Positions 1 through 64,000 are shown, numbered from the stretch's first letter. The stretch is DNA of 64,000 nt from Phycisphaerae bacterium (GCA_963666835.2 CAXXGO010000001.1:960001-1024000); one strand, 5' to 3'. Numbers and translations: made by a program. The notes: generated by a model not told the origin, from the letters alone.

Positions 1-10
1 AACCGCGGGA

Positions 11-38
11 ATTAAATTACGTTGCCGCAAAATGTCAA
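11..38 (-). promoter_or_regulatory. Sigma70-type promoter firing leftward out of the window
   Basis: Minus strand reads TTGACA (38-33), 16 nt, TTTAAT (16-11), then GC-rich TCCCGCGG. Confidence 0.55.
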
Positions 39-282
39 CCACGAATCCGTCATTTCCGGAGAATTTTTCGCAGGGTGTCGCCGGGCGGTCCATCGAGCTG
101 CCACAGTCGACCGGGTTGCGCCCTTCAGGGCGGACGCGAGGACGGTTTTGCGGTAGCCGGCGAGCGGCGTTGCTACTTCGGCAGCCGCGCATCGCCTGAT
201 AAACTGGCGCTCAGATTGGCGTTGGCGTGCAAGCGATCAGCGGGTGGGCTGGTGGGCCGGACGTTGACCACTCGACCTCGAT

Positions 283-1725
283 GTGCGAGGTCAGCAGTGG
301 AGTAATGGTGGGAGGCACGGGATCTCAGAGATTTCAACCAACACTGTGCAGGCTTGCGGCTTGAGGCAAGACCTGTGCGCCAGCACGGCGGACGGAGCGG
401 CCTTCAGCGTCATGGTCGGCGTCGGTGAGACCTACTTGCCCGCGTTCGTCCTGGCAGTCGGTCTCGGTGAGGTCCTGGCTGGCTTGGCTGCGACCGTCCC
501 GATGCTCGCCGGCGCTGCGGTGCAGTTGCTCTCGCCTCGTCTAATCCGGTACGCCGGCTCGCACCGGCGCTGGGTAATCCTCTGCGCGATGATGCAGGCA
601 GCGAGCTTTCTGCCGCTTATACTCGCGGCGGTCACAGGGGGTATCTCATGGTTGGCGGTCCTTCTCATCACCACCATGTATTGGGCGGCTGGGATGGCTA
701 CCAGCCCGGCTTGGAACGCCTGGATGGCCCGCGCTGTTCCCCGCTCGTTGCGAGCTCGGTTCTTCGCCAGGCGTACGAGGATTGCTCAAACCGCCGTCCT
801 GATCGGCCTTGTGCTCGGAGGTATCATCTTGCATTTAGCCGCTGCGCGGGGCATCCTGGTCTGGGGCTTTGCGATTCTATTTGCTACGGCCTGCTGCTCT
901 CGACTCGTGTCCGCCTTCTTCCTGGCGCGCCAACGAGAGCCACACTCGTCAGCTCCGCTCGATCAGAGGGTGTCGCTCGCGGCCTTCACGGGCAGGCTGG
1001 GGCACCCCGAGGGCCGTCTGCTCGCCTACATGTTCGCTGCGCAGACCACCACATATCTCGCTGCCCCCTACTTCAGCCCATTCATGCTCGGTGAGCTCAG
1101 GCTGCAGTATCCAACGTACATGATGCTGTTGGGCGCGGCCTTCCTCGCGAAGGCGATGGCGCTTCCCCGGATGGGCCGATGGGCGCACCGCGTCGGCCCG
1201 AAGTCGCTTCTGTGGATTGGGGGAGTCGGGATCGTTCCCCTTCCCGCACTTTGGCTCCTCTCGTCGGCGACTGCCTACCTGCTCGTTCTGCAGATAATCG
1301 GGGGCGTAGCGTGGGCGTGCTACGAGTTGGCGACGTTTCTTCTGCTATTCGAGACGATTCGAGATGAAGAGCGGATAAGCATCCTGACCTCCTTCAATCT
1401 ACTCAACGCGGTGGCGATCGCAGCGGGCTCGGTCACGGGTGGTCTCCTTCTGCGACTGGCAGGTGTGGGGCCGGGTGCGTATCTGCTCCTGTTCCTGGTT
1501 TCTTCCGCGGGGCGCCTGTTAACGCTCCCGCTATTGCGCAGCGTAGCTGAAGCGCCACCAATCCCGTTCCGCATTGGATTCCGGCCGCTCGCGGTCCGCC
1601 CCTCTGCGGGGTCCTTAGACCGTCCGATTCTTGCCACCTTGGAGGGACCCTCCAATGGGAACGACGCGGAGGCCATCGAGGATCGTGAGGAGAACGGCAC
1701 GCAGTTAAAGAAGTTGAGTCTGTGA
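283..1725 (+). CDS. MFS transporter (true start probably somewhat downstream)
   Basis: About 12 hydrophobic segments; WNAWMARAVPRSLRARFF and GRWAHRVG loops typical of MFS_1. Confidence 0.85.
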   Translation: MRGQQWSNGGRHGISEISTNTVQACGLRQDLCASTADGAAFSVMVGVGETYLPAFVLAVGLGEVLAGLAATVPMLAGAAVQLLSPRLIRYAGSHRRWVILCAMMQAASFLPLILAAVTGGISWLAVLLITTMYWAAGMATSPAWNAWMARAVPRSLRARFFARRTRIAQTAVLIGLVLGGIILHLAAARGILVWGFAILFATACCSRLVSAFFLARQREPHSSAPLDQRVSLAAFTGRLGHPEGRLLAYMFAAQTTTYLAAPYFSPFMLGELRLQYPTYMMLLGAAFLAKAMALPRMGRWAHRVGPKSLLWIGGVGIVPLPALWLLSSATAYLLVLQIIGGVAWACYELATFLLLFETIRDEERISILTSFNLLNAVAIAAGSVTGGLLLRLAGVGPGAYLLLFLVSSAGRLLTLPLLRSVAEAPPIPFRIGFRPLAVRPSAGSLDRPILATLEGPSNGNDAEAIEDREENGTQLKKLSL

Positions 1726-1813
1726 CCGCACCGCCATTACGAAGCTGCCTTGAGCTGGTATTCGCCCGCCGCCGCTCCACACAGTTCTTTGTGCGGGTTG
1801 CGCGATAGGTTCA

Positions 1814-3136
1814 TCAAACGGGTGACGTCGGCTGGCGAGAGCACGACCCTGCGGAGGGCTCATCGGGCTTGGCTGCTCGGGCCAGCGCTGTCGCCACAAC
1901 CCAGGCGCTCGCCCAAGCCCACTGGAAGTTGAATCCACCTATTCGTCCGTCCACATCCAGGAGCTCTCCGGCGAAGTAAAGGCCGGGGCGTTTCCGCGAG
2001 CCGAACGTGCGAGTTTGGACTTCGGCCAGAGGAACGCCACCCGCCGTTGTCTCGGCACGAGCGTAACCGAGGCTGTCCCGCACGGGCAGGGGCCAGCGGG
2101 CCAGCGCGCCTGCTACCTTGCGTCGCAGCTCCTTCGGAAGGTGGGCCATGACGGTCGTACGAGGGGTCCCCAACGCACTCAGGACGGCATCAGCCAGACG
2201 CGCAGGGACCAGGCGCGCGAGGGCGTTGTTGAGCTGGACTCGGGGATGGGTTGAGGCAAGGGCCAGTAGTCGATTCTCAACGCCGGTGGCGGCTTCGCCC
2301 GGCACGAAACTCGCGAATACCGAAACGTCGCACTGCTCGAGCTGTGCTCTATGCCAGTGTCGCGACACATCCAGGACAACCGGTCCGCTCACGCCGAAGT
2401 GCGTCCACAAGAGCTCCCCGCAAGCACGAACGGGTTTCCGGCCGGCTGTTTGCACGGTAAGCTCGACGTTGTGCGAGATCCCCGATAGCGGGATATGAAA
2501 CGCGCCCTCGAGAACCAACGGCACGAGGGCAGGTGTCGGCGGGACCAGAGTGTGACCGAGTCTCTCTGCCAATCGGTAGCCCGAGCCGTCGCTGCCGGTC
2601 TTTGGGAACGATCGGCCTCCTGTCGCCAGCACAACCCTGTCTGCGGACAGACTGTTGGCGCCTGCCGTGACTTGGAACCTTCGCTCTGCACCACCTTCCA
2701 GAATGTCTGTAACCCGCTGTCCGAGTAGAATGTGCACCCGTCGGCGGGTGGCTTCCGCCACCATCGCATCAAGCACGGTCTGCGCCCGATTGGTCGTGGG
2801 AAAGAGCTTACCGTTGTCTTCGTCACTCAGTTCGACGCCGATCTCTCGGAAGAAGGCCACCGTGCGGCTGACCGGAAAGGCGGCCAGAACCTGCTTGATA
2901 ACGTTCGGGTTTCCACCGGAGTAATCGGCCGCCGTCACAGTACGGTTTGTGACGTTACACCGCCCGCCGCCCGACAGGAGCATCTTCGCTCCGAGCTTGG
3001 CGGCGCCGTCCAGCACGACCACGGATCGCCCCGGCATGAGCCTTGCGGCGAAGATGGCCGTTGCCAGACCGGCTGCCCCACCTCCAACGATCGCAATATC
3101 AGCGGTGTTCGTGTTCTTGCCCCCTGTACGCAACAT
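1814..3136 (-). CDS. HI0933/YhiN-family NAD(P)/FAD-dependent flavoprotein
   Basis: GGGAAG, KMLLSGGGRCNVTN, LATGGRS, TGSDGSG, THFGVSGP, GELLDVDGRIGGFNFQWA. Confidence 0.92.
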   Translation of the reverse strand: MLRTGGKNTNTADIAIVGGGAAGLATAIFAARLMPGRSVVVLDGAAKLGAKMLLSGGGRCNVTNRTVTAADYSGGNPNVIKQVLAAFPVSRTVAFFREIGVELSDEDNGKLFPTTNRAQTVLDAMVAEATRRRVHILLGQRVTDILEGGAERRFQVTAGANSLSADRVVLATGGRSFPKTGSDGSGYRLAERLGHTLVPPTPALVPLVLEGAFHIPLSGISHNVELTVQTAGRKPVRACGELLWTHFGVSGPVVLDVSRHWHRAQLEQCDVSVFASFVPGEAATGVENRLLALASTHPRVQLNNALARLVPARLADAVLSALGTPRTTVMAHLPKELRRKVAGALARWPLPVRDSLGYARAETTAGGVPLAEVQTRTFGSRKRPGLYFAGELLDVDGRIGGFNFQWAWASAWVVATALARAAKPDEPSAGSCSRQPTSPV

Positions 3137-3261
3137 GGCCGCACGCGCCTTCAGCTTCAGATCCGCCCGGAAAGCCCGCGCGAGACCTGGAGCACAAGTC
3201 TCCCGTTATCCCGGCACGCCCCAACGGTACGGCGCCCGGTCTCGGCTATAATACTCCGACG

Positions 3262-3500
3262 ATGGTCACCGACGCCCAAAACAGCGAGAACCTCGACGAC
3301 CGGCCGGCTGGGCCAAGGCGGCAGAGCCGTTATGCCGGAACACATCCCCGGCGGTTCGGCCAACGTTAGAAAGAACTCAACCCAGGATTATACTCGGAGA
3401 TGCGGAAGCATGTACGAGCCCAGGGTCGCACACCTGAGGGAACTCATGGTCCCGTCTTGGTGGAGCAGGTCTTGGCCGCGTTGCGCTCGGATGAGGGCGG
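3262..3500 (+). pseudogene. rsmH: 5' fragment of an RsmH/MraW-family methyltransferase (N-terminally extended type)
   Basis: Reads RYAGTHPRRFGQR*KELNPGLY...GRTPEGTHGPVLVEQVLAAL with in-frame TAG at 3367-3369; TATAAT at 3247-3252; similarity lost after about 3500. Confidence 0.65.
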
Positions 3501-3886
3501 CCCCCCCCTCCCCCAAAACCGATCCGTCCCTTCTGGCGAGAGGGTTGCTTGATGATGCATGAGTCCGGCCTCCATTAAGCTGAGCGGGTATCGAGACAGA
3601 TCAGGCAACCCTTGAAAGGAAATCCCAACTATCGGGGCGGACGCATGCTCTGATGATTACTCGGTTCTCGACACCGCAAGCAAGCCTTGGATGACGTTTT
3701 CGGGAGGGACAAGGTGTGGAGCGACATAGAACCAGCGGAACATGGTCTCTGAGTCCTGAAGAAGAACCGGTGCAGACACGGCCCGGAGGTCGCAAACCAA
3801 CCGCATCGGGAACCTGTCACGCCGCTTTCGACGTCAATCGTCACTCTGTTTCGCTCCGCAGGCCCGCCATGTCATTTCGCAGGAGC

Positions 3887-6800
3887 TCAGCGTTCGCAGC
3901 GCAGCGTTACTATGCCCAATGCGGGGATCTTGATCGGTATCGTTGTGGGGCTCAGGCGGTTGCCGCGCGGACTGCTGAGCCAGATACGATGGCCCTGGGG
4001 TGTTGCCCATTCCAGCGCGGCGAGCTGAGTTTGCTCAGAGGTGTTGAACAGCCGGACCATGAGAGCACTGCCATCCGCAGACGGCTTCAGACGCGAGATA
4101 ATCACCTCGGTCGGCGTGACTCTCACGAGTGGTTCGCAGGGCGGTGCGTGGTTGTCACCGAGTGGCACCGCGATTAGTGGCTGACCGCGCTCAATGCCGA
4201 ATCGTTTCGCCGACGCCGCATCGAATCTACCGTGCGGCCGGAGAGCGTAGCAGATCGTTGCAGGCCCGGGTTGAGCAGCGAGGTAGTTCGTTTCCCAGTA
4301 GTTATTCATTACATAGGAGTAGAGCAGGCCGGCGTCTTCCGCTCGCTCGCGCCAGCCGACCACGGTGGCGTCCGTGGTCAACCCGCCGATCTCGATCAGC
4401 GGGGCGTCCATCGTCGCCAACGTTATTCCGTGGGTGTCGTTCGAGACATCCGCCCAGCGTTGGGCGGTGAAGTAGTTGCGGCACGCACCGGGGAGCTGGT
4501 CAACCTCAGGGCGGACGATGCCCCACGCGAGATCGATTCTGACACTCGGTTGCGGTATGGCAAACGGAAACGCGAAGTACACTGCCTCGGGACTGTATAC
4601 TTGCTGCTTGTCGAGGTGTGCGATCAGATCTACATGTTCGGATGTCGCCGTCAAACGCACCTCGTGCGTCAGGCTATCGCATCCCGGTGCCTTCATCCGG
4701 GTGCGCATAGACGCCACGAGTGGCCCGCGTTCAATCACCTCGACGCTCAGAGCTTCAGCATGCTGTGGCTCATCGGGGTCCCTTCCCGCTACATAAAGAT
4801 AGCCGCCCAATCCGGTCGCAGATCTTGGATCAACAAGTTCCGTACCAGTTCCGCGATCTCTAAGACTTCGTATGGTGCCGGTCTGCGGATCAACCTCCAC
4901 CTCCAGGAAGTCATTGGCCAGCCGCGTGCCCGACGCGCTTACGCTTACGTCACAGTGAGCCGGTCCGACCGAAAGGTCGAAGACTGATGCGGCGAGCGGC
5001 GGTACGTCTTGGACCAGCACCGCGAGTTCTCCGCCTCGCAGCCCCTGCGAGGGTACGGGTGCGCCGTTGCGATCGGTTACGCGGTCTCCAGGCCGTTTCC
5101 ATGTGGTCGGCAGGATTACCACTTCGCTGCGCGGCCATGACGACGTGTTGAAGACGGCAAACCGGTCTGCGCTCTTGTCCATGGGCGCCAAGTCTGCGAC
5201 GGCTCTCTCAAGCAGATCCTGCGACTGTCGCCGGGCATCCGACGCGAACCGGCGTTTGGTTTCCCATTGTTGCCGGGTGAACTCGCTTTCCGGCTCGCTG
5301 ATACTGTTCCAGGAGCCCCAGGTGTGCTCGTTGAAAAGGACCACGTTACGCCACGCGGCATCGAAGGCGTCGGTGGGGAACTCTGTTGGACGCCGCAGCA
5401 TCCAGAGGGTCTCCGCTTGGACCAGCCGTTCGGCCGCCGCACGGTTCAAGGCCGTCTCCCGCGCGGATGAGGCAGCACCGTCTTCCCAGTACGGCGTGAA
5501 GTCTCCTCGGACCGTCGGAATGGAATCGCCATACGCCGACTCCAGGTCCCGGAGCAGTACGTGCGAGGTTGTCAGAACCAGACGCGGAGATGTGTACTTC
5601 TCATTCCACGAGCGCACGAAGTCCGATAGGCCGGGGTCCGGAGGGCCGTTGTCCGCGTTGATGCTGTACCTGAGTTGAACGAAGTCGTATGGATAGTCGT
5701 CCGATTCAAGCTGACTGAGGTAGGTCAGCAAGCGGCGTCCGTCAAAGGGTGATGTCACCTTGCGGTCACCGAAGGACTCGGTTGTGCGGGCGGTGCCCTG
5801 AAACCAGGAGTAGCCTTGTCCGGCCATCCAGCAGAGCACTTTGTGTTGGCCGCACGGTGAGCGCCAGCAGAATGGCCGGTCACCCCAGGCAGCCAGCGTT
5901 CGGCCTATTCTGTGGGCGCGATTGGGGCCGAGCGATAGATACCGCACGCCCGATTGCGCAAGAGCCGGAACAAGCCCCCACGTGTAGCCCGGAATTTCGC
6001 TGATCATTGCCGAGTCGATTGTCAGGCCGTACTTGGAGCGCAGGTCTTCTGCCCAGCGTAGCAGTTCGAACAGCTCTTCAGGGCGACACAGGCCGGTCAA
6101 CACGTTGGCGTAGAGGGCGTCGAGACCGATCGAACCGGCTCGAACGGCCGCCAGAAACGCCTCGCGTTCCTGTTCACTGGCGACTTCCAGGAAGGCCTCG
6201 ACGGCCCACAGGCCCTCGGGGTTCCACCGAAAACGCGCTTCCGGCGAGTAATCCGCGGTCCTGTCGATGAGCTCGATTGCCCGCCGGATGTGTTGGATTT
6301 GGCGTTGGAGGACTTCCGACTGTACGTGGGTGTATCCGATATCCAGGTGGGTGTGGTGCAGAACATAGACCACCCAGGGCCTTACGGGATCGATGGTGGT
6401 CTGCTGCTCTGCCACTACCTTGTCGTCAATCCGCAGCCGGATCGGAACGCGGGTTCTTTCTTTGACCGCCGGAACACGTACGCACACGGTATGGCTTCCC
6501 GTGTGCAGTCTGATCGGGGACTTAACCGAACCGATCTCCACTAAGGCGTCGGTGGTCTCCCCGGAGTGATGATTCACTAGTTCGACCAACTGGGCTTCGC
6601 CCCCGGATTCCTGTCCATGACGCAGTATCGCAGCCAGTTGCCTGACTTGCAGGATCGCGGTCTCGCAACGAGTCGGGGCCAAAGCCAGTTCTTCAGGCCC
6701 CTCGAGCGTGACAGAGTCGTAGACCAACCAACAGCCGCTCGTCGTGGTGATCGTCAGCGCGTTATCGCCGGCCGCGAGGTGCTCAGCCGGAATCGGGATC

Positions 6801-7291
6801 GTCGCGGTGTGGGGTGCGCCTGCTGCGGCGCGTTCTTCCAGCATGTAATGGGATCCGCCGGGCAATTGGTATTCGGTAGCGAACCCGTTGATCGCGACGC
6901 GCATGCGGGGTGGTTCCGGTCGGTTCGCGTCGAGCACCCGCACGACCAACCGGGTACCATCTCGCGCGGGTTTCGAGCGAAGGCCGAAGGTGATGGTGAA
7001 CGTGTGTGGCCGTCCGCCGGCCCAGGTGTCAAGAGGACCCGGATGCACGTGCGGCCAATCATGTTTTGGGTCCGACCGTCCAACGACGTACATCGGCCCA
7101 ACCGGGAACCGGGTCGGGTATTTCACGAAGTCGGCAGCGTCGAGAGCAAGGTCGGCCATGCTGCCGTCCGGCTTTCCGATCGTCCAAAGCGTTTTCTGCT
7201 GCGTATTCATACTCGGCGATGATACCTGGGCCATGCACGCGGGCGTCAGGACGACTCCCAAGCACAGCAAGGCGGGTGTTCCTTTCGTCAT
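3887..7291 (-). CDS. Secreted GH38-like alpha-mannosidase with N-terminal PL4 domain III/CBM-like module
   Basis: Signal peptide; LWTIGKPDG module; HHTHLDIGYT; DNGPPD; WEDG; EHTWG; YVMNNYWETNY. Confidence 0.85.
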   Translation of the reverse strand: MTKGTPALLCLGVVLTPACMAQVSSPSMNTQQKTLWTIGKPDGSMADLALDAADFVKYPTRFPVGPMYVVGRSDPKHDWPHVHPGPLDTWAGGRPHTFTITFGLRSKPARDGTRLVVRVLDANRPEPPRMRVAINGFATEYQLPGGSHYMLEERAAAGAPHTATIPIPAEHLAAGDNALTITTTSGCWLVYDSVTLEGPEELALAPTRCETAILQVRQLAAILRHGQESGGEAQLVELVNHHSGETTDALVEIGSVKSPIRLHTGSHTVCVRVPAVKERTRVPIRLRIDDKVVAEQQTTIDPVRPWVVYVLHHTHLDIGYTHVQSEVLQRQIQHIRRAIELIDRTADYSPEARFRWNPEGLWAVEAFLEVASEQEREAFLAAVRAGSIGLDALYANVLTGLCRPEELFELLRWAEDLRSKYGLTIDSAMISEIPGYTWGLVPALAQSGVRYLSLGPNRAHRIGRTLAAWGDRPFCWRSPCGQHKVLCWMAGQGYSWFQGTARTTESFGDRKVTSPFDGRRLLTYLSQLESDDYPYDFVQLRYSINADNGPPDPGLSDFVRSWNEKYTSPRLVLTTSHVLLRDLESAYGDSIPTVRGDFTPYWEDGAASSARETALNRAAAERLVQAETLWMLRRPTEFPTDAFDAAWRNVVLFNEHTWGSWNSISEPESEFTRQQWETKRRFASDARRQSQDLLERAVADLAPMDKSADRFAVFNTSSWPRSEVVILPTTWKRPGDRVTDRNGAPVPSQGLRGGELAVLVQDVPPLAASVFDLSVGPAHCDVSVSASGTRLANDFLEVEVDPQTGTIRSLRDRGTGTELVDPRSATGLGGYLYVAGRDPDEPQHAEALSVEVIERGPLVASMRTRMKAPGCDSLTHEVRLTATSEHVDLIAHLDKQQVYSPEAVYFAFPFAIPQPSVRIDLAWGIVRPEVDQLPGACRNYFTAQRWADVSNDTHGITLATMDAPLIEIGGLTTDATVVGWRERAEDAGLLYSYVMNNYWETNYLAAQPGPATICYALRPHGRFDAASAKRFGIERGQPLIAVPLGDNHAPPCEPLVRVTPTEVIISRLKPSADGSALMVRLFNTSEQTQLAALEWATPQGHRIWLSSPRGNRLSPTTIPIKIPALGIVTLRCER

Positions 7292-7539
7292 TACGAATTC
7301 CCCGCAAGTCAGCGATACACGGCGGATGATTCAGTCCGGTTCCATTGCGTCCGTTTGCATCATAATCGGGCCGGGCCGTTCTTGCACGAGCGTCCGGAGG
7401 ATCCCCTGCCTCAACGCTTGACGTTTCCGATTCAGCCCCCACACTGGCAACTAGGTTGTGACCGCGTGGCGAGGTCCGCCGGGAGAACCAGGAGCGCTGC
7501 CATTCGACGTACCGTTTGCCTCACCGTGAGAGATTGTCC

Positions 7540-9252
7540 GTGCGAATACTCAAGAGAAACCTCGTCATCGTCGTACTGGTCACGTTCTGGTCGGCGCCGG
7601 CAGTTTGCCAACAGGCGGCTTCGCCGGCTGATCCCGGCGCGCCGCGGGCCGCATCTCCGAAGGACGGCGCGGGGGAGAGGACAAACGGCGCGACCCGCGT
7701 GATCTACGCGCTCGACAATCCCGACGCCCCTTCCTCGTTTAAGGCGAACGTGACAGGCGAAGCGGAGCAGAGGAAGGCTGTCCCCAAGATCGCGGACGGC
7801 CGGCTCTATCTCCTCGAGTCGTGGTGGAAGTCCACCGCCTCCATCGCGTTTCCCGCGCCAACCGACACTACGACCCGGGTTGTCGAGGTTTCGTGGAAGT
7901 TGGTCATGAACACTGGAACCGAGGGCGCCGGGTTCGCGTGGCTCAACGTGGAGAAGTATGGCCAGGAAGGCGAAGCGCCCAAGATCGAGGAGTGGGAAGC
8001 CCCGAGCATACCGGCATGTTTGGGTGTCGGCTTCGACGCCTCCGATCCCGCCAATCGTGACCCGTTTCGCGGGTCGGGGAATGCCTACGATCGGCCGCAG
8101 CATGAAGTTTCCCTGCATTGGGACGCAGCGGAGATCGTCAAGCGGACAACAACGATGGACTTCCGCGATGAGACGCCGCACGACGTGCGGGTTCGAGTGG
8201 AGTTCGTCCCCGGTGGAGCGGATGCCAGCGTCTGGATCGACGGGACGGTGATCTTCGATCGTTACTTCATCCCATCGGCCACGGCCTACGTGGGTCGACC
8301 GGCTTTCGGTGCCCGCAACGGTGAGACTGCCGGCGACACGTGGATCGAGGGTTTGAACATCGAGTGCGAGCATCCGATCCCCGCTCCCGAACCGCCGGTA
8401 ACGGTCATGGCGATCGATCACAAGCTCAATGACGCCGAGCACCCCAAGAGCGAGGCCGTTGTCGATTTCCCCGACAATACCGATCGCTTCGCCCGGATCA
8501 TCTGCACTCTGCGGCTGGACAGACCTGAAACGCGTTTCGACCCATGGGATCGGCTGGCGGAGATCAGTGTCTATGATGATGACGGCGAACGGTTTGAGAT
8601 TCTGCGCTATATTACGCCGTATCATCGAGGGCACGAGTGGAAGGTGGATGTGACGGATTACCGACCGCTACTGCGCGGCAAGCGGAGGATCGAGCAGGTT
8701 TGCAGTACGCAAGGCGAGGGTTGGGTCGTGACCGTCGGATTCGACTTCTACCCAGGTACAACCGATCGTCTGGCCTACAAGGTGATCAACCTGTGGTCAG
8801 GAAGTCCGGAGATCGGGAATCCGGATGAGCCGGTCGATGCGTTCTACGCGCCGAAGATCGTGCCACTCGATCAACAAACGGCATCTGCAAAGGTGCGCAC
8901 TGTGGTCACCGGGCATGGGATGTCACCGAACACCGACAACGCCGCCGAGTTCATGTCGATCGGCCGCACACTGACGATCAACGGCCAGTCGTTTCGCAAC
9001 GTGCTTTGGAAGACGGACAACTATCTGAATCCGTGTAGACCGCAGGGTGGGACGTGGAAGTACGACCGTGCCGGATGGGCTCCTGGTGATGTGGTCAGAC
9101 CTTGGGAGGTCGACGTAACGTCTCTGATTGGAACCGGCCGCGTCCTGAACATCGGGTACAAGCTCGATCCCTATGTAAACGAAGCTCGTGGTCAGACATG
9201 GGCACCGTTCCACAAGACCGAGTCTCAAGTAATCCTATATCATAAGCCGTGA
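7540..9252 (+). CDS. Secreted peptide-N-glycosidase F-family protein with N-terminal legume-lectin-like domain
   Basis: GTG start after GAGAG; signal peptide; DPWDR, EILRYITPY, VTGHG, AEF, GTWKYDRAGWAPG; lectin-like EGAGF and GVGFD motifs. Confidence 0.85.
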   Translation: MRILKRNLVIVVLVTFWSAPAVCQQAASPADPGAPRAASPKDGAGERTNGATRVIYALDNPDAPSSFKANVTGEAEQRKAVPKIADGRLYLLESWWKSTASIAFPAPTDTTTRVVEVSWKLVMNTGTEGAGFAWLNVEKYGQEGEAPKIEEWEAPSIPACLGVGFDASDPANRDPFRGSGNAYDRPQHEVSLHWDAAEIVKRTTTMDFRDETPHDVRVRVEFVPGGADASVWIDGTVIFDRYFIPSATAYVGRPAFGARNGETAGDTWIEGLNIECEHPIPAPEPPVTVMAIDHKLNDAEHPKSEAVVDFPDNTDRFARIICTLRLDRPETRFDPWDRLAEISVYDDDGERFEILRYITPYHRGHEWKVDVTDYRPLLRGKRRIEQVCSTQGEGWVVTVGFDFYPGTTDRLAYKVINLWSGSPEIGNPDEPVDAFYAPKIVPLDQQTASAKVRTVVTGHGMSPNTDNAAEFMSIGRTLTINGQSFRNVLWKTDNYLNPCRPQGGTWKYDRAGWAPGDVVRPWEVDVTSLIGTGRVLNIGYKLDPYVNEARGQTWAPFHKTESQVILYHKP

Positions 9253-9286
9253 ACGAGCATCCGCCGGCCCGCATGAGAACCAGTTT

Positions 9287-10246
9287 ATGAAACGAAGTCC
9301 CGCCAACCCGATCATCACGCGAGCGGATATTCCGGATGTTCCACCACGAATAATCGACGTAACCTCGGTTTTCAATCCGGGGGCCGTTCGCATGGGGGAT
9401 CGTGACATGCTCCTGCTGCGCGTGCAGACCCGCGGCCGTGAGACTGTTTTGATGGTTGCCGAGAGTACCGACGGTGAGCGTTTCTCCGTCCGGCCGCAGG
9501 AGGTTCGTTTCCCTGGAGTCGAGGCGCTGGGCCAGACCGTGTATCACGTTTACGATCCCCGGCTGACCCGGATCGACGACACCGTGTATATCGTATTCGC
9601 GGCGGATACCGACCAGGGTTGCCGCCTTGGCGTAGCGCGCACTGAGGACTTTCATCGCTTCGAATTGGTTGGCTTCGGCGGCGAGAGCGACACGCGCAAC
9701 GGAGTGTTGTTTCCGGAACGGTTCAACGATCACTTCCTGCGACTGGAGCGCCCGAACATTACGCGACTCGCCGGAGGCGTAACGACCGGCACGGAGATTA
9801 CCCTGTCAGAGTCAAATGACCTAGTGAATTGGCGTCCGCGCGGCCCGATCATGGCGGGTCGGCCACACTATTGGGATGAGTTGATCGGCTCCGGGCCGCC
9901 GCCGGTGAAGACGCGCTCCGGATGGCTGCATATCTACCACGGAATCGCCACTCACTTCGCCAGTGTCAACGTCTATCAGGCCGGGGTGGTGCTGCTCGAT
10001 CTCGCGGATCCACGGCGGGTGCTGGCACGCGGTCGCGACAACATCCTCGAGCCGCGTGAACCATACGAGTTGACGGGGCAAGTGCCCAACGTGGTCTTCC
10101 CCAGCGGCATGATCGTTGACGAGTATGATGATGAAGGATTTGCTTTGGCTGACAGCCCGGTACGCGTCTACTATGGAGCGGCCGATACGGTCGTTGCGTT
10201 GGCGACTACTACAATCCAAGACCTCCTCGATGAGTGCGAACGCTGA
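9287..10246 (+). CDS. GH130 beta-mannoside phosphorylase/hydrolase (cytoplasmic)
   Basis: ANPII, VFNPGA, YDPRLT, RNGVLFPE, GWLHIYHG, GQVPNVVFPSG, YYGAADT; no signal peptide. Confidence 0.9.
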   Translation: MKRSPANPIITRADIPDVPPRIIDVTSVFNPGAVRMGDRDMLLLRVQTRGRETVLMVAESTDGERFSVRPQEVRFPGVEALGQTVYHVYDPRLTRIDDTVYIVFAADTDQGCRLGVARTEDFHRFELVGFGGESDTRNGVLFPERFNDHFLRLERPNITRLAGGVTTGTEITLSESNDLVNWRPRGPIMAGRPHYWDELIGSGPPPVKTRSGWLHIYHGIATHFASVNVYQAGVVLLDLADPRRVLARGRDNILEPREPYELTGQVPNVVFPSGMIVDEYDDEGFALADSPVRVYYGAADTVVALATTTIQDLLDECER

Positions 10247-10274
10247 CAGGTTGGGTCTTTTTCAGGAGAATACC

Positions 10275-11093
10275 GTGTGGAAGCTGGTGCTGGCTGGAGC
10301 CGTTGTCGTGGTGGTGGTGGGGTGTGCCTCATGCTCCATGACGAAGAAACCTCTGACGACCGTGGCAAGCCCCGGTGATCCCCGGCATTACAGTTGCCGC
10401 CGCGCGACGAGTGCTGTTGTCATCGATGGCCGGATGGATGAACAGGCCTGGGCTGATGCTCTGTGGACCGATTTCTTTGTCGACATCGAGGGAGTGGCCA
10501 AGCCGCGGCCGCGCTTCGCGACGCGGGCGAAGATGTTGTGGGACGACCGGTACTTCTACATCGGCGCGAGCCTGGAAGAGCCTCACGTTTGGGGCACGCT
10601 CAAGCAGCATGACCAGATCGTGTTTCATGACAATGACTTCGAGGTCTTCATCGACCCTGACGGCGACACGCGTGAGTACTACGAGATCGAAGTCAACCCG
10701 CTCAACACCGTCTTCGACCTGTTCCTGGAACGCACTTATCTCGACGGCGGGCCGGCACATCACGAGTGGAATCTGAAAGGACTGAAGACTGCGGTGCATG
10801 TTGACGGCACGCTGAACGACCCGTCGGACCGCGATCGTGGATGGTCCATAGAATTGGCGCTGCCGTGGCGTGCGCTGGCGGAGTACGCACACAAAGCCGC
10901 GCCGCCGCGCCCCGGCGACGTCTGGCGGGTTAACTACTCGCGCGTGGAGTGGCAACACCGGGTCGTCGACGGGCGTTACGAAAAAGTGCCCGACACGCCC
11001 GAGGATAACTGGGTCTGGTCCCCGCAGGGCCAGATTAATATGCACATCCCCGAGCGGTGGGGGTATGTCGTGTTCCTGTCAGCGGCGGAGTGA
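10275..11093 (+). CDS. CBM9-like sugar-binding lipoprotein
   Basis: AGGAGA then GTG; hydrophobic leader ending VVGC; DNDFEVFIDP, YYEIEVNPLNTVFDL, DNWVWSPQG, MHIPERWG. Confidence 0.85.
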   Translation: MWKLVLAGAVVVVVVGCASCSMTKKPLTTVASPGDPRHYSCRRATSAVVIDGRMDEQAWADALWTDFFVDIEGVAKPRPRFATRAKMLWDDRYFYIGASLEEPHVWGTLKQHDQIVFHDNDFEVFIDPDGDTREYYEIEVNPLNTVFDLFLERTYLDGGPAHHEWNLKGLKTAVHVDGTLNDPSDRDRGWSIELALPWRALAEYAHKAAPPRPGDVWRVNYSRVEWQHRVVDGRYEKVPDTPEDNWVWSPQGQINMHIPERWGYVVFLSAAE

Positions 11094-11130
11094 ATCGCCG
11101 GACACAAAAGACGCGGCGCCGGGAGTGAAC

Positions 11131-13095
11131 ATGCACCTGGTCGACTGGGGAATCGTTGCTGCCCTGATGATCGTCTTGATTTGGGGGGCCGCCGGCACCG
11201 TGCGATACACCCGCAGCGTGTCCGCTTTCCTGGCCGCCGAGCGTTGCGGCGGGCGCTACCTCATCGCGATGGCCGACCAGATGTCGCAACTGGGCCTGAT
11301 CACTCTGGTGTGGTACTTCGAGCAGAACTATCAGGTCGGCTACACCTCCATCTGGTGGTCGCTACTGGAGGGGCCGGCCATGATCGTGATGGCCCTGTCC
11401 GGCTGGGTCATCTACCGATTTCGCCAGACTCGAGCCCTGACGCTGGCGCAGTTCTTCGAAATGCGCTACAGTCGCAGGTTCCGCGTGTTCGCGGGCCTGG
11501 TGGCGTACGTGGCGGGCATTATCAACTTCGCCATCTTCCCGTCTGTGGGAGCCCGGTTCTTCATGGCTTTGTGTGGCCTGCCTGACAGCTTCATGTTGGC
11601 GGGTTTCGAGATCGCCACGTATCCGCTGCTGATGGTACTGTTACTGTCAACCTCGCTGGCGTTCCTGTTCGCAGGCGGCCAGATCGCCGTCATGGTGACC
11701 GACTTTCTGCAGGGCGTCTTCTGTAACGTCGCCTTCATCGTTATCATTCTGTTTCTGCTCGCCACGTTCAGTTGGGACCAGATTTCCGATGTAATGCTCA
11801 CGGTGCCGGCGGGGCGGTCCATGGTCGACCCATTGGATCTGGGCAAGGAGATGCACTTCGATTTCTGGTACTATGCCATCGGCGTGGTCATCCTCTTTTA
11901 CTGTGCCAAGGGTTGGCAGGGAACCCAGGGCTACAACTGTTCGGCCATAAACGCCCATGAAGCCAAAATGGCGGGCATCCTCGGTCCTTGGCGGTTTCGC
12001 GTGTTGATGCTCATCGTTGTGGTTCTGCCTGTCTGCGTGCGCACCTTGATGCACCATCCGGACTTCGCGGCCCAGGCCGCGGTCGTGAACCGATCACTCG
12101 ACGCGATCGACGCCCTATCATCCGAAGTGAAGGGGACGCTGCAAAACCAACTGCGCACACCACTGGCCATGAGCGTGATGCTGCCCACCGGTCTGCTCGG
12201 ACTGGCCTGCGCGGCCATGCTGGGCGCATTCATAAGCACGCACGACACGTATCTGCATTCCTGGGGAACGATCCTGGTTCAAGACGTGATTCTACCTCTT
12301 CGCAAGAAGCCGTTTTCGCCTCGGTGGCATCTCTGGCTGCTGCGGCTTTCTATCCTGGGTGTGGCGGTCTTCATCTTCTTCGTCAGCCTGTTGTTCCAGC
12401 ACACGCAGTACATTGCCATGTTCTTCGCGTTAACGGCCTCCGTCTTTGTCGGCGGGGCCGGGGCGGTGATCGTCGGCGGGCTCTACTGGAAGCGGGGCAC
12501 TACACCGGCGGCCTGGGCGGCGATGATTACTGGAATGGTGGCATCGCTGATTGGCATCAGGATCAAGCAAGTCGAACCGGAGTTCTTCCTGACCGGTCAG
12601 GAAATGAGCTTCCTGGCGATTGTCTTGGCCGTCGGAGTGTACGTGGCCGTGTCACTGCTTGGCCCCCGGGCGACACACAACATGGACCGCCTGTTGCACC
12701 GCGGAAAGTACGCAATCCCGGGGGAATCCACCGCCACGTGGAAGGATGCCCGCACTTTTTGGGAGAAGCTCGGCTTCAGCAGGGATTTCACCGGCGGTGA
12801 CCGCGCCATCGCGTATGTGACATTGATCTGGCCCTTGGCATGGACCATCATCTTCGTCATTGTCACCATCTACGGCATGACCGCCGGAATCTCAAAAGAG
12901 GCTTGGCTGGGGTATTGGCATGGTTGGACCTGGTTCGTCGTGGGCTGTGCCATCCTCGTGACTGCATGGTTCACCATCGGCGGGGTCTTCGATATGAAGT
13001 ATCTGTTCCGTCAACTGCGCAGCCGCGCCGCCGATCCATCCGACGACGGCCGCGTCGAGACGAAGGATCCCGTAGTAAACGAAGAGCTGCAGTGA
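11131..13095 (+). CDS. Sodium:solute symporter family transporter
   Basis: GGAG then ATG; FLAAERCGGRYL, TLAQFFEMRYS, GGLYWKRGT; many transmembrane segments. Confidence 0.88.
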   Translation: MHLVDWGIVAALMIVLIWGAAGTVRYTRSVSAFLAAERCGGRYLIAMADQMSQLGLITLVWYFEQNYQVGYTSIWWSLLEGPAMIVMALSGWVIYRFRQTRALTLAQFFEMRYSRRFRVFAGLVAYVAGIINFAIFPSVGARFFMALCGLPDSFMLAGFEIATYPLLMVLLLSTSLAFLFAGGQIAVMVTDFLQGVFCNVAFIVIILFLLATFSWDQISDVMLTVPAGRSMVDPLDLGKEMHFDFWYYAIGVVILFYCAKGWQGTQGYNCSAINAHEAKMAGILGPWRFRVLMLIVVVLPVCVRTLMHHPDFAAQAAVVNRSLDAIDALSSEVKGTLQNQLRTPLAMSVMLPTGLLGLACAAMLGAFISTHDTYLHSWGTILVQDVILPLRKKPFSPRWHLWLLRLSILGVAVFIFFVSLLFQHTQYIAMFFALTASVFVGGAGAVIVGGLYWKRGTTPAAWAAMITGMVASLIGIRIKQVEPEFFLTGQEMSFLAIVLAVGVYVAVSLLGPRATHNMDRLLHRGKYAIPGESTATWKDARTFWEKLGFSRDFTGGDRAIAYVTLIWPLAWTIIFVIVTIYGMTAGISKEAWLGYWHGWTWFVVGCAILVTAWFTIGGVFDMKYLFRQLRSRAADPSDDGRVETKDPVVNEELQ

Positions 13096-13133
13096 CGCAT
13101 TCACTAGCCTTGTCAGGCTGCCATGCGGGTAAC

Positions 13134-13607
13134 CGTCCCGAAGGGACGTAGGCAAGTAGCCGCGGGTGGAGCGCCTCGTTGTTCTACACATCTTTGCTGG
13201 GCGAGCGAAGCGTATCCGTCCGACTCCGCGGTGTCCCGATCCCCAGCCTGAAAGGCCGCAAGGCGCGGCTTCCTTTTCAGCGAAAGGCGTCAAGCCGGCT
13301 GGGTGTTCAGGCTGAAAGCCCACAAGACAATAGCCGGGGGCAAGGCCGCGCAGCGGGTGCCGCCCCCGGATGGGGTCCCAACAATCCCAATCACCCTGAC
13401 AGGGTGAAAGAGACGGCGGCGGCGAACCGCGAGTTTGTTTCGCCTGCCTGGCCTTATCGAGAATGCGTCGAAAGACAGTGGCGAAGCACATTCACCGGAG
13501 CTGTTTGACCCTTTGCAGGGTCAGACAGGCTGTGGGGAGACCGGGTCCGGGGGCGGCGGCCGCTACGCGGCCTTGCCCCCGGCTACTTCATCTGAGCCCT
13601 TCGGGCT
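13134..13607. repeat. REP/REPIN- or MITE-like palindromic element
   Basis: 40-bp near-perfect inverted repeat 13331-13370 / 13546-13585, plus mirrored small hairpins CGTCCCGAAGGGACG, GGCTGAAAGCC, ACCCTGACAGGGT, TGACCCTTTGCAGGGTCA, AGCCCTTCGGGCT. Confidence 0.75.
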
Positions 13608-13713
13608 GGGGGACGGAGTGCCCCTGGCGTACTCGGCCGGGACGCGGTCCACAGATCAGAGAGCACTCTCTCGCCTCGTCTGCCAAGGTTAGTACCATTG
13701 GGCAGAGCCCAAC

Positions 13714-16700
13714 CTACCGAACTGGGGTGACACTAAAGGCTGCCAGGCGTGTAATCAGCGGTTGTGCGGCTGACTTCAGCACCTTAAGGCGGAGCTTGGT
13801 TACCTCAGTGGGGACAAAACGATCAATCTTCTTGCGACCGATGGCGGTGCCCCGGCAGAGTGGCTCCCACTTTCCAACCACGAGTCCTTCGATTACGTAT
13901 TCGCGGATGCGTTCGCCCTGCGAGATGTCTTCCATCGTAATCACGTGATCAATACGTGCCGGCGCGGGCAGCACCAGCTCGATGAGATCACCCGCGCCTG
14001 TCGTCTCAGCGACGCTTCTGCCAAACCGCCGGCGCACTTCCGCCGCAAACTCCGCACTGCGCCGCACGTCTGCGTCCGGGATTAAACCCGTGGCGTCCGG
14101 CGTCTGGTTAAGAAGCAGAACCGCGCCGTGGCCGACACTCTGGTAGTACATCTCCATCAACTCATCAACGGTTTTCAGTGTGTCAGCGTTTTTCGTGTTC
14201 CAGAACCAAGTACTGCGGATCCGCGCGTCGCATTCCAGAGGCAGCCACGCGAGGCCGTTCGGATCGCCGTGCGCAGCCGTCGCCTCGCCCGATTGAGCGT
14301 CCTTCTCTGTAAGAGCGTTCCATGCCGGATAGGGCGCGATCCCATCTTCGTTGCCGACCCAGCGGATAGTGGCATGCGGTCCCTGGAACACCATCGCCCG
14401 AGGTGCGTATCGCTCGAGAATGTCACCGACCGGGACCACAATGCTGCCGTCGAACCAAACTTCGTACATCTCGCCATAGCCACTGAGGACCTCGGTAAGT
14501 TGCCGGCGGTATAGACTGTTGTAAGCTGCTTGCGCCTCCGGGGTCGAGCAGCGCCCACCGCCTTCGGCACCCTGCTTGCGGTCGCAAGGTGAAACATAGA
14601 CGCCCAACTTCATACCGCGCTTGCGGCACGACTTCGACAGATCGCGGAGCACGTCGCCGGTGCCACCGCGCCAGGGCGTGTTTTTGACGCTGTAGTCAGT
14701 GGTCTCCGTCGGCCACATACAGAAACCGCCGGCATGTTTGGCGACGAACACAATGTACTTGGCGCCCATTCCGTCGGCCGCCGCCACCCACTGGTCCGTG
14801 TCCAATCGGGCAGGATTGAACTCCGTCAAAGGGAGGGACAGATCGTCGTATTCCTGATCCGTGAAGGTGTTCGGCGCGAAGTGGATGAACATACCGATCT
14901 CGCTGTCATGCCACGCGAGCTGCTCCGGAGTGGGTTTAGCCAAAGAACCGCCCGCTGAGCTGCCGGTTCCTCTGGGTTGCGTGGTCATCGCGGATTCCGC
15001 CGGCTGGTTCGGATTGTCCACGCTCCGGTGGTTGGCTGGCGTCGTCCCCGCGTGCTCGGACTGAACATCGAACACGCCCTGGAGCCTGATATCTTCGGCC
15101 GATGCACCGACCATGACCTGAAACCTGCCGGGCTCGACCACGCGCTTCATCGCGGCGTCCCAGATGGCCAGCTCGGATACGGGGATATCGAGTTCAAGCC
15201 TCCGGCTACCGCCGGGTTCGAGCAGGATCTTCTTGAACCGAAGCAGCCGCATGGTCGGAGTAGTCGTCGAGCTCACCTCATCGCGGATGTAGACCTGGGC
15301 GACCTCCTTGCCTTCACGCAATCCGACGTTGGAGACGACGAAGCTCAGGCGGACGACGCCGTCAGTCGTGACACACGGCTTCTCGATCACCAAATCGCTG
15401 TAGGCGAACGTCGTATAGCTCAGTCCGAAGCCAAAGGGGTACAAGGGATCCGGCGACGTAAAGACGTAGTCCCGCCCCGGCTTCTCCGGTGTTCCGGGTT
15501 GACGATACACTCCCCGGCCGGTGGGCTTGTAGTCGTACACGGTGGGAATGTGCCCGGCGCTTTGCGGCACGGACACAGGAAGGCGCCCTGACGGGTTGAT
15601 TCGGCCGAGTAAGATGTCGGCGATGGCGTTGCCACCCTGCTCGCCGGGGTAGAACACGCTGAGGATGCCGGGGATGTTCGCCTTCATCCAAGGAATGCTG
15701 TACGGCCGGCCGTGGATCATGACAACGATCACCGGCTTGCGTGTGGCACTAACGGCCCGAACTAGGTCGTCCTGCACGCCCGGTGGAGATAGACTAGTCG
15801 TGTCGAAGGCCTCGCCGACAGTGGCTAGTCGGTTGTAGGCTTCATCACCCAGCGAAAGATCGCCGGTTATTTCGCTCGTATCCCCGATGACGACAACGGC
15901 CACGTCGCTCTTACCGGCGGCCTCAACCGCCTGGCCGAAACTTGTTCGTGACAGGTCGACGAGATCGCAGCCTCGCGCGTAGTTGATGCGAACACGGTCG
16001 CCCAACGCCCGGCGGAGACCATCCAGGACCGTGACGCCGTAGGCATTGTCCTTGGTTGCGGAGTAATCGCCGAATTGGACCTGGTCGGCGTTCGGGCCGA
16101 TGACGGCGATTGAGTCGAGCTTGCGCGCATCCAGCGGCAGGACGTTTCCTTCGTTCTTCAACAAGATAATCGATTCCTCGGCAGCGCGCCGGGCGAGGGC
16201 GATATGCTCCCGGGTATGAACATCTTCTTCGAGCCGGGCGAGGTTGATTTGTCGCCGGCCGTCAAACAGGCCGGCCAGGAACTTGATGCGGAGAATGCGT
16301 TCGACGGCGCGGTCAATAGCCTCCGTTTGGACCCGCCCGTCTCGGACCAACTGTGCAAGATGCCGGTAGGCGGTGGCGCCGGGCGCGTCAAGATCGACGC
16401 CTGCCAACAGTGCCTGCACGGCCGCGTCGGGCGCGTCCACGGCGACGTGGTGGTAGTCATATAGCATGTGGATGCCGCCGTAGTCGGAGAAGACGTAACC
16501 GCGAAAGCCCCAGTCGCCGCGCAGGATGTCGCCAAGGAGCCGGTGATTCGCGTGGGAGGGCAGTCCGTCCACCTCGTTGTAGGAGGGCATCACCGCGCAG
16601 ACACCGGCTTGGCGGACCGCGGCCTCGAATGGAACGAGGTGCAACGAGCGCATCTCGCGCTGACCGATCGACGCGGGGCCGCTGGCCAGCCCCCCGGCCG

Positions 16701-17406
16701 GCACGCTGTAACCGGCGAAATGCTTGGCCGTACACATGATCTTGTGCGGATCGAGACCGCTTTGCCAGATGTTCGGCCCTTGCGCACCCGTAATGAATGC
16801 GACTCCCATGTTGGAGACTAGCGTGGGGCATTCACCGTAGCACTCCTCCACGCGCCCGAACCGAGGATCGCGCGCCAGATCGAGAACCGGCGCGAGACAC
16901 TGAGCCACACCGATGGCGCTCGCTTCCTCGGCGATCGCCGCGCCAACCTCCTGCACGAGTTCCGGGTTCCAAGTAGATCCCAACGCTATCGCCTGGGGGA
17001 AGACCGTCGCCCCGCGAGATCGCATGCCGTGCAAGCACTCCGCAACGGGAATGGCGGGGATGCCGAGGCTGGTCTGGGTTCGCAGGTGGTCCTGGGCAGC
17101 CTTGAATCGAACGGCTATCTCCTCCGGCGGGTAGCCCGGCAGGCACATCATCGTGCCGCAGCTCTGCTCGGCGAACACATCGGCCAATGACTCCGGGGTG
17201 ACTCTACCGTCTTGCGTTTCCAGAGCGGATATGTCCTTCTGGCACATCTGGCCGACCTTTTCCTCGATGGTCATTCCTGCCAGCAGGTCAGCCACGCGAT
17301 CATCGATGGATAGGCGAGTATCGAGGTACTTCGGTTGTTCCGCCGAGAGCGGCGAAGCCAGCAAACAGACAACAGTCAATAATCGGAGATGGTGAGCGGA
17401 ACCCAT
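13714..17406 (-). CDS. Secreted GH3 beta-glycosidase fused to GH29 alpha-L-fucosidase
   Basis: GH3: ECLHG, RDPRFGRVEECYGE, KHF, FSDY, Fn3-like domain; linker; GH29: QLAWHDSEIGMFIHF, KHAGGFCMW, EVWFDG, IRWVGNE. Confidence 0.9.
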   Translation of the reverse strand: MGSAHHLRLLTVVCLLASPLSAEQPKYLDTRLSIDDRVADLLAGMTIEEKVGQMCQKDISALETQDGRVTPESLADVFAEQSCGTMMCLPGYPPEEIAVRFKAAQDHLRTQTSLGIPAIPVAECLHGMRSRGATVFPQAIALGSTWNPELVQEVGAAIAEEASAIGVAQCLAPVLDLARDPRFGRVEECYGECPTLVSNMGVAFITGAQGPNIWQSGLDPHKIMCTAKHFAGYSVPAGGLASGPASIGQREMRSLHLVPFEAAVRQAGVCAVMPSYNEVDGLPSHANHRLLGDILRGDWGFRGYVFSDYGGIHMLYDYHHVAVDAPDAAVQALLAGVDLDAPGATAYRHLAQLVRDGRVQTEAIDRAVERILRIKFLAGLFDGRRQINLARLEEDVHTREHIALARRAAEESIILLKNEGNVLPLDARKLDSIAVIGPNADQVQFGDYSATKDNAYGVTVLDGLRRALGDRVRINYARGCDLVDLSRTSFGQAVEAAGKSDVAVVVIGDTSEITGDLSLGDEAYNRLATVGEAFDTTSLSPPGVQDDLVRAVSATRKPVIVVMIHGRPYSIPWMKANIPGILSVFYPGEQGGNAIADILLGRINPSGRLPVSVPQSAGHIPTVYDYKPTGRGVYRQPGTPEKPGRDYVFTSPDPLYPFGFGLSYTTFAYSDLVIEKPCVTTDGVVRLSFVVSNVGLREGKEVAQVYIRDEVSSTTTPTMRLLRFKKILLEPGGSRRLELDIPVSELAIWDAAMKRVVEPGRFQVMVGASAEDIRLQGVFDVQSEHAGTTPANHRSVDNPNQPAESAMTTQPRGTGSSAGGSLAKPTPEQLAWHDSEIGMFIHFAPNTFTDQEYDDLSLPLTEFNPARLDTDQWVAAADGMGAKYIVFVAKHAGGFCMWPTETTDYSVKNTPWRGGTGDVLRDLSKSCRKRGMKLGVYVSPCDRKQGAEGGGRCSTPEAQAAYNSLYRRQLTEVLSGYGEMYEVWFDGSIVVPVGDILERYAPRAMVFQGPHATIRWVGNEDGIAPYPAWNALTEKDAQSGEATAAHGDPNGLAWLPLECDARIRSTWFWNTKNADTLKTVDELMEMYYQSVGHGAVLLLNQTPDATGLIPDADVRRSAEFAAEVRRRFGRSVAETTGAGDLIELVLPAPARIDHVITMEDISQGERIREYVIEGLVVGKWEPLCRGTAIGRKKIDRFVPTEVTKLRLKVLKSAAQPLITRLAAFSVTPVR

Positions 17407-17456
17407 CGCGCCTCCCTTGCTTGGTTAGGCCTGCGTTGCAGCTTCGTAGCGCACGA

Positions 17457-19544
17457 TCAAGGGCGTCTACAGAGATACTCGGACGGAATCTGCTGCTTTG
17501 CCATACCGGGGGCTTCCCACGAAACAAGCAACTCCGCGCCGCCGGTCCGCTCGAACATCTCCACCCGGATCGCGTGCCAGCCCGCCTCCAACGCAATCAC
17601 GCCGGATAGCTCGAGCGACGAGTGCAGGCCGTCGTTATCGACGACCAGTTCGTCGCCAATCCACAGACGACTGCCGTCGTCGGATCGGACGAAGAACCGA
17701 TACGGCCCGGTCTTCGGCGCCTTTATGAAGCCCTGGAAACGCAATGCCCAGAGGTCGTCGCGGCGTGCCGGCTGAATGGAGAAACTGGACGCCATTCCGC
17801 TTGCCGTCGGCTGCAGAGCGGCCACGTCGCGCAGCGTCGAGAACTGTCCCTCATAGTACTCGTATGTCAGACCCGGCTCCCGGCCTTGGATTGCAACGGC
17901 CGGACGCGGCGGCACCTTTGTGAACGTGGCACTGGCCGGCGGACTGACCGGCCGGTCGCCGCGGAAAGACCGAGCTTTCACCGTGCTCGTTTGCGTAAGC
18001 GTCAGGCGCTTCTCTGCCTGGGCGGATTTCGCCGTGGGCTCTGTACCGTCCGTCGTGTAACGAAGTTCGACATTGGACTGTCTGCTCCGGATCGTGACGT
18101 CCAACGAATCCGTGAAGATCGGGTAGTCGGCGACTATCTCCGGTGGGTAGCCCACGTCCGGCATCCCCTCGAGATCGAGCACGACGACGAATACGTCCTC
18201 GGCACAGATCGAATCCGGCAAGACGACTTCGACACGGTCCCCCAGTTGTTTCGCCTCGACCGCATGCTCCGGTCCCCCGGCAAGCAGATACGCTTGCAGT
18301 GGTTGGTTTAGCAGGCCGTTCAACACGAGCTTGCCATCCGGAGGATTGTCGAAGACGTGCAGGTAGAGACGCGCATCCCCGCCCGCCAGGCGTTTCTGCG
18401 TGCAACGCCCCCAGGACGGCGACTGCATGAACGGCCCCGCCTGCGTGCCATAGATCGACTCTCCGTTGACTTCGAGCCATGCGCCCATGTATCGAAGCCG
18501 CTCGACACTTGGTTGAGGAATGAGGCCTTCCGCCGTAGGCCCGACATTCAGGAGGAAATTGCCGCCTTTCGAGGCTATGTCGATCAACATGCGGAGGAGT
18601 TGCTTGCCCGACTTCCAATTCGCGTCGCTTTCGTTGTAGCCCCAGTGGTCGTTCATCGTCATGCAGGCTTCCCAATCCAAGCCCGGTATGGCGGTTTCGG
18701 GGATGAACTGCTCCGGCGTGCCATAGTCGCCCATGCTGCCTTGCGACTGATCGATTCCGTATGTGCCGCCGCCGCGACCTACGCGGCTGTTGATGATGAT
18801 GTCGGGTTGAAGGGAGCGGACGTAGGCATCCAAGTCCCTGCCGAGGTCGTTGTTCCACGTGCCCTCCCACTGCCCGTCGAACCACAACACGCCGATCGGC
18901 CCATAATGCGTAAGTAACTCGCGGAGTTGGTTCTTCTTGTAAGAGATGTAGCGGTCAAAATCCGCTCCCGCCTCGGGACGCTCTTTCTTCTCCCAAGGCC
19001 GGCGCGGTAAGTAGTCGCGGTGATGCCAATCCATGATGGAGTGATACCAGCAGATGCGGATGCCGGCCTTGCCGCAGGCCTGGGCGAGTTCCTTCATGAT
19101 GTCGCGTTTGAACGGCGTGGACATCATGTCAAAATCCGTGTACTGGGAATCGAACAGGCAGAACCCGTCATGGTGCTTAGAGGTGATGACGATGTACTTA
19201 ACGCCGGCGTCTTTGGCCAGCGCGACCCACTCGTCCGCGTTGAACTTGACCGGATTGAATCGAGTCAGGAACTTGTCATAGTCAGCCACGGGAATCTGCG
19301 CGGTATCACGAATCCACTCCCCGTGAGTGTTCACGTCGCCCCACTGACCGGCGGGGATCGCGTACAACCCCCAGTGAATGAACATCCCGAACCGCGCCTC
19401 GCGCCACCAGGCCATCCGGGCGTCGTGGGTTGCCTCAGCGGCAGTCGGCGTTTTGCCGGGCGTTTGTCCCTCGATGCGTGGGCAGACGGCCAAGAGACAC
19501 GATGCGATCAGGACGGTTCGCGCACAGGTGAAACCACGGTGCAT
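17457..19544 (-). CDS. Secreted GH29 alpha-L-fucosidase with Fn3-associated and PA14 domains
   Basis: GAGGAG then ATG 19544; WWREARFGMFIHWG, KHHDGF, LWFDG, TPEQ; YTTDGTEP; SDDGSRLWI. Confidence 0.92.
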   Translation of the reverse strand: MHRGFTCARTVLIASCLLAVCPRIEGQTPGKTPTAAEATHDARMAWWREARFGMFIHWGLYAIPAGQWGDVNTHGEWIRDTAQIPVADYDKFLTRFNPVKFNADEWVALAKDAGVKYIVITSKHHDGFCLFDSQYTDFDMMSTPFKRDIMKELAQACGKAGIRICWYHSIMDWHHRDYLPRRPWEKKERPEAGADFDRYISYKKNQLRELLTHYGPIGVLWFDGQWEGTWNNDLGRDLDAYVRSLQPDIIINSRVGRGGGTYGIDQSQGSMGDYGTPEQFIPETAIPGLDWEACMTMNDHWGYNESDANWKSGKQLLRMLIDIASKGGNFLLNVGPTAEGLIPQPSVERLRYMGAWLEVNGESIYGTQAGPFMQSPSWGRCTQKRLAGGDARLYLHVFDNPPDGKLVLNGLLNQPLQAYLLAGGPEHAVEAKQLGDRVEVVLPDSICAEDVFVVVLDLEGMPDVGYPPEIVADYPIFTDSLDVTIRSRQSNVELRYTTDGTEPTAKSAQAEKRLTLTQTSTVKARSFRGDRPVSPPASATFTKVPPRPAVAIQGREPGLTYEYYEGQFSTLRDVAALQPTASGMASSFSIQPARRDDLWALRFQGFIKAPKTGPYRFFVRSDDGSRLWIGDELVVDNDGLHSSLELSGVIALEAGWHAIRVEMFERTGGAELLVSWEAPGMAKQQIPSEYLCRRP

Positions 19545-19617
19545 GATGCTCTCCTCGCGAAAAAAGGCAGCCGGGAGTATAACCAGCGTAGGAGTCGATT
19601 GTAAGACGTGCGGCTGA

Positions 19618-23493
<3,876 letters not shown>

Positions 23494-23646
23494 GATCACG
23501 AACGGACCACTCAACCCGGATGAGGTTGGCCGGAAGCGCATGGCCATCCTCAGAGACTAGTGCGTTGATTCGCACGGAGCATTCTTGTAGTGGACAACGG
23601 CAGACCGGCCACTCTTGGCCCAGGCTCGCCGTCAGGATGAAGATTC

Positions 23647-25419
23647 ATGCAGCTTGTTGCACTTGACTGGATTATCGTCGCCGTAAGCCTGCTGATCGCC
23701 TTTGCGCCCGCATTGCTGCTCGCGCGCCGCGCGGGCAGGGGGACCGCGGAGTTCTTTGCGTCAGGGCGCGCGGCACCGTGGTGGCTGGTCGGCACGTCGA
23801 TGGTAGCTACAACGTTCAGCACGGATACCCCGAATCTGGTCACCGACTTCGTTCGCAGCAAGGGCGTTTCGTATAATTGGGTGTGGTGGGCGTTCTTGCT
23901 TACGGGCATGATGACCGTGTTCTTCTACGCGCGCCTGTGGCGCAGGTCCGGCGTACTGACCGATCTGGAGTTCTACGAGTTGCGCTATTCCGGAAAGTCT
24001 GCGGCATTCGTTCGCGGCTTTCGCGCCCTGTACTTGGGCCTGTTCTTCAACTGTGTGATCATGGCCTCCGTTACGCTGGCCGCGGCCAAAATCGCCAACG
24101 TGATGCTGGGCTGGGATCGCCTGCAAACGGTTCTGGTCTGTGGTGCTATTTGCGTCGGATTCTCGGCACTGTCCGGGCTGTGGGGTGTGCTGGCGACGGA
24201 TATCATTCAGTTCATCATCGCGATGGTCGGCGTTTTTGCGGCGGCCTATTATGCCCTGAAACAAGACCAGGTCGGAGGTCTTGCCGGAATGATCGAGAAG
24301 CTGGATCCCCAAACGATCAGCATGCTGCCCGACTTCGGCAACACCGAGTTGTTGCTGACTGTTCTGATCATCCCACTCACGGTGCAGTGGTGGTCGGTCT
24401 GGTATCCCGGATCGGAACCCGGTGGCGGCAGCTACGTCGCCCAGCGCATGCTCGCGGCCAAGAACGAGAAACACGCCATGGCCGCCACGCTCTGGTTCAA
24501 CGTCGCACACTACGCCCTCAGGCCGTGGCCTTGGATCATCGTGGCACTATGCTCGCTGCTCGTGTATCCCGAACTAGCCGATATCCAGCGCACGTTTCCC
24601 GGCTTGGACGAAGACCTGTTGGGGCACGACATCGCCTACCCGGCCATGCTAACGCTGCTGCCGCATGGGCTGTTGGGGCTTCTGGTTGCGTCACTGCTGT
24701 CGGCCTATATCTCGACGATGTCGACACACATGAATTGGGGGGCGTCGTATCTGGTGCACGATTTCTACAGGCGGTTCATGCGTGCGGATGCGTCCGAGCG
24801 GCACTACGTGAAGGTGTCGCGACTTGTTACCGTCGGCTTGATGGTTGCGGCCGGCAGTCTAATGTTTCTTCTGTCGACGGCCCAGGATGCGTTCGACCTT
24901 CTCCTCCAAATCGGTGCCGGTACCGGGCTCATCTATCTGCTGCGCTGGTTCTGGTGGCGGATCAATGCGTGGAGCGAGATCGCGGCCATGGCCGCGTCCT
25001 TCGCGATGGCAGTGGCGTTGCTGATTGCCAAGAAGTTCGAGCTGACGTTACCGTCGCACATAGCACTGGTGGTGACGGTCGCCGCGACGACCATAATATG
25101 GGTGATCGTCACATTCGCCTCGCGACCGGTCGACCGCGACACACTCATCCGATTCTATCGCCTGGTACGACCGGCCGGGCCGGGTTGGAGCGAGGTACGG
25201 AAGGGTACCGAGGTTCCCGCCGCCGCGGACAGTCTGCCGCAGGCGTTTCTCGGGTGGGTCCTCGGCTGCCTGCTCGTGTATGCGGCGTTGTTCGGTACAG
25301 GCAGCTTTCTGTATGGTAACATGACGGCGGGGGTTGCGTTCTCGGTCGTCTTTCTGGCTAGCGCTGTTGCGCTATCGTTGCTGCTGTCTGCGATGTGGCG
25401 GACGAAGCCGGCGGAATGA
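23647..25419 (+). CDS. Sodium:solute symporter family transporter
   Basis: FFASGR, SMVATTFSTDTP, EPGGGSYVAQRML, LRWFWWRINAWSEI. Confidence 0.9.
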   Translation: MQLVALDWIIVAVSLLIAFAPALLLARRAGRGTAEFFASGRAAPWWLVGTSMVATTFSTDTPNLVTDFVRSKGVSYNWVWWAFLLTGMMTVFFYARLWRRSGVLTDLEFYELRYSGKSAAFVRGFRALYLGLFFNCVIMASVTLAAAKIANVMLGWDRLQTVLVCGAICVGFSALSGLWGVLATDIIQFIIAMVGVFAAAYYALKQDQVGGLAGMIEKLDPQTISMLPDFGNTELLLTVLIIPLTVQWWSVWYPGSEPGGGSYVAQRMLAAKNEKHAMAATLWFNVAHYALRPWPWIIVALCSLLVYPELADIQRTFPGLDEDLLGHDIAYPAMLTLLPHGLLGLLVASLLSAYISTMSTHMNWGASYLVHDFYRRFMRADASERHYVKVSRLVTVGLMVAAGSLMFLLSTAQDAFDLLLQIGAGTGLIYLLRWFWWRINAWSEIAAMAASFAMAVALLIAKKFELTLPSHIALVVTVAATTIIWVIVTFASRPVDRDTLIRFYRLVRPAGPGWSEVRKGTEVPAAADSLPQAFLGWVLGCLLVYAALFGTGSFLYGNMTAGVAFSVVFLASAVALSLLLSAMWRTKPAE

Positions 25420-25490
25420 ACCCAGGTTCCTTAGCAGTCGGGCGAGCTGTTTGCCGTTTCCAGAGCGAATCCTCGAAGGTGGTATCTGCC

Positions 25491-27794
25491 ATGTTGAAAC
25501 TCTGTGGATGTATGGCGTTGGCGATATGCGCTTGGGGCGTCCCGGCGGCCCTTGCCGGAGCAGATGACGCACCGTCTGCGCAGTTGAGCATCGTGCCGCA
25601 ACCGATGGAGGTACATCGGTTGCCGGGCACATTCGACATCACAGGATCGACGGTTGTTGCCTATGACAGCAATGCAAACGGCGTTGAGTCCGTAGCCGAG
25701 TACCTTGCGACCCATCTCCGCGAGAAGACGGGCTTTGGGCTGCCTCTCGTTGCAACGGCAGGCTCGAGCGGCCCGCCGTCCGATGCCATTACGCTTGCTC
25801 TGGCTGACGTTGGCTCGGCACTCGGCACCGAGGGATATATTTTGCGCGTTACGCCAAGCGCGCTGACTCTAACCGCCGATCGACCGGAAGGGCTCTTCCG
25901 CGGTGTGCAAACGATCCGGCAGATGCTACCCATGACGGCGTCTGCGGATCAGGCCGCCGATACACGCGAAGAAACCGTGTGGCGCATTCCCTGCGTCCGG
26001 ATCAGGGATATGCCTCGCTTTCGCTGGCGCGGCATGTTGCTCGATTGCGGCCGGCACTTCATGCCCGTGGCGTTCATCAAACGATACATCGATCTGCTCG
26101 CTTATCACAAGATGAACGTCCTGCACTGGCACCTGACGGAAGATCAGGGTTGGCGCATCGAGATCAAGAAGTACCCGAGACTCACCGAGATCGGCGCGTG
26201 GCGAACGCCGACCCGCGATTCAGAACAGCCCACCCGCGCAGGACGCTACGGTGGTTACTACACGCAAGAGGAAGTGCGCAAGATCGTGGCGTATGCGCAG
26301 AGCCGGTTCGTTACCGTCGTTCCAGAAATAGAGATGCCGGGCCATTGCGCCGCGGCCCTGGCAAGCTATCCCGAACTTGGGTGTACGGGGGGACCGTATG
26401 ATGTAGGTACGCGGTGGGGCGTCTACGACGATGTATACTGCGCGGGCAACGGCAAGGTCTTCAAGTTCCTGGAGGACGTGCTCACCGAAGTCATCGCACT
26501 GTTCCCGTCCCCATACATCCACATCGGGGGCGATGAGTGCCCCAAGACCCGATGGAAGGCGTGTCCCAAGTGCCAGGCACGCATCCGGGAGGAGGGGCTC
26601 CGCGACGAGCATGAGCTGCAGAGCTACTTCATCCGACGCATGGAGCGGTTCCTCAACCGGGAAGGCCGACGGATCATCGGTTGGGACGAGATTATTGAGG
26701 GAGGGCTCGCCCCCGACGCGACCGTGCAATCATGGCGCGGTATGGACGGTGCGGTCGCGGCCGCGCGGGCCGGGCATGACGTCATTGTCTCGCCGACGAG
26801 CCACTGCTACCTGGACTACACCCATGAGGCGATCAGCCTTGAACGCATCTACTCGTTCGAGCCCGTGCCGGAAGAGCTATCGACGGATCAGGCCCGCCAC
26901 ATCCTCGGTGCGGAGGGGAACGTCTGGACGGAGCGAGCGCCACCCGAGGTCGTGGATCGGCAGGTCTTCCCGCGCTTGTGTGCCTTGGCCGAAGTGACTT
27001 GGTCCCCGGTGGCTGCGCGCCACTGGGGCCGTTTCTGCCACCGCATGAAGAGCCATTACGCAAGGTTGGATGCGCTCGGCGTAGCTTACTTCCTGCTGCC
27101 ACCTCGCCGTACTTCGGGCGATTTGGTCTTCGAGCAAGACACAACGATGACGCTGGAGAATCCGTTGCGACGCGGCGTCATCCGCTATACGCTCGACGGC
27201 AGGGAGCCGACGGCCGAGGCTACATCCTACGTCGGACCTGTGCGGATTACCCACTCGACCGTCGCCAAAGCTCGAACGTATCTGCCGGACGGCCGGGCAA
27301 GTGGCGTCGCGACGCTGCGTTTCCGAAAGCTCAGCCCGCTGGAACCGACAGAAGTGCCCGCCGCCCAGCCGGGGCTGGTTTGTTCATCGTACGAAGGCCA
27401 TTGGCAACGCCTGCCCGATTTCTCGAAGCTGACGCCCGCCGAAACGGGGGTCGCAACGACGCTTACTCTCGACCCACGAGGGCGGGACGATAGCTTCGCT
27501 CTGAGATTCTCCGGCTTCTTGCACGTTCCTGCCGACGGGGTCTACACGTTCTACCTTACGTCCGATGACGGAAGCAGGCTGTGGATCGGCGGCGATCTTG
27601 TCGTCGATCATGATGGGCTGCATTCCGCCAGTGAGGCCTCGGGACAGCTCATTCTCAAAGCCGGAAGGCATCCGATCTCCGTGGCATACTTCGAGGCCGG
27701 GGGCTCTGAATTTCTCGAAGTAGTCTACGAAGGGCCCGGCATCGCGAAACAACCTATCCCGCCGTCCGTGCTTTGGCATGGTGCAACAGAGTAA
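25491..27794 (+). CDS. Secreted GH20 beta-N-acetylhexosaminidase with Fn3-associated and PA14 domains
   Basis: Signal peptide; RWRGMLLDCGRHF, HWHLTEDQGWR, PEIEMPGH, HIGGDE; SDDGSRLWI. Confidence 0.93.
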   Translation: MLKLCGCMALAICAWGVPAALAGADDAPSAQLSIVPQPMEVHRLPGTFDITGSTVVAYDSNANGVESVAEYLATHLREKTGFGLPLVATAGSSGPPSDAITLALADVGSALGTEGYILRVTPSALTLTADRPEGLFRGVQTIRQMLPMTASADQAADTREETVWRIPCVRIRDMPRFRWRGMLLDCGRHFMPVAFIKRYIDLLAYHKMNVLHWHLTEDQGWRIEIKKYPRLTEIGAWRTPTRDSEQPTRAGRYGGYYTQEEVRKIVAYAQSRFVTVVPEIEMPGHCAAALASYPELGCTGGPYDVGTRWGVYDDVYCAGNGKVFKFLEDVLTEVIALFPSPYIHIGGDECPKTRWKACPKCQARIREEGLRDEHELQSYFIRRMERFLNREGRRIIGWDEIIEGGLAPDATVQSWRGMDGAVAAARAGHDVIVSPTSHCYLDYTHEAISLERIYSFEPVPEELSTDQARHILGAEGNVWTERAPPEVVDRQVFPRLCALAEVTWSPVAARHWGRFCHRMKSHYARLDALGVAYFLLPPRRTSGDLVFEQDTTMTLENPLRRGVIRYTLDGREPTAEATSYVGPVRITHSTVAKARTYLPDGRASGVATLRFRKLSPLEPTEVPAAQPGLVCSSYEGHWQRLPDFSKLTPAETGVATTLTLDPRGRDDSFALRFSGFLHVPADGVYTFYLTSDDGSRLWIGGDLVVDHDGLHSASEASGQLILKAGRHPISVAYFEAGGSEFLEVVYEGPGIAKQPIPPSVLWHGATE

Positions 27795-28018
27795 CGCCGG
27801 ATGGTCGTCGATCGGCCGAGTCCGTTAAGTTCCCTGATCCTCAGCAAAATCGACTTGTGCGGCCGATCGAACGCGGTAGAAAGTGGCAACGACTGTAGCG
27901 AAGAAGTTATTATCTCTACCACCGTAGATCTCATAGCCCGGGCGCCCCCGTAAGGAGATGGGGGCCTTCCCGACTTGGTTCTTCTGCGGCTCACCAGTGG
28001 TGCCGTTCGTGGCACCCG

Positions 28019-28999
28019 CTACTTCGTCTCGACCTGGATCGGTAATGGTGCGGCAGAAACGCGTGTCAAGTAGGTGTAGGCGGACGCATCACCCTGAAGG
28101 CTGGCGCGGAAGAAGGCGACCAGTAGGCCGGCCGTGAGCTGACGCATGCCCGCCCGGTCAGGTCCGCTCGGGCACAGCCATGCGGCTGCTGCTGCGGCCT
28201 CTTCGTCCAGCATATCCCCGTGGCCCTGGCCCGGCACGACGATATGCCATGCCGGCGTCACGCTGGCCTGATAGAACTGCTCGTGGTTGTCACCCGCAGG
28301 TGCGCATCTCCCACCGAGTCCGGTGCCGAGGACAAGCGCCGGCAAACTGAAATCGAACGGCCCCTGCACGACCCTCGGCTGGGTGTCGAAGGGCCCGCCC
28401 GTACCATCAACGGGATCGATCCCGGCAATCGCCATCGCCCGGGAGGCGTCCGCCACGAGCACTGCCCAGGCCACTTTGCCGCCCCGCGAGTGCCCCGCCA
28501 GGCCGACTCGATCCAATGCAGGAGTGTAATCCAGTACCGTAGGGAGGCCTCCAGGCAACCAGTCCAGCAGTTGTGCCGCGGCTGACGCCTCCTCTGCGGC
28601 CGTGGGGTTTCCCAACAGAGCTGCCGGCCCCGGTTCGTACATCTGTGGAGCCACAATCACGAAGCCGTGCGAAGCCAATTGGTGCAGTACTTCGCCATAA
28701 GAATCGTTTTGGGCCATGAAACCGTGTTGGAACACCACGATCGGATACCAGCCGGAGATCTCCGGCGCCAAGATAAGCAGTTCAACCGGAGTTCCATGCT
28801 CACAACGTGCGACGGTCAACTTGCGGACTGCGAGCGGACCGGGGAGGTATGGGTCTCCTTGGCCAACATAGACTCCTCTCACTTCTTCCGGAAGCTGCGA
28901 CGCCGTGGGGCCGCTGGCGTCTGGGCAGGCCACGGGTTCCAGGCACCCGGCAGCGGCCGCAAGCAACGACGTCACGACAGTGACACGAACCGTCCTCAT
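28019..28999 (-). CDS. Chlorophyllase-family alpha/beta hydrolase lipoprotein
   Basis: AAGC lipobox; HGF, ASHGFVIVAPQ, GHSRGGK, GIDPVDG, CAPAGDNHEQFY, GHGDMLD. Confidence 0.82.
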   Translation of the reverse strand: MRTVRVTVVTSLLAAAAGCLEPVACPDASGPTASQLPEEVRGVYVGQGDPYLPGPLAVRKLTVARCEHGTPVELLILAPEISGWYPIVVFQHGFMAQNDSYGEVLHQLASHGFVIVAPQMYEPGPAALLGNPTAAEEASAAAQLLDWLPGGLPTVLDYTPALDRVGLAGHSRGGKVAWAVLVADASRAMAIAGIDPVDGTGGPFDTQPRVVQGPFDFSLPALVLGTGLGGRCAPAGDNHEQFYQASVTPAWHIVVPGQGHGDMLDEEAAAAAAWLCPSGPDRAGMRQLTAGLLVAFFRASLQGDASAYTYLTRVSAAPLPIQVETK

Positions 29000-29310
29000 G
29001 AGTTTCAAAACACTCGAGCGTTGCTCAACCCGGAAGCCACGGTCGCGGCGCACGGCTTGAGGATCCAAACCCGCTGCACGGCCAGCGCATCAGCCCATTC
29101 GTTGAGTCGCCGTCCGATCCATACCGCGCGTGCCCAATCACCGTGGTTTGAGTCCGGGCTCCTCCTGTTCACCCCGAGATCCTCAGCAAAGCCGCTCAGT
29201 TCTTCCACCAACTGTAACACACCAAGTCGGCCGGATGCGGCCGATCTTGAGGAGCCGCGAGGCGCGGCGGCATGTTCAAGCCTGCAACCATGAATCACGC
29301 GTGTCGTGGC

Positions 29311-29456
29311 TGCTGGGCCACGCGACTTCAAGGACGTCAAGCCCCCCGGAAGCTGTCGATCGGCGTTATTCCGATCAGCCGTAGGTCGTTCTGGTGTTCG
29401 GGCTTCGGGCAAAGTCGCTCGTACTCCGTCGCTCGCTTGGCGTAGCACTCGGTCAT
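29311..29456 (-). pseudogene. Fragment of a class I SAM-dependent methyltransferase
   Basis: MTECYAKRATEYERLCPKPEHQNDL...FRG, then a one-base shift in a G6 run restores LDVLEVA (motif I start) before similarity ends. Confidence 0.55.
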
Positions 29457-29554
29457 ATCCTTTTGGTGACAGCTAATGCTGCCCCTCGCGCGATGTTCGG
29501 GAACCTTGGTGGAAACCCGGGCAGAGCGTTTAACCACGGCCCCGGCAGCGTCGC

Positions 29555-31816
29555 CTACTGGCCGGCCTTCGACAAAACTCGCACTTTCAGGTAGGAAGGG
29601 TCCGCTTCCGAAGAGTGCATGGTGTGCGTGGCCGGCCGGAAGTCCTCCTCCGAAGCATGATAGATGTCGACGAATGTCTGCGGATTCCGATCAATTACAG
29701 GGAACCATGTGCTCTGCACCTGCACCATGATTCGGTGCCCCTTGAGAAAACAGTGGTACCGCTGCGGCAACTCGAACTCGATTTCGGTGATTCTGTCAGG
29801 CACCATCGGCTCGGGCCGCTCGAAGCTGTGGCGGTACTTGGCACGCATGACCTCGCCGGAAAGGAGCATTTGATAATCGCTCAGTTCGCTTCGCGAATCG
29901 CTCGGAAAGACATCGATCAGCTTCACGATGAAGTCTGCGTCTGTTCCTGTCGTGGAGACATTGAGATGTGCCGTGATGGGCCCCGCGATGGTCAGATCCT
30001 CGCGCAGGACTTTTGATTCATAGACAAGTACATCCGGCCTCCAGGCCGCGAACCGTTGATCCGCTACCATCCACTGATGTCCCTGCTGGGTTTGGATGTT
30101 GGTCGACCACGGCACTGGTTTGGCCGGATCACTGACATAGCTGTCACCCGCACCGTTCGATAGCGCGACCGGTGGCTCAAACGACAGGTCGCCGCCGGCG
30201 TGAAGGAACAGAAGCGTCTCCGTAGTGGATTCGGGTGGCCACTGCTCCAGTGCCCGCCAGGCGTTCGTCCCAGTCTCGAAAACCAACGCCTCGGGCAAGT
30301 GGAGTGTGCCGTCACCCTTCAGATGGGACAGGAGAAATGGGAACTCGACTTCCTTTCGAAAGTACTCCGCCGTGTTCGTCCCGAAGTCAATGTCGAATAG
30401 TCGATCGCCTTTCCCCCTTGACCAACCGCCGTGTCGCCAGGGTCCCACGACGAGCGTGCCACGGTTGTTGGAAGTGTTCTCTTCAATCGTCCTGTACACG
30501 CTCATCGGCCCGTAGAAGTCCTCGGCATCGAACCAACCGGCGACTGTCAGTGCAGGGTGCGCAACGGCAGGGAGTTGCGGTAGCACGTTACGCTCCTGCC
30601 AGTACTCATCGTAGTTTCCGTGCTCCATGTACTCATTCCAAACCGGCACCGCATCGCCGAAACACTTGTTGCTGATGTTCGTGATCGGCCCCAGGTCAAG
30701 GAAGAACTTGTACCCGTCACGCGTGCCGTAATCGTACCACGGGCCGATCGTCGTGGCAGGGCCCTGCCTCGGGCGGCCGCTTCGATCCACAAAAGAAAAC
30801 GTATACATCAGTCGAAAGGCACCGTTATGATGGAAATCGTCGCCAATCCACATGTCGGCAGGCGGCGCACGGAGAACCGAAGCACACAGCGCCGGGTGCG
30901 GTTCGATCATGCCCATGATCGCCTCCCATGCACTGTAGGAGCCGCCCCATTGGCCTACCCGGCCGTTGTGGCCGGGCACGTTCTCGAGCAGCCATTCGAT
31001 CGTGTCATACAGGTCCGTGCCCTCGTCGGTATCCCGTGCAGATCGCGGACACTTGGCCAGAGGCCGTATGATCGCGAAGTCCCCCTCCGATTTCGCTTTG
31101 CCGCGAACGTCCTGGTACACGAAGATGAAGCCCTCGTCCAAATAGACGTCATCCGGACCCAGCCTGTCGCGGTAGTCTGAAGGGGCATAGTGGCCGATGG
31201 AATACGGCGTCCGCAGGATCAGGAATGGGTAGGTCTGCGACGTGTCCCTTGGTGCGTAGACTTGCGTGCATAGGTGTACGCCATCGCGCATGGGGATCAT
31301 GTGCTCGTGCTTCCTGTAATCTTGCAGGATCTTGACATGCCTAGCGCCGAATGCATTGGTGGGATTTAACCGCACGGAGTGTTGGAAGTTGGCCAGCGCC
31401 GCCTTGATGTTTCCCTTGATCATCGAGGCGTGAGCGTAACTGTCATAGGTATTCCAGCGGTTCGGATAGGCATGAATGTTGAGTCGGAACACAGCTAGGG
31501 CATCATCGAGCAAACCCCTGCCCAGAAGCTCGTGTCCCAGGTCGTTCATTGCGTCCTCCGTGAAGATAAGGACGCCCGGATGGTACTTGAGCACCTCTTG
31601 GTAATGGACCTGCGCCTTGTCGACGCCCTCGTTGCGGATCATCTGCAGGAATTCGTCCTCCGATGGCACAGGTGGCGGTTCGACGTGCGCTGCGCTACCC
31701 GCCACCACTACCGCCAGCCGTAAGTCTGGGGCAGGCGGGGCGTTGGCGCGCGCGGCGATTCCGCAAGCGCTGACAAGGAGAGTTGCACACGCTGATGTGC
31801 ATCTTACTGTTCTCAT
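29555..31816 (-). CDS. Secreted CocE/NonD (S15) hydrolase with N-terminal TPR region
   Basis: IPMRDGVHL, RTPY, QDVRG, GGSYSA, GDDFHHNG, GWFDAED, GPWRHG; TPR-like MNDLGHELL...NTYDSY. Confidence 0.9.
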   Translation of the reverse strand: MRTVRCTSACATLLVSACGIAARANAPPAPDLRLAVVVAGSAAHVEPPPVPSEDEFLQMIRNEGVDKAQVHYQEVLKYHPGVLIFTEDAMNDLGHELLGRGLLDDALAVFRLNIHAYPNRWNTYDSYAHASMIKGNIKAALANFQHSVRLNPTNAFGARHVKILQDYRKHEHMIPMRDGVHLCTQVYAPRDTSQTYPFLILRTPYSIGHYAPSDYRDRLGPDDVYLDEGFIFVYQDVRGKAKSEGDFAIIRPLAKCPRSARDTDEGTDLYDTIEWLLENVPGHNGRVGQWGGSYSAWEAIMGMIEPHPALCASVLRAPPADMWIGDDFHHNGAFRLMYTFSFVDRSGRPRQGPATTIGPWYDYGTRDGYKFFLDLGPITNISNKCFGDAVPVWNEYMEHGNYDEYWQERNVLPQLPAVAHPALTVAGWFDAEDFYGPMSVYRTIEENTSNNRGTLVVGPWRHGGWSRGKGDRLFDIDFGTNTAEYFRKEVEFPFLLSHLKGDGTLHLPEALVFETGTNAWRALEQWPPESTTETLLFLHAGGDLSFEPPVALSNGAGDSYVSDPAKPVPWSTNIQTQQGHQWMVADQRFAAWRPDVLVYESKVLREDLTIAGPITAHLNVSTTGTDADFIVKLIDVFPSDSRSELSDYQMLLSGEVMRAKYRHSFERPEPMVPDRITEIEFELPQRYHCFLKGHRIMVQVQSTWFPVIDRNPQTFVDIYHASEEDFRPATHTMHSSEADPSYLKVRVLSKAGQ

Positions 31817-31831
31817 CTTATCTTCTCCCTT

Positions 31832-31906
31832 CTACTCAACGTGCATTGAGCCAAACACGCGGGTCAGGTTGCGCGCCTCCGCGACGGGATTATCAACGGT
31901 GTTCAC
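31832..31906 (-). pseudogene. Possible N-terminal stump of an ABC ATP-binding protein coupled to padR
   Basis: AGGAG then GTG overlapping the padR end; MNTVDNPVAEARNLTRVFGSMHVE* resembles the ABC ATPase first strand. Confidence 0.4.
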
Positions 31907-32435
31907 CTGTTCTCTCCTCGCGCAACGACTCGTCGCAACGCTCCAACCACTTGAGAAACGCCTCGATCCGCAGCACGGCCAAGTCGAGGAGCAAGGCTGT
32001 TTGCAGCGTTTCCCCTTCTTGCTCCGCACGGGCTCTCGCCTGCGTCGCCTCGTGCAGACGTGCCAGGCAGGCCCGTTTCTCGAATCGAAGGATCTCCAAC
32101 GGCCTGCCTCCCGGCATCCTCCGGGCTAGCATCAGCTTGATGAACGTTTCGTTACGGATGTCGAGATTGGGCGTGGATGGCGCGTCCAGCCAAGCTTGAA
32201 GCTCTGTGCGGCCGCGGTTGGTCAGGGAATATGCCTTCTTGTCGGGCCGATCCTCCTGGCTGACCACTTCTTGCTGGACCAGTCCGTCCCGCCGCAGCCG
32301 ATCAAGCGTCGGATAGACCTGCCCGAAGTTTAACTTGACCATAGGGGCAAACGTCTCGTCATACAGGGCCTTCAGCTCGTAACCGTGCCGCGGCTCGTCC
32401 GTGAGCAAACCCAGAATGGCGTATCTCAGCGACAG
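31893..32435 (-). CDS. PadR-family transcriptional regulator (probable CTG start)
   Basis: (L)SLRYAILGLL, HGYELK, GQVYPTLDRL, PDKKAYSLT; GGAGG 9 nt before CTG at 32435. Confidence 0.9.
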   Translation of the reverse strand: MSLRYAILGLLTDEPRHGYELKALYDETFAPMVKLNFGQVYPTLDRLRRDGLVQQEVVSQEDRPDKKAYSLTNRGRTELQAWLDAPSTPNLDIRNETFIKLMLARRMPGGRPLEILRFEKRACLARLHEATQARARAEQEGETLQTALLLDLAVLRIEAFLKWLERCDESLREERTGEHR

Positions 32436-32478
32436 TTCGTTACGCCTCCCAGCCCGAATCTGCTTGACAGACCGGGCC

Positions 32479-32530
32479 TTGACGATTATATATCATGTAT
32501 ATATATACGTCATATATATGCCCGTGTCAA
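32479..32530. promoter_or_regulatory. Divergent promoter region with AT-rich palindromic operator(s), probable PadR site
   Basis: Palindromes GTATATATATAC (32497-32508) and CATATATATG (32511-32520); TTGACA on minus (32530-32525) and TTGACG on plus (32479-32484), each 17 nt from TATATA. Confidence 0.55.
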
Positions 32531-32688
32531 ACGCTGGTGATCCGGATTCTCCAGAAAAACGCGGGGCAGGAATCGCGTCGTCGAGGAGCCAGGGGTCGAC
32601 TTAGCAGCGAAGACCGTGCCGGCCGGTCCGTGGACGGCAGAACGAGAATGAGGAGAACCGCGGATTCTACTCACGAGGAACTGCAACC

Positions 32689-33564
32689 ATGAGCGACGAG
32701 AGCAACAGCAGCATACACGAGGCCAACCGACGTTCCTGGAACGCTGCCACACTGGCGCACAACAGCCACAAGAAGGATCAGGCCGGATACCTACGCCGCG
32801 GCGGAACTACCCTGTTCCCCGAAGAGACCGAGCTGCTGGGCGATGTCGCCCGCAGCCGAGTAGTGCATCTGCAATGTAATTCGGGCCAGGACACGCTCAG
32901 CCTGGCCCGGCTCGGCGCGGATGTGACGGGGGTGGACATCAGCGATGAGGCGATCGACTTTGCCCAGAGACTCTCGGTCGAATCGGGACTGCCGGGGACT
33001 TTTTGCAGGGCCGACGTCTACGATTGGCTGACGTCGGCGCACCGGCGCGGCGAGCGCTATGACGTGGCGTTCTCGTCTTACGGAAGCATTTGCTGGCTCT
33101 CTGACCTGGAACACTGGGCGGAGGGAATCGCAGCCCTGCTCGTGGAAGGCGGCCGGTTGATCGTTATCGACTTCCACCCGGTCGCGTTGATGTTCGATGA
33201 GCATTTCCGGTTGACTTACCCGTACTTCAGCCCCGACGAGCCCTACAAGTGGGATGACGGGGTGTCCGACTACGTGGGCCGGGCGGGCTCTGCCCTGGCG
33301 CCGTCGGGATTCGAGGAGGGCGTGCGCGACTTTCAGAATCCGCACGCCGCCTACGAGTTTCAATGGAGCCTCAGCGCGATTCTGAGCGCCGTAATCGGTG
33401 CGGGAATGAGGATTGACCAGTTTCATGAGTACCCGTTTTTCAATGCGGCGAAACTATACGAAGAGATGCAGGAGGCGCCCGGCCGGCGCATGTACTTGCC
33501 GGAGGGCGCACCGACTGCTCCGCTGATGTTCGGGTTGGTCGCGTCGCGGCTTTCCGGGAACTGA
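32689..33564 (+). CDS. Class I SAM-dependent methyltransferase
   Basis: VVHLQCNSGQDTLSLARLGA, GVDIS, SYGSICWLSDL, DFHP. Confidence 0.9.
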   Translation: MSDESNSSIHEANRRSWNAATLAHNSHKKDQAGYLRRGGTTLFPEETELLGDVARSRVVHLQCNSGQDTLSLARLGADVTGVDISDEAIDFAQRLSVESGLPGTFCRADVYDWLTSAHRRGERYDVAFSSYGSICWLSDLEHWAEGIAALLVEGGRLIVIDFHPVALMFDEHFRLTYPYFSPDEPYKWDDGVSDYVGRAGSALAPSGFEEGVRDFQNPHAAYEFQWSLSAILSAVIGAGMRIDQFHEYPFFNAAKLYEEMQEAPGRRMYLPEGAPTAPLMFGLVASRLSGN

Positions 33565-33733
33565 GATCATGAGCAACCTCGACCTGAGCCATGAGAAGAT
33601 CGTGGTCGCGGATGGCTGCGGTGCCGGAGGATCTACCTTCGATGCGGGGAGCCAGCGTCGATAGCGTAGGGTGCTAATGTGGAAGCCGTCATATATGCCG
33701 GCGGCAAAGGGTCCGCGAATATCGAGATACGTC

Positions 33734-34816
33734 ATGAAGATGAAGGCCACACTCGTGTTGACATTCTGTATTGTGCTCGTGGGCGCAGTGCCGCTCTCTT
33801 GTGGAGAAGCCGAAACGCCTGAGCAACGCGGCAGCCTGCGCGTTGTTCGCGGAAGTGTCGAGGCGACGTCACTCGCCACGGGGCGGATCGTGCCCGCGTA
33901 CGAGACCGCCGTACGCTCGCCGATTGCCGGCGTAGTGGCAGAACGCTTGGTTGGGCTGGGCGACGAAGTCGAGGCCGGTGACCCACTCGTGCGGATTGCG
34001 AATGAGCCGACGGATTGGGAACTCCTCCAAGCTCAGCGGGACATCGAAGCGGCGCAGCTCACCGAAGAGGCTGCTCGTGAGTATATGGACGGCGAGCATC
34101 TTGCCTCCTGGCTGACGCGTCTTGTCTATGGCACCGCACAGCTTGACCGGATATTCCGCAGCGCTGATCTGGCCCGCCGGAAAGCCGAGGAGCGGCTGCT
34201 GTACCTCCGCACGGGTCGTCTGCGAGCCGGTCAATTCGAAATCGACATGATGGTGCGTTCACCGGTCGCAGGCCGGGTCATCGATTTGACCGTAATGCCG
34301 GGGCAGCAAGTCATCCCCACCGGTGCTTATCAGCCCGCTACGGAGATCGCCGTTATCGCTGACATGGATCGGCTGGAGTTTCGCGGAACGGTTAACGAGA
34401 TTGACGTGGGCCGACTTCGTTCCGGATTGGGGGCACAGATCCGGATTGGTGCTTTGCCGGGTACGCGGTTGAAAGGCACGGTCCGCGAGGTTGGGCTCAA
34501 AGCCAAAGAACTCGATCATGCCGTAGTGTTTGATGTGAGCCTCGCCGTTGAAAGCCAGGCGGATGACATGATTCGTGCCGGCTACTCCGCCACCGCGCAT
34601 ATCCGCATTGAACATCGGACGGACGTACTGGTCTTGCCGGAGCGTGTTGTGGAGTTTCGACAAGGCGGGGCCTTTGTGCGGATGTTCGACTCTGATGGCA
34701 GCGTGGTCGAGAAGCCAATTGTAGTTGGACTCAGCGATGGCCTAGTTATCGAAGTTGTGTCCGGGCTTGCCGAAGGGGCGGTAGTACTGGAGCGTCAGTT
34801 CCCCGGGATCGAGTAG
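33734..34816 (+). CDS. MacA-like efflux periplasmic adaptor subunit
   Basis: ATGRIVP, VRSPIAGVV, VRSPVAGRV, VNEIDVG, VGLSDG. Confidence 0.85.
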   Translation: MKMKATLVLTFCIVLVGAVPLSCGEAETPEQRGSLRVVRGSVEATSLATGRIVPAYETAVRSPIAGVVAERLVGLGDEVEAGDPLVRIANEPTDWELLQAQRDIEAAQLTEEAAREYMDGEHLASWLTRLVYGTAQLDRIFRSADLARRKAEERLLYLRTGRLRAGQFEIDMMVRSPVAGRVIDLTVMPGQQVIPTGAYQPATEIAVIADMDRLEFRGTVNEIDVGRLRSGLGAQIRIGALPGTRLKGTVREVGLKAKELDHAVVFDVSLAVESQADDMIRAGYSATAHIRIEHRTDVLVLPERVVEFRQGGAFVRMFDSDGSVVEKPIVVGLSDGLVIEVVSGLAEGAVVLERQFPGIE

Positions 34817-34829
34817 AGACGGTTTGCGT

Positions 34830-36065
34830 ATGTTGCTGGAAGCAGCCATTACGAACTTGGTGCAGGATGTGAGAACCCACAAGCTCAGGGCGGCGCTGAC
34901 CGTTTGCGGGATTGCCTGGGGCACGGTGGGGGTCGTTTTGCTCCTGGCGTTGGGGCAAGGCGTCAAGCAGCGCACGATGGCACGGCAGCACGGAATGGGC
35001 GACGGAATCGTCGTTATGTGGCCCGGGCGGACCACGCGCGCGTATGGTGGCCACGGCACGTGGCGCCCGATTCGATTGCGAGCCGAGGACATTCTGCGAC
35101 TGCCGGAGGAGATCCCCGAGCTCGAGACGGCCACGCCGGAATACCAATGGCAGGCAACGGTGGCGAACGGCTCGATTGCACGCAGCCTGCACGTTGCGGG
35201 CGTCTATCCGGCCTACCGCGATCTGCGACACATGTTCCCTCAGCCGGGTGGGCGATTCATCAACGACAAGGACCTGGCAGATCGTCGGCGCGTGGTCTTC
35301 CTCGGTGATCTGGCTGCTCGGGAGTTGTTCGGCGTGCGCGACCCGCTGGGCCGGAGCGTGCGCGTCGATCGCGAGATCTTCACCGTCATCGGGACCCTGC
35401 GCGCCAAACGCCAGGCCGGCAACTATGGCGGAGCCGACGCCTGGAAGGTGCTCATTCCGGCCAGCACGTTTAGAGCCGTATTCAACCAAGAGCGGCCTGA
35501 TGTCTTTGTATACCGTTCGGTCTCCCCGGCCCTGCACGAGGAGGCCTCGCACAAGGTCCGTGCAACGCTTGGAAGATGGTATCACTTCGATCCTGCTGAC
35601 CATGGGGCCCTCATCTCTTGGGATACGACGGAGTCCAATCGCTTCTGGAGGTACTTCTTCCGCGCCTTCAATGTGTTAATGGGAGTGAGCGGCACCTGTA
35701 CTCTGATCGTGGGTGGGATTGGCGTAGCCAGTCTCATGTACATCACGGTGCATGAGCGTACGCCCGAGATAGGGATCATGTTGGCAGTCGGGGCTCGGCC
35801 GCGGGACGTACTGGCTCAGTTTCTGCTCGAGGCCCTGTTGCTCACCCTGACCGGCGGCGCGGCGGGCCTGGCGATGGCTTGGCTGATTAAGACTTGGGTA
35901 GCCGGAGCGCCGTTTGCCGAACAGCTCGGCGCGCCGATGATCACGCCTTGGATCGTCGTCACCTCGATCCTCCTGCTCGGGGTCATCGGCACGATGGCCG
36001 GGTGGTTTCCAGCTCGTCAGGCCGCCGCCATGGACCCCGTGCAGGCTTTGGAGTACGCGCCGTGA
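34830..36065 (+). CDS. MacB/FtsX-type ABC permease
   Basis: KLRAALTVCGIAWG, GRFINDKD, VHERTPEIGI, AMDPVQAL. Confidence 0.9.
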   Translation: MLLEAAITNLVQDVRTHKLRAALTVCGIAWGTVGVVLLLALGQGVKQRTMARQHGMGDGIVVMWPGRTTRAYGGHGTWRPIRLRAEDILRLPEEIPELETATPEYQWQATVANGSIARSLHVAGVYPAYRDLRHMFPQPGGRFINDKDLADRRRVVFLGDLAARELFGVRDPLGRSVRVDREIFTVIGTLRAKRQAGNYGGADAWKVLIPASTFRAVFNQERPDVFVYRSVSPALHEEASHKVRATLGRWYHFDPADHGALISWDTTESNRFWRYFFRAFNVLMGVSGTCTLIVGGIGVASLMYITVHERTPEIGIMLAVGARPRDVLAQFLLEALLLTLTGGAAGLAMAWLIKTWVAGAPFAEQLGAPMITPWIVVTSILLLGVIGTMAGWFPARQAAAMDPVQALEYAP

Positions 36066-37303
36066 TGGCACTGCTCGGGCAACATCTGGCGGATCTACGA
36101 CAGGAGCGCGGTAAGATTGCGCTGACTGTTCTAGGTGTGGTGTGGGGTACGCTTGCCATCACGATTCTTCTGGCATTCACCGAGAGCATCTTGCATGCCG
36201 TGCGGCAGGCGGAACAAGGTGTGGGTCCGGGGCTTGTGGTTGTGCGCGAGGGGGCGACGAGCCTGCCATACGAGGGGCTTCCACCAGGTCAGCCTGTCCG
36301 GTTGTCCGCGGCGGACGTTGAAGCCGTGCGGGCCGAGGTTGGAACGGCCGCGGAGGTCAGCGGCGAGTACTTCCTCAACGCCGTCGACGTGACGTGCGGA
36401 GAGAGCGTGCATCGCGCGTTTCTATCCGCAATCGAGCCCTCCTACGGATCGATTCGAAACTGTCACCCTGCACCCGGTGGTCGCTTCATTGATGAGTTGG
36501 ATCTGCTCTACCGCAGGAGGGTGGTCTTCATCGGCGATGAAATCGCGCATGAGCTCTTCGGCAGCGCCGACGCTGTGGGCAAAGCGGTGGTTATCCGGAG
36601 TGTCCCGTTTACCGTCGTCGGCGCGATGCAACCGAAGACGCAATGGAATTACTACGAGGCACCCGACTGCCGGCGCTTGTTCATTCCGTTTACGACCTTC
36701 ACCGCCCTGTGGGGTGAGCGGCCGGTTACCGCCCTCGTCTATCGGGCCGACCCGGGGCATGAATCCGGACGTGTGCAAGCCCGCATCCAGCAGCTTCTGG
36801 CGCGGCGTCATCGCTTCGACCCCGCGGACCGCTTCGGCCTGAGTGTCTGGGACGCGGCTGAAGCAGTGCAGGTGGCAGCCGACACGAGACGCGGCGTGCG
36901 TCTGTTCGTAGGACTGATCGGTACCATCACATTGATCATCGCCGGTCTGGGCGTCGGTAACGTCATGTATTCGCTGGTCAAGAGACGAACGCGAGAGATC
37001 GGAATAAAGATCGCGGTTGGTGCCCGACCACGCCAGATCACCACGTACTACCTGCTGGAAGGGCTGACGGTTGTTGCCGTCGGTGGAGCCGGCGGCCTGT
37101 TGTTCTCCTGGCTGATCATCGTTGTGCTGAATCATGTTCCCTTGCCGGACGATGCGCTGGCGTATTTCTGTCGGCCGGTTCTGTCGCCGTTCACGCTGAT
37201 CATCGTCAGCTTGGTTCTCGGAACGATCGGGCTTGGGGCGGGTCTGTTTCCTGCCCGAGCGGCGGCTTCAGTGGATCCCGCCCAGGCGTTGCGGCATGAG
37301 TGA
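36062..37303 (+). CDS. MacB/FtsX-type ABC permease
   Basis: Start overlaps upstream stop; GRFIDELD, VKRRTREIGIKIAVGA, SVDPAQALRHE. Confidence 0.9.
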   Translation: MMALLGQHLADLRQERGKIALTVLGVVWGTLAITILLAFTESILHAVRQAEQGVGPGLVVVREGATSLPYEGLPPGQPVRLSAADVEAVRAEVGTAAEVSGEYFLNAVDVTCGESVHRAFLSAIEPSYGSIRNCHPAPGGRFIDELDLLYRRRVVFIGDEIAHELFGSADAVGKAVVIRSVPFTVVGAMQPKTQWNYYEAPDCRRLFIPFTTFTALWGERPVTALVYRADPGHESGRVQARIQQLLARRHRFDPADRFGLSVWDAAEAVQVAADTRRGVRLFVGLIGTITLIIAGLGVGNVMYSLVKRRTREIGIKIAVGARPRQITTYYLLEGLTVVAVGGAGGLLFSWLIIVVLNHVPLPDDALAYFCRPVLSPFTLIIVSLVLGTIGLGAGLFPARAAASVDPAQALRHE

Positions 37304-37318
37304 TCGGACCACTTTACC

Positions 37319-38047
37319 ATGATCGACCTCATCAATGCCTCGAAGACTTACTCGTTGGGCACCGAGCCTTTGCATGCTTTGGCTGAGGTGAGCCTGCGCG
37401 TGGCAAGCGGCGAGTTCATCGCGATTCTTGGTCCGTCGGGCTCCGGCAAATCCACGCTTATGCATATTCTCGGCTGCCTCGACACGCTCACTTCCGGCGA
37501 CTATCGCTTCCGGGGACGCCCAGTGTCCGGGCTGAGCGCGAACGAACTGGCCGCCATCCGAAACCGGCACATCGGGTTTGTGTTTCAAGGATTCCACCTG
37601 CTGCCTCGGGCCACGGCGATCCAGAACGTTCAATTGCCGCTCGTCTTCGCGGGCGTCAAACCGGGAATCCGCCGTGAGACCGCAGCGGACCTCCTGCGGC
37701 GAATGGGACTGGCGGATCGATCTGATCACCTGCCCGGCGCGCTGTCCGGCGGTGAGCGACAACGTGTGGCCATCGCGCGGGCGTTGGCAAACGCACCCGA
37801 TCTGCTGCTGGCAGACGAGCCGACCGGCAACCTCGACAGTCGGACAGGGGAACAGATTATCGCGTTGTTGCGCAAACTGGTTGATGAGCGGCAGCAGACG
37901 GTGGTGATGGTGACTCACGATGCGAAACACGCGTCCATGGCGGACCGCGTGATCAGCATGCGTGACGGCCGATTCGAGGACGACCAAATACTGCCCCGCG
38001 GTCGCTTCGCGGGTGAAGTGCTCAGCGATCTGGGTCAGTTGCCGTGA
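37319..38047 (+). CDS. ABC transporter ATP-binding protein (LolD/MacB type)
   Basis: [39 protein letters not shown]. Confidence 0.95.
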
Positions 38048-38196
38048 CAGAGCAGTCTGTATGTTCAAGGAGTTGCGTCTCGCCGCACGATTAGCCGCCA
38101 AGCAACTGGGGGCCGCTATAGAGGCGTGGATATAGAGAATCAGAAGGCACGCACGGTCACGGGGGACCCCGGCCGGTTAACGAAAGGAGCCTGAAG

Positions 38197-38748
38197 TTGC
38201 TAAGAGGAAAGCAGGTTACGCTTCGTATGTTCTCGGAATCCGACCTTGAGGAGCTGTCTGTCCTCGACGCCGACATCGCTGCCCGCGGGGAGCACTTCCC
38301 CCTCAGACTGCATCCACTGGAGGAAACGCGCACGCAGTTTCGGGGAACCGGCTGGTGGCAGGAAGACCAGGGGCGCATGGCCGTGACTGACCGGGAAGGC
38401 CGGCTGGTCGGTGCCATCGTGTTCTTCAAACCCTCGCCAATGTTGGCAGGCTATGAGATCGGCTACACGATCTTCCGTCCTACGGATCGCGGACGGGGCT
38501 ACGTGAGCGAGGCACTCTTGATCTTCTCGGCCTACCTATTCGAGCTCAAACCCATCCCCAGACTTCAACTGGGGATGTTTGCGGGGAACGCCGCCTCTCG
38601 CCGCGTGGCGGAGAAGTGTGGTTACCAGTATGAGGGCACGCAGCGCCAGGCGGGTTTTCTGCATGGGCATTACCAGGACCGCGAGACCTTCTCGCTACTA
38701 CGGAGCGATTGCCCTCCGTTGGCGGGCCTGGCGGCTGACGTGGAGTGA
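38197..38748 (+). CDS. GNAT acetyltransferase, RimJ/RimL-like
   Basis: AAAGGAG then TTG; EIGY, RGRGYVSEA, NAASRRVAEKCG. Confidence 0.88.
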   Translation: MLRGKQVTLRMFSESDLEELSVLDADIAARGEHFPLRLHPLEETRTQFRGTGWWQEDQGRMAVTDREGRLVGAIVFFKPSPMLAGYEIGYTIFRPTDRGRGYVSEALLIFSAYLFELKPIPRLQLGMFAGNAASRRVAEKCGYQYEGTQRQAGFLHGHYQDRETFSLLRSDCPPLAGLAADVE

Positions 38749-38770
38749 GAATAGCGAAAGGAGTTCTACC

Positions 38771-39784
38771 ATGATGCGGTTACGCATGTTGATTCCACTT
38801 ATGCTCGTCGGGTTCGCGCGCGCCGGCGAGTTGCCGAGTGAGCCCAGGCTGTTCGACACCGCTCCGCCCTTCAAGGAGGGCTATCTCAAGGTCGACGATG
38901 TGCATGAGATCTACTTTGCCTTGTTTGGTAACCCACAGGGGAAACCGGTGATGGTGCTGCACGGCGGGCCGGGGTCCGGAAGCTATCCGCGCCTGATGCA
39001 GTACTTCGATCCGCAGAAGTGGCTCATTGTGCTGCACGACCAGCGCGGCGCCGGCCGCAGCCGTCCCGCCGGCGAGCTCCGCGCCAACACGACGCAGCAC
39101 CTGGTCGCAGACATTGAGAAACTCCGCACCCACCTGGGGATCGAAGACAAGATGCTCATATTCGGCGGCTCCTGGGGCTCGGCACTGGCGCTGGCCTACG
39201 CCGAGGCGCACCCGGAGTTTGTTCGGGGCATGGTGTTGCGGGGAGTTTTCACGGCATCCGAAGCTGAGCCGCTCAACGGGTTTGTGGGACCGATGCCGCG
39301 GGCGTTCTTTCCCGACGCTGCCGCTGAGTTCGACGCGGCGCTGCCGGACAGTATGAAGCCGTTCACACCTCAGAAGTTGCTGGACCTCTTTGCCGGAGAC
39401 GACACTGCGGCGCAGCGTAGAGTTGCCGACGCCTGGATTCGCTGCGCGATCAAGACCGGCAAGATGCATACACCGGACGAGGAGGTGAACGCTGGTTGGG
39501 GCGATTTCGATCCTATTCCCGGAGCACGCATCGATTGCCACTACGCTGCCAACGGCTTCTTCGTGAAGGGCGATCAGCTTCTACGTGAAGCCCGGAGGTT
39601 GCAGAGTATTCCCACAATCATCATCAACGGGCGTTACGACGTGATCTGTCCGCCCATCACCGCGTGGCGCCTGCATCAGCAATTGCCGCAGTCAAAGGTG
39701 ATGATTATCGAAGAGGCGGGACACTTTGAAAGCGAACCCGGAACCACCCAGGCATTGCTTTCCGCGGTTAAGGAGTTTGAATAA
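38771..39784 (+). CDS. pip: Prolyl aminopeptidase (S33) with signal peptide
   Basis: HGGPG, DQRGAGRS, NTTQHLVADIE, GGSWG, VLRG, GRYDVICP, AGH. Confidence 0.88.
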   Translation: MMRLRMLIPLMLVGFARAGELPSEPRLFDTAPPFKEGYLKVDDVHEIYFALFGNPQGKPVMVLHGGPGSGSYPRLMQYFDPQKWLIVLHDQRGAGRSRPAGELRANTTQHLVADIEKLRTHLGIEDKMLIFGGSWGSALALAYAEAHPEFVRGMVLRGVFTASEAEPLNGFVGPMPRAFFPDAAAEFDAALPDSMKPFTPQKLLDLFAGDDTAAQRRVADAWIRCAIKTGKMHTPDEEVNAGWGDFDPIPGARIDCHYAANGFFVKGDQLLREARRLQSIPTIIINGRYDVICPPITAWRLHQQLPQSKVMIIEEAGHFESEPGTTQALLSAVKEFE

Positions 39785-39859
39785 CGCACAACCGGGCATG
39801 TCGAGAGGTCCGGATAGGCTTCAGGACGGACGACCCGTAAGCAGGCGAGCAGCATCCGC

Positions 39860-40060
39860 TCACCGCGCCCTGTCACGGTGGGTGTCGCTACGTTTCTTAC
39901 TTGCGTTGGTCTCCGCCTCCCGTTGTCGTAACGCATTGACTGCCGATTCGAAACGGGGGCCGAGCCGCAGCGCCCGTTCATAATCCTTCATGGCCGGGCG
40001 GTACTTTCTGATAGCCGCTGACGCTTCTCCAAGGTTATTAAGCGCCCTGGTTACCGCAGA
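39860..40060 (-). pseudogene. Orphan C-terminal TPR fragment
   Basis: Startless frame ALNNLGEASAAIRKYRPAMKDYERALRLGPRFESAVNALRQ...*. Confidence 0.45.
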
Positions 40061-40154
40061 GGCCTGCCGAGCCGGCGTCCTTCAAAAGCGTTCGTCGGCT
40101 ATCGATGTTGCTGTCGGTCTTCCGTGCTCAACGACTGTGCCCCCCCGGGCGGAA

Positions 40155-41363
40155 TTAGAATCTGATGTACGCGTACCCCTGAAGCTCGAGGTCAATGATT
40201 CGAGGGTAGGCGTTGGGCACGATCTTCACACCTGACAGGATGTCGTCCTCTGTCCAGCCGTGGCTCTTGATCGTTTGATCGCACACTTCCAAGACGATCC
40301 CCATTTCCAACAGTTGATTAACCAGCGCCCGATTGGGATTCTTCCCCTCGGTTTTGGCGTACGCTGTATATGCGCCGTCCTTCAACATCCAGTATGCGGC
40401 TTCCCCGTGGACAACGGCGACGATATGCAGATCGGCCGGCGAGGTCCCCATGGATCGGTATCCCTCGATGAGCTCCCGTACGCAGGCCAAGCCCGCGCCG
40501 ACGTTGTCCTTCCACTCATTCTGGTCGATTCGACATACGATCGCGATGTCCTTGCGCACGGTCAGAGTGGCGACGGTCTTCGGATCCGGAATCCAATACC
40601 ACGATTCGAAGATCTCTGCGCTTTTTGGCGAGCTTAGAAACTCGATGAACTGTGCCGCGGCGGGTTTGGTTTTGCCACGTTCGGTGAGGGCAGCGCTGCA
40701 GTAGCGATAGATTCTGTAGTCATCGCTCACTTCCACGATTCTCGCCCGATCCCTGAGCGGCATGTACCAGATGTTCCACGTGACATAGGCGTCAAGGTCC
40801 TGTCGTTCGTCCCATAGTCTCATTGCCGCGGTACTGTTTTGTGCGAAGACGGCGATGTTCTTGCGAAACGCACGGATCGTACGGATATCACCCTGTTTGC
40901 CGGCCATGTCTTCCCACAGCCCGGTTTGGCCCGAACCGCTCACCACCATCACCTTCACCCCCGGCTTCAACAGGTCGGGGAAGTCTGCAATGTGCTTGGG
41001 GTTGTCGGGGCGGACTAACACTGCTGACGGACGCATGTACAGGGTGGTTATCGAGGTTCTGTCAATGCCGAGGTCCTTGCGTTGCAGGAACTCGGTCATC
41101 ATGAACCCGGCGCTTGCAAAGACCACGTCCGCCTTCTCAGCCGCCTCCGCAAGCCATTCGTCCGGTGGCCCGGCCACCACGTTGACAGCAATGTTGTTGG
41201 CATCGGCGAACCACCCGGCCGCCTCTTGCATAGCCGGTTCCGGCCCTTCCGATCCGTAAACGTGCAACACCTCCTGAGCATGGACCTGGGCTCCCCCCAA
41301 GCTGCCTAGCGCCAGAAGCAAACCGAAGATCCGCCGCGATGGGCGGTTGATGTTTTTCCACAT
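40155..41363 (-). CDS. AcfC/Peb3-like periplasmic anion-binding protein fused to a DsrE-family domain
   Basis: Signal peptide; VYGSEGPEPAMQEAA, LYMRPSAVLVRPDNPK, GSGQTGLWED; C-terminal VVHGEA, EVCDQT, VPNA, QGYAYI. Confidence 0.8.
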   Translation of the reverse strand: MWKNINRPSRRIFGLLLALGSLGGAQVHAQEVLHVYGSEGPEPAMQEAAGWFADANNIAVNVVAGPPDEWLAEAAEKADVVFASAGFMMTEFLQRKDLGIDRTSITTLYMRPSAVLVRPDNPKHIADFPDLLKPGVKVMVVSGSGQTGLWEDMAGKQGDIRTIRAFRKNIAVFAQNSTAAMRLWDERQDLDAYVTWNIWYMPLRDRARIVEVSDDYRIYRYCSAALTERGKTKPAAAQFIEFLSSPKSAEIFESWYWIPDPKTVATLTVRKDIAIVCRIDQNEWKDNVGAGLACVRELIEGYRSMGTSPADLHIVAVVHGEAAYWMLKDGAYTAYAKTEGKNPNRALVNQLLEMGIVLEVCDQTIKSHGWTEDDILSGVKIVPNAYPRIIDLELQGYAYIRF

Positions 41364-41534
41364 GGCAAGTTTCCCTGTTCCTTTGTGGTGTATATGTGCG
41401 ACCTAGTTTCAAGCGATCGGGGAGAACCGGGGCTTCGGAATACAGCTCACCGGTGCTTCCCGTCGACCCATTCTGGGTCCGGGATGCGAACCGTGATCGT
41501 TGGCCGTGGGAGCACCTGGGTCGTGCGGTCTTCG

Positions 41535-41621
41535 AGGTCCTTCGAACGCATCAAAGAGCTGATCCATCTCCTGCCGAAAACTCCTGAATCTCGGCCATGT
41601 GTTCCATTGCGTTAACGTCTT
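41535..41621 (-). pseudogene. Possible Hsp20 N-terminal remnant
   Basis: TLTQWNTWPRFRSFRQEMDQLFDAF, with AAG in place of a start codon and no alpha-crystallin domain. Confidence 0.4.
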
Positions 41622-41709
41622 ACACTTCTCAACAGAACGTGTTTGCCAGTTACTTCAGCGGCCGGCCGCGACGCCGGCATCGCCATGGTTTGCTGCTTCG
41701 GTCATCTGG

Positions 41710-42225
41710 TTACGCAGTTGCCTGCTCTTCACCGTTGTTGCTTTCTTGCTGGTGAGACTGCTGCGATTCTCTTCGTGTAGCTTCGGCGTCTACCAGACTG
41801 CGGATAAGCGCATGAACCGCTAGAGCGGCCGTGGAGAACTGCATCAGCTCACCCTCTTGGAGTGCGAATTGCTCGTCGGGTTGGTCGGAGGATCTCCGGA
41901 GTTCGCCCACAAGCTGTGGGGGAGCAATGATCGTCAGTTTTCTGATCAGGTGCTTCGTGCACTCTGCTCGAAGCCGATTCACTGTATCACTTGCGAAACG
42001 CTGGAGATGTTTCCCCACGTAGTGGTGCGGGGAGGCATAGGCGGGTCCGGTCTTCCCGCCGAAAGCCATCGACTTGCTGATACTGTACCTTGGCCAGCAG
42101 TTCTCAAACGCCCTTATTTCTTGGACATGATGGGTACCCTGTCTGGTAAAATCGCATCGCAAGAGCCGGCAGCGTTCCGCGTCGACCAAAGCGAACCAAG
42201 TACTGTCTGCAGTTCCCTTACTCAT
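41710..42225 (-). CDS. Host attachment protein (AtsE/baeRF-like release-factor fold)
   Basis: WFALVDAERCRLL, RFA, LTIIAPPQLVGELR. Confidence 0.75.
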   Translation of the reverse strand: MSKGTADSTWFALVDAERCRLLRCDFTRQGTHHVQEIRAFENCWPRYSISKSMAFGGKTGPAYASPHHYVGKHLQRFASDTVNRLRAECTKHLIRKLTIIAPPQLVGELRRSSDQPDEQFALQEGELMQFSTAALAVHALIRSLVDAEATRRESQQSHQQESNNGEEQATA

Positions 42226-42399
42226 GATCTGTTCTTGCGTGCGTCGTGCGAAGCGCTTGAGCAGTAGACTGAGTCACAAGGCCGAAGGCCGCGTTACGGC
42301 TTGGCACGCACTGGATGAACGGACGAAACAATCGAGGCCCGCGCCCGGCGGCGCGTTGCCGGCCGCGGGCCGGTCAGTCCCCCGGGAGCCACCGGTTGC

Positions 42400-42984
42400 C
42401 TACGGCTCAATCTGCTCACAGTCTACGTCCTCGCAAGTTGACCCCGCGTAGAACGTGCCGTTCATGTCGTAGCACCCGTCCTCGTCGATGTCGACGCACC
42501 TGCCACTCGGCAGACAGCAAGCTCCGCCGTCGTCGTTACGCGGCTCGGACGTCCACGAGTCCTCAGCGTCCGGTTCAGATTCAGGCTCAGGTTCGGGCTT
42601 GGCTGCCTTGGCCGACGTCATGTCGATGTAGCGCACGCCGTGCTTCTCGTAGAGCTTGCCTTTCAACTCAGCAGTCTCAAGAGCCAGCGACATGATCGTC
42701 CGTGCCGCTCCTTTGTTACCCTCGCCGATTAGGACAAGTCCTTCCTGGGTTTCCAGTGCTGCCGGCACTCCCGCACGGATGCAGTCGCGCACGCATTTGG
42801 CTTTGTCACTGGATTCGTACTTCTCCGTCATGAAGCTGTGGAGATCCACAACCTTGCCTGTCAGGGTTACGTCCCGCGGTTGACGGTTCTTGTCTCGGTC
42901 CCCGGCAGCGCACAACACTGATACGAGCAATACACCCACGACAGCCGTGATGACTGTTCTCGCGACATTCCGTTGGTTTCTCAT
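42400..42984 (-). CDS. Secreted hypothetical protein with C-terminal GACC Cys-rich motif
   Basis: Signal peptide; TLTGKVVD...CVRDCIRAGVP; acidic PE linker; GACCLPSGRC...C...STCEDVDC. Confidence 0.75.
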   Translation of the reverse strand: MRNQRNVARTVITAVVGVLLVSVLCAAGDRDKNRQPRDVTLTGKVVDLHSFMTEKYESSDKAKCVRDCIRAGVPAALETQEGLVLIGEGNKGAARTIMSLALETAELKGKLYEKHGVRYIDMTSAKAAKPEPEPESEPDAEDSWTSEPRNDDGGACCLPSGRCVDIDEDGCYDMNGTFYAGSTCEDVDCEQIEP

Positions 42985-43128
42985 GCCTGTTTTCTCCGTA
43001 TTACCGGGCCCATACGCCTCTGCACGTCACCTTTCCCCGTATGCGGCGCCGCGCCGCGACTACAATCCGTTTCGCCAAACGGCAAGGTCGCAGAGTCAGC
43101 CTCCACGCGGCTGGGGCCATCTGCCACG

Positions 43129-43194
43129 AGTATGATCCGAGCCGGACCGGGATGTAATTGGATAAGAGGGCTACTTCGGTTGGACTTTGGGCTT
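43129..43194 (-). promoter_or_regulatory. Tandem-box activated promoter P1 (overlaps the 3' end of the response regulator gene)
   Basis: AAGCCCAAAGTCCA-N8-AGCCCTCTTATCCA-N24-CATACT. Confidence 0.7.
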
Positions 43195-43803
43195 ACACAA
43201 GCCGGCCGCCTGGGCGAGCAGGACAAGGTCCGCGAGGGATTCTGCCTGCATTTTGTCCATGACGCGGGCACGATGCACCTTCACGGTCTTCTCGCTGGTC
43301 CCGAGTTGGAGTGCGATCTGTTTGTTGAGTTTGCCGGCGACGACAAGGGCGAAGACTTCTCGTTCACGAGGTGTGAGCCGCTCGATCCTGCGCAGGATCT
43401 CTGAGCGCTCGGCGTGCTCGTCACGGCTTCTCCGGTCCTTGGCGAGGGCGTGCTGAATCGCATCCAGAAGAGCTTGATCGTTGAACGGTTTGGAAATGAA
43501 ATCAACTGCGCCGGCTTTCATGGCCCGGACACTCATCGGAACGTCACCATGGCCGCTGATGAAGACAATCGGGATTGTAATCCCTCGCACGTTGAGCTCA
43601 TCTTGGAGGTCCAGACCGCTCAGGCCGGGCATGCGCACGTCCAGGACCAGGCACCCCGGCCGGGATGAATCGTAGCTGTCGAGGAACTCCTGTGCACTGC
43701 TGAACATCTCGACGTTAAGGCCGACCGAACGGGCCAGTCTTTGCAGAGCGCGCCGCACGGAGTCGTCATCGTCTACGATGAACGCTGTCGGCTGGACTTT
43801 CAT
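43171..43803 (-). CDS. FixJ/NarL-family response regulator (REC + LuxR HTH)
   Basis: IVDDD, LVLDVRMPG, ISGHG, KPF, LTPREREV, SEKTVKVHR. Confidence 0.93.
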   Translation of the reverse strand: MKVQPTAFIVDDDDSVRRALQRLARSVGLNVEMFSSAQEFLDSYDSSRPGCLVLDVRMPGLSGLDLQDELNVRGITIPIVFISGHGDVPMSVRAMKAGAVDFISKPFNDQALLDAIQHALAKDRRSRDEHAERSEILRRIERLTPREREVFALVVAGKLNKQIALQLGTSEKTVKVHRARVMDKMQAESLADLVLLAQAAGLCKPKVQPK

Positions 43804-43808
43804 GGGTT

Positions 43809-45080
43809 TCAGTCCTCCTGGCTGCAGGGCAAAACGAAATGCAACGTGCATCCGCCATCTGCGTTGGGGCTCGCCCACAGGCGACCGTGGTGGGCCGTAA
43901 TGATCGAGCTGCAAATCGCCAAACCCATGCCCATTCCGTCGGCCTTTGTAGTGAAGAAGGGTTCGAACATGTGCTCGGCTACCTTGTCCGATAACCCTGA
44001 TCCGTGGTCGTGTATGGAGACCTTCACGCCGTCATCGCATATAGTCGTCTCGACGATCATCTGTCGCCGTTCGGGCTTTGTCTCCAGCATTGCCTCCAGT
44101 CCGTTCCGAACTAAGTTGAGCAGCACCTGTTGGAGTTGCACCCGATCGCCCATGATCGGCCGGACGTCTTTGCCGAGGCAGAAACACACCTTGGCGTTCT
44201 CGCACCGGCCGAGCGCTTCTGCGATGGGAGCGATTCCTTTGACCAGTTCATTGATATTCAAGATGGAATACTCAGGCTCGCATCTGCGGAGCTGATCCCT
44301 CAGCCCCTGTACGACCCTGCTGGCCCGCTCAACGTCTTCTAAGATGTCTCCTAAGGCGTCCTGCACTTCGCCGGCAGACACATCTGCGTCGAGCATCCTC
44401 TGCGCCGCGCGGGCGTTGGTGCCGATGGCACAAAGCGGCTGGTTCAGCTCGTGCGCCATTGCGGCCGCGAACTCGCCTACGGCGTGGACGCGGCTCATGT
44501 GAGCGATCTCGGCCTGCTGGATTCGAATCGTCTCCTCGGCCTGCTTTACCGGAGTGATGTCCCGCTCGGTGGTGGCGATCGCCTCGAGCTTACCTGACGC
44601 ATCAATCAGGGCCGTGACGGTCAGCCAGATGTTTATGGTCCTGGCATCCTTCGTCAGCCGGGTCGTCTCAAAGGACTTGACGGTCTCGCCTGAAGCGATC
44701 TGGTAAGCGAAGGCCTGAGCTTCGGGTCGCGAATCAGGCGGGACGAGCTTCAGGATGCTCATCCCCAAGGCCTCTGCCTCGGTGTAGCCGTACATCAGCT
44801 CGGCGCCCCGGTTCCAGGCGAGGATTTGCCCATCGAAAGTCTGGATAATGACCGCATCGTTGGAGTTCCTGACGATGGCCGTGAGGCGTCGCAGCTCCGC
44901 CTCCGCGTCTTTGCGGTCGCGCGGAGCTGCCTCTTTGGGCAGGTGTTTGACGAGAGCGGGCGCGGGCAGCTCTGTTTGAACCCCAGCGACGGCGGCCGGC
45001 GCGTGTGCCGGCGTGCCCGAGCCCGGCCCCTGCATGCTACCGGTCTTCGAGGATTGTCGCCTCTGCCTCCGGCTTTTCAT
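43809..45080 (-). CDS. Soluble PAS-domain sensor histidine kinase (FixL-like kinase core)
   Basis: GGAGG then ATG 45080; PAS WNRGAELMYGY; AHELNQPL, QVLLNLVRNG, DHGSG, FFTTK, GMGLAI; no transmembrane segment. Confidence 0.92.
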   Translation of the reverse strand: MKSRRQRRQSSKTGSMQGPGSGTPAHAPAAVAGVQTELPAPALVKHLPKEAAPRDRKDAEAELRRLTAIVRNSNDAVIIQTFDGQILAWNRGAELMYGYTEAEALGMSILKLVPPDSRPEAQAFAYQIASGETVKSFETTRLTKDARTINIWLTVTALIDASGKLEAIATTERDITPVKQAEETIRIQQAEIAHMSRVHAVGEFAAAMAHELNQPLCAIGTNARAAQRMLDADVSAGEVQDALGDILEDVERASRVVQGLRDQLRRCEPEYSILNINELVKGIAPIAEALGRCENAKVCFCLGKDVRPIMGDRVQLQQVLLNLVRNGLEAMLETKPERRQMIVETTICDDGVKVSIHDHGSGLSDKVAEHMFEPFFTTKADGMGMGLAICSSIITAHHGRLWASPNADGGCTLHFVLPCSQED

Positions 45081-45178
45081 CTGGACCTCCCGGCAGCAAC
45101 GTTCGCGGAAAGATGGTCTCAAACCGCACCATTGTAACGATGGCAGGAACCGTTCCGCAACTTGCTGGGGGCCTACCT

Positions 45179-45244
45179 TGCCCTAAAGTCCAACGTGGCT
45201 AGGGCCAACGGCCAATAGTACCGGACGGCTCCTCCGGGCATACT
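45179..45244 (+). promoter_or_regulatory. Tandem-box activated promoter P2
   Basis: TGCCCTAAAGTCCA-N8-AGGGCCAACGGCCA-N24-CATACT. Confidence 0.7.
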
Positions 45245-45452
45245 CCGAGAGCTGCTCGGCTGCGCTAGTTACGACGGCGCGGGTCCGGGTTCTATGGACG
45301 TTAGCGTCCCTGCCTCCGGCGACGGGACCGCGGTTGGGGCGTTCCGAGCAGGCTCGGTCTTGGGGTTTATCTCGATGCCGCGCGGGTTGGGTATTGCAAC
45401 GCGAAGCAGCAGGTGGCGAGAGGCTGTCAACGTGCTGGAGTAGTAACGACCG

Positions 45453-46130
45453 ATGATCGAACACCTTTCATTTGCTCCGATATGGCTGCCCGTGTTGATC
45501 TTCTGTGCGCGAGTCGCGGACGTTTCGATCGGGACTCTTCGCATGATCTGCATTGTGCGGGACCAAAGGCCGCTAGCGGTGGTTCTGAGCTTTGCCGAAG
45601 TGACCATCTGGCTGTTAGCGGTGACCAGTGTGCTGACTCATCTGGACCAGTGGGTCAACATCCTCGCATACGCTGGGGGTTACGCAACGGGCAGCGCCGT
45701 TGGCATGTGGATCGAGAGCCGGCTCGCGCTCGGTACCCAGTTGGTGACATTCGTCTCATGCGGGACGGCGCAGGCGGTTGCGGAGCGGCTGCGATTTGCC
45801 GATCACGTTGTCACGACGATTGCGGGCAGGAATCACGATGGCCCAGTGTCCATCTGCCACGCGATTCTTCCACGCAAGCAGACGGCGGCGGTTATTCGGA
45901 TGGCACGAGAGATTGACCCGGACGTCATGGCGACGATCGAGGATGTTCGCGCTACGACGATTCATCACGCGGCGGGTTGCGGGCCGGGAAAGGTGCCTTT
46001 GTCATGGCGAGGCTCGATCCTGAACCGCCTGTTTGGAGGGTCTCAGCGCGGGCGTATGGCCTTCGACGGACGCCGCCGCGCAGCTTCCGGCGGCTTCGAC
46101 CCCGACACCGCTGTTTCGGAAGCGGCGTAG
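45453..46130 (+). CDS. UPF0316 (DUF5698/DUF2179) membrane protein
   Basis: IFCARVADVSIGTLR, FAEVTIW, YAGGYATG, IESRLALG, EIDPD. Confidence 0.88.
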   Translation: MIEHLSFAPIWLPVLIFCARVADVSIGTLRMICIVRDQRPLAVVLSFAEVTIWLLAVTSVLTHLDQWVNILAYAGGYATGSAVGMWIESRLALGTQLVTFVSCGTAQAVAERLRFADHVVTTIAGRNHDGPVSICHAILPRKQTAAVIRMAREIDPDVMATIEDVRATTIHHAAGCGPGKVPLSWRGSILNRLFGGSQRGRMAFDGRRRAASGGFDPDTAVSEAA

Positions 46131-46257
46131 TACTTCGCCGCACTGCAGAGGCGTCTTCGTTGCCTACACGCCGCTGTTCGCCTCGAACGCGGCATGCTCT
46201 ATGCCAGCAGCCGACCGGGGCTTGGTTTCAACATCGAGGGACTACCGGAGGTGACCC

Positions 46258-47619
46258 GTGCCTGACGCAGTCGACCGTCCGGCAGAAGAGCTTCAGAGCC
46301 TGATCGCCGAGGGCGATGGCGAGCGGCTTGACGAGTACGTGGGGTACCTCACTGCAGGCGAGACGGCGCGCGCGGTTTCCTGCCTGGAGGAGGGTGACCA
46401 GGCCCGCCTGCTGGATCTGATGTCTTCGGCGGATGCGGCGGCTCTTGTCGAGCAGATCCCCTGCGTCCAGGCGGCTCCGCTGATAGAGCATCTGGAGCCT
46501 GAGAAAGCGGCGGAGATTCTCCGCGAGCTCCCGAGTGACGAGCAAGCAGATTTGCTCACTGCGATCGAGCCGGAAAACGCGGAAGCCATCCTCGCAGAGA
46601 TGACCCCGCATGAGTCGCAGACCGTTCGGGAGCTTACCAACTACCCGGGCGATGTCGCGGGCGGACTCATGGTCGCCGAGTACGTCGACTTTCCGACCGA
46701 AGCCACTGTCGGCGACGTGATAGCCGGCCTTCAGCGCGGGGCCGACAAGTATCGTGATTATGCCGTGCAATACGTCTATGTCACTGCGGAAACGGGTGAG
46801 CTTGTTGGGGTCCTTCGGCTGCGTGATCTGCTGCTCGCCGGCAGGCATCAGGTCATTAGAAGCCTGATGATCCAAGAGCCGCGGTCTGTCCCGGTTCTTG
46901 CCGGCGTCGACGAGCTCTTCGATTTCTTCAGCCGGCATCATCTCTTAGGTGCGCCCGTCGTAGATGACGCCGGCAATCTTCTTGGGATTGTACACCGTGC
47001 CGCCGTCGAGGCGGCGCGAGGCGCCCATAGCGAAAGCAACTACCTCAAGTCCCAGGGCATTGTTGGCGGTGAGGAACTGCGCGCGATGCCGTTGCTGCTG
47101 CGCTCGCGTCGGCGGCTGGCATGGTTAAGCCTGAACATCGTCCTCAACATCGTCGCGGCCAGCGTGATTGCTTTCTATCAGGAAACGCTTGCTGCGGTGA
47201 TCGCCCTGGCCGTGTTCCTCCCGATCATCTCGGACATGAGCGGGTGCTCGGGCAGCCAAGCGGTTGCAGTGAGCATCAGGGAACTGACCATGGGGTTTGT
47301 GCGCCCGGTGGAGCTGGGTTATGTGCTTGCCAAGGAAGCCTGCGTTGGCTGCCTCAACGGACTTGTGCTGGGCATTCTCATCGCGTCGGTCGCTTGGCTG
47401 TGGAAAGGAAATCCCTTCCTCGGGCTCGTTGTCGGGGCGGCTATGGCTCTTAACACGCTCGTGTCCGTTTCCATTGGTGGGACCGTTCCGCTGATTCTGA
47501 AGCGGATGAATGTGGATCCTGCTCTGGCTTCCGGTCCAATCTTGACCACGATCACGGATATGTGTGGGTTCTTCTTGGTGCTCAGCCTTGCATCGGCTGC
47601 GCTGCCGCTCCTGTCGTAA
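46258..47619 (+). CDS. mgtE: Magnesium transporter MgtE
   Basis: MgtE_N, CBS pair (AGGLM, LVGVLRLRDL), RLAWL, SGCSGSQA, DPALASGPILTTITD. Confidence 0.93.
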   Translation: MPDAVDRPAEELQSLIAEGDGERLDEYVGYLTAGETARAVSCLEEGDQARLLDLMSSADAAALVEQIPCVQAAPLIEHLEPEKAAEILRELPSDEQADLLTAIEPENAEAILAEMTPHESQTVRELTNYPGDVAGGLMVAEYVDFPTEATVGDVIAGLQRGADKYRDYAVQYVYVTAETGELVGVLRLRDLLLAGRHQVIRSLMIQEPRSVPVLAGVDELFDFFSRHHLLGAPVVDDAGNLLGIVHRAAVEAARGAHSESNYLKSQGIVGGEELRAMPLLLRSRRRLAWLSLNIVLNIVAASVIAFYQETLAAVIALAVFLPIISDMSGCSGSQAVAVSIRELTMGFVRPVELGYVLAKEACVGCLNGLVLGILIASVAWLWKGNPFLGLVVGAAMALNTLVSVSIGGTVPLILKRMNVDPALASGPILTTITDMCGFFLVLSLASAALPLLS

Positions 47620-47629
47620 CCGGGACCCG

Positions 47630-48130
47630 CTACGCGGCAGGTCGCAGTACATGCGCCTCGGACAGTTCCCCCGGCGGGAAATCGATTCGCACGGGCCTGC
47701 GGGGCGCACGTCCCATCAACCAGAATCGGATGCGCTCCCACCATGTAAGTGATGTCTTCCAGTGGTTGATTGCTCTTCTGATCCTCGTGACCGCTCGGTG
47801 GTTCTCGTCGTTGATCTCGTCCAGAACCCACAGGCATCCGGATACGTTATGGGCCAGGAGTAACGCTGTAGCGTAGTTGGCCTTGACGACCGTTGGAATG
47901 TCCGGCCTGAGCGAGATGCCGTCCGGCTCGAGAACCAGGTCGCGATAGAGCTCGATGGCATTGACGATGTGTCCCACACGCATCAGGCTGACACCGTACG
48001 CGTCCGTCAGGGCCGGCGACCTGTGGCGGTGCTTGTCGAGGGCCACAAGTGCCTTGTATGGCCTGCCCGCCTTCAAGAACTTCCGTGCCTCTTCAACGAT
48101 GGTGTTGTCATCTCTTACATTCGTAGCCAT
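47630..48130 (-). CDS. Hypothetical helical/TPR-like protein
   Basis: AYGVSLMRVG...AIELYRDL, NYATALL; start at 48130 is consistent with promoter P3. Confidence 0.65.
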   Translation of the reverse strand: MATNVRDDNTIVEEARKFLKAGRPYKALVALDKHRHRSPALTDAYGVSLMRVGHIVNAIELYRDLVLEPDGISLRPDIPTVVKANYATALLLAHNVSGCLWVLDEINDENHRAVTRIRRAINHWKTSLTWWERIRFWLMGRAPRRPVRIDFPPGELSEAHVLRPAA

Positions 48131-48244
48131 GGCTGGACATCCGACCCTCTGTCGAAACTGCGTTCTCACCGCGAGCTTGCTTATCAGATATCTGTCCTGC
48201 AGACTTCTCAGGCATTGTTCCTTGATTGTGGACCCGCCATACAT

Positions 48245-48310
48245 ATTGTTAATCGTCGTTCGCCGTGAGGAAATTGGACCTCAGTCCAGGTTTGATGGGA
48301 CTTTCGGGAT
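48245..48310 (-). promoter_or_regulatory. Tandem-box activated promoter P3
   Basis: ATCCCGAAAGTCCC-N8-TGGACTGAGGTCCA-N24-AACAAT; second box is a perfect TGGAC-N4-GTCCA palindrome. Confidence 0.7.
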
Positions 48311-48484
48311 ATGGGAGGCGTGCCGCGCAGAGAGGGCAGCCAAGGCCGCGCGGTCATCGAAGCGATAGCAGGGGCGCTGTAAGAACGTATGGCGTTATCG
48401 ATTGCAGGCGGTTATATCGTCTGCCGTAGTCTGGATTCCCGCACCGGTCGAGTTCCTCTTCCATTCCCGCTAATCATGGCGGGT

Positions 48485-48550
48485 AGGGCGAAAGTCTCAT
48501 ACGAGTGGGCCTCAAAGCCTATAACATGTGGCCCTGCAGTCCTTTATACT
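48485..48550 (+). promoter_or_regulatory. Tandem-box activated promoter P4
   Basis: AGGGCGAAAGTCTC-N8-GGGCCTCAAAGCCT-N24-TATACT. Confidence 0.65.
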
Positions 48551-48618
48551 GGCAGCGTAGGAAAAGCGCCACGCGCCGGCAAGGCGTGAGCCATGAGTGG
48601 TAAGCCGGGGCAGGAACG

Positions 48619-50325
48619 ATGATCTTCAAGGGTAGGTGTATCAGCCGCGGGGTTGCGCGAGGTCCTGCGATCCTGTGGGATTCGGGACCAGCCCTGGCTT
48701 CTGCGCTGAAGACCCGCCCAAGCGGTCCTCCGGCGTTCGAGCTGGAGCGGCTAAACGCGGCAATCGGACGTGCGTGTGTCCAGCTTAACAGGATCCGCCG
48801 ACAGGTCGCGTGGCGCGCCACGGATCATTGCGAAGTGATCTTCGACACGCACGCCAGCTTGCTTCGTGACGCAGCATTCGTCGACAGAATCGAACACGCC
48901 ATCGTCGCAGACGGCCAATCAGCCGAGTCCGCGGTTTCACAGGTGGTTGGGGAACTTCATTCCAAGTTCTCGCGAAGTCAGACTCCGCTGGTGCATGAGA
49001 AGGCGGCGGATATCCTCGACATCGGATGGCGCTTGATCCGATGTCTTTCCACGACGCCCGCGAAGGATGATGCCTACTTCGCGGGTAAGGTCATCTTAGC
49101 CATCCTGGTGACACCTTCTGAGTTCGTTTATTTCGTCCAGCAAGGTGCCGTTGCGGTAGTCACCGAGTCCTGTGGCGCGAAATCACACACTGCCATTCTT
49201 GCCCGTGGGCTGGGCATTCCCTTGGTCACCGGCGTTTCCGCGGCTTCTGACATCCTGGCCACCGAAGTAGAAGTCCTTGTCGATGCCGATAGCGGCACAG
49301 TTGTCGTAGAACCCGACCAGGCCGATCCTGTCGTCGTACGACCCATCACGGATCGCCTCCAACATCGTACTGTCGGACGACCGGATCCGGTGCCCCCGGT
49401 TACCGCGGATGGCGTTTCGATCGAGTTGTTGTTGAACATCAGCATTCCCGCCGAAGCGGCCGCCGTGCGTTTGCTGGGCGCCGCCGGCGTCGGCCTGTTT
49501 CGCACCGAGTTCCTGTACATGGACTGCCTGGCTTGGCCGTCCGAAGATCAGAGCTACGCGGCATATCGGCGAGTGGCATCCGAGATCCAAGACGCGGAGC
49601 TGAATATCCGGTTGGCCGACTTTGGTGCGGAGAAGTGCCCGCCGTACGCGGACATTCCGGTCAATCGCAATCCCAGCCTTGGCTTGCGTGGGTTGCGGCT
49701 TCTGCTTCAAAGAGAGGACATTCTCCGGCCGCAGCTCTGCGCGATTTCGCGGCTGGCCCGGGAACGTCCTCTGACGGTTCTGCTTCCCATGCTTGACACG
49801 GTTGACTGTCTTCATGGGGCAACAAACAAGGTGTGCCGAATCCTGGGCTGCAAGGACCGACACGGCCTGCCTTTCAAACTGGGAACGATGATCGAGGTCC
49901 CCTCGGCTGCGTTGCAGGTCGACGAGATCTTACCGTATGTGGAGTCGATCGCCCTCGGGTTGAACGATCTGACTCAGTACTTGTTGGCCGCCGATCGGGA
50001 CGACGAGCTGGTCGAAGGTTACCATGACGCCCTGCAGCCGACGGTGCTCAGGCTTACGCGCGCGGTGGTCGAATCGGCCGGCCGTGCCGGCAAGCCGGTT
50101 ACCGTTTGTGGCGAACTGGCCGGCGACCCGACCATGACGGCTCCGCTCCTGGCCTTGGGTGTCAGACGCCTCAGTGTTTCGCAGTCCATGTTCCAGGATG
50201 TTGTCGAGGCGATCCGCCGCGTTCCGCTGGGTTCATTAGATGATCTTGCTGACCGGATTCTGAGCCTCGAATCAGGCGAGGCGGTTCGCAAGGTTCTTGC
50301 TGAGGAGCTGAAGTTGTATAAGTAG
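48619..50325 (+). CDS. PEP-protein phosphotransferase (PTS enzyme I-like)
   Basis: SHTAILAR phospho-His, GVGLFRTEF, NPSLGLRG, MIEVP, NDLTQY, VCGELA. Confidence 0.9.
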   Translation: MIFKGRCISRGVARGPAILWDSGPALASALKTRPSGPPAFELERLNAAIGRACVQLNRIRRQVAWRATDHCEVIFDTHASLLRDAAFVDRIEHAIVADGQSAESAVSQVVGELHSKFSRSQTPLVHEKAADILDIGWRLIRCLSTTPAKDDAYFAGKVILAILVTPSEFVYFVQQGAVAVVTESCGAKSHTAILARGLGIPLVTGVSAASDILATEVEVLVDADSGTVVVEPDQADPVVVRPITDRLQHRTVGRPDPVPPVTADGVSIELLLNISIPAEAAAVRLLGAAGVGLFRTEFLYMDCLAWPSEDQSYAAYRRVASEIQDAELNIRLADFGAEKCPPYADIPVNRNPSLGLRGLRLLLQREDILRPQLCAISRLARERPLTVLLPMLDTVDCLHGATNKVCRILGCKDRHGLPFKLGTMIEVPSAALQVDEILPYVESIALGLNDLTQYLLAADRDDELVEGYHDALQPTVLRLTRAVVESAGRAGKPVTVCGELAGDPTMTAPLLALGVRRLSVSQSMFQDVVEAIRRVPLGSLDDLADRILSLESGEAVRKVLAEELKLYK

Positions 50326-50827
50326 CCTAACTGGGCTGGAGAACTGCCCAGCTCGAAACGCGCGGTGTTCGCGGAGAAGGGCAATGGTCCGAACAAGATC
50401 TGTGGGCAGCGCCTGCCGGAAGTGTGGATCTACTGCATCACAGCCTGGTCGGTGTCTGTGAATTGGGGTGGGCCATTGAGATCAACGATGGGGGACTTCT
50501 GCCTCTGACGTCCGTACATGGGGGCTTGGCTACGGAGCCCCGAGCACCGCGTCGTGGTCGCCACTCGTCGACGGATCCGGCAGGTCCATGGGCTTTCGGC
50601 GGACGCCGCCTAGCCTGGGCCGCTCAATTGGCTAAACAGTTTTCGCAAGCCTCCGCGTCGGGAGTTTCTCACGCACGGCGAGGAGGAATCAGTGAGCGAA
50701 CGTGCTGCTCGGGCACGCGCCCCAGGGGGTTGGAATGTCGGCGTGCCGCGCTATCGTATTACGCACGGTTCAGACTCGATATTAACGATGTTTCCTGTTG
50801 ACCCCCGTGGCCGGGTACGCGCCATCG

Positions 50828-51550
50828 TCACCTTGCTTTTGTTGTGCCCCCTTTCATCGCAGTGCGCACGGCCAAGATTGCCTCAACGGCCTGGTCGATG
50901 GCGAAGTGCTCCATGTTGAGCGTCAGATCACACCGCATTGGATCATTGATGTCAACACGGAAGTGCTGCCGAACAAACTCAGCACGCTCTCGGTCTATCC
51001 TGGTTACGAGATCTCCGGCCTGTTTTAAGGTGATGCCATGGCGATCGGCGAATCGCTGCAAACGCATCGCGATGGGTGCTACAATCCGAACCCGGAAGCC
51101 AAGGTTCAGCGGCAGCATGAGATCGGCGCCGCGGCCTACGAAAACGGCAGAACCTTGGCGAGCCAACGAGAGTGTCGTCTTTACAAGGCGTCGAAAGTAG
51201 TCGTTCCTGCTGAACTCTGGATCGGTGACCGAACGAAAGGCCTCCTCCCACCAGCCCAAGTCTTGCTCATCAAGGGACTCGTAGATTCTGTGGCGGGTCG
51301 CGTCGTCTCCGGCCATGGCTTGCAGGATTTCCTTATCCAGCCGCGGCCATTTGAGTCGCGCAGCCAAGGCGGCGGATATTTCCGATGCCCCAGCCCCCAC
51401 TTGCCGGGAGATGGTGATGAAATCCTCGACTTCCTGTCGGAGGGTCTCATCGCCAAGCGAGCGTTGAGTCCGTCTCATCTCCCAGTTCCGCAGCTGCCGA
51501 TCCACCATCTTTGCAATCTCAGGGCTATCGAATTTCCGCCGTTCCAACAT
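50828..51550 (-). CDS. Cytidylate kinase-like family protein
   Basis: ITISRQVGAGA, LDKEIL, VFVGRGA, RVRIVAP, DLTLN. Confidence 0.85.
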   Translation of the reverse strand: MLERRKFDSPEIAKMVDRQLRNWEMRRTQRSLGDETLRQEVEDFITISRQVGAGASEISAALAARLKWPRLDKEILQAMAGDDATRHRIYESLDEQDLGWWEEAFRSVTDPEFSRNDYFRRLVKTTLSLARQGSAVFVGRGADLMLPLNLGFRVRIVAPIAMRLQRFADRHGITLKQAGDLVTRIDRERAEFVRQHFRVDINDPMRCDLTLNMEHFAIDQAVEAILAVRTAMKGGTTKAR

Positions 51551-51623
51551 GCTCCGAACTCCTTCTCACCTGTCGTAGCCAGTTACCCGCGCATGCAGGT
51601 TCTTCTGCCTGCGCGACGGATAC

Positions 51624-52508
51624 TTACTGTGTAGCGTCCTGCTTCTTCTTTGCCGTTAGCAAGACAAGCCCGCGCGCCGCCCGCATGACCGCCGTGGTCA
51701 CACTCCCGAGGACCATGTGGTAAAGCTTTGAACGGCCGTACGCACCCATGACCAGCAAGGTATGCTCAGCCGTGCGACAGACGATCGCGGAGGACGCGTC
51801 GCCGGCATCGTGCTCGAACGCCGCAGTTTGCAGTTCCGGGAACTGATTTCTTGCGTTCTCCCAAAGGGATGAGCAGCGCGCGGGATCCCGTTCAACCGTG
51901 ATCACCGTTATTGGGAGGTCAAGTGCCCGTGAGCAGTCTATACCCGTCCGCAGCACCGCGTCATCAAGTGATTTCCCGCCGTAGGCGACTATGACTCTGT
52001 GCGGCCAGACATAGTGCTCCGGGGTGAGCAGCACCGGCTTATGCGAACGTCGAATAATCAGCTCGGTGTTCGTCCCCAGAAGCCCACCGTGGTCGGACCG
52101 GTGCCCGAGCTTGCCTAACACAAGCAATGAGGCTCGGTTGCTTGCCTCAACCATGCAGTCCGTCACTCGCCCTTGAGCTCGTTCAATAGAGACGGGGTAT
52201 CCGATCTCTCGGGCAGTCTGCTCGATTTGCTGCGCCGTGCGGTTTCCCGCGAGCGTTGCCAGCCTCTCGGCCTCCTCCATGAAATGTCTGAGCGCGTCGC
52301 CGTGCCCTACGAGCATTCCGCAAGATACTATGAAGTCTTCGACGATCAGGCTTTCGACGTTGACAGACGTTCTTCGGGCGATTTCGAGAGCATAACGCAA
52401 CGCCTGAAGGGACCGGGCAGAACCGCCAACGCCAACAAGAAGATGCTGGAACAGGTCTTCGGGTTGGCGATCGCTGCTGCCCGACGCATGGGTTGAGTTC
52501 CTCTGCAT
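51624..52508 (-). CDS. Universal stress protein (tandem USP domains)
   Basis: LLVLGKLG...LGTNTE...KPVL; LLVMGAYGRS...LGSVT. Confidence 0.88.
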   Translation of the reverse strand: MQRNSTHASGSSDRQPEDLFQHLLVGVGGSARSLQALRYALEIARRTSVNVESLIVEDFIVSCGMLVGHGDALRHFMEEAERLATLAGNRTAQQIEQTAREIGYPVSIERAQGRVTDCMVEASNRASLLVLGKLGHRSDHGGLLGTNTELIIRRSHKPVLLTPEHYVWPHRVIVAYGGKSLDDAVLRTGIDCSRALDLPITVITVERDPARCSSLWENARNQFPELQTAAFEHDAGDASSAIVCRTAEHTLLVMGAYGRSKLYHMVLGSVTTAVMRAARGLVLLTAKKKQDATQ

Positions 52509-52629
52509 TGCCTATCGCCTCATAAAACGCCAGGCCTTGGGAACAACCGGCCATCGTAGAGCTCCGCCGGCACTCATTGTCGCGGGAGCCGCTCGCCGAA
52601 TCAATTGGCGTTCCCGATTCCCTGGTCTT

Positions 52630-52651
52630 CGGCACCGGCTCGCCGGTGCCG
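52630..52651. terminator. GC-rich hairpin between the lon-like gene and usp
   Basis: CGGCACCGGC-TC-GCCGGTGCCG perfect inverted repeat; no clear U-tract. Confidence 0.35.
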
Positions 52652-52759
52652 GTCGTAGCAGGCGGTGTTCTTGCACCTGCTCAGGTTGGTGGACATACTT
52701 CGCGGTACGGGTAGCCGGGCGGCAATCCACGGCCAGGCGATCTAACACGGGGCGTTCAG

Positions 52760-55258
52760 CTACTCTCCCGGCAACCCGGTCGGGCCGCTAGCCGGCGGCA
52801 TTGGCTCAGCGCTTTCCTCGGCCGCCAACTTACGAGTTGCGTGCTTGTCAGTGCCCGCGGCAGCTTTTCTCCAGTAGCTGCGGGCTCGATCTACCGCCAG
52901 CGCGAGCAAAGTGCTGTCCGGGTACCGGCCGTCGGCCCCCTGCACACCCGCCGGCATGCCGGTCAAGACCTCCAGAGCTTCGTGGATCGTTTTCACGGCG
53001 AAGATGTGGAACGATCCCTGACGACACGCCTCCACAACGTCTTCGCGGACCATCAGGTCACCGGCATTTGCCTCAGGTATGATTACCCCCTGCGTGCCGG
53101 TCATACTGCCATCGTGACAAGCGTCAAAGAAGCCCTCGATCTTCTCATTCACGCCCCCGATGGGCAGGATGTTGCCTACCTGGTCTATCGCTCCAGTCAT
53201 TGCAAGGTCCTGCCGGAGCGGGACGTTTGTCAGGGCACTGAGCAGGCAACATATTTCCGCCCCCGATGCTGAATCGCCGTCGATCCCGCCGTAGCTCTGC
53301 TCAAACGCGATTGACGCGTCGAAGGCCAACGGATGATCCGTTCGCAACAGCCAGCGCAGCAGCCCTCCGAGGATGTAGAAACCCTTGGTGTGAATGGCTC
53401 CGCTAAGCGCCGCTTCGCGCTCAATATTCAGTACACCTGCGCGACCAGGGCCGATGGTGGCGGTAATCCGCGCCGGGAATCCGTAGACTAACGGGCCGGC
53501 GTGCATGATCGCGAGCCCGTTGACCTGCCCGACGGCTTTGCCCTCCGTTTGGATCCGAATCGTACGTTTGGCCAGGAGCTCGCGGAACCGGCGGGCCGGG
53601 AGGTCGGCGCGCCGCTTGCTCCGGCGCACAGCATCGCGGACGTCGTCGGCGTTAACATTGGTGCGATGGGCCTTGCCCGCCAGGAACGACGCCTCGCGAG
53701 CGATGTCCGCCAGGCGACCGAACCTCGCGGTGAGCTTACCTTGTTCGGCGGCTATTCTCGCCCCATGTTCCACCAGCATCGCCACGGCCGTGCGGTCGAA
53801 TGGGTTCAGTTTTTCCTCGCCGGCGATGCGGGCCAGGACTCTGGCGTACTCGTGAATGCCCCGCTCATCTCTGGGAATAGTCGAGTCGAAATCCGCCAGG
53901 ACCTTGAACAGCTCTGAGAAGTCCGGGTCATAGGCATCCAGCAGGTAATACAGATTGAAGGCCCCGAGCAGAATGACCTTGACGTGCACATCGATGGGCT
54001 CAGGCTTCAGCGTGGGACTCGACCAGAACAGCATTCGTTCCTGAGGCGTGATCTCCAGACGTCCGGTTCGCAAGGTGCGTACCAGGACCCTCCAAGCACC
54101 CGGTTCGGTGAGCAGATCGCCTGCCTCTAAGATCAGGTACCCGCCGTCCGCACGAAGCAGGGAGCCGGCACGAATTCCCATGTGGGTCGAGTAAGCTTCT
54201 TCGTCACGCACGTATTCGTAGTCTATAGTGCCCAGGAGATTGCTGATTGAGGGGGTGTTCTGGACGATGATCGGGCACCCTGCGTTCTCCTGATGTGTAA
54301 GGACGACGTTCACCCGATAAAGCCTGGTGAACTCTACGGCCTTGTCCAGCATGACCAAGCGGTTGGTCACGACATCCTCGATGAGCTCGTTCAGAAACGT
54401 GCGAACCGGCGGTTGCTCGAAGTCCTTCTCGATACGATGTACCGATTGAATCAGTATTGACCGCGCTGATTTCTCCAGCAATTCCCGAACGGCCTCCTGG
54501 TACTTCTGTCGAATCTCGTTGGTCTTTTCCCCGATCTCGGATAGTTGTTTCTTAAACTGCTCGAAAGCTTCATGCACGGCCTGATGCTGGTCGTCAGGTA
54601 TCTTGCCCTGGGCATGTAACTGCTCGAATTCCTCAGGTGGAACGGGTTTGCCATCGACCAGCGGGAAGATCGCCGGCTGGGCTACGGGACCGGCCTGGAG
54701 CATCACTACGCTAAGGCCGGCGGCGCGCAAGGCTTCCTCAAAGGGCTTGGTAACACGCTCGAAATCACTTTGAGATGACCTCTCCAGAGCGGCTTGGCGC
54801 GCTTTGACGCCTTCCGAGGCCAGAGCAGCCGCAAGGTTGTCCCGAACAAACTCGATGACTTTGTCCACCCGCCGCCGAAACTCCTCCCCCTTGCCACGGG
54901 GCAGAGTGATGAGCCGTGGCCTATCGGGCTGGGCGAAGTCGTGCACATAACAGCGGTCCATCGCCAGTGGACATGTCGGTTTAATGTCCTCCATCATTCG
55001 CTTCAGTAAGGTCATTCGCCCCGTACCGGTAAGTCCTCGCACGAACACGTTCTGACCCGGAGCGTTCGTCTCAAGTCCAAACCGCAAGGCCTCGATGGCG
55101 TCGTCCTGACCCACGATGCCGACCATCGGCTCAACCTCCTTCGTTGAGCCGAATGGCAGGGCGGTGGGATCACAGCGCCATCGGACCGCTCCGGCCGGTA
55201 GTGGCCTCACGCGGTTCTGGTTCGATGCACCGATTGTCCCGTTCTCTGGTGTTGCCAT
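52760..55258 (-). CDS. Lon-like S16 protease, LonC type
   Basis: IVGQDDA, degenerate Walker A GLTGTGRMT, GSLLRADGGYL, GIDGDSAS (Ser), GGVNEKIEGF (Lys). Confidence 0.9.
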   Translation of the reverse strand: MATPENGTIGASNQNRVRPLPAGAVRWRCDPTALPFGSTKEVEPMVGIVGQDDAIEALRFGLETNAPGQNVFVRGLTGTGRMTLLKRMMEDIKPTCPLAMDRCYVHDFAQPDRPRLITLPRGKGEEFRRRVDKVIEFVRDNLAAALASEGVKARQAALERSSQSDFERVTKPFEEALRAAGLSVVMLQAGPVAQPAIFPLVDGKPVPPEEFEQLHAQGKIPDDQHQAVHEAFEQFKKQLSEIGEKTNEIRQKYQEAVRELLEKSARSILIQSVHRIEKDFEQPPVRTFLNELIEDVVTNRLVMLDKAVEFTRLYRVNVVLTHQENAGCPIIVQNTPSISNLLGTIDYEYVRDEEAYSTHMGIRAGSLLRADGGYLILEAGDLLTEPGAWRVLVRTLRTGRLEITPQERMLFWSSPTLKPEPIDVHVKVILLGAFNLYYLLDAYDPDFSELFKVLADFDSTIPRDERGIHEYARVLARIAGEEKLNPFDRTAVAMLVEHGARIAAEQGKLTARFGRLADIAREASFLAGKAHRTNVNADDVRDAVRRSKRRADLPARRFRELLAKRTIRIQTEGKAVGQVNGLAIMHAGPLVYGFPARITATIGPGRAGVLNIEREAALSGAIHTKGFYILGGLLRWLLRTDHPLAFDASIAFEQSYGGIDGDSASGAEICCLLSALTNVPLRQDLAMTGAIDQVGNILPIGGVNEKIEGFFDACHDGSMTGTQGVIIPEANAGDLMVREDVVEACRQGSFHIFAVKTIHEALEVLTGMPAGVQGADGRYPDSTLLALAVDRARSYWRKAAAGTDKHATRKLAAEESAEPMPPASGPTGLPGE

Positions 55259-55588
55259 GAGAGCATCCTCCTTAAGACGCCTGTCTTTGTGGGGCCACCA
55301 TGAGCCGCCTGGTATTCCCAATGTAACACCGCCGAGCAGATTAGCGAAGGCCTAGAGCGGGCTTTGCGGACTGTAAATGGCTCGGATTCCGGGAAGCGCG
55401 GCACGATTTTGCCGAAAGAGCTTCCGCGCCGCGCATTTAGGTCGCCCCGACGTGGCCGAATTCCTTGTGCCCTACGGTCTCGCTCACGCGGACCCGCCAG
55501 TTCGTGCCGGCGATGTCGTTCGCAGTCAGGTGTGCAGATGGCTTGATATCGTTGACCCATCGTGGCCCGAGAGCGTTTCCGCACCCCC

Positions 55589-55616
55589 TTGCCACCGATC
55601 GCGGATGACCTATGCT
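55589..55616 (+). promoter_or_regulatory. Putative sigma70 promoter of sodB
   Basis: TTGCCA-16 nt-TATGCT upstream of AAAGGA RBS. Confidence 0.4.
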
Positions 55617-55673
55617 GCCACCTTGCTCGGATTGTCGTCTCCAGAATCAGTGACTCGTTGAAAGGAACCACCG

Positions 55674-56264
55674 ATGTCTTTCACCCTCCCCGATCTTCCG
55701 TACGAAAAGAGCGCCCTTGAGCCACACATCAGCGCGGAGACGCTCGAGTTTCATCATGGCAAGCACCACAATGCCTACGTCACGAACTTGAACAAGCTGA
55801 TCACCGGGACGCCGCACGAGCAGAAGCCGCTGGAGGACATTATCAGTGCCAGCGAGGGGGGCATATTCAACAACGCTGCGCAAGTGTGGAACCACACGTT
55901 CTACTGGAACAGCCTCAGGCCAGGTGGCGGCGGTAAACCAACGGGCCCACTGGGCGACGCGATCAAGCGCGACTTCGGCTCGTTCGCCAAGTTCAAGGAG
56001 GCGTTTGCGGAAGCTGCTGCCACGCAATTCGGATCCGGTTGGGCCTGGCTAGTCTTGGATGGTGGCAAACTGCAGGTGACGAAGACAGCCAACGCAGACC
56101 TGCCGATGAAGCACGGGCAGACCGCCTTGCTCACCATCGATGTGTGGGAACATGCCTACTACGTCGATTACCGAAACGCTCGGCCGCAGTATATCGATGC
56201 CGTGATCACAAACTTGCTTAACTGGAATTCCGCGGCCAGCAACTTCGAAAGAGCAAGCGCCTAA
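55674..56264 (+). CDS. sodB: Superoxide dismutase [Fe]
   Basis: HHGKHH, FNNAAQVWNH, QFGSGWAWL, DVWEHAYY. Confidence 0.95.
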   Translation: MSFTLPDLPYEKSALEPHISAETLEFHHGKHHNAYVTNLNKLITGTPHEQKPLEDIISASEGGIFNNAAQVWNHTFYWNSLRPGGGGKPTGPLGDAIKRDFGSFAKFKEAFAEAAATQFGSGWAWLVLDGGKLQVTKTANADLPMKHGQTALLTIDVWEHAYYVDYRNARPQYIDAVITNLLNWNSAASNFERASA

Positions 56265-56424
56265 CGCCGTATCGAGACTGTTGATGACGGAGTAGTGTTG
56301 CTATCTCTTGCCATCAAAAGGGCATGCGGCGACTAAGTACACCGACATGATGGAGACCGGCACGTCGACATGCGCCCTCGGGCGCGATGAAAGGCGTGTG
56401 CCCGCTACTCTCACCCCTTTGGGG

Positions 56425-56760
56425 CTAGTCCAGGCTCATCCGCCGGCGGTCTACCTTCATCGTTCGAGTATCGAAACCGACGTAAGGGCCCTCGCTACCA
56501 CGTTTCGAGTAGTACCATTGCGTACTGACCTGCGTTACCTTGATGTCAACCGGTTCGTCCAAGATCGACAGGATCTCAGCCGGATCCATGCCGTTCTTGA
56601 TTTGCTGCCATCCGATCGTGTATCCAGGCTCCGGTCGTTCGCTTTCCGCCTGTGCCCCCTCGTCGTAGCGAGGTCCAGCCTGCTGGCACGCCCCGATCAG
56701 CATCGCACCGACGCATAACCCACAAATACGTTGCCCTGTGAGTTTGCACGCTGTCGACAT
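56425..56760 (-). CDS. Small lipoprotein, SmpA/BamE-like fold
   Basis: LIGAC lipobox; QIKNGMDPAEILSILDEP, QWYY. Confidence 0.65.
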   Translation of the reverse strand: MSTACKLTGQRICGLCVGAMLIGACQQAGPRYDEGAQAESERPEPGYTIGWQQIKNGMDPAEILSILDEPVDIKVTQVSTQWYYSKRGSEGPYVGFDTRTMKVDRRRMSLD

Positions 56761-56818
56761 GACTAAGTGAAGTGCTCACAACCTCTGAAGGTGGATCGGC
56801 AGCCCTACCGCGGCGAAT

Positions 56819-58060
56819 TCAGACTCTGAAGATATTCTCAATTGCGCTACGTAGCTTCTGTTTGAAAGTTGTTCCTGTCTTTCTTGTCTTTCCGAGTAGC
56901 TCCCGGGCCCATAAGAACTCCGTGCCCAGTATAGCCAAGCCGGCCGGGATTATGATAATTGCCGGCCCCGGCAGAACTACCATCGCAATCCCGACAATCA
57001 GTACGCTTGCGCCAGTTAGAACAACTACGATACGACGAGCCTGCTTCCAGGAGTATTCAGCCAAGTTCTCCAGATCGTCTGCTATCGGTGACACAAGGGC
57101 GGCGCTGTCCCGATGACCCGCCAGGATTGACGCCAGGACTCCGACGCCGAGTATTCCGCCGATAATGCTCAGCGAGACTATCGTCGGTATTGGATAGTGG
57201 TGGGCCAGCAGCATCTTCACTCCGACGAAAGCGAGAAGGAACACGAGACTGGTCTTCAGGTACCGAAACCTGTCCATAACGCCGGCGAGCACGAAGTAGA
57301 GAGATCTTAGGCCCAGGATCGCGAACACGTTCGAGGTGAACACGAGGAACGGATCCCGCGTGACGGCGAAAATGGCGGGGATTGAGTCCACCGCGAACAG
57401 AACGTCGGTGCTTTCTACGACCAGCAGTACAAGCAGCAACGGTGTGACCGCACGCTGCCCGCCGATTCGCGTGAAGAATCTCTGTCCGTCCAGTCCAGTG
57501 CTAACCGGGTACATTCTCCGCGCCAGCCGGACCAGCGGGTTTCGGTCAGGCTCCAGGTTGTCGTGACGGACCACAAGAAGCTTGACCGCTGTGGCGATCA
57601 GCAAAGCACCAAAGACATAGGTGATCCACGCGAAGCGGTGAATAAGTACCGTGCCGGCCGCGATCATGCCCCCGCGCATGACCAGGGCCCCGAGGATGCC
57701 CCAGAAGAGCACGCGGTGCTGATAAGTGGCTGGAATGCGAAAATAGGAGAAGATCAAGGCGATGACGAAGATGTTGTCCAGGCTGAGCGACTTTTCCACC
57801 ACGTAACCGGTGAAGAACTGAAGCGCAGCTTGTCCGCCGGTGAGCTCGTAGCCGATCGCTTGGCCTACGCCCAGGACGTGATGCTCATACATCCAGTAGA
57901 CGCCGGCATTGAACAGCATGGCGAGGATCACCCATACCGTCGTCCACACCGCTGCCTCAGAAACGGTTAGGGCGTGGGTCTTGCGGTGAAAGACGCCGAG
58001 GTCCAGGGCCAGCAACGCCAGCACAAAGGCCACAAAGCCGACCCATAGCCAAATGGTCAC
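56819..58060 (-). CDS. TerC/Alx-family membrane protein with C-terminal PGPGW-like domain
   Basis: LALDLG, EKSLSLDNIFV, TDVLFAVDSIPA, TSNVFAILGLR; tail LPGPAIIIIPAGLAILGTEF. Confidence 0.92.
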   Translation of the reverse strand: MTIWLWVGFVAFVLALLALDLGVFHRKTHALTVSEAAVWTTVWVILAMLFNAGVYWMYEHHVLGVGQAIGYELTGGQAALQFFTGYVVEKSLSLDNIFVIALIFSYFRIPATYQHRVLFWGILGALVMRGGMIAAGTVLIHRFAWITYVFGALLIATAVKLLVVRHDNLEPDRNPLVRLARRMYPVSTGLDGQRFFTRIGGQRAVTPLLLVLLVVESTDVLFAVDSIPAIFAVTRDPFLVFTSNVFAILGLRSLYFVLAGVMDRFRYLKTSLVFLLAFVGVKMLLAHHYPIPTIVSLSIIGGILGVGVLASILAGHRDSAALVSPIADDLENLAEYSWKQARRIVVVLTGASVLIVGIAMVVLPGPAIIIIPAGLAILGTEFLWARELLGKTRKTGTTFKQKLRSAIENIFRV

Positions 58061-58411
58061 CTGTTGTGCCTCCCTGTCGCAACCTTCGATTACGCTCTGC
58101 TCGCTGGGGCGCCCAGTTTATTCCTACCGGTGTCCAATCGAGCGGCCCCACCTGAGCAACGCCGATCGAAAGCCGGTTGGGCCTTTTGTCGGTTGCGCCG
58201 CGCAGTGGGCTCGAACTGGTGCCGCGACCCGCGGCGGCCAGTGCAGACAATCGCTAGCCCGATTGAGAGATCTCCCCGCACGCCCGTTACGTCAGCCGCG
58301 CCCACATATCGCTGGCCGTCGTGACTCGACAAACCGGGTTCGGGCAGGCATTATATAGCGTCTCGGGTGGATCGACACAGGTACTCAAACGGCCGAGCAG
58401 GAGATTGAACG

Positions 58412-59536
58412 GTGTCTGACCAACTGAGCCGTGCCCAGTTTCCGGATGACGAAAGCAGCAGCGACCTTCAAATGCCCCTGCTTGATGGCGCCACTGCGCA
58501 GGCAGCACCCATTTCGGCCGATCTCGATACGCAGCGAGTCAGGGCGGCCGACCCAGGCCAGCCGCTTTCGGATCGCCTCGAGGCGTACGAAGACATCATA
58601 GACTCCGAGGTCGGCGATACTCGCCTGGCGCGCGCCCGCAACGTGGAACGGGAAGTGGGCCTGCGGCAGATCTACCTGAAGTTCGAAGGGGGCAATCCGT
58701 CCGGGACGCAAAAAGACCGCATTGCATTCGCTCAGACTATGGACGCCGTACGCCGCGGATTCGATGCCATCACGGTGGCGACTTGCGGAAACTACGGCGT
58801 AGCCATTGCCCTGGCTGCGTCGCTGGCGGGGGTCAGATGCGTTCTCTACATTCCTGACGGCTACCGGACGCGTCGCTTCAGGGAGCTTGAGGCCTTGGGG
58901 GCCGAGATCGTCCGGGCGCGAGGCGATTACGAGAGCGCCGTCCTGGAATCACGACAACGGGCCGAGCGTGAGGAGCTGTATGACGCCAACCCCGGCGGCG
59001 CTAACACCGATTTGCAGTTGCGTGCGTATGGTGAGATAGCCCACGAGATTTATGACGAGCTGCGCGACGCCCCGGCTGCGGTAGCCGTTCCCGTCTCCAA
59101 TGGTACGACGCTGGCCGGCATCTACCGGGGCTTCGTCAGCTTGTATCGACGCGGCAAGACGTCGCGCATACCGCGCATGGTAGCGGGCTCGTCGTTCGGC
59201 AAGAACCCCATTATTACCTCGTTTCTGAAGAACGCCGCCAAGTGTACGGACCTGGCGCCCGAACGCATCCGGGAAACCCGGGTCAACGAACCTCTGATCA
59301 ACTGGCACTCGATTGATGGGGACCTTGCGCTGGAGGCGGTTCGGGCCAGCAATGGCTGGGCCGCCAATGCCAGCGACAAGGTGATGCTCAGTTTCTCGAA
59401 GACCTTGCGTGAGCGGGAGGGGCTTAGCGTGTTGCCGGCTTCGACGGCCGGATTGAGCGTGCTGGTCGGGCGACATCAGAAAGAGCCTCTGCCCGGTGAC
59501 CGGTACGTCGTGGTCCTAACCGGAAAGAAATCATGA
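58412..59536 (+). CDS. Fold-type II PLP enzyme, threonine-synthase-like
   Basis: KFEGGNPSGTQKDR, ATCGNYG, PVSNGTT, VLTG. Confidence 0.88.
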   Translation: MSDQLSRAQFPDDESSSDLQMPLLDGATAQAAPISADLDTQRVRAADPGQPLSDRLEAYEDIIDSEVGDTRLARARNVEREVGLRQIYLKFEGGNPSGTQKDRIAFAQTMDAVRRGFDAITVATCGNYGVAIALAASLAGVRCVLYIPDGYRTRRFRELEALGAEIVRARGDYESAVLESRQRAEREELYDANPGGANTDLQLRAYGEIAHEIYDELRDAPAAVAVPVSNGTTLAGIYRGFVSLYRRGKTSRIPRMVAGSSFGKNPIITSFLKNAAKCTDLAPERIRETRVNEPLINWHSIDGDLALEAVRASNGWAANASDKVMLSFSKTLREREGLSVLPASTAGLSVLVGRHQKEPLPGDRYVVVLTGKKS

Positions 59537-60618
59537 CCCAGTTCCCGGAAGGCAATGCGATCGTCTATTGTGAGGGGGCGTTCGGAACCACAAATGGCAA
59601 GACAGCTCACGGGTTGGTTCGGCGCACTGAGCGCTACCGGTTGTTGAGCGTCGTGGACTCCAGACGCGCGGGCGCCGATGCCGGTGAGCTCCTGGACGGG
59701 CGGCACAACGGACTCCCGATCGCGCCCGACATATCGGGTGCCGTGGAGTCAGCCAAGAAGAACGGTCATCGGGCGACGCACTTGGTGATCGGTCTGGCAC
59801 CCGACGGGGGCCGGCTCTCGCTCGAAGCCCATAACGATGTCATGGCCGCGATAAGGCTCGGGCTGAACGTCGATTGCGGCCTGCACGACTTCCTGACGGA
59901 GGACCCCATCATGAGCGAGCTTGCCCGGGCCCATGGGGTGACCCTTCGGGACGTGCGCAAGACGCCGCCGCGAAGCGAACTTCACTTCTTCAGCGGCAGA
60001 ATCGAGCAGGTGCGATCGTTGAAGGTTGCTATGCTGGGGACGGATTCGGCTGTTGGTAAGCGTACGACGGCCTGGAGGATCATCGACGGTCTGCGCGAGG
60101 CGGGCTATACGGCCGAACTCGTGGGCACGGGCCAGACGGCTTGGATGCAGGGAGCGCGATACTCGATCATCATGGATTCGCTCATCAACGATTTCGTGGC
60201 CGGCGAGATCGAGCACGCCGTCTGGAGTGCGTGGGACGATGTGCATCCGGACGTGATCGTGATTGAAGGCCAGGGCAGCTTGATGAACCCGGCCTACCCC
60301 GGTGGCTACGAGATCCTCGCAGCGGGTCGACCGGACGTGGTGATCATGCAGCACGCCCCGGCACGGAAAGAGTACGACGGATTCCCCGGTTATCCCATGC
60401 ACCCGATCGAGAAGCAGATTCAAGCGATTGAGCTGATCTCCGAGAAACCGGTCGTGGCGATCACTGTCAACCATGAGAACTTGAATGACACGGAGTTGCG
60501 TAGGGCATGCGTGGAGCTGCATGACCGTACCGGCCTTCCGGCGTGCGACGTATTGAAGGAGGGGCCTTCTGCAATCGTGGAAGTGCTTAAGTCGCGGCTG
60601 AGGAAAGAGGCAACGTGA
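59533..60618 (+). CDS. DUF1611 (DgcN-like) protein
   Basis: GKTAHGLVR, GLHDFL, GTDSAVGKRTT, TGQT, DFVAGEIE, EGQGSL; ATGA overlap with upstream gene. Confidence 0.9.
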   Translation: MTQFPEGNAIVYCEGAFGTTNGKTAHGLVRRTERYRLLSVVDSRRAGADAGELLDGRHNGLPIAPDISGAVESAKKNGHRATHLVIGLAPDGGRLSLEAHNDVMAAIRLGLNVDCGLHDFLTEDPIMSELARAHGVTLRDVRKTPPRSELHFFSGRIEQVRSLKVAMLGTDSAVGKRTTAWRIIDGLREAGYTAELVGTGQTAWMQGARYSIIMDSLINDFVAGEIEHAVWSAWDDVHPDVIVIEGQGSLMNPAYPGGYEILAAGRPDVVIMQHAPARKEYDGFPGYPMHPIEKQIQAIELISEKPVVAITVNHENLNDTELRRACVELHDRTGLPACDVLKEGPSAIVEVLKSRLRKEAT

Positions 60619-63122
60619 TGGCACGATCTTCCGACAGAACCCGTAAGGATTCGAGTGGACGTGCCCCCGGGCAGCGGCCTGCATCATCCGATCCCGCTGA
60701 TCCTCTGGCCCCGCTGCGGGTATTGGAACGACTCGAGGTCGGTCCCGTGCGGGTGCAGGCCAACCGGCTCACCGCCCCGTACGTCGTTGTGCGCAACGGA
60801 ACCGAGGAACGCACCGAGTTGGCTTATCGCTGGCAGGAGAATGTGTTCGCGCCCAACGATGCGGCATCGAAGAACCTGGCGGCGATGGTGGCCGCGCAGG
60901 TCGCGTTGAACTACGGGCTCTTCTGCGACGAGATTGTATTTCACGGCGCGTATGACTCTGCGGACCGGCGGTTTCTGAAAGACATGGCAGAGAACACGGC
61001 CCGCGAGATCTACGTAAAGAAGTTTCTTGAACCGAATCCGTTCCTGGTGGGACCGGCAACCGAGCTTCCAACGGTGAAGCGCGAGCGATATTTGCACGCC
61101 AAGCTGGTCTTCCCGGACATCGAGGAAGATCCGAACACGGGCAATCCGGGCAGTCCGGGGTTGCTCTTCGCCCCCGGGGACCGCGCGCGGCACCTCATCC
61201 TGTCAAGCGGCGGTAAGGACAGCCTGCTCACTTTCGGCCTGCTGCGCGAGCTGGGCTTTGAGACGCATCCCGTCTTCATCAACGAGTCCGGCCGACATTG
61301 GTTTACCGCGCTGAATGCGTACCGACACTTCGATCCCCAGGTACCGAACACGGCACGCGTGTGGACAAACGCTGACCGAGTTTTCTCGTGGATGTTGCGG
61401 CATTTCCCGTTCATTCGGTCTGACTTCCAGAGTCTCCGCTCCGACGAGTACCCGATACGACTCTGGACGGTAGCCGTCTTCTTGTTTGGGGCGCTCCCTC
61501 TGGCACTTAAGCGCGGAGTCGGCCGAGTCATCATCGGGGATGAGTACGACGCCACCGAGCGGACCAGCTTCAAGGGGATAACGTACTACAATGGCGTGTA
61601 CGACCAGAGCCGGTACTTCGACAACGCGCTTTCGCGATACTACGCGCGCAAGCGTTGGGCCGTCTCCCAGTTCTCACTCCTGCGGCCGCTGTCGGAGCTG
61701 TTGATCGAGAAGATGCTTGTGGAACGCTATCCGGACCTGCTGCAGTTGCAGGTATCGTGCCACGCCGCCCACAAGGAGGAGGGCCGCGTTCGTCCATGCG
61801 GCAAGTGTGAGAAATGCCGTCGGATTGTCGGGATGATTATGGCTCTGGGAGGCGACCCGGCCGCATGCGGCTACCCCAAGGACCGTGTCACCGAATGCCT
61901 CACCGCCCTCGCCGCCAAAGGGGTACATCAGGAGAAGGACGGGGTAGAACACCTGATGTACATGTTGCGCGAGCGCGGTCTGCTTAGCGTCTCCAATCGT
62001 ATGACGCAATCGCCGAGGCCGCATCCGGAGATCATGCAATTGCGCTTCGATGCTGAACGCTCACCGGAGAATTGGATCCCCGGTGATCTGCGGGCCCATC
62101 TGCTGCCGATTTTCCTTGAGCACGCTCAGGGTAGCGTGCGGCGCAGCGGGAAGGTGTGGGTCGAGTTCGACGCCCGGACCGACCCGGCGATGGCCGCTGC
62201 ATACCCATTCGAGAAGACCTCGGCGGGCACGGCATCGGATGCTGAAACCCTGCAGCGCCCCGGCCGATCGAGAGCGCTGTCCCAAGCGGCCGGCGAATCG
62301 GTGAAGGGCCCATCCGCGGGACCGCTTGACGGGAAGCGGCGTTCCTTCATCTGGGGCGAGCTGACTTGGCCCGAGGCTCAGGCGCGCTTGAAGGAAGTGG
62401 ACGTGGCCATGCTCCCTGTGGGGGCTATTGAGCAACATGGTCCGCACCTTCCACTGGACACGGATGCGTTCGATGCGCTATACCTGGCTAAGCAGGTAGC
62501 CGCTGCCTGCCGGGATCCAAAGCCGTTTGTGCTACCCCTCATTCCGTACGGCGTGTCTTATCACCACGATGATTTTGCCGGTACGCTCAGCGTAAGCAAC
62601 GACGCCATTGCCACGATTGCGTACGATATAGGCATCAGCGCCGCCCGTAACGGTATTACCAAGCTCATCATCATTAACGGGCACGGAGGCAACGCTGCCA
62701 GTCTCCACTTCGCCGCTCAGATGATAAACCGCGACGCACGCATCTTCACGTGTGTGGACACCGGTGAGACCAGTGACGCGGACATCGAGGGAATGGCCAA
62801 TACTCGCAGTGATATTCATGCCGGTGAGATTGAAACCAGCACAACACTGGCTACCCGCCCGGAACTGGTGCAGATGGACAAGGCCCGTAAGTACGTGCCG
62901 CGTTTCTCGAGCAGCTATCTGGATTTCAGTTCCAAGCGAAGCATTGACTGGTATGCCCGGACCGCCAAGATCTCGCGCAGTGGCGTGATGGGTGATCCGT
63001 CCAGGGCCAGCAAGGAAAAGGGCGAGCGGATGTGGGCGGTCATGATCAAGAACCTCGTCGAGTTCGTCGAGCACCTCAAGAGCATGAGTCTCGACGAGAT
63101 CCACCAGCGCAACCGCTACTAG
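60615..63122 (+). CDS. PP-loop (QueC/MurL-like) ATPase with Cys cluster fused to creatininase-family amidohydrolase
   Basis: SSGGKDS; SCH...PCGKCEKC; C-terminal ELTWPE, GAIEQHGPHLPLDTD, NGHGGN, HAGEIETS, GVMGDP. Confidence 0.85.
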   Translation: MMARSSDRTRKDSSGRAPGQRPASSDPADPLAPLRVLERLEVGPVRVQANRLTAPYVVVRNGTEERTELAYRWQENVFAPNDAASKNLAAMVAAQVALNYGLFCDEIVFHGAYDSADRRFLKDMAENTAREIYVKKFLEPNPFLVGPATELPTVKRERYLHAKLVFPDIEEDPNTGNPGSPGLLFAPGDRARHLILSSGGKDSLLTFGLLRELGFETHPVFINESGRHWFTALNAYRHFDPQVPNTARVWTNADRVFSWMLRHFPFIRSDFQSLRSDEYPIRLWTVAVFLFGALPLALKRGVGRVIIGDEYDATERTSFKGITYYNGVYDQSRYFDNALSRYYARKRWAVSQFSLLRPLSELLIEKMLVERYPDLLQLQVSCHAAHKEEGRVRPCGKCEKCRRIVGMIMALGGDPAACGYPKDRVTECLTALAAKGVHQEKDGVEHLMYMLRERGLLSVSNRMTQSPRPHPEIMQLRFDAERSPENWIPGDLRAHLLPIFLEHAQGSVRRSGKVWVEFDARTDPAMAAAYPFEKTSAGTASDAETLQRPGRSRALSQAAGESVKGPSAGPLDGKRRSFIWGELTWPEAQARLKEVDVAMLPVGAIEQHGPHLPLDTDAFDALYLAKQVAAACRDPKPFVLPLIPYGVSYHHDDFAGTLSVSNDAIATIAYDIGISAARNGITKLIIINGHGGNAASLHFAAQMINRDARIFTCVDTGETSDADIEGMANTRSDIHAGEIETSTTLATRPELVQMDKARKYVPRFSSSYLDFSSKRSIDWYARTAKISRSGVMGDPSRASKEKGERMWAVMIKNLVEFVEHLKSMSLDEIHQRNRY

Positions 63123-63132
63123 GGTTATCACC

Positions 63133-64000
63133 ATGCGCATAACCAGACTCGAAGTTTGGCCCGTAAGGATGAAACTGAAGGAACCCTATACGATTGCATA
63201 CGAGACGATCGATCACACCACGAACATCTTCCTGCGAATCGAGACCAGCAAGGGCGTAACTGGGTACGGCTGTGCGGCCCCGGACGAGGGCGTAACGGGA
63301 GAGACCGCAGAGGGGTGTTTGAAGAACCTACAGGAGATCGCGGCCGAGGTGCTTTCGGGAAAAGACCCCACCCGATACGCGTTGTTGCTGGAGCGTCTCA
63401 GCGAAGCCCTCCCGAATGCGCCCTCGGCGAGAGCAGCCGTCGACATGGCCCTGTTCGACATCCTCGGCAAACTGGCCCAGCTTCCCGTCTGGAAGTTGCT
63501 CGGGGGCTACCGCGACCGCATCAAGACCAGCGCTACCATCGGTGTCATGTCGGTGGAGGATACACTGCAGCGAGCCCGAGCACTTGTTGGCGACGGCTTC
63601 CAGTCGCTCAAACTAAAGGGTGGAGTCAATGTTGAGGAAGACATCGCCTGCGTGTTGGCTGTTCGCGATGCCGTCGGCTCAAAGATCGAGCTTCGATTTG
63701 ATGCCAATCAGGGGTGGACGGTCGACGGCTCGCGCCGGTTCGTGGAAGGTACACGACGCGCCAAGCTCGAGCTGATCGAACAGCCCACTCGTCGCGACCA
63801 ACCAGACCTCCTGGGGCGAGTCACTCAGTCTGTGCCCGTGCCCGTAATGGCGGATGAAAGTCTGATGTCGCTTCGTGACGCCTTTCGTCTGGCTCGCAAG
63901 GACTTGGCCGACATGGTGAACATAAAGCTGATGAAGGTCGGAGGGATCTTCGAGGCAATTCAGATTAACGGCGTCGCGCGCGCGGCGCGGCTGGAAGTGA
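63133..64000 (+). CDS. Enolase-superfamily dipeptide epimerase (L-Ala-D/L-Glu epimerase/DgcA-like); runs off the window end
   Basis: Not in the ORF track; MRITRLEVWPVRMKLKEPYTIAY, VTGET, KLKGG, DANQG, EQP, ADES, NIKLMKVGG. Confidence 0.9.
   Translation, partial: MRITRLEVWPVRMKLKEPYTIAYETIDHTTNIFLRIETSKGVTGYGCAAPDEGVTGETAEGCLKNLQEIAAEVLSGKDPTRYALLLERLSEALPNAPSARAAVDMALFDILGKLAQLPVWKLLGGYRDRIKTSATIGVMSVEDTLQRARALVGDGFQSLKLKGGVNVEEDIACVLAVRDAVGSKIELRFDANQGWTVDGSRRFVEGTRRAKLELIEQPTRRDQPDLLGRVTQSVPVPVMADESLMSLRDAFRLARKDLADMVNIKLMKVGGIFEAIQINGVARAARLEV

Follow-up and report, generated by a model that had tools for sequence, protein, structure and literature searches.

The window analysed here, a stretch of 64,000 nucleotides from an uncultured bacterium of the Phycisphaerae type (genome G000; 6.0 Mb), contains a sensor kinase-regulator gene pair with similar-looking upstream regions around it. 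Do these regions share one promoter design, and is the local regulator the protein that acts on them? An earlier note on this DNA had answered both questions positively and had likened the design to the promoters served by DosR of Mycobacterium tuberculosis.

A promoter layout unique in the genome

The four 66-bp strings on which that proposal was built were all found in the window, and their alignment confirmed an ungapped succession of a 14-bp box, eight nucleotides, a second 14-bp box, 24 nucleotides and a hexamer, with the tandem boxes lying 22 bp apart at each of the four promoters:

43194->43129, minus strand: P1, with box 1 at 43194-43181, box 2 at 43172-43159 and the −10 hexamer CATACT at 43134-43129
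45179->45244, plus strand: P2, with box 1 at 45179-45192, box 2 at 45201-45214 and the −10 hexamer CATACT at 45239-45244
48310->48245, minus strand: P3, with box 1 at 48310-48297, box 2 (TGGACTGAGGTCCA) at 48288-48275 and the hexamer AACAAT at 48250-48245
48485->48550, plus strand: P4, with box 1 at 48485-48498, box 2 at 48507-48520 and the −10 hexamer TATACT at 48545-48550

Eighteen columns are invariant in the 80-column alignment of P1 to P4, which reveals no extended similarity beyond the boxes. Box 1 of P1 is situated within the 3'-terminal codons of the regulator gene (43171..43803). Transcription is predicted to start near 43122 at P1 and near 45251 at P2. The description of these promoters as having a poor −35 element exactly 17 nucleotides from the −10 hexamer held for P2 and P3, which are poor at either spacing, but it depended on the register for P1 and P4: at a spacing of 18 nucleotides, ATTACA of P1 (counted by hand) and ATAACA of P4 each match the −35 consensus at 4/6 positions, and P4 as a whole (ATAACA-18-TATACT) reached 9/12 in a consensus scan. 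AACAAT of P3 is the weakest −10 of the four and is overlapped, in the same scan, by an alternative, TTAACA-16-CACAAT.

In an alignment of ten sites, which has 14 invariant columns, the boxes read nnGCCnAAAGTCCA. The GGAC-N4-GTCC core that had been ascribed to them was recovered, with the right half GTCC complete (4/4) in 9/10 copies of box 1 and a mostly degenerate left half, in which 1-4 of the 4 positions of GGAC are matched. Perfect inverted repeats occur only at box 2 of P3 in G000 and at box 1 of P2 in the relative G019 (GGGACTATAGTCCC). At least 4/5 self-complementary pairs are present in 4/20 boxes, with about 0.3 expected (null P = 0.016 per box) and the boxes not being independent of each other. 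We infer that each box is a pseudo-palindrome, GGAC-N4-GTCC, of which the promoter-proximal half (AAAGTCCA) is the strong one.

To place the layout against the genomic background, we built a position weight matrix from three of the promoters and ranked the fourth among all positions of the genome on both strands. The complete 66-bp layout stood far above background, P1, P2, P3 and P4 ranking 4, 10, 4 and 4 among 12,045,428 positions. Since the top ranks are taken by the three training sites, nothing else in 6.0 Mb outscored the left-out promoter in the case of P1, P3 and P4; P2 was outranked by six unrelated positions. Box 1 alone ranked 160, 767, 49 and 978 among 12,046,156 positions (P1 to P4), and box 2 alone 30,277, 100,864, 39,889 and 40,379 among about 12.05 million, so that box 2 by itself barely exceeds background. 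The 7-mer AAAGTCC shows no enrichment across the genome (400 observed, 435 expected); the signal is the composite layout and not the word. With the full matrix the four sites scored 32.1-36.9 bits and the next genome position 20.5 bits, while the model R1, run over the window with its filters off, gave four matches at E <= 6.3e-12 and a next one at E = 1.4. Neither the genome-wide matrix scan nor the model search found a fifth site in G000.

The regulator, its kinase and the genes after the promoters

The gene pair and the genes that follow the four promoters are arranged as follows:

43171..43803, minus strand: response regulator of 210 amino acids, receiver plus LuxR/GerE helix-turn-helix, recognition helix SEKTVKVHR
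43809..45080, minus strand: soluble sensor histidine kinase of about 423 amino acids with PAS, HisKA (PF00512) and HATPase_c domains (Pfam), ATG at 45080
45131..45136, minus strand: TACAAT, the putative −10 hexamer of a kinase-regulator operon promoter
42400..42984, minus strand: first gene after P1, encoding a secreted or lipoprotein-like protein of 194 amino acids with a Cys-rich C-terminus
41710..42225, minus strand: second gene after P1, baeRF_family12 / Host_attach (Pfam, 2.2e-08)
45453..46130, plus strand: first gene after P2, DUF5698/DUF2179 membrane protein (Pfam, 5.4e-21)
46258..47619, plus strand: second gene after P2, MgtE magnesium transporter (Pfam; TIGR00400, 267.3 bits, cut-off 232.75)
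47630..48130, minus strand: gene after P3, conserved protein of 166 amino acids with no Pfam or NCBIfam family match
48619..50325, plus strand: gene after P4, PTS enzyme I of the PtsI family (Pfam PEP-utilizers N, mobile and C; TIGR01417, 348.3 bits, cut-off 341.7)

Matched in Pfam by Response_reg (1.6e-29, residues 8-117) and GerE (1.7e-20, residues 142-197), the regulator belongs to the NarL/FixJ class with its LuxR-type helix-turn-helix. Its best match among solved structures is StyR of Pseudomonas fluorescens (1yio; 5e-58, residues 2-198), ahead of B. japonicum FixJ (1.8e-47) and DevR (3c3w; 7.2e-11), and the receiver aligns full-length with StyR and FixJ. When the DNA-binding domain alone was compared, FixJ (1x3u) came first at 1.9e-14 and DevR (1zlj) reached 2.7e-4. 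The best-scoring NCBIfam model was that of FixJ (NF006900) with 234.9 bits, below its cut-off of 255. The StyR helix, AEVTVKVHR, differs from SEKTVKVHR in two positions, the first lysine of the latter being Val in StyR; the boxes of StyR and TodT are AT-rich palindromes.

The kinase comprises a single PAS domain and a single kinase core; in StyS and TodS, which are large sensors, the kinase module is present twice. Its core is FixL-like (9.6e-60 to chimeras bearing the FixL kinase) and its H-box, AHELNQPL, aligns with that of FixL; the FixL model NF041777 scored 233.7 bits, below its cut-off of 850. By these comparisons, regulator and kinase are FixJ/StyR-FixL-like by descent. Orthology with DosR/DosS was rejected because of the gap between the DevR and StyR scores and because the kinase lacks GAF domains: DosS is built from GAF-GAF (haem) and HisKA_3, unlike the PAS plus HisKA arrangement found here. 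The PAS stretch (residues 61-185) contains 0 His and 0 Cys; without His it has no FixL-type haem ligand, and the signal of the kinase probably involves neither haem-His nor LOV-Cys chemistry. Upstream of the pair, G000 and G019 align at CATTGTA (plus strand), and TACAAT is seen by eye in the same region of G200. A second close homologue of the regulator, a 51%-identical paralogue, is encoded in G000 at G000:C6:1749652-1750242, and many FixJ-type paralogues are present in the order, several of them with an SEKT(V/I)K helix.

The 194-amino-acid lipoprotein-like protein had no Pfam or NCBIfam match. Its orthologues follow P1 in G019 and G200, with the baeRF_family12 / Host_attach gene again coming next, and its closest homologue (locus L067, 74% identity) has no boxes upstream. 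Homologues of the 166-amino-acid protein (35-47% identity, beginning near residue 1-16) occur in 15/100 other family genomes; G019, G200, G170 and G169, the genomes with a regulator orthologue of at least 75% identity, are not among these 15. On the same strand after P1, G200 carries four HSP20 genes and a cytidylate-kinase-like gene, and G019 carries genes for CorA, a Ser/Thr kinase and a PP2C phosphatase. A Usp gene lies nearby in G000, without a box of its own. Among the window ORFs scanned (28019-63122) there was no Crp/Fnr-family or sigma-54-activator domain, and no aromatic-degradation genes were found nearby in the window.

Conservation of the layout in relatives

A model trained on the four G000 sites only (R2) was used to search five whole related genomes. 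It gave eight matches at E <= 10, the best of which fall at the corresponding places in related genera:

G200, P1: E 8.2e-10
G019, P1: E 2.5e-8
G200, P2: E 5.9e-8
G170, P1: E 1.3e-6
G169, contig C13: E 2.5e-4
G169, P1: E 0.036
G024, P1-like and weak: E 0.122
G019, contig C56, an unrelated place: E 0.549

The P1 layout is thus also found in G019, G200, G170 and G169, the G024 match being weak, and P2 is kept upstream of the orthologous DUF5698 gene in G019 and G200. When P1 was aligned from three genera, box 1 through ATTACATCC and the CATACT hexamer proved invariant and the spacer between them largely diverged; the 17-nucleotide spacers have likewise diverged in the relatives, so that the layout is conserved to the base despite changing spacers. 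An alternative sigma factor, rather than an activator, could in principle recognise such shared elements, since a conserved ATTAC is found repeatedly in the −35 place and CATACT in the −10 place. We regard this as very unlikely: the element with the best conservation has its centre near −65, well upstream of where a sigma factor makes contact, and shows inverted-repeat character, and ATTAC is specific to P1, its counterparts at P2 to P4 being ATAGT, ATTTC and ATAAC.

Of the 101 genomes of the family, G000 among them, six had an R1 match at E <= 0.01, namely the five genomes with a regulator of at least 75% identity and G024; the count is partly circular, 10/12 matches having served for training and P1 sharing sequence with the regulator gene. 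The sole non-training match at E <= 1e-3 was G169:C13:259997 (E 3.1e-6); a further weak one (E 0.008) lies in G024, at the 3' end of a gene whose product is a regulator homologue of 56% identity. P3 and P4 were seen in G000 only, the R1 search of the 101 family genomes having found no counterpart in relatives. The G169:C13 site is unlinked to kinase-regulator genes and stands, on another contig, upstream of a lipoprotein orthologue (53% identity); in this genome the layout follows the relocated target gene.

Regulator orthologues at E <= 1e-80 are likewise found in 6/101 family genomes, G000 included, and the layout is linked to the pair: in the five relatives examined it is located at the 3' end of an orthologue or homologue of the regulator gene (P1) or beside the kinase-regulator pair (P2). 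These are few independent observations, because the system is present in no more than about five lineages and its P1 copies are orthologues of each other. The 65%-identical regulator of G167 is accompanied by no R1 match, and the layout is absent from the 3' ends of the homologues L016 and L028, whose helix reads SEKT(V/I)K(V/I)HR; the helix alone is therefore no predictor of the box. The boxes might be genuine operators of another protein, either the 51%-identical paralogue or an unrelated regulator, their linkage to the pair being incidental, and the abundance in the order of FixJ-type paralogues with the same kind of helix gives this some substance. It is nevertheless improbable, given that in all five relatives the layout either sits at the 3' terminus of the regulator-kinase orthologues or homologues or is divergent from them, and that no other site exists in the genome, where those of a global regulator could well be more numerous.

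The overlap of P1 with the regulator gene allowed a comparison of codons at positions where the amino acid is identical in G000, G019, G200 and G170. Over codon positions 1-200 the same codon is used at about 6.8% of 133 such positions (9 by arithmetic), as against 3/3 in codons 206-208 (AAA GTC CAA) and 4/7 in codons 201-208. On this codon evidence, box 1 of P1 is under selection at the DNA level within the coding tail of the regulator. That the likeness of the four sites is due to chance, or to copies of repeated or mobile DNA without a regulatory role, is hardly credible. The sites had been picked by eye, and AAAGTCC shows no enrichment; yet the leave-one-out ranks, the transfer of R2 to relatives and the frozen synonymous sites all contradict such an origin, orthologous sites persist in other genera with diverged spacers, and the four sites share no extended similarity outside the boxes.

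Comparison with known operators and a proposed mechanism

The closest known systems are the DevR/DosR dormancy promoters of M. tuberculosis with OsdR of Streptomyces, FixL/FixJ of rhizobia with its fixK and nifA promoters, and the StyS/StyR and TodS/TodT pairs. For DosR, PMC3177182 gives the half-site GGGACT and primary and secondary boxes at −42.5 and −63.5 with a need for helical phasing, which bears out the description in the earlier note of paired DosR sites near −35. Here the box centres lie at −43.5 and −65.5 from the predicted start, with 22 bp from centre to centre versus 21 in DevR. As at the DevR promoters described there, a strong and a weak box stand in tandem on one face of the DNA, with the proximal box predicted to adjoin the −35 region, but the left half-site is mostly degenerate, whereas the DevR palindrome has GGGACT in each half. 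The 20-bp DosR probe listed in Table 1 of PMC5999986 contains CTAAAGTCC, as does box 1 of P2 in G000, of P1 in G170 and of P2 in G200.

The EKTVK helix attributed to both proteins is indeed common to them: translation of the primers in that table yields LAEKTVKNYV for DosR, to be compared with SEKTVKVHR, the register being set by the shared EKTVK and not by a printed alignment. Of the DNA-contacting DosR residues K179, K182 and N183 named in PMC5999986, both lysines are present in the local helix and N183 is replaced by Val. The likeness to DosR would accordingly lie in operator and helix residues, not in orthology.

S. meliloti FixJ protects −69/−44 and −57/−31 at fixK and hence, as in the layout here, occupies two regions, but the motifs given for it in the same report, GTAGTTTCCC, GTAMGTAG and TAAGTAATTTCCCTTA, are unlike AAAGTCCA (PMC4999443); the FixJ helix reads SPRTIEVYR versus SEKTVKVHR. 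An identity as an oxygen-sensing FixL/FixJ pair was rejected, as the FixJ and FixL scores are below their cut-offs and both the haem His and a FixJ-type operator are absent.

The reading that we favour, with a probability of roughly 70%, is that the phosphorylated FixJ/StyR-type regulator binds the four promoters as two dimers and activates weak promoters of the sigma-70 type. In this scheme the receiver Asp of the regulator would be phosphorylated by the PAS kinase. The distal box 1, which is well conserved and has its centre near −65.5, would be occupied by a first dimer, and a second would then be recruited to the weaker box 2 near −43.5, at a distance of 22 bp on the same side of the helix. 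Since box 2 abuts the −35 region, this second dimer could contact RNA polymerase in class II fashion. The two lysines of SEKTVKVHR may play the part of K179 and K182 in DosR and contact the half-site at its GG. The closeness of box 2 to the −35 region would also suit a regulator that binds but represses or acts dually, box 2 occupancy blocking the polymerase; P1 and P4, with their 4/6 −35-like hexamers at 18 nucleotides and good −10s, might fire unaided, and one report has unphosphorylated FixJ repressing nif promoters in R. palustris (PMC13327599). We consider this slightly less probable even than binding by another protein, because P2 and P3 have no usable −35 hexamer and because a base-exact spacing from box 2 to the −10 together with an in-phase upstream box is the hallmark of activating DevR and FixJ promoters.

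With the regulator acting as an activator, the kinase-regulator operon would be expressed from its own TACAAT promoter, and P1 at its 3' end would provide an inducible, feed-forward boost to the downstream genes. A broader reading, tentative and in our judgement somewhat doubtful as a whole, is that the last codons of the regulator are its own primary operator, with AAAGTCCAA frozen by selection on the DNA and not on the protein tail, so that an inducible promoter is hard-wired to the 3' end of the gene; that more distant homologues in the order use the same trick with the half-site ACGAC-N4-GTCGT; and that these proteins form a widespread, undescribed class of the FixJ branch that has come to share with DosR the operator, the recognition lysines and the architecture of the promoters, in the service of stress regulons.

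The output of the activated promoters would be a small, locally encoded stress set, consisting in G000 of the Cys-rich lipoprotein, baeRF12/Host_attach, DUF5698 with MgtE, the 166-amino-acid protein and PtsI, and in G200 and G019 of the same-strand genes after P1 that were named above. The regulator is a likely analogue of the tuberculosis dormancy regulator and would switch on a small stress-type gene set from four local promoters, compared with about 48 genes in M. tuberculosis according to PMC4973870. As in the DevR/DosR regulon, small heat-shock proteins are among the likely targets in a relative.

Layout of the four promoters and its uniqueness in the genome

Gene regulation in the Planctomycetota, and in the Phycisphaerae especially, is to our knowledge almost uncharted, and the genome studied here (G000; 6.0 Mb, 61% G+C, seven contigs) provides a concrete candidate operator, with four predicted promoters and a cognate two-component pair, in this poorly known group. 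The four promoter strings quoted in the earlier note proved exact to the base, as did the geometry assigned to them (a 14-bp box 1, eight bases, a 14-bp box 2, 24 bases and a −10 hexamer); they align without gaps, with 18 of 80 columns invariant. Each of the four promoters (P1 to P4) is directed into one of the gene units of the window (C1:960001-1024000):

41710-42225, minus strand: baeRF12/Host_attach protein
42400-42984, minus strand: 194-aa Cys-rich lipoprotein-like protein without family
43194 to 43129, minus strand: P1, string exact
43171-43803, minus strand: response regulator (receiver and GerE domains)
43809-45080, minus strand: PAS-HisKA-HATPase kinase
45179 to 45244, plus strand: P2, string exact
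45453-46130, plus strand: DUF5698/DUF2179 protein
46258-47619, plus strand: MgtE
47630-48130, minus strand: 166-aa unknown protein
48310 to 48245, minus strand: P3, string exact
48485 to 48550, plus strand: P4, string exact
48619-50325, plus strand: PTS enzyme I (PtsI)

The AAAGTCC word as such is not enriched in G000 (400 seen, 435 expected). The signal lies in the composite layout, which was assessed in a leave-one-out test by building a position weight matrix (PWM) from three promoters and ranking the fourth among 12,045,428 genome positions. The whole layout ranked 4 (P1), 10 (P2), 4 (P3) and 4 (P4), so that no non-training position of the genome outscores P1, P3 or P4, while P2 was outranked by six unrelated positions. 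Most of the information resides in box 1 (ranks 49-978 when scored alone), box 2 alone being weak (ranks 30,277-100,864). With the full PWM, the four sites scored 32.1-36.9 bits and the next genome position 20.5. The composite layout is unique in G000. A profile built from 10 sites of G000 and its relatives (R1), run on the window with filters off, likewise gave four matches at E ≤ 6.3e-12 and the next at E = 1.4. No fifth full-layout site was found in genome scans of G000 with the box 1-box 2 and box 1 PWMs or with R1 on the window, and single good box 1 matches (e.g., C5:108962, which scores 23.9 bits) have neither a box 2 nor a −10 hexamer. The same R1 search of the window detected no site in front of the neighbouring Usp, cytidylate-kinase-like, Lon, SOD and TerC genes.

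Two other sequence families surfaced outside the window in the genome scans. One is a conserved element some 70 nt long, present in at least five copies (C6:217194, C6:582717, C6:1909458, C6:1995737 and C1:1405692), which begins with (T/A)TGCCCAAAGTCCCTTCG(G/C)GACGG and runs on to GTACCATTGGGCAGAGCCCGAC; it was picked up through the AAAGTCCC that it contains, and it looks like a structured RNA or repeat family unrelated to P1-P4. Three copies (C1:1324050, C6:1257843 and C7:53604) of GAAAG(T/C)CAAAAGGACG(T/C)GGGCCACC, retrieved with the box 1-box 2 PWM, form another small repeat- or RNA-like family. As for the long leader of P2, an Rfam search of 40000-53000 at E ≤ 1 gave no family match, which rules it out as a known Mg2+ riboswitch.

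Conservation in relatives and content of the putative regulon

Orthologues of the regulator (E ≤ 1e-80) are present in six of 101 family genomes, G000 included; their identity to the G000 protein is 85% in G019, 84% in G200, 80% in G170, 75% in G169 and 65% in G167. P1 occurs with base-exact geometry in G019, G200, G170 and G169, and P2 is present in G019 and G200. The resulting 10-site alignment contains no gaps and has 14 invariant columns, and positions A2, A4 and T6 of the −10 hexamer are kept in all 10 sites. When the P1 regions of three genera are aligned, everything from box 1 through ATTACATCC, and likewise the CATACT hexamer, is without variation, the intervening spacer having largely diverged.

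R1 matched six of the 101 family genomes at E ≤ 0.01, 10 of its 12 matches being its own training sites. We also searched five whole related genomes with a profile made from the four G000 sites only (R2), which is free of this circularity. It yielded eight matches at E ≤ 10, seven of them at expected places; P2 of G019 was missed at this threshold.

Table. Matches of the R2 profile in five related genomes
G200 P1: E 8.2e-10
G019 P1: E 2.5e-8
G200 P2: E 5.9e-8
G170 P1: E 1.3e-6
G169:C13: E 2.5e-4
G169 P1: E 0.036
G024: E 0.122
G019:C56: E 0.549 (weak, elsewhere)

The site on contig C13 of G169 (G169:C13:259997; R1 E 3.1e-6) displays the full box 1-N8-box 2-ATTACATCC layout and lies 5' of the orthologue of the P1 lipoprotein gene (53% identity), which in G169 has moved away from the regulator neighbourhood; the motif thus follows a target gene. 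The G167 regulator is without an R1 match, the geometry was found near none of 28 loci encoding more distant regulator homologues (54-64% identity), and homologues with the same recognition helix exist without it. At one locus (L028), a single good box is present 360 bp 3' of a regulator homologue in a different layout. Among the loci of lipoprotein homologues searched with R1, filters off (17 of the 19 from species genomes; L068 and L069 were left out), only the known G169 site matched, and the closest homologue outside the clade (L067) has no boxes. A metagenome pattern, AAAGTCCA-N20-CAATTAC, returned at least 120 stretches, and none of 80 loci taken from these matched R1 at E ≤ 0.001; this pattern was too loose for the result to be informative on distribution. 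The system is carried by a handful of lineages only. The conserved layout is, as judged from sequence, a well-supported and probably real regulatory architecture.

Several features of the lipoprotein gene are noted in passing. Its product combines a Cys-containing signal peptide with a conserved core and, at the C-terminus, a CC...C...C...C...C motif, and matches no Pfam or NCBIfam family; homologues were detected in 19 species genomes (L067-L085), almost all of which carry a Phycisphaerae or Planctomycetota label and one a Desulfobacterales label. A perfect GC-rich inverted repeat, GCGGCGCGGCGCCGC, at 43043-43057 (minus strand) in the leader 3' of P1, 5' of the lipoprotein gene, is kept in G019, G200 and the box-less L067 and may form a leader hairpin of this gene.

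The genes that follow the promoters on the same strand differ between genera.

Table. Same-strand genes following P1 and P2 in relatives
G200, P1: lipoprotein, Host_attach, three HSP20, a cytidylate-kinase-like gene and a fourth HSP20
G200, P2: DUF5698
G019, P1: lipoprotein, Host_attach, CorA, Ser/Thr kinase and PP2C
G019, P2: DUF5698
G170 and G169, P1: PAD_porph-family gene (P2 not found in either genome)

In G200, the distance from P2 to the DUF5698 gene is about 50 bp, against about 530 bp to the start of the kinase gene; hence P2 belongs to the DUF5698 gene. P3 and P4 were seen in G000 only. They are located in a stretch of about 12 kb, running from MgtE to TerC, that is missing from the corresponding place in G200, where (locus L048) DUF5698 is directly followed by the PALP-DUF1611-creatininase genes corresponding to 58412-63122 in G000; G000 accordingly has about 12 kb extra (46258-58400). 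This putative stress-gene block comprises MgtE, the P3 gene, PtsI, a cytidylate-kinase-like gene, tandem Usp genes, a Lon-like protease, an Fe/Mn SOD and TerC. The 166-aa P3 product is encoded by a real and conserved gene: homologues occur in 15 of the 100 other family genomes, a set that includes none of the four genomes whose regulator orthologue is at least 75% identical. The putative regulon is small and plastic. The small heat-shock proteins, the Mg2+ channels in two genomes and the nearby Usp genes suggest a stress response, a guess made from gene content. Since the likely targets vary by genus (Mg2+ transporters, small heat-shock proteins, baeRF12/Host_attach, PtsI), the system should be useful for studying the gain and loss of members in small regulons.

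Descent of the two-component pair and likeness to DosR

The earlier note had described a DosR-box-like regulon activated by the local FixJ-type regulator. The operator half-site and the EKTVK recognition helix point to a likeness with DosR/DevR of Mycobacterium tuberculosis, while neither the descent of the regulator nor the type of sensor does. Full-length comparison places the regulator nearest to StyR (5e-58), followed by B. japonicum FixJ (1.8e-47), with DevR at 7.2e-11; its DNA-binding domain alone is nearest to FixJ, EL222 and StyR, with DosR at 2.7e-4. Strict membership of FixLJ fails as well, on haem ligand, operator and equivalog score: the regulator scores 234.9 against the NCBIfam FixJ equivalog cut-off of 255, just under it, and the published FixJ motifs (PMC4999443) are unrelated to the boxes. 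The catalytic core of the kinase is FixL-like; its PAS domain contains neither His nor Cys, which rules out both a haem FixL and a LOV sensor.

The helix SEKTVKVHR has EKTVK in common with LAEKTVKNYV of DosR (as translated from mutagenesis primers listed in PMC5999986, Table 1), whose core DNA-contacting residues are given as K179, K182 and N183 (PMC5999986). The first lysine is Val in StyR, and the FixJ helix reads SPRTIEVYR. Box 1 of G000 P2, G170 P1 and G200 P2 reads CTAAAGTCC, which is contained in the 20-bp DosR probe described there (PMC5999986). The GGAC-N4-GTCC core named in the earlier note is right, most boxes pairing a strong half-site with a degenerate one: in nine of 10 sites box 1 has GTCC as its promoter-proximal half, and one to four of the four positions of the distal half match GGAC. 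At least four of five self-complementary pairs are formed in four of 20 boxes, with about 0.3 expected by chance, the boxes being non-independent; these are G019 P2 box 1 (a perfect palindrome, GGGACTATAGTCCC), G000 P3 box 2, G200 P2 box 2 and G169 P1 box 1. A search of open-access text for GGAC-N4-GTCC and its variants returned a single DosR paper, which is insufficient to call the operator undescribed for FixJ-type regulators, and a search on Planctomycetes promoters gave nothing useful. On sequence comparison, the pair is a FixJ/StyR-branch two-component system with a putative DosR-like operator. We infer that the local regulator binds the boxes, because it is linked to the layout in all genomes carrying it. 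A FixJ/StyR-branch regulator with the two lysines, the half-site and the tandem geometry of DosR would imply that, in this family, the specificity for an operator can go with a few helix residues and not with descent.

The promoter switch appears to work as in DevR. According to PMC3177182, every DevR promoter has two or more tandem boxes, of which a conserved primary one brings DevR cooperatively to a poor secondary one; at tgs1 the boxes lie at −42.5 and −63.5, in a helical phase that is required for activation. The strong distal and weak proximal boxes found here, 22 bp apart with the proximal one abutting a mostly poor −35, fit this scheme. At the G000 sites, the centre of box 2 is 31.5 bp from the first base of the hexamer; a start assumed 7 nt past the hexamer would place the box centres at −65.5 and −43.5, and the predicted starts are near 43122 (minus strand), 45251 (plus), 48238 (minus) and 48557 (plus). 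FixJ of S. meliloti protects two regions at fixK, −69/−44 and −57/−31 (PMC4999443). From the DevR and FixJ precedents, phosphorylated regulator dimers would occupy box 1 and then cooperatively fill box 2, and polymerase would be contacted from a position overlapping the −35 region. P1 would in this way add inducible transcription of the genes 3' of it.

The kinase-regulator operon is preceded by a conserved TACAAT at 45136-45131 (minus strand), with TTGCGG 18 nt upstream by hand reading; this TACAAT seems to be the −10 of the operon's own candidate promoter (45131-45160). Because the centre of P2 box 1 lies about 61 bp upstream of the predicted start of that promoter, the regulator might autoregulate divergently through this box in G000 and G019; the distance in G200 argues against such divergent control there.

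A putative operator within the regulator's last codons

P1 stands out in that its box 1 lies inside the last codons of the regulator gene (K-P-K-V-Q, AAG CCC AAA GTC CAA), and the stop codon is placed where N8 and box 2 meet. We considered those codons whose amino acid is identical in G000, G019, G200 and G170. Across codon positions 1-200, only about 6.8% of 133 (nine by arithmetic) are the same codon in all four genomes, so that synonymous sites have nearly reached saturation. Codons 206-208 (AAA GTC CAA) are each identical in the four genomes, and so is codon 203; against the near-saturated background, the identity of codons 206-208 points to a nucleotide-level constraint on the strong half of box 1. 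An operator placed in the final codons of its regulator, with frozen synonymous sites, would be a clean and small example of dual-purpose DNA.

The operator-in-tail arrangement is seen again elsewhere, this time with a different half-site, and one of these cases belongs to another family of the same order. FixJ-type homologues of 56-62% identity that end in TTKV, at L066 (G024:C30, approximately 4856-4908), L017 (G017:C43) and L032 (G127:C16), carry in their last codons a box that is palindromic, ACGACCAA(A/G)G(T/C)CGT. After it come N8, a second box, 'AT' and a −10-like hexamer, arranged with the geometry of P1. The gene 3' of these boxes starts with MRILVIE or MRFL and may encode another response regulator.
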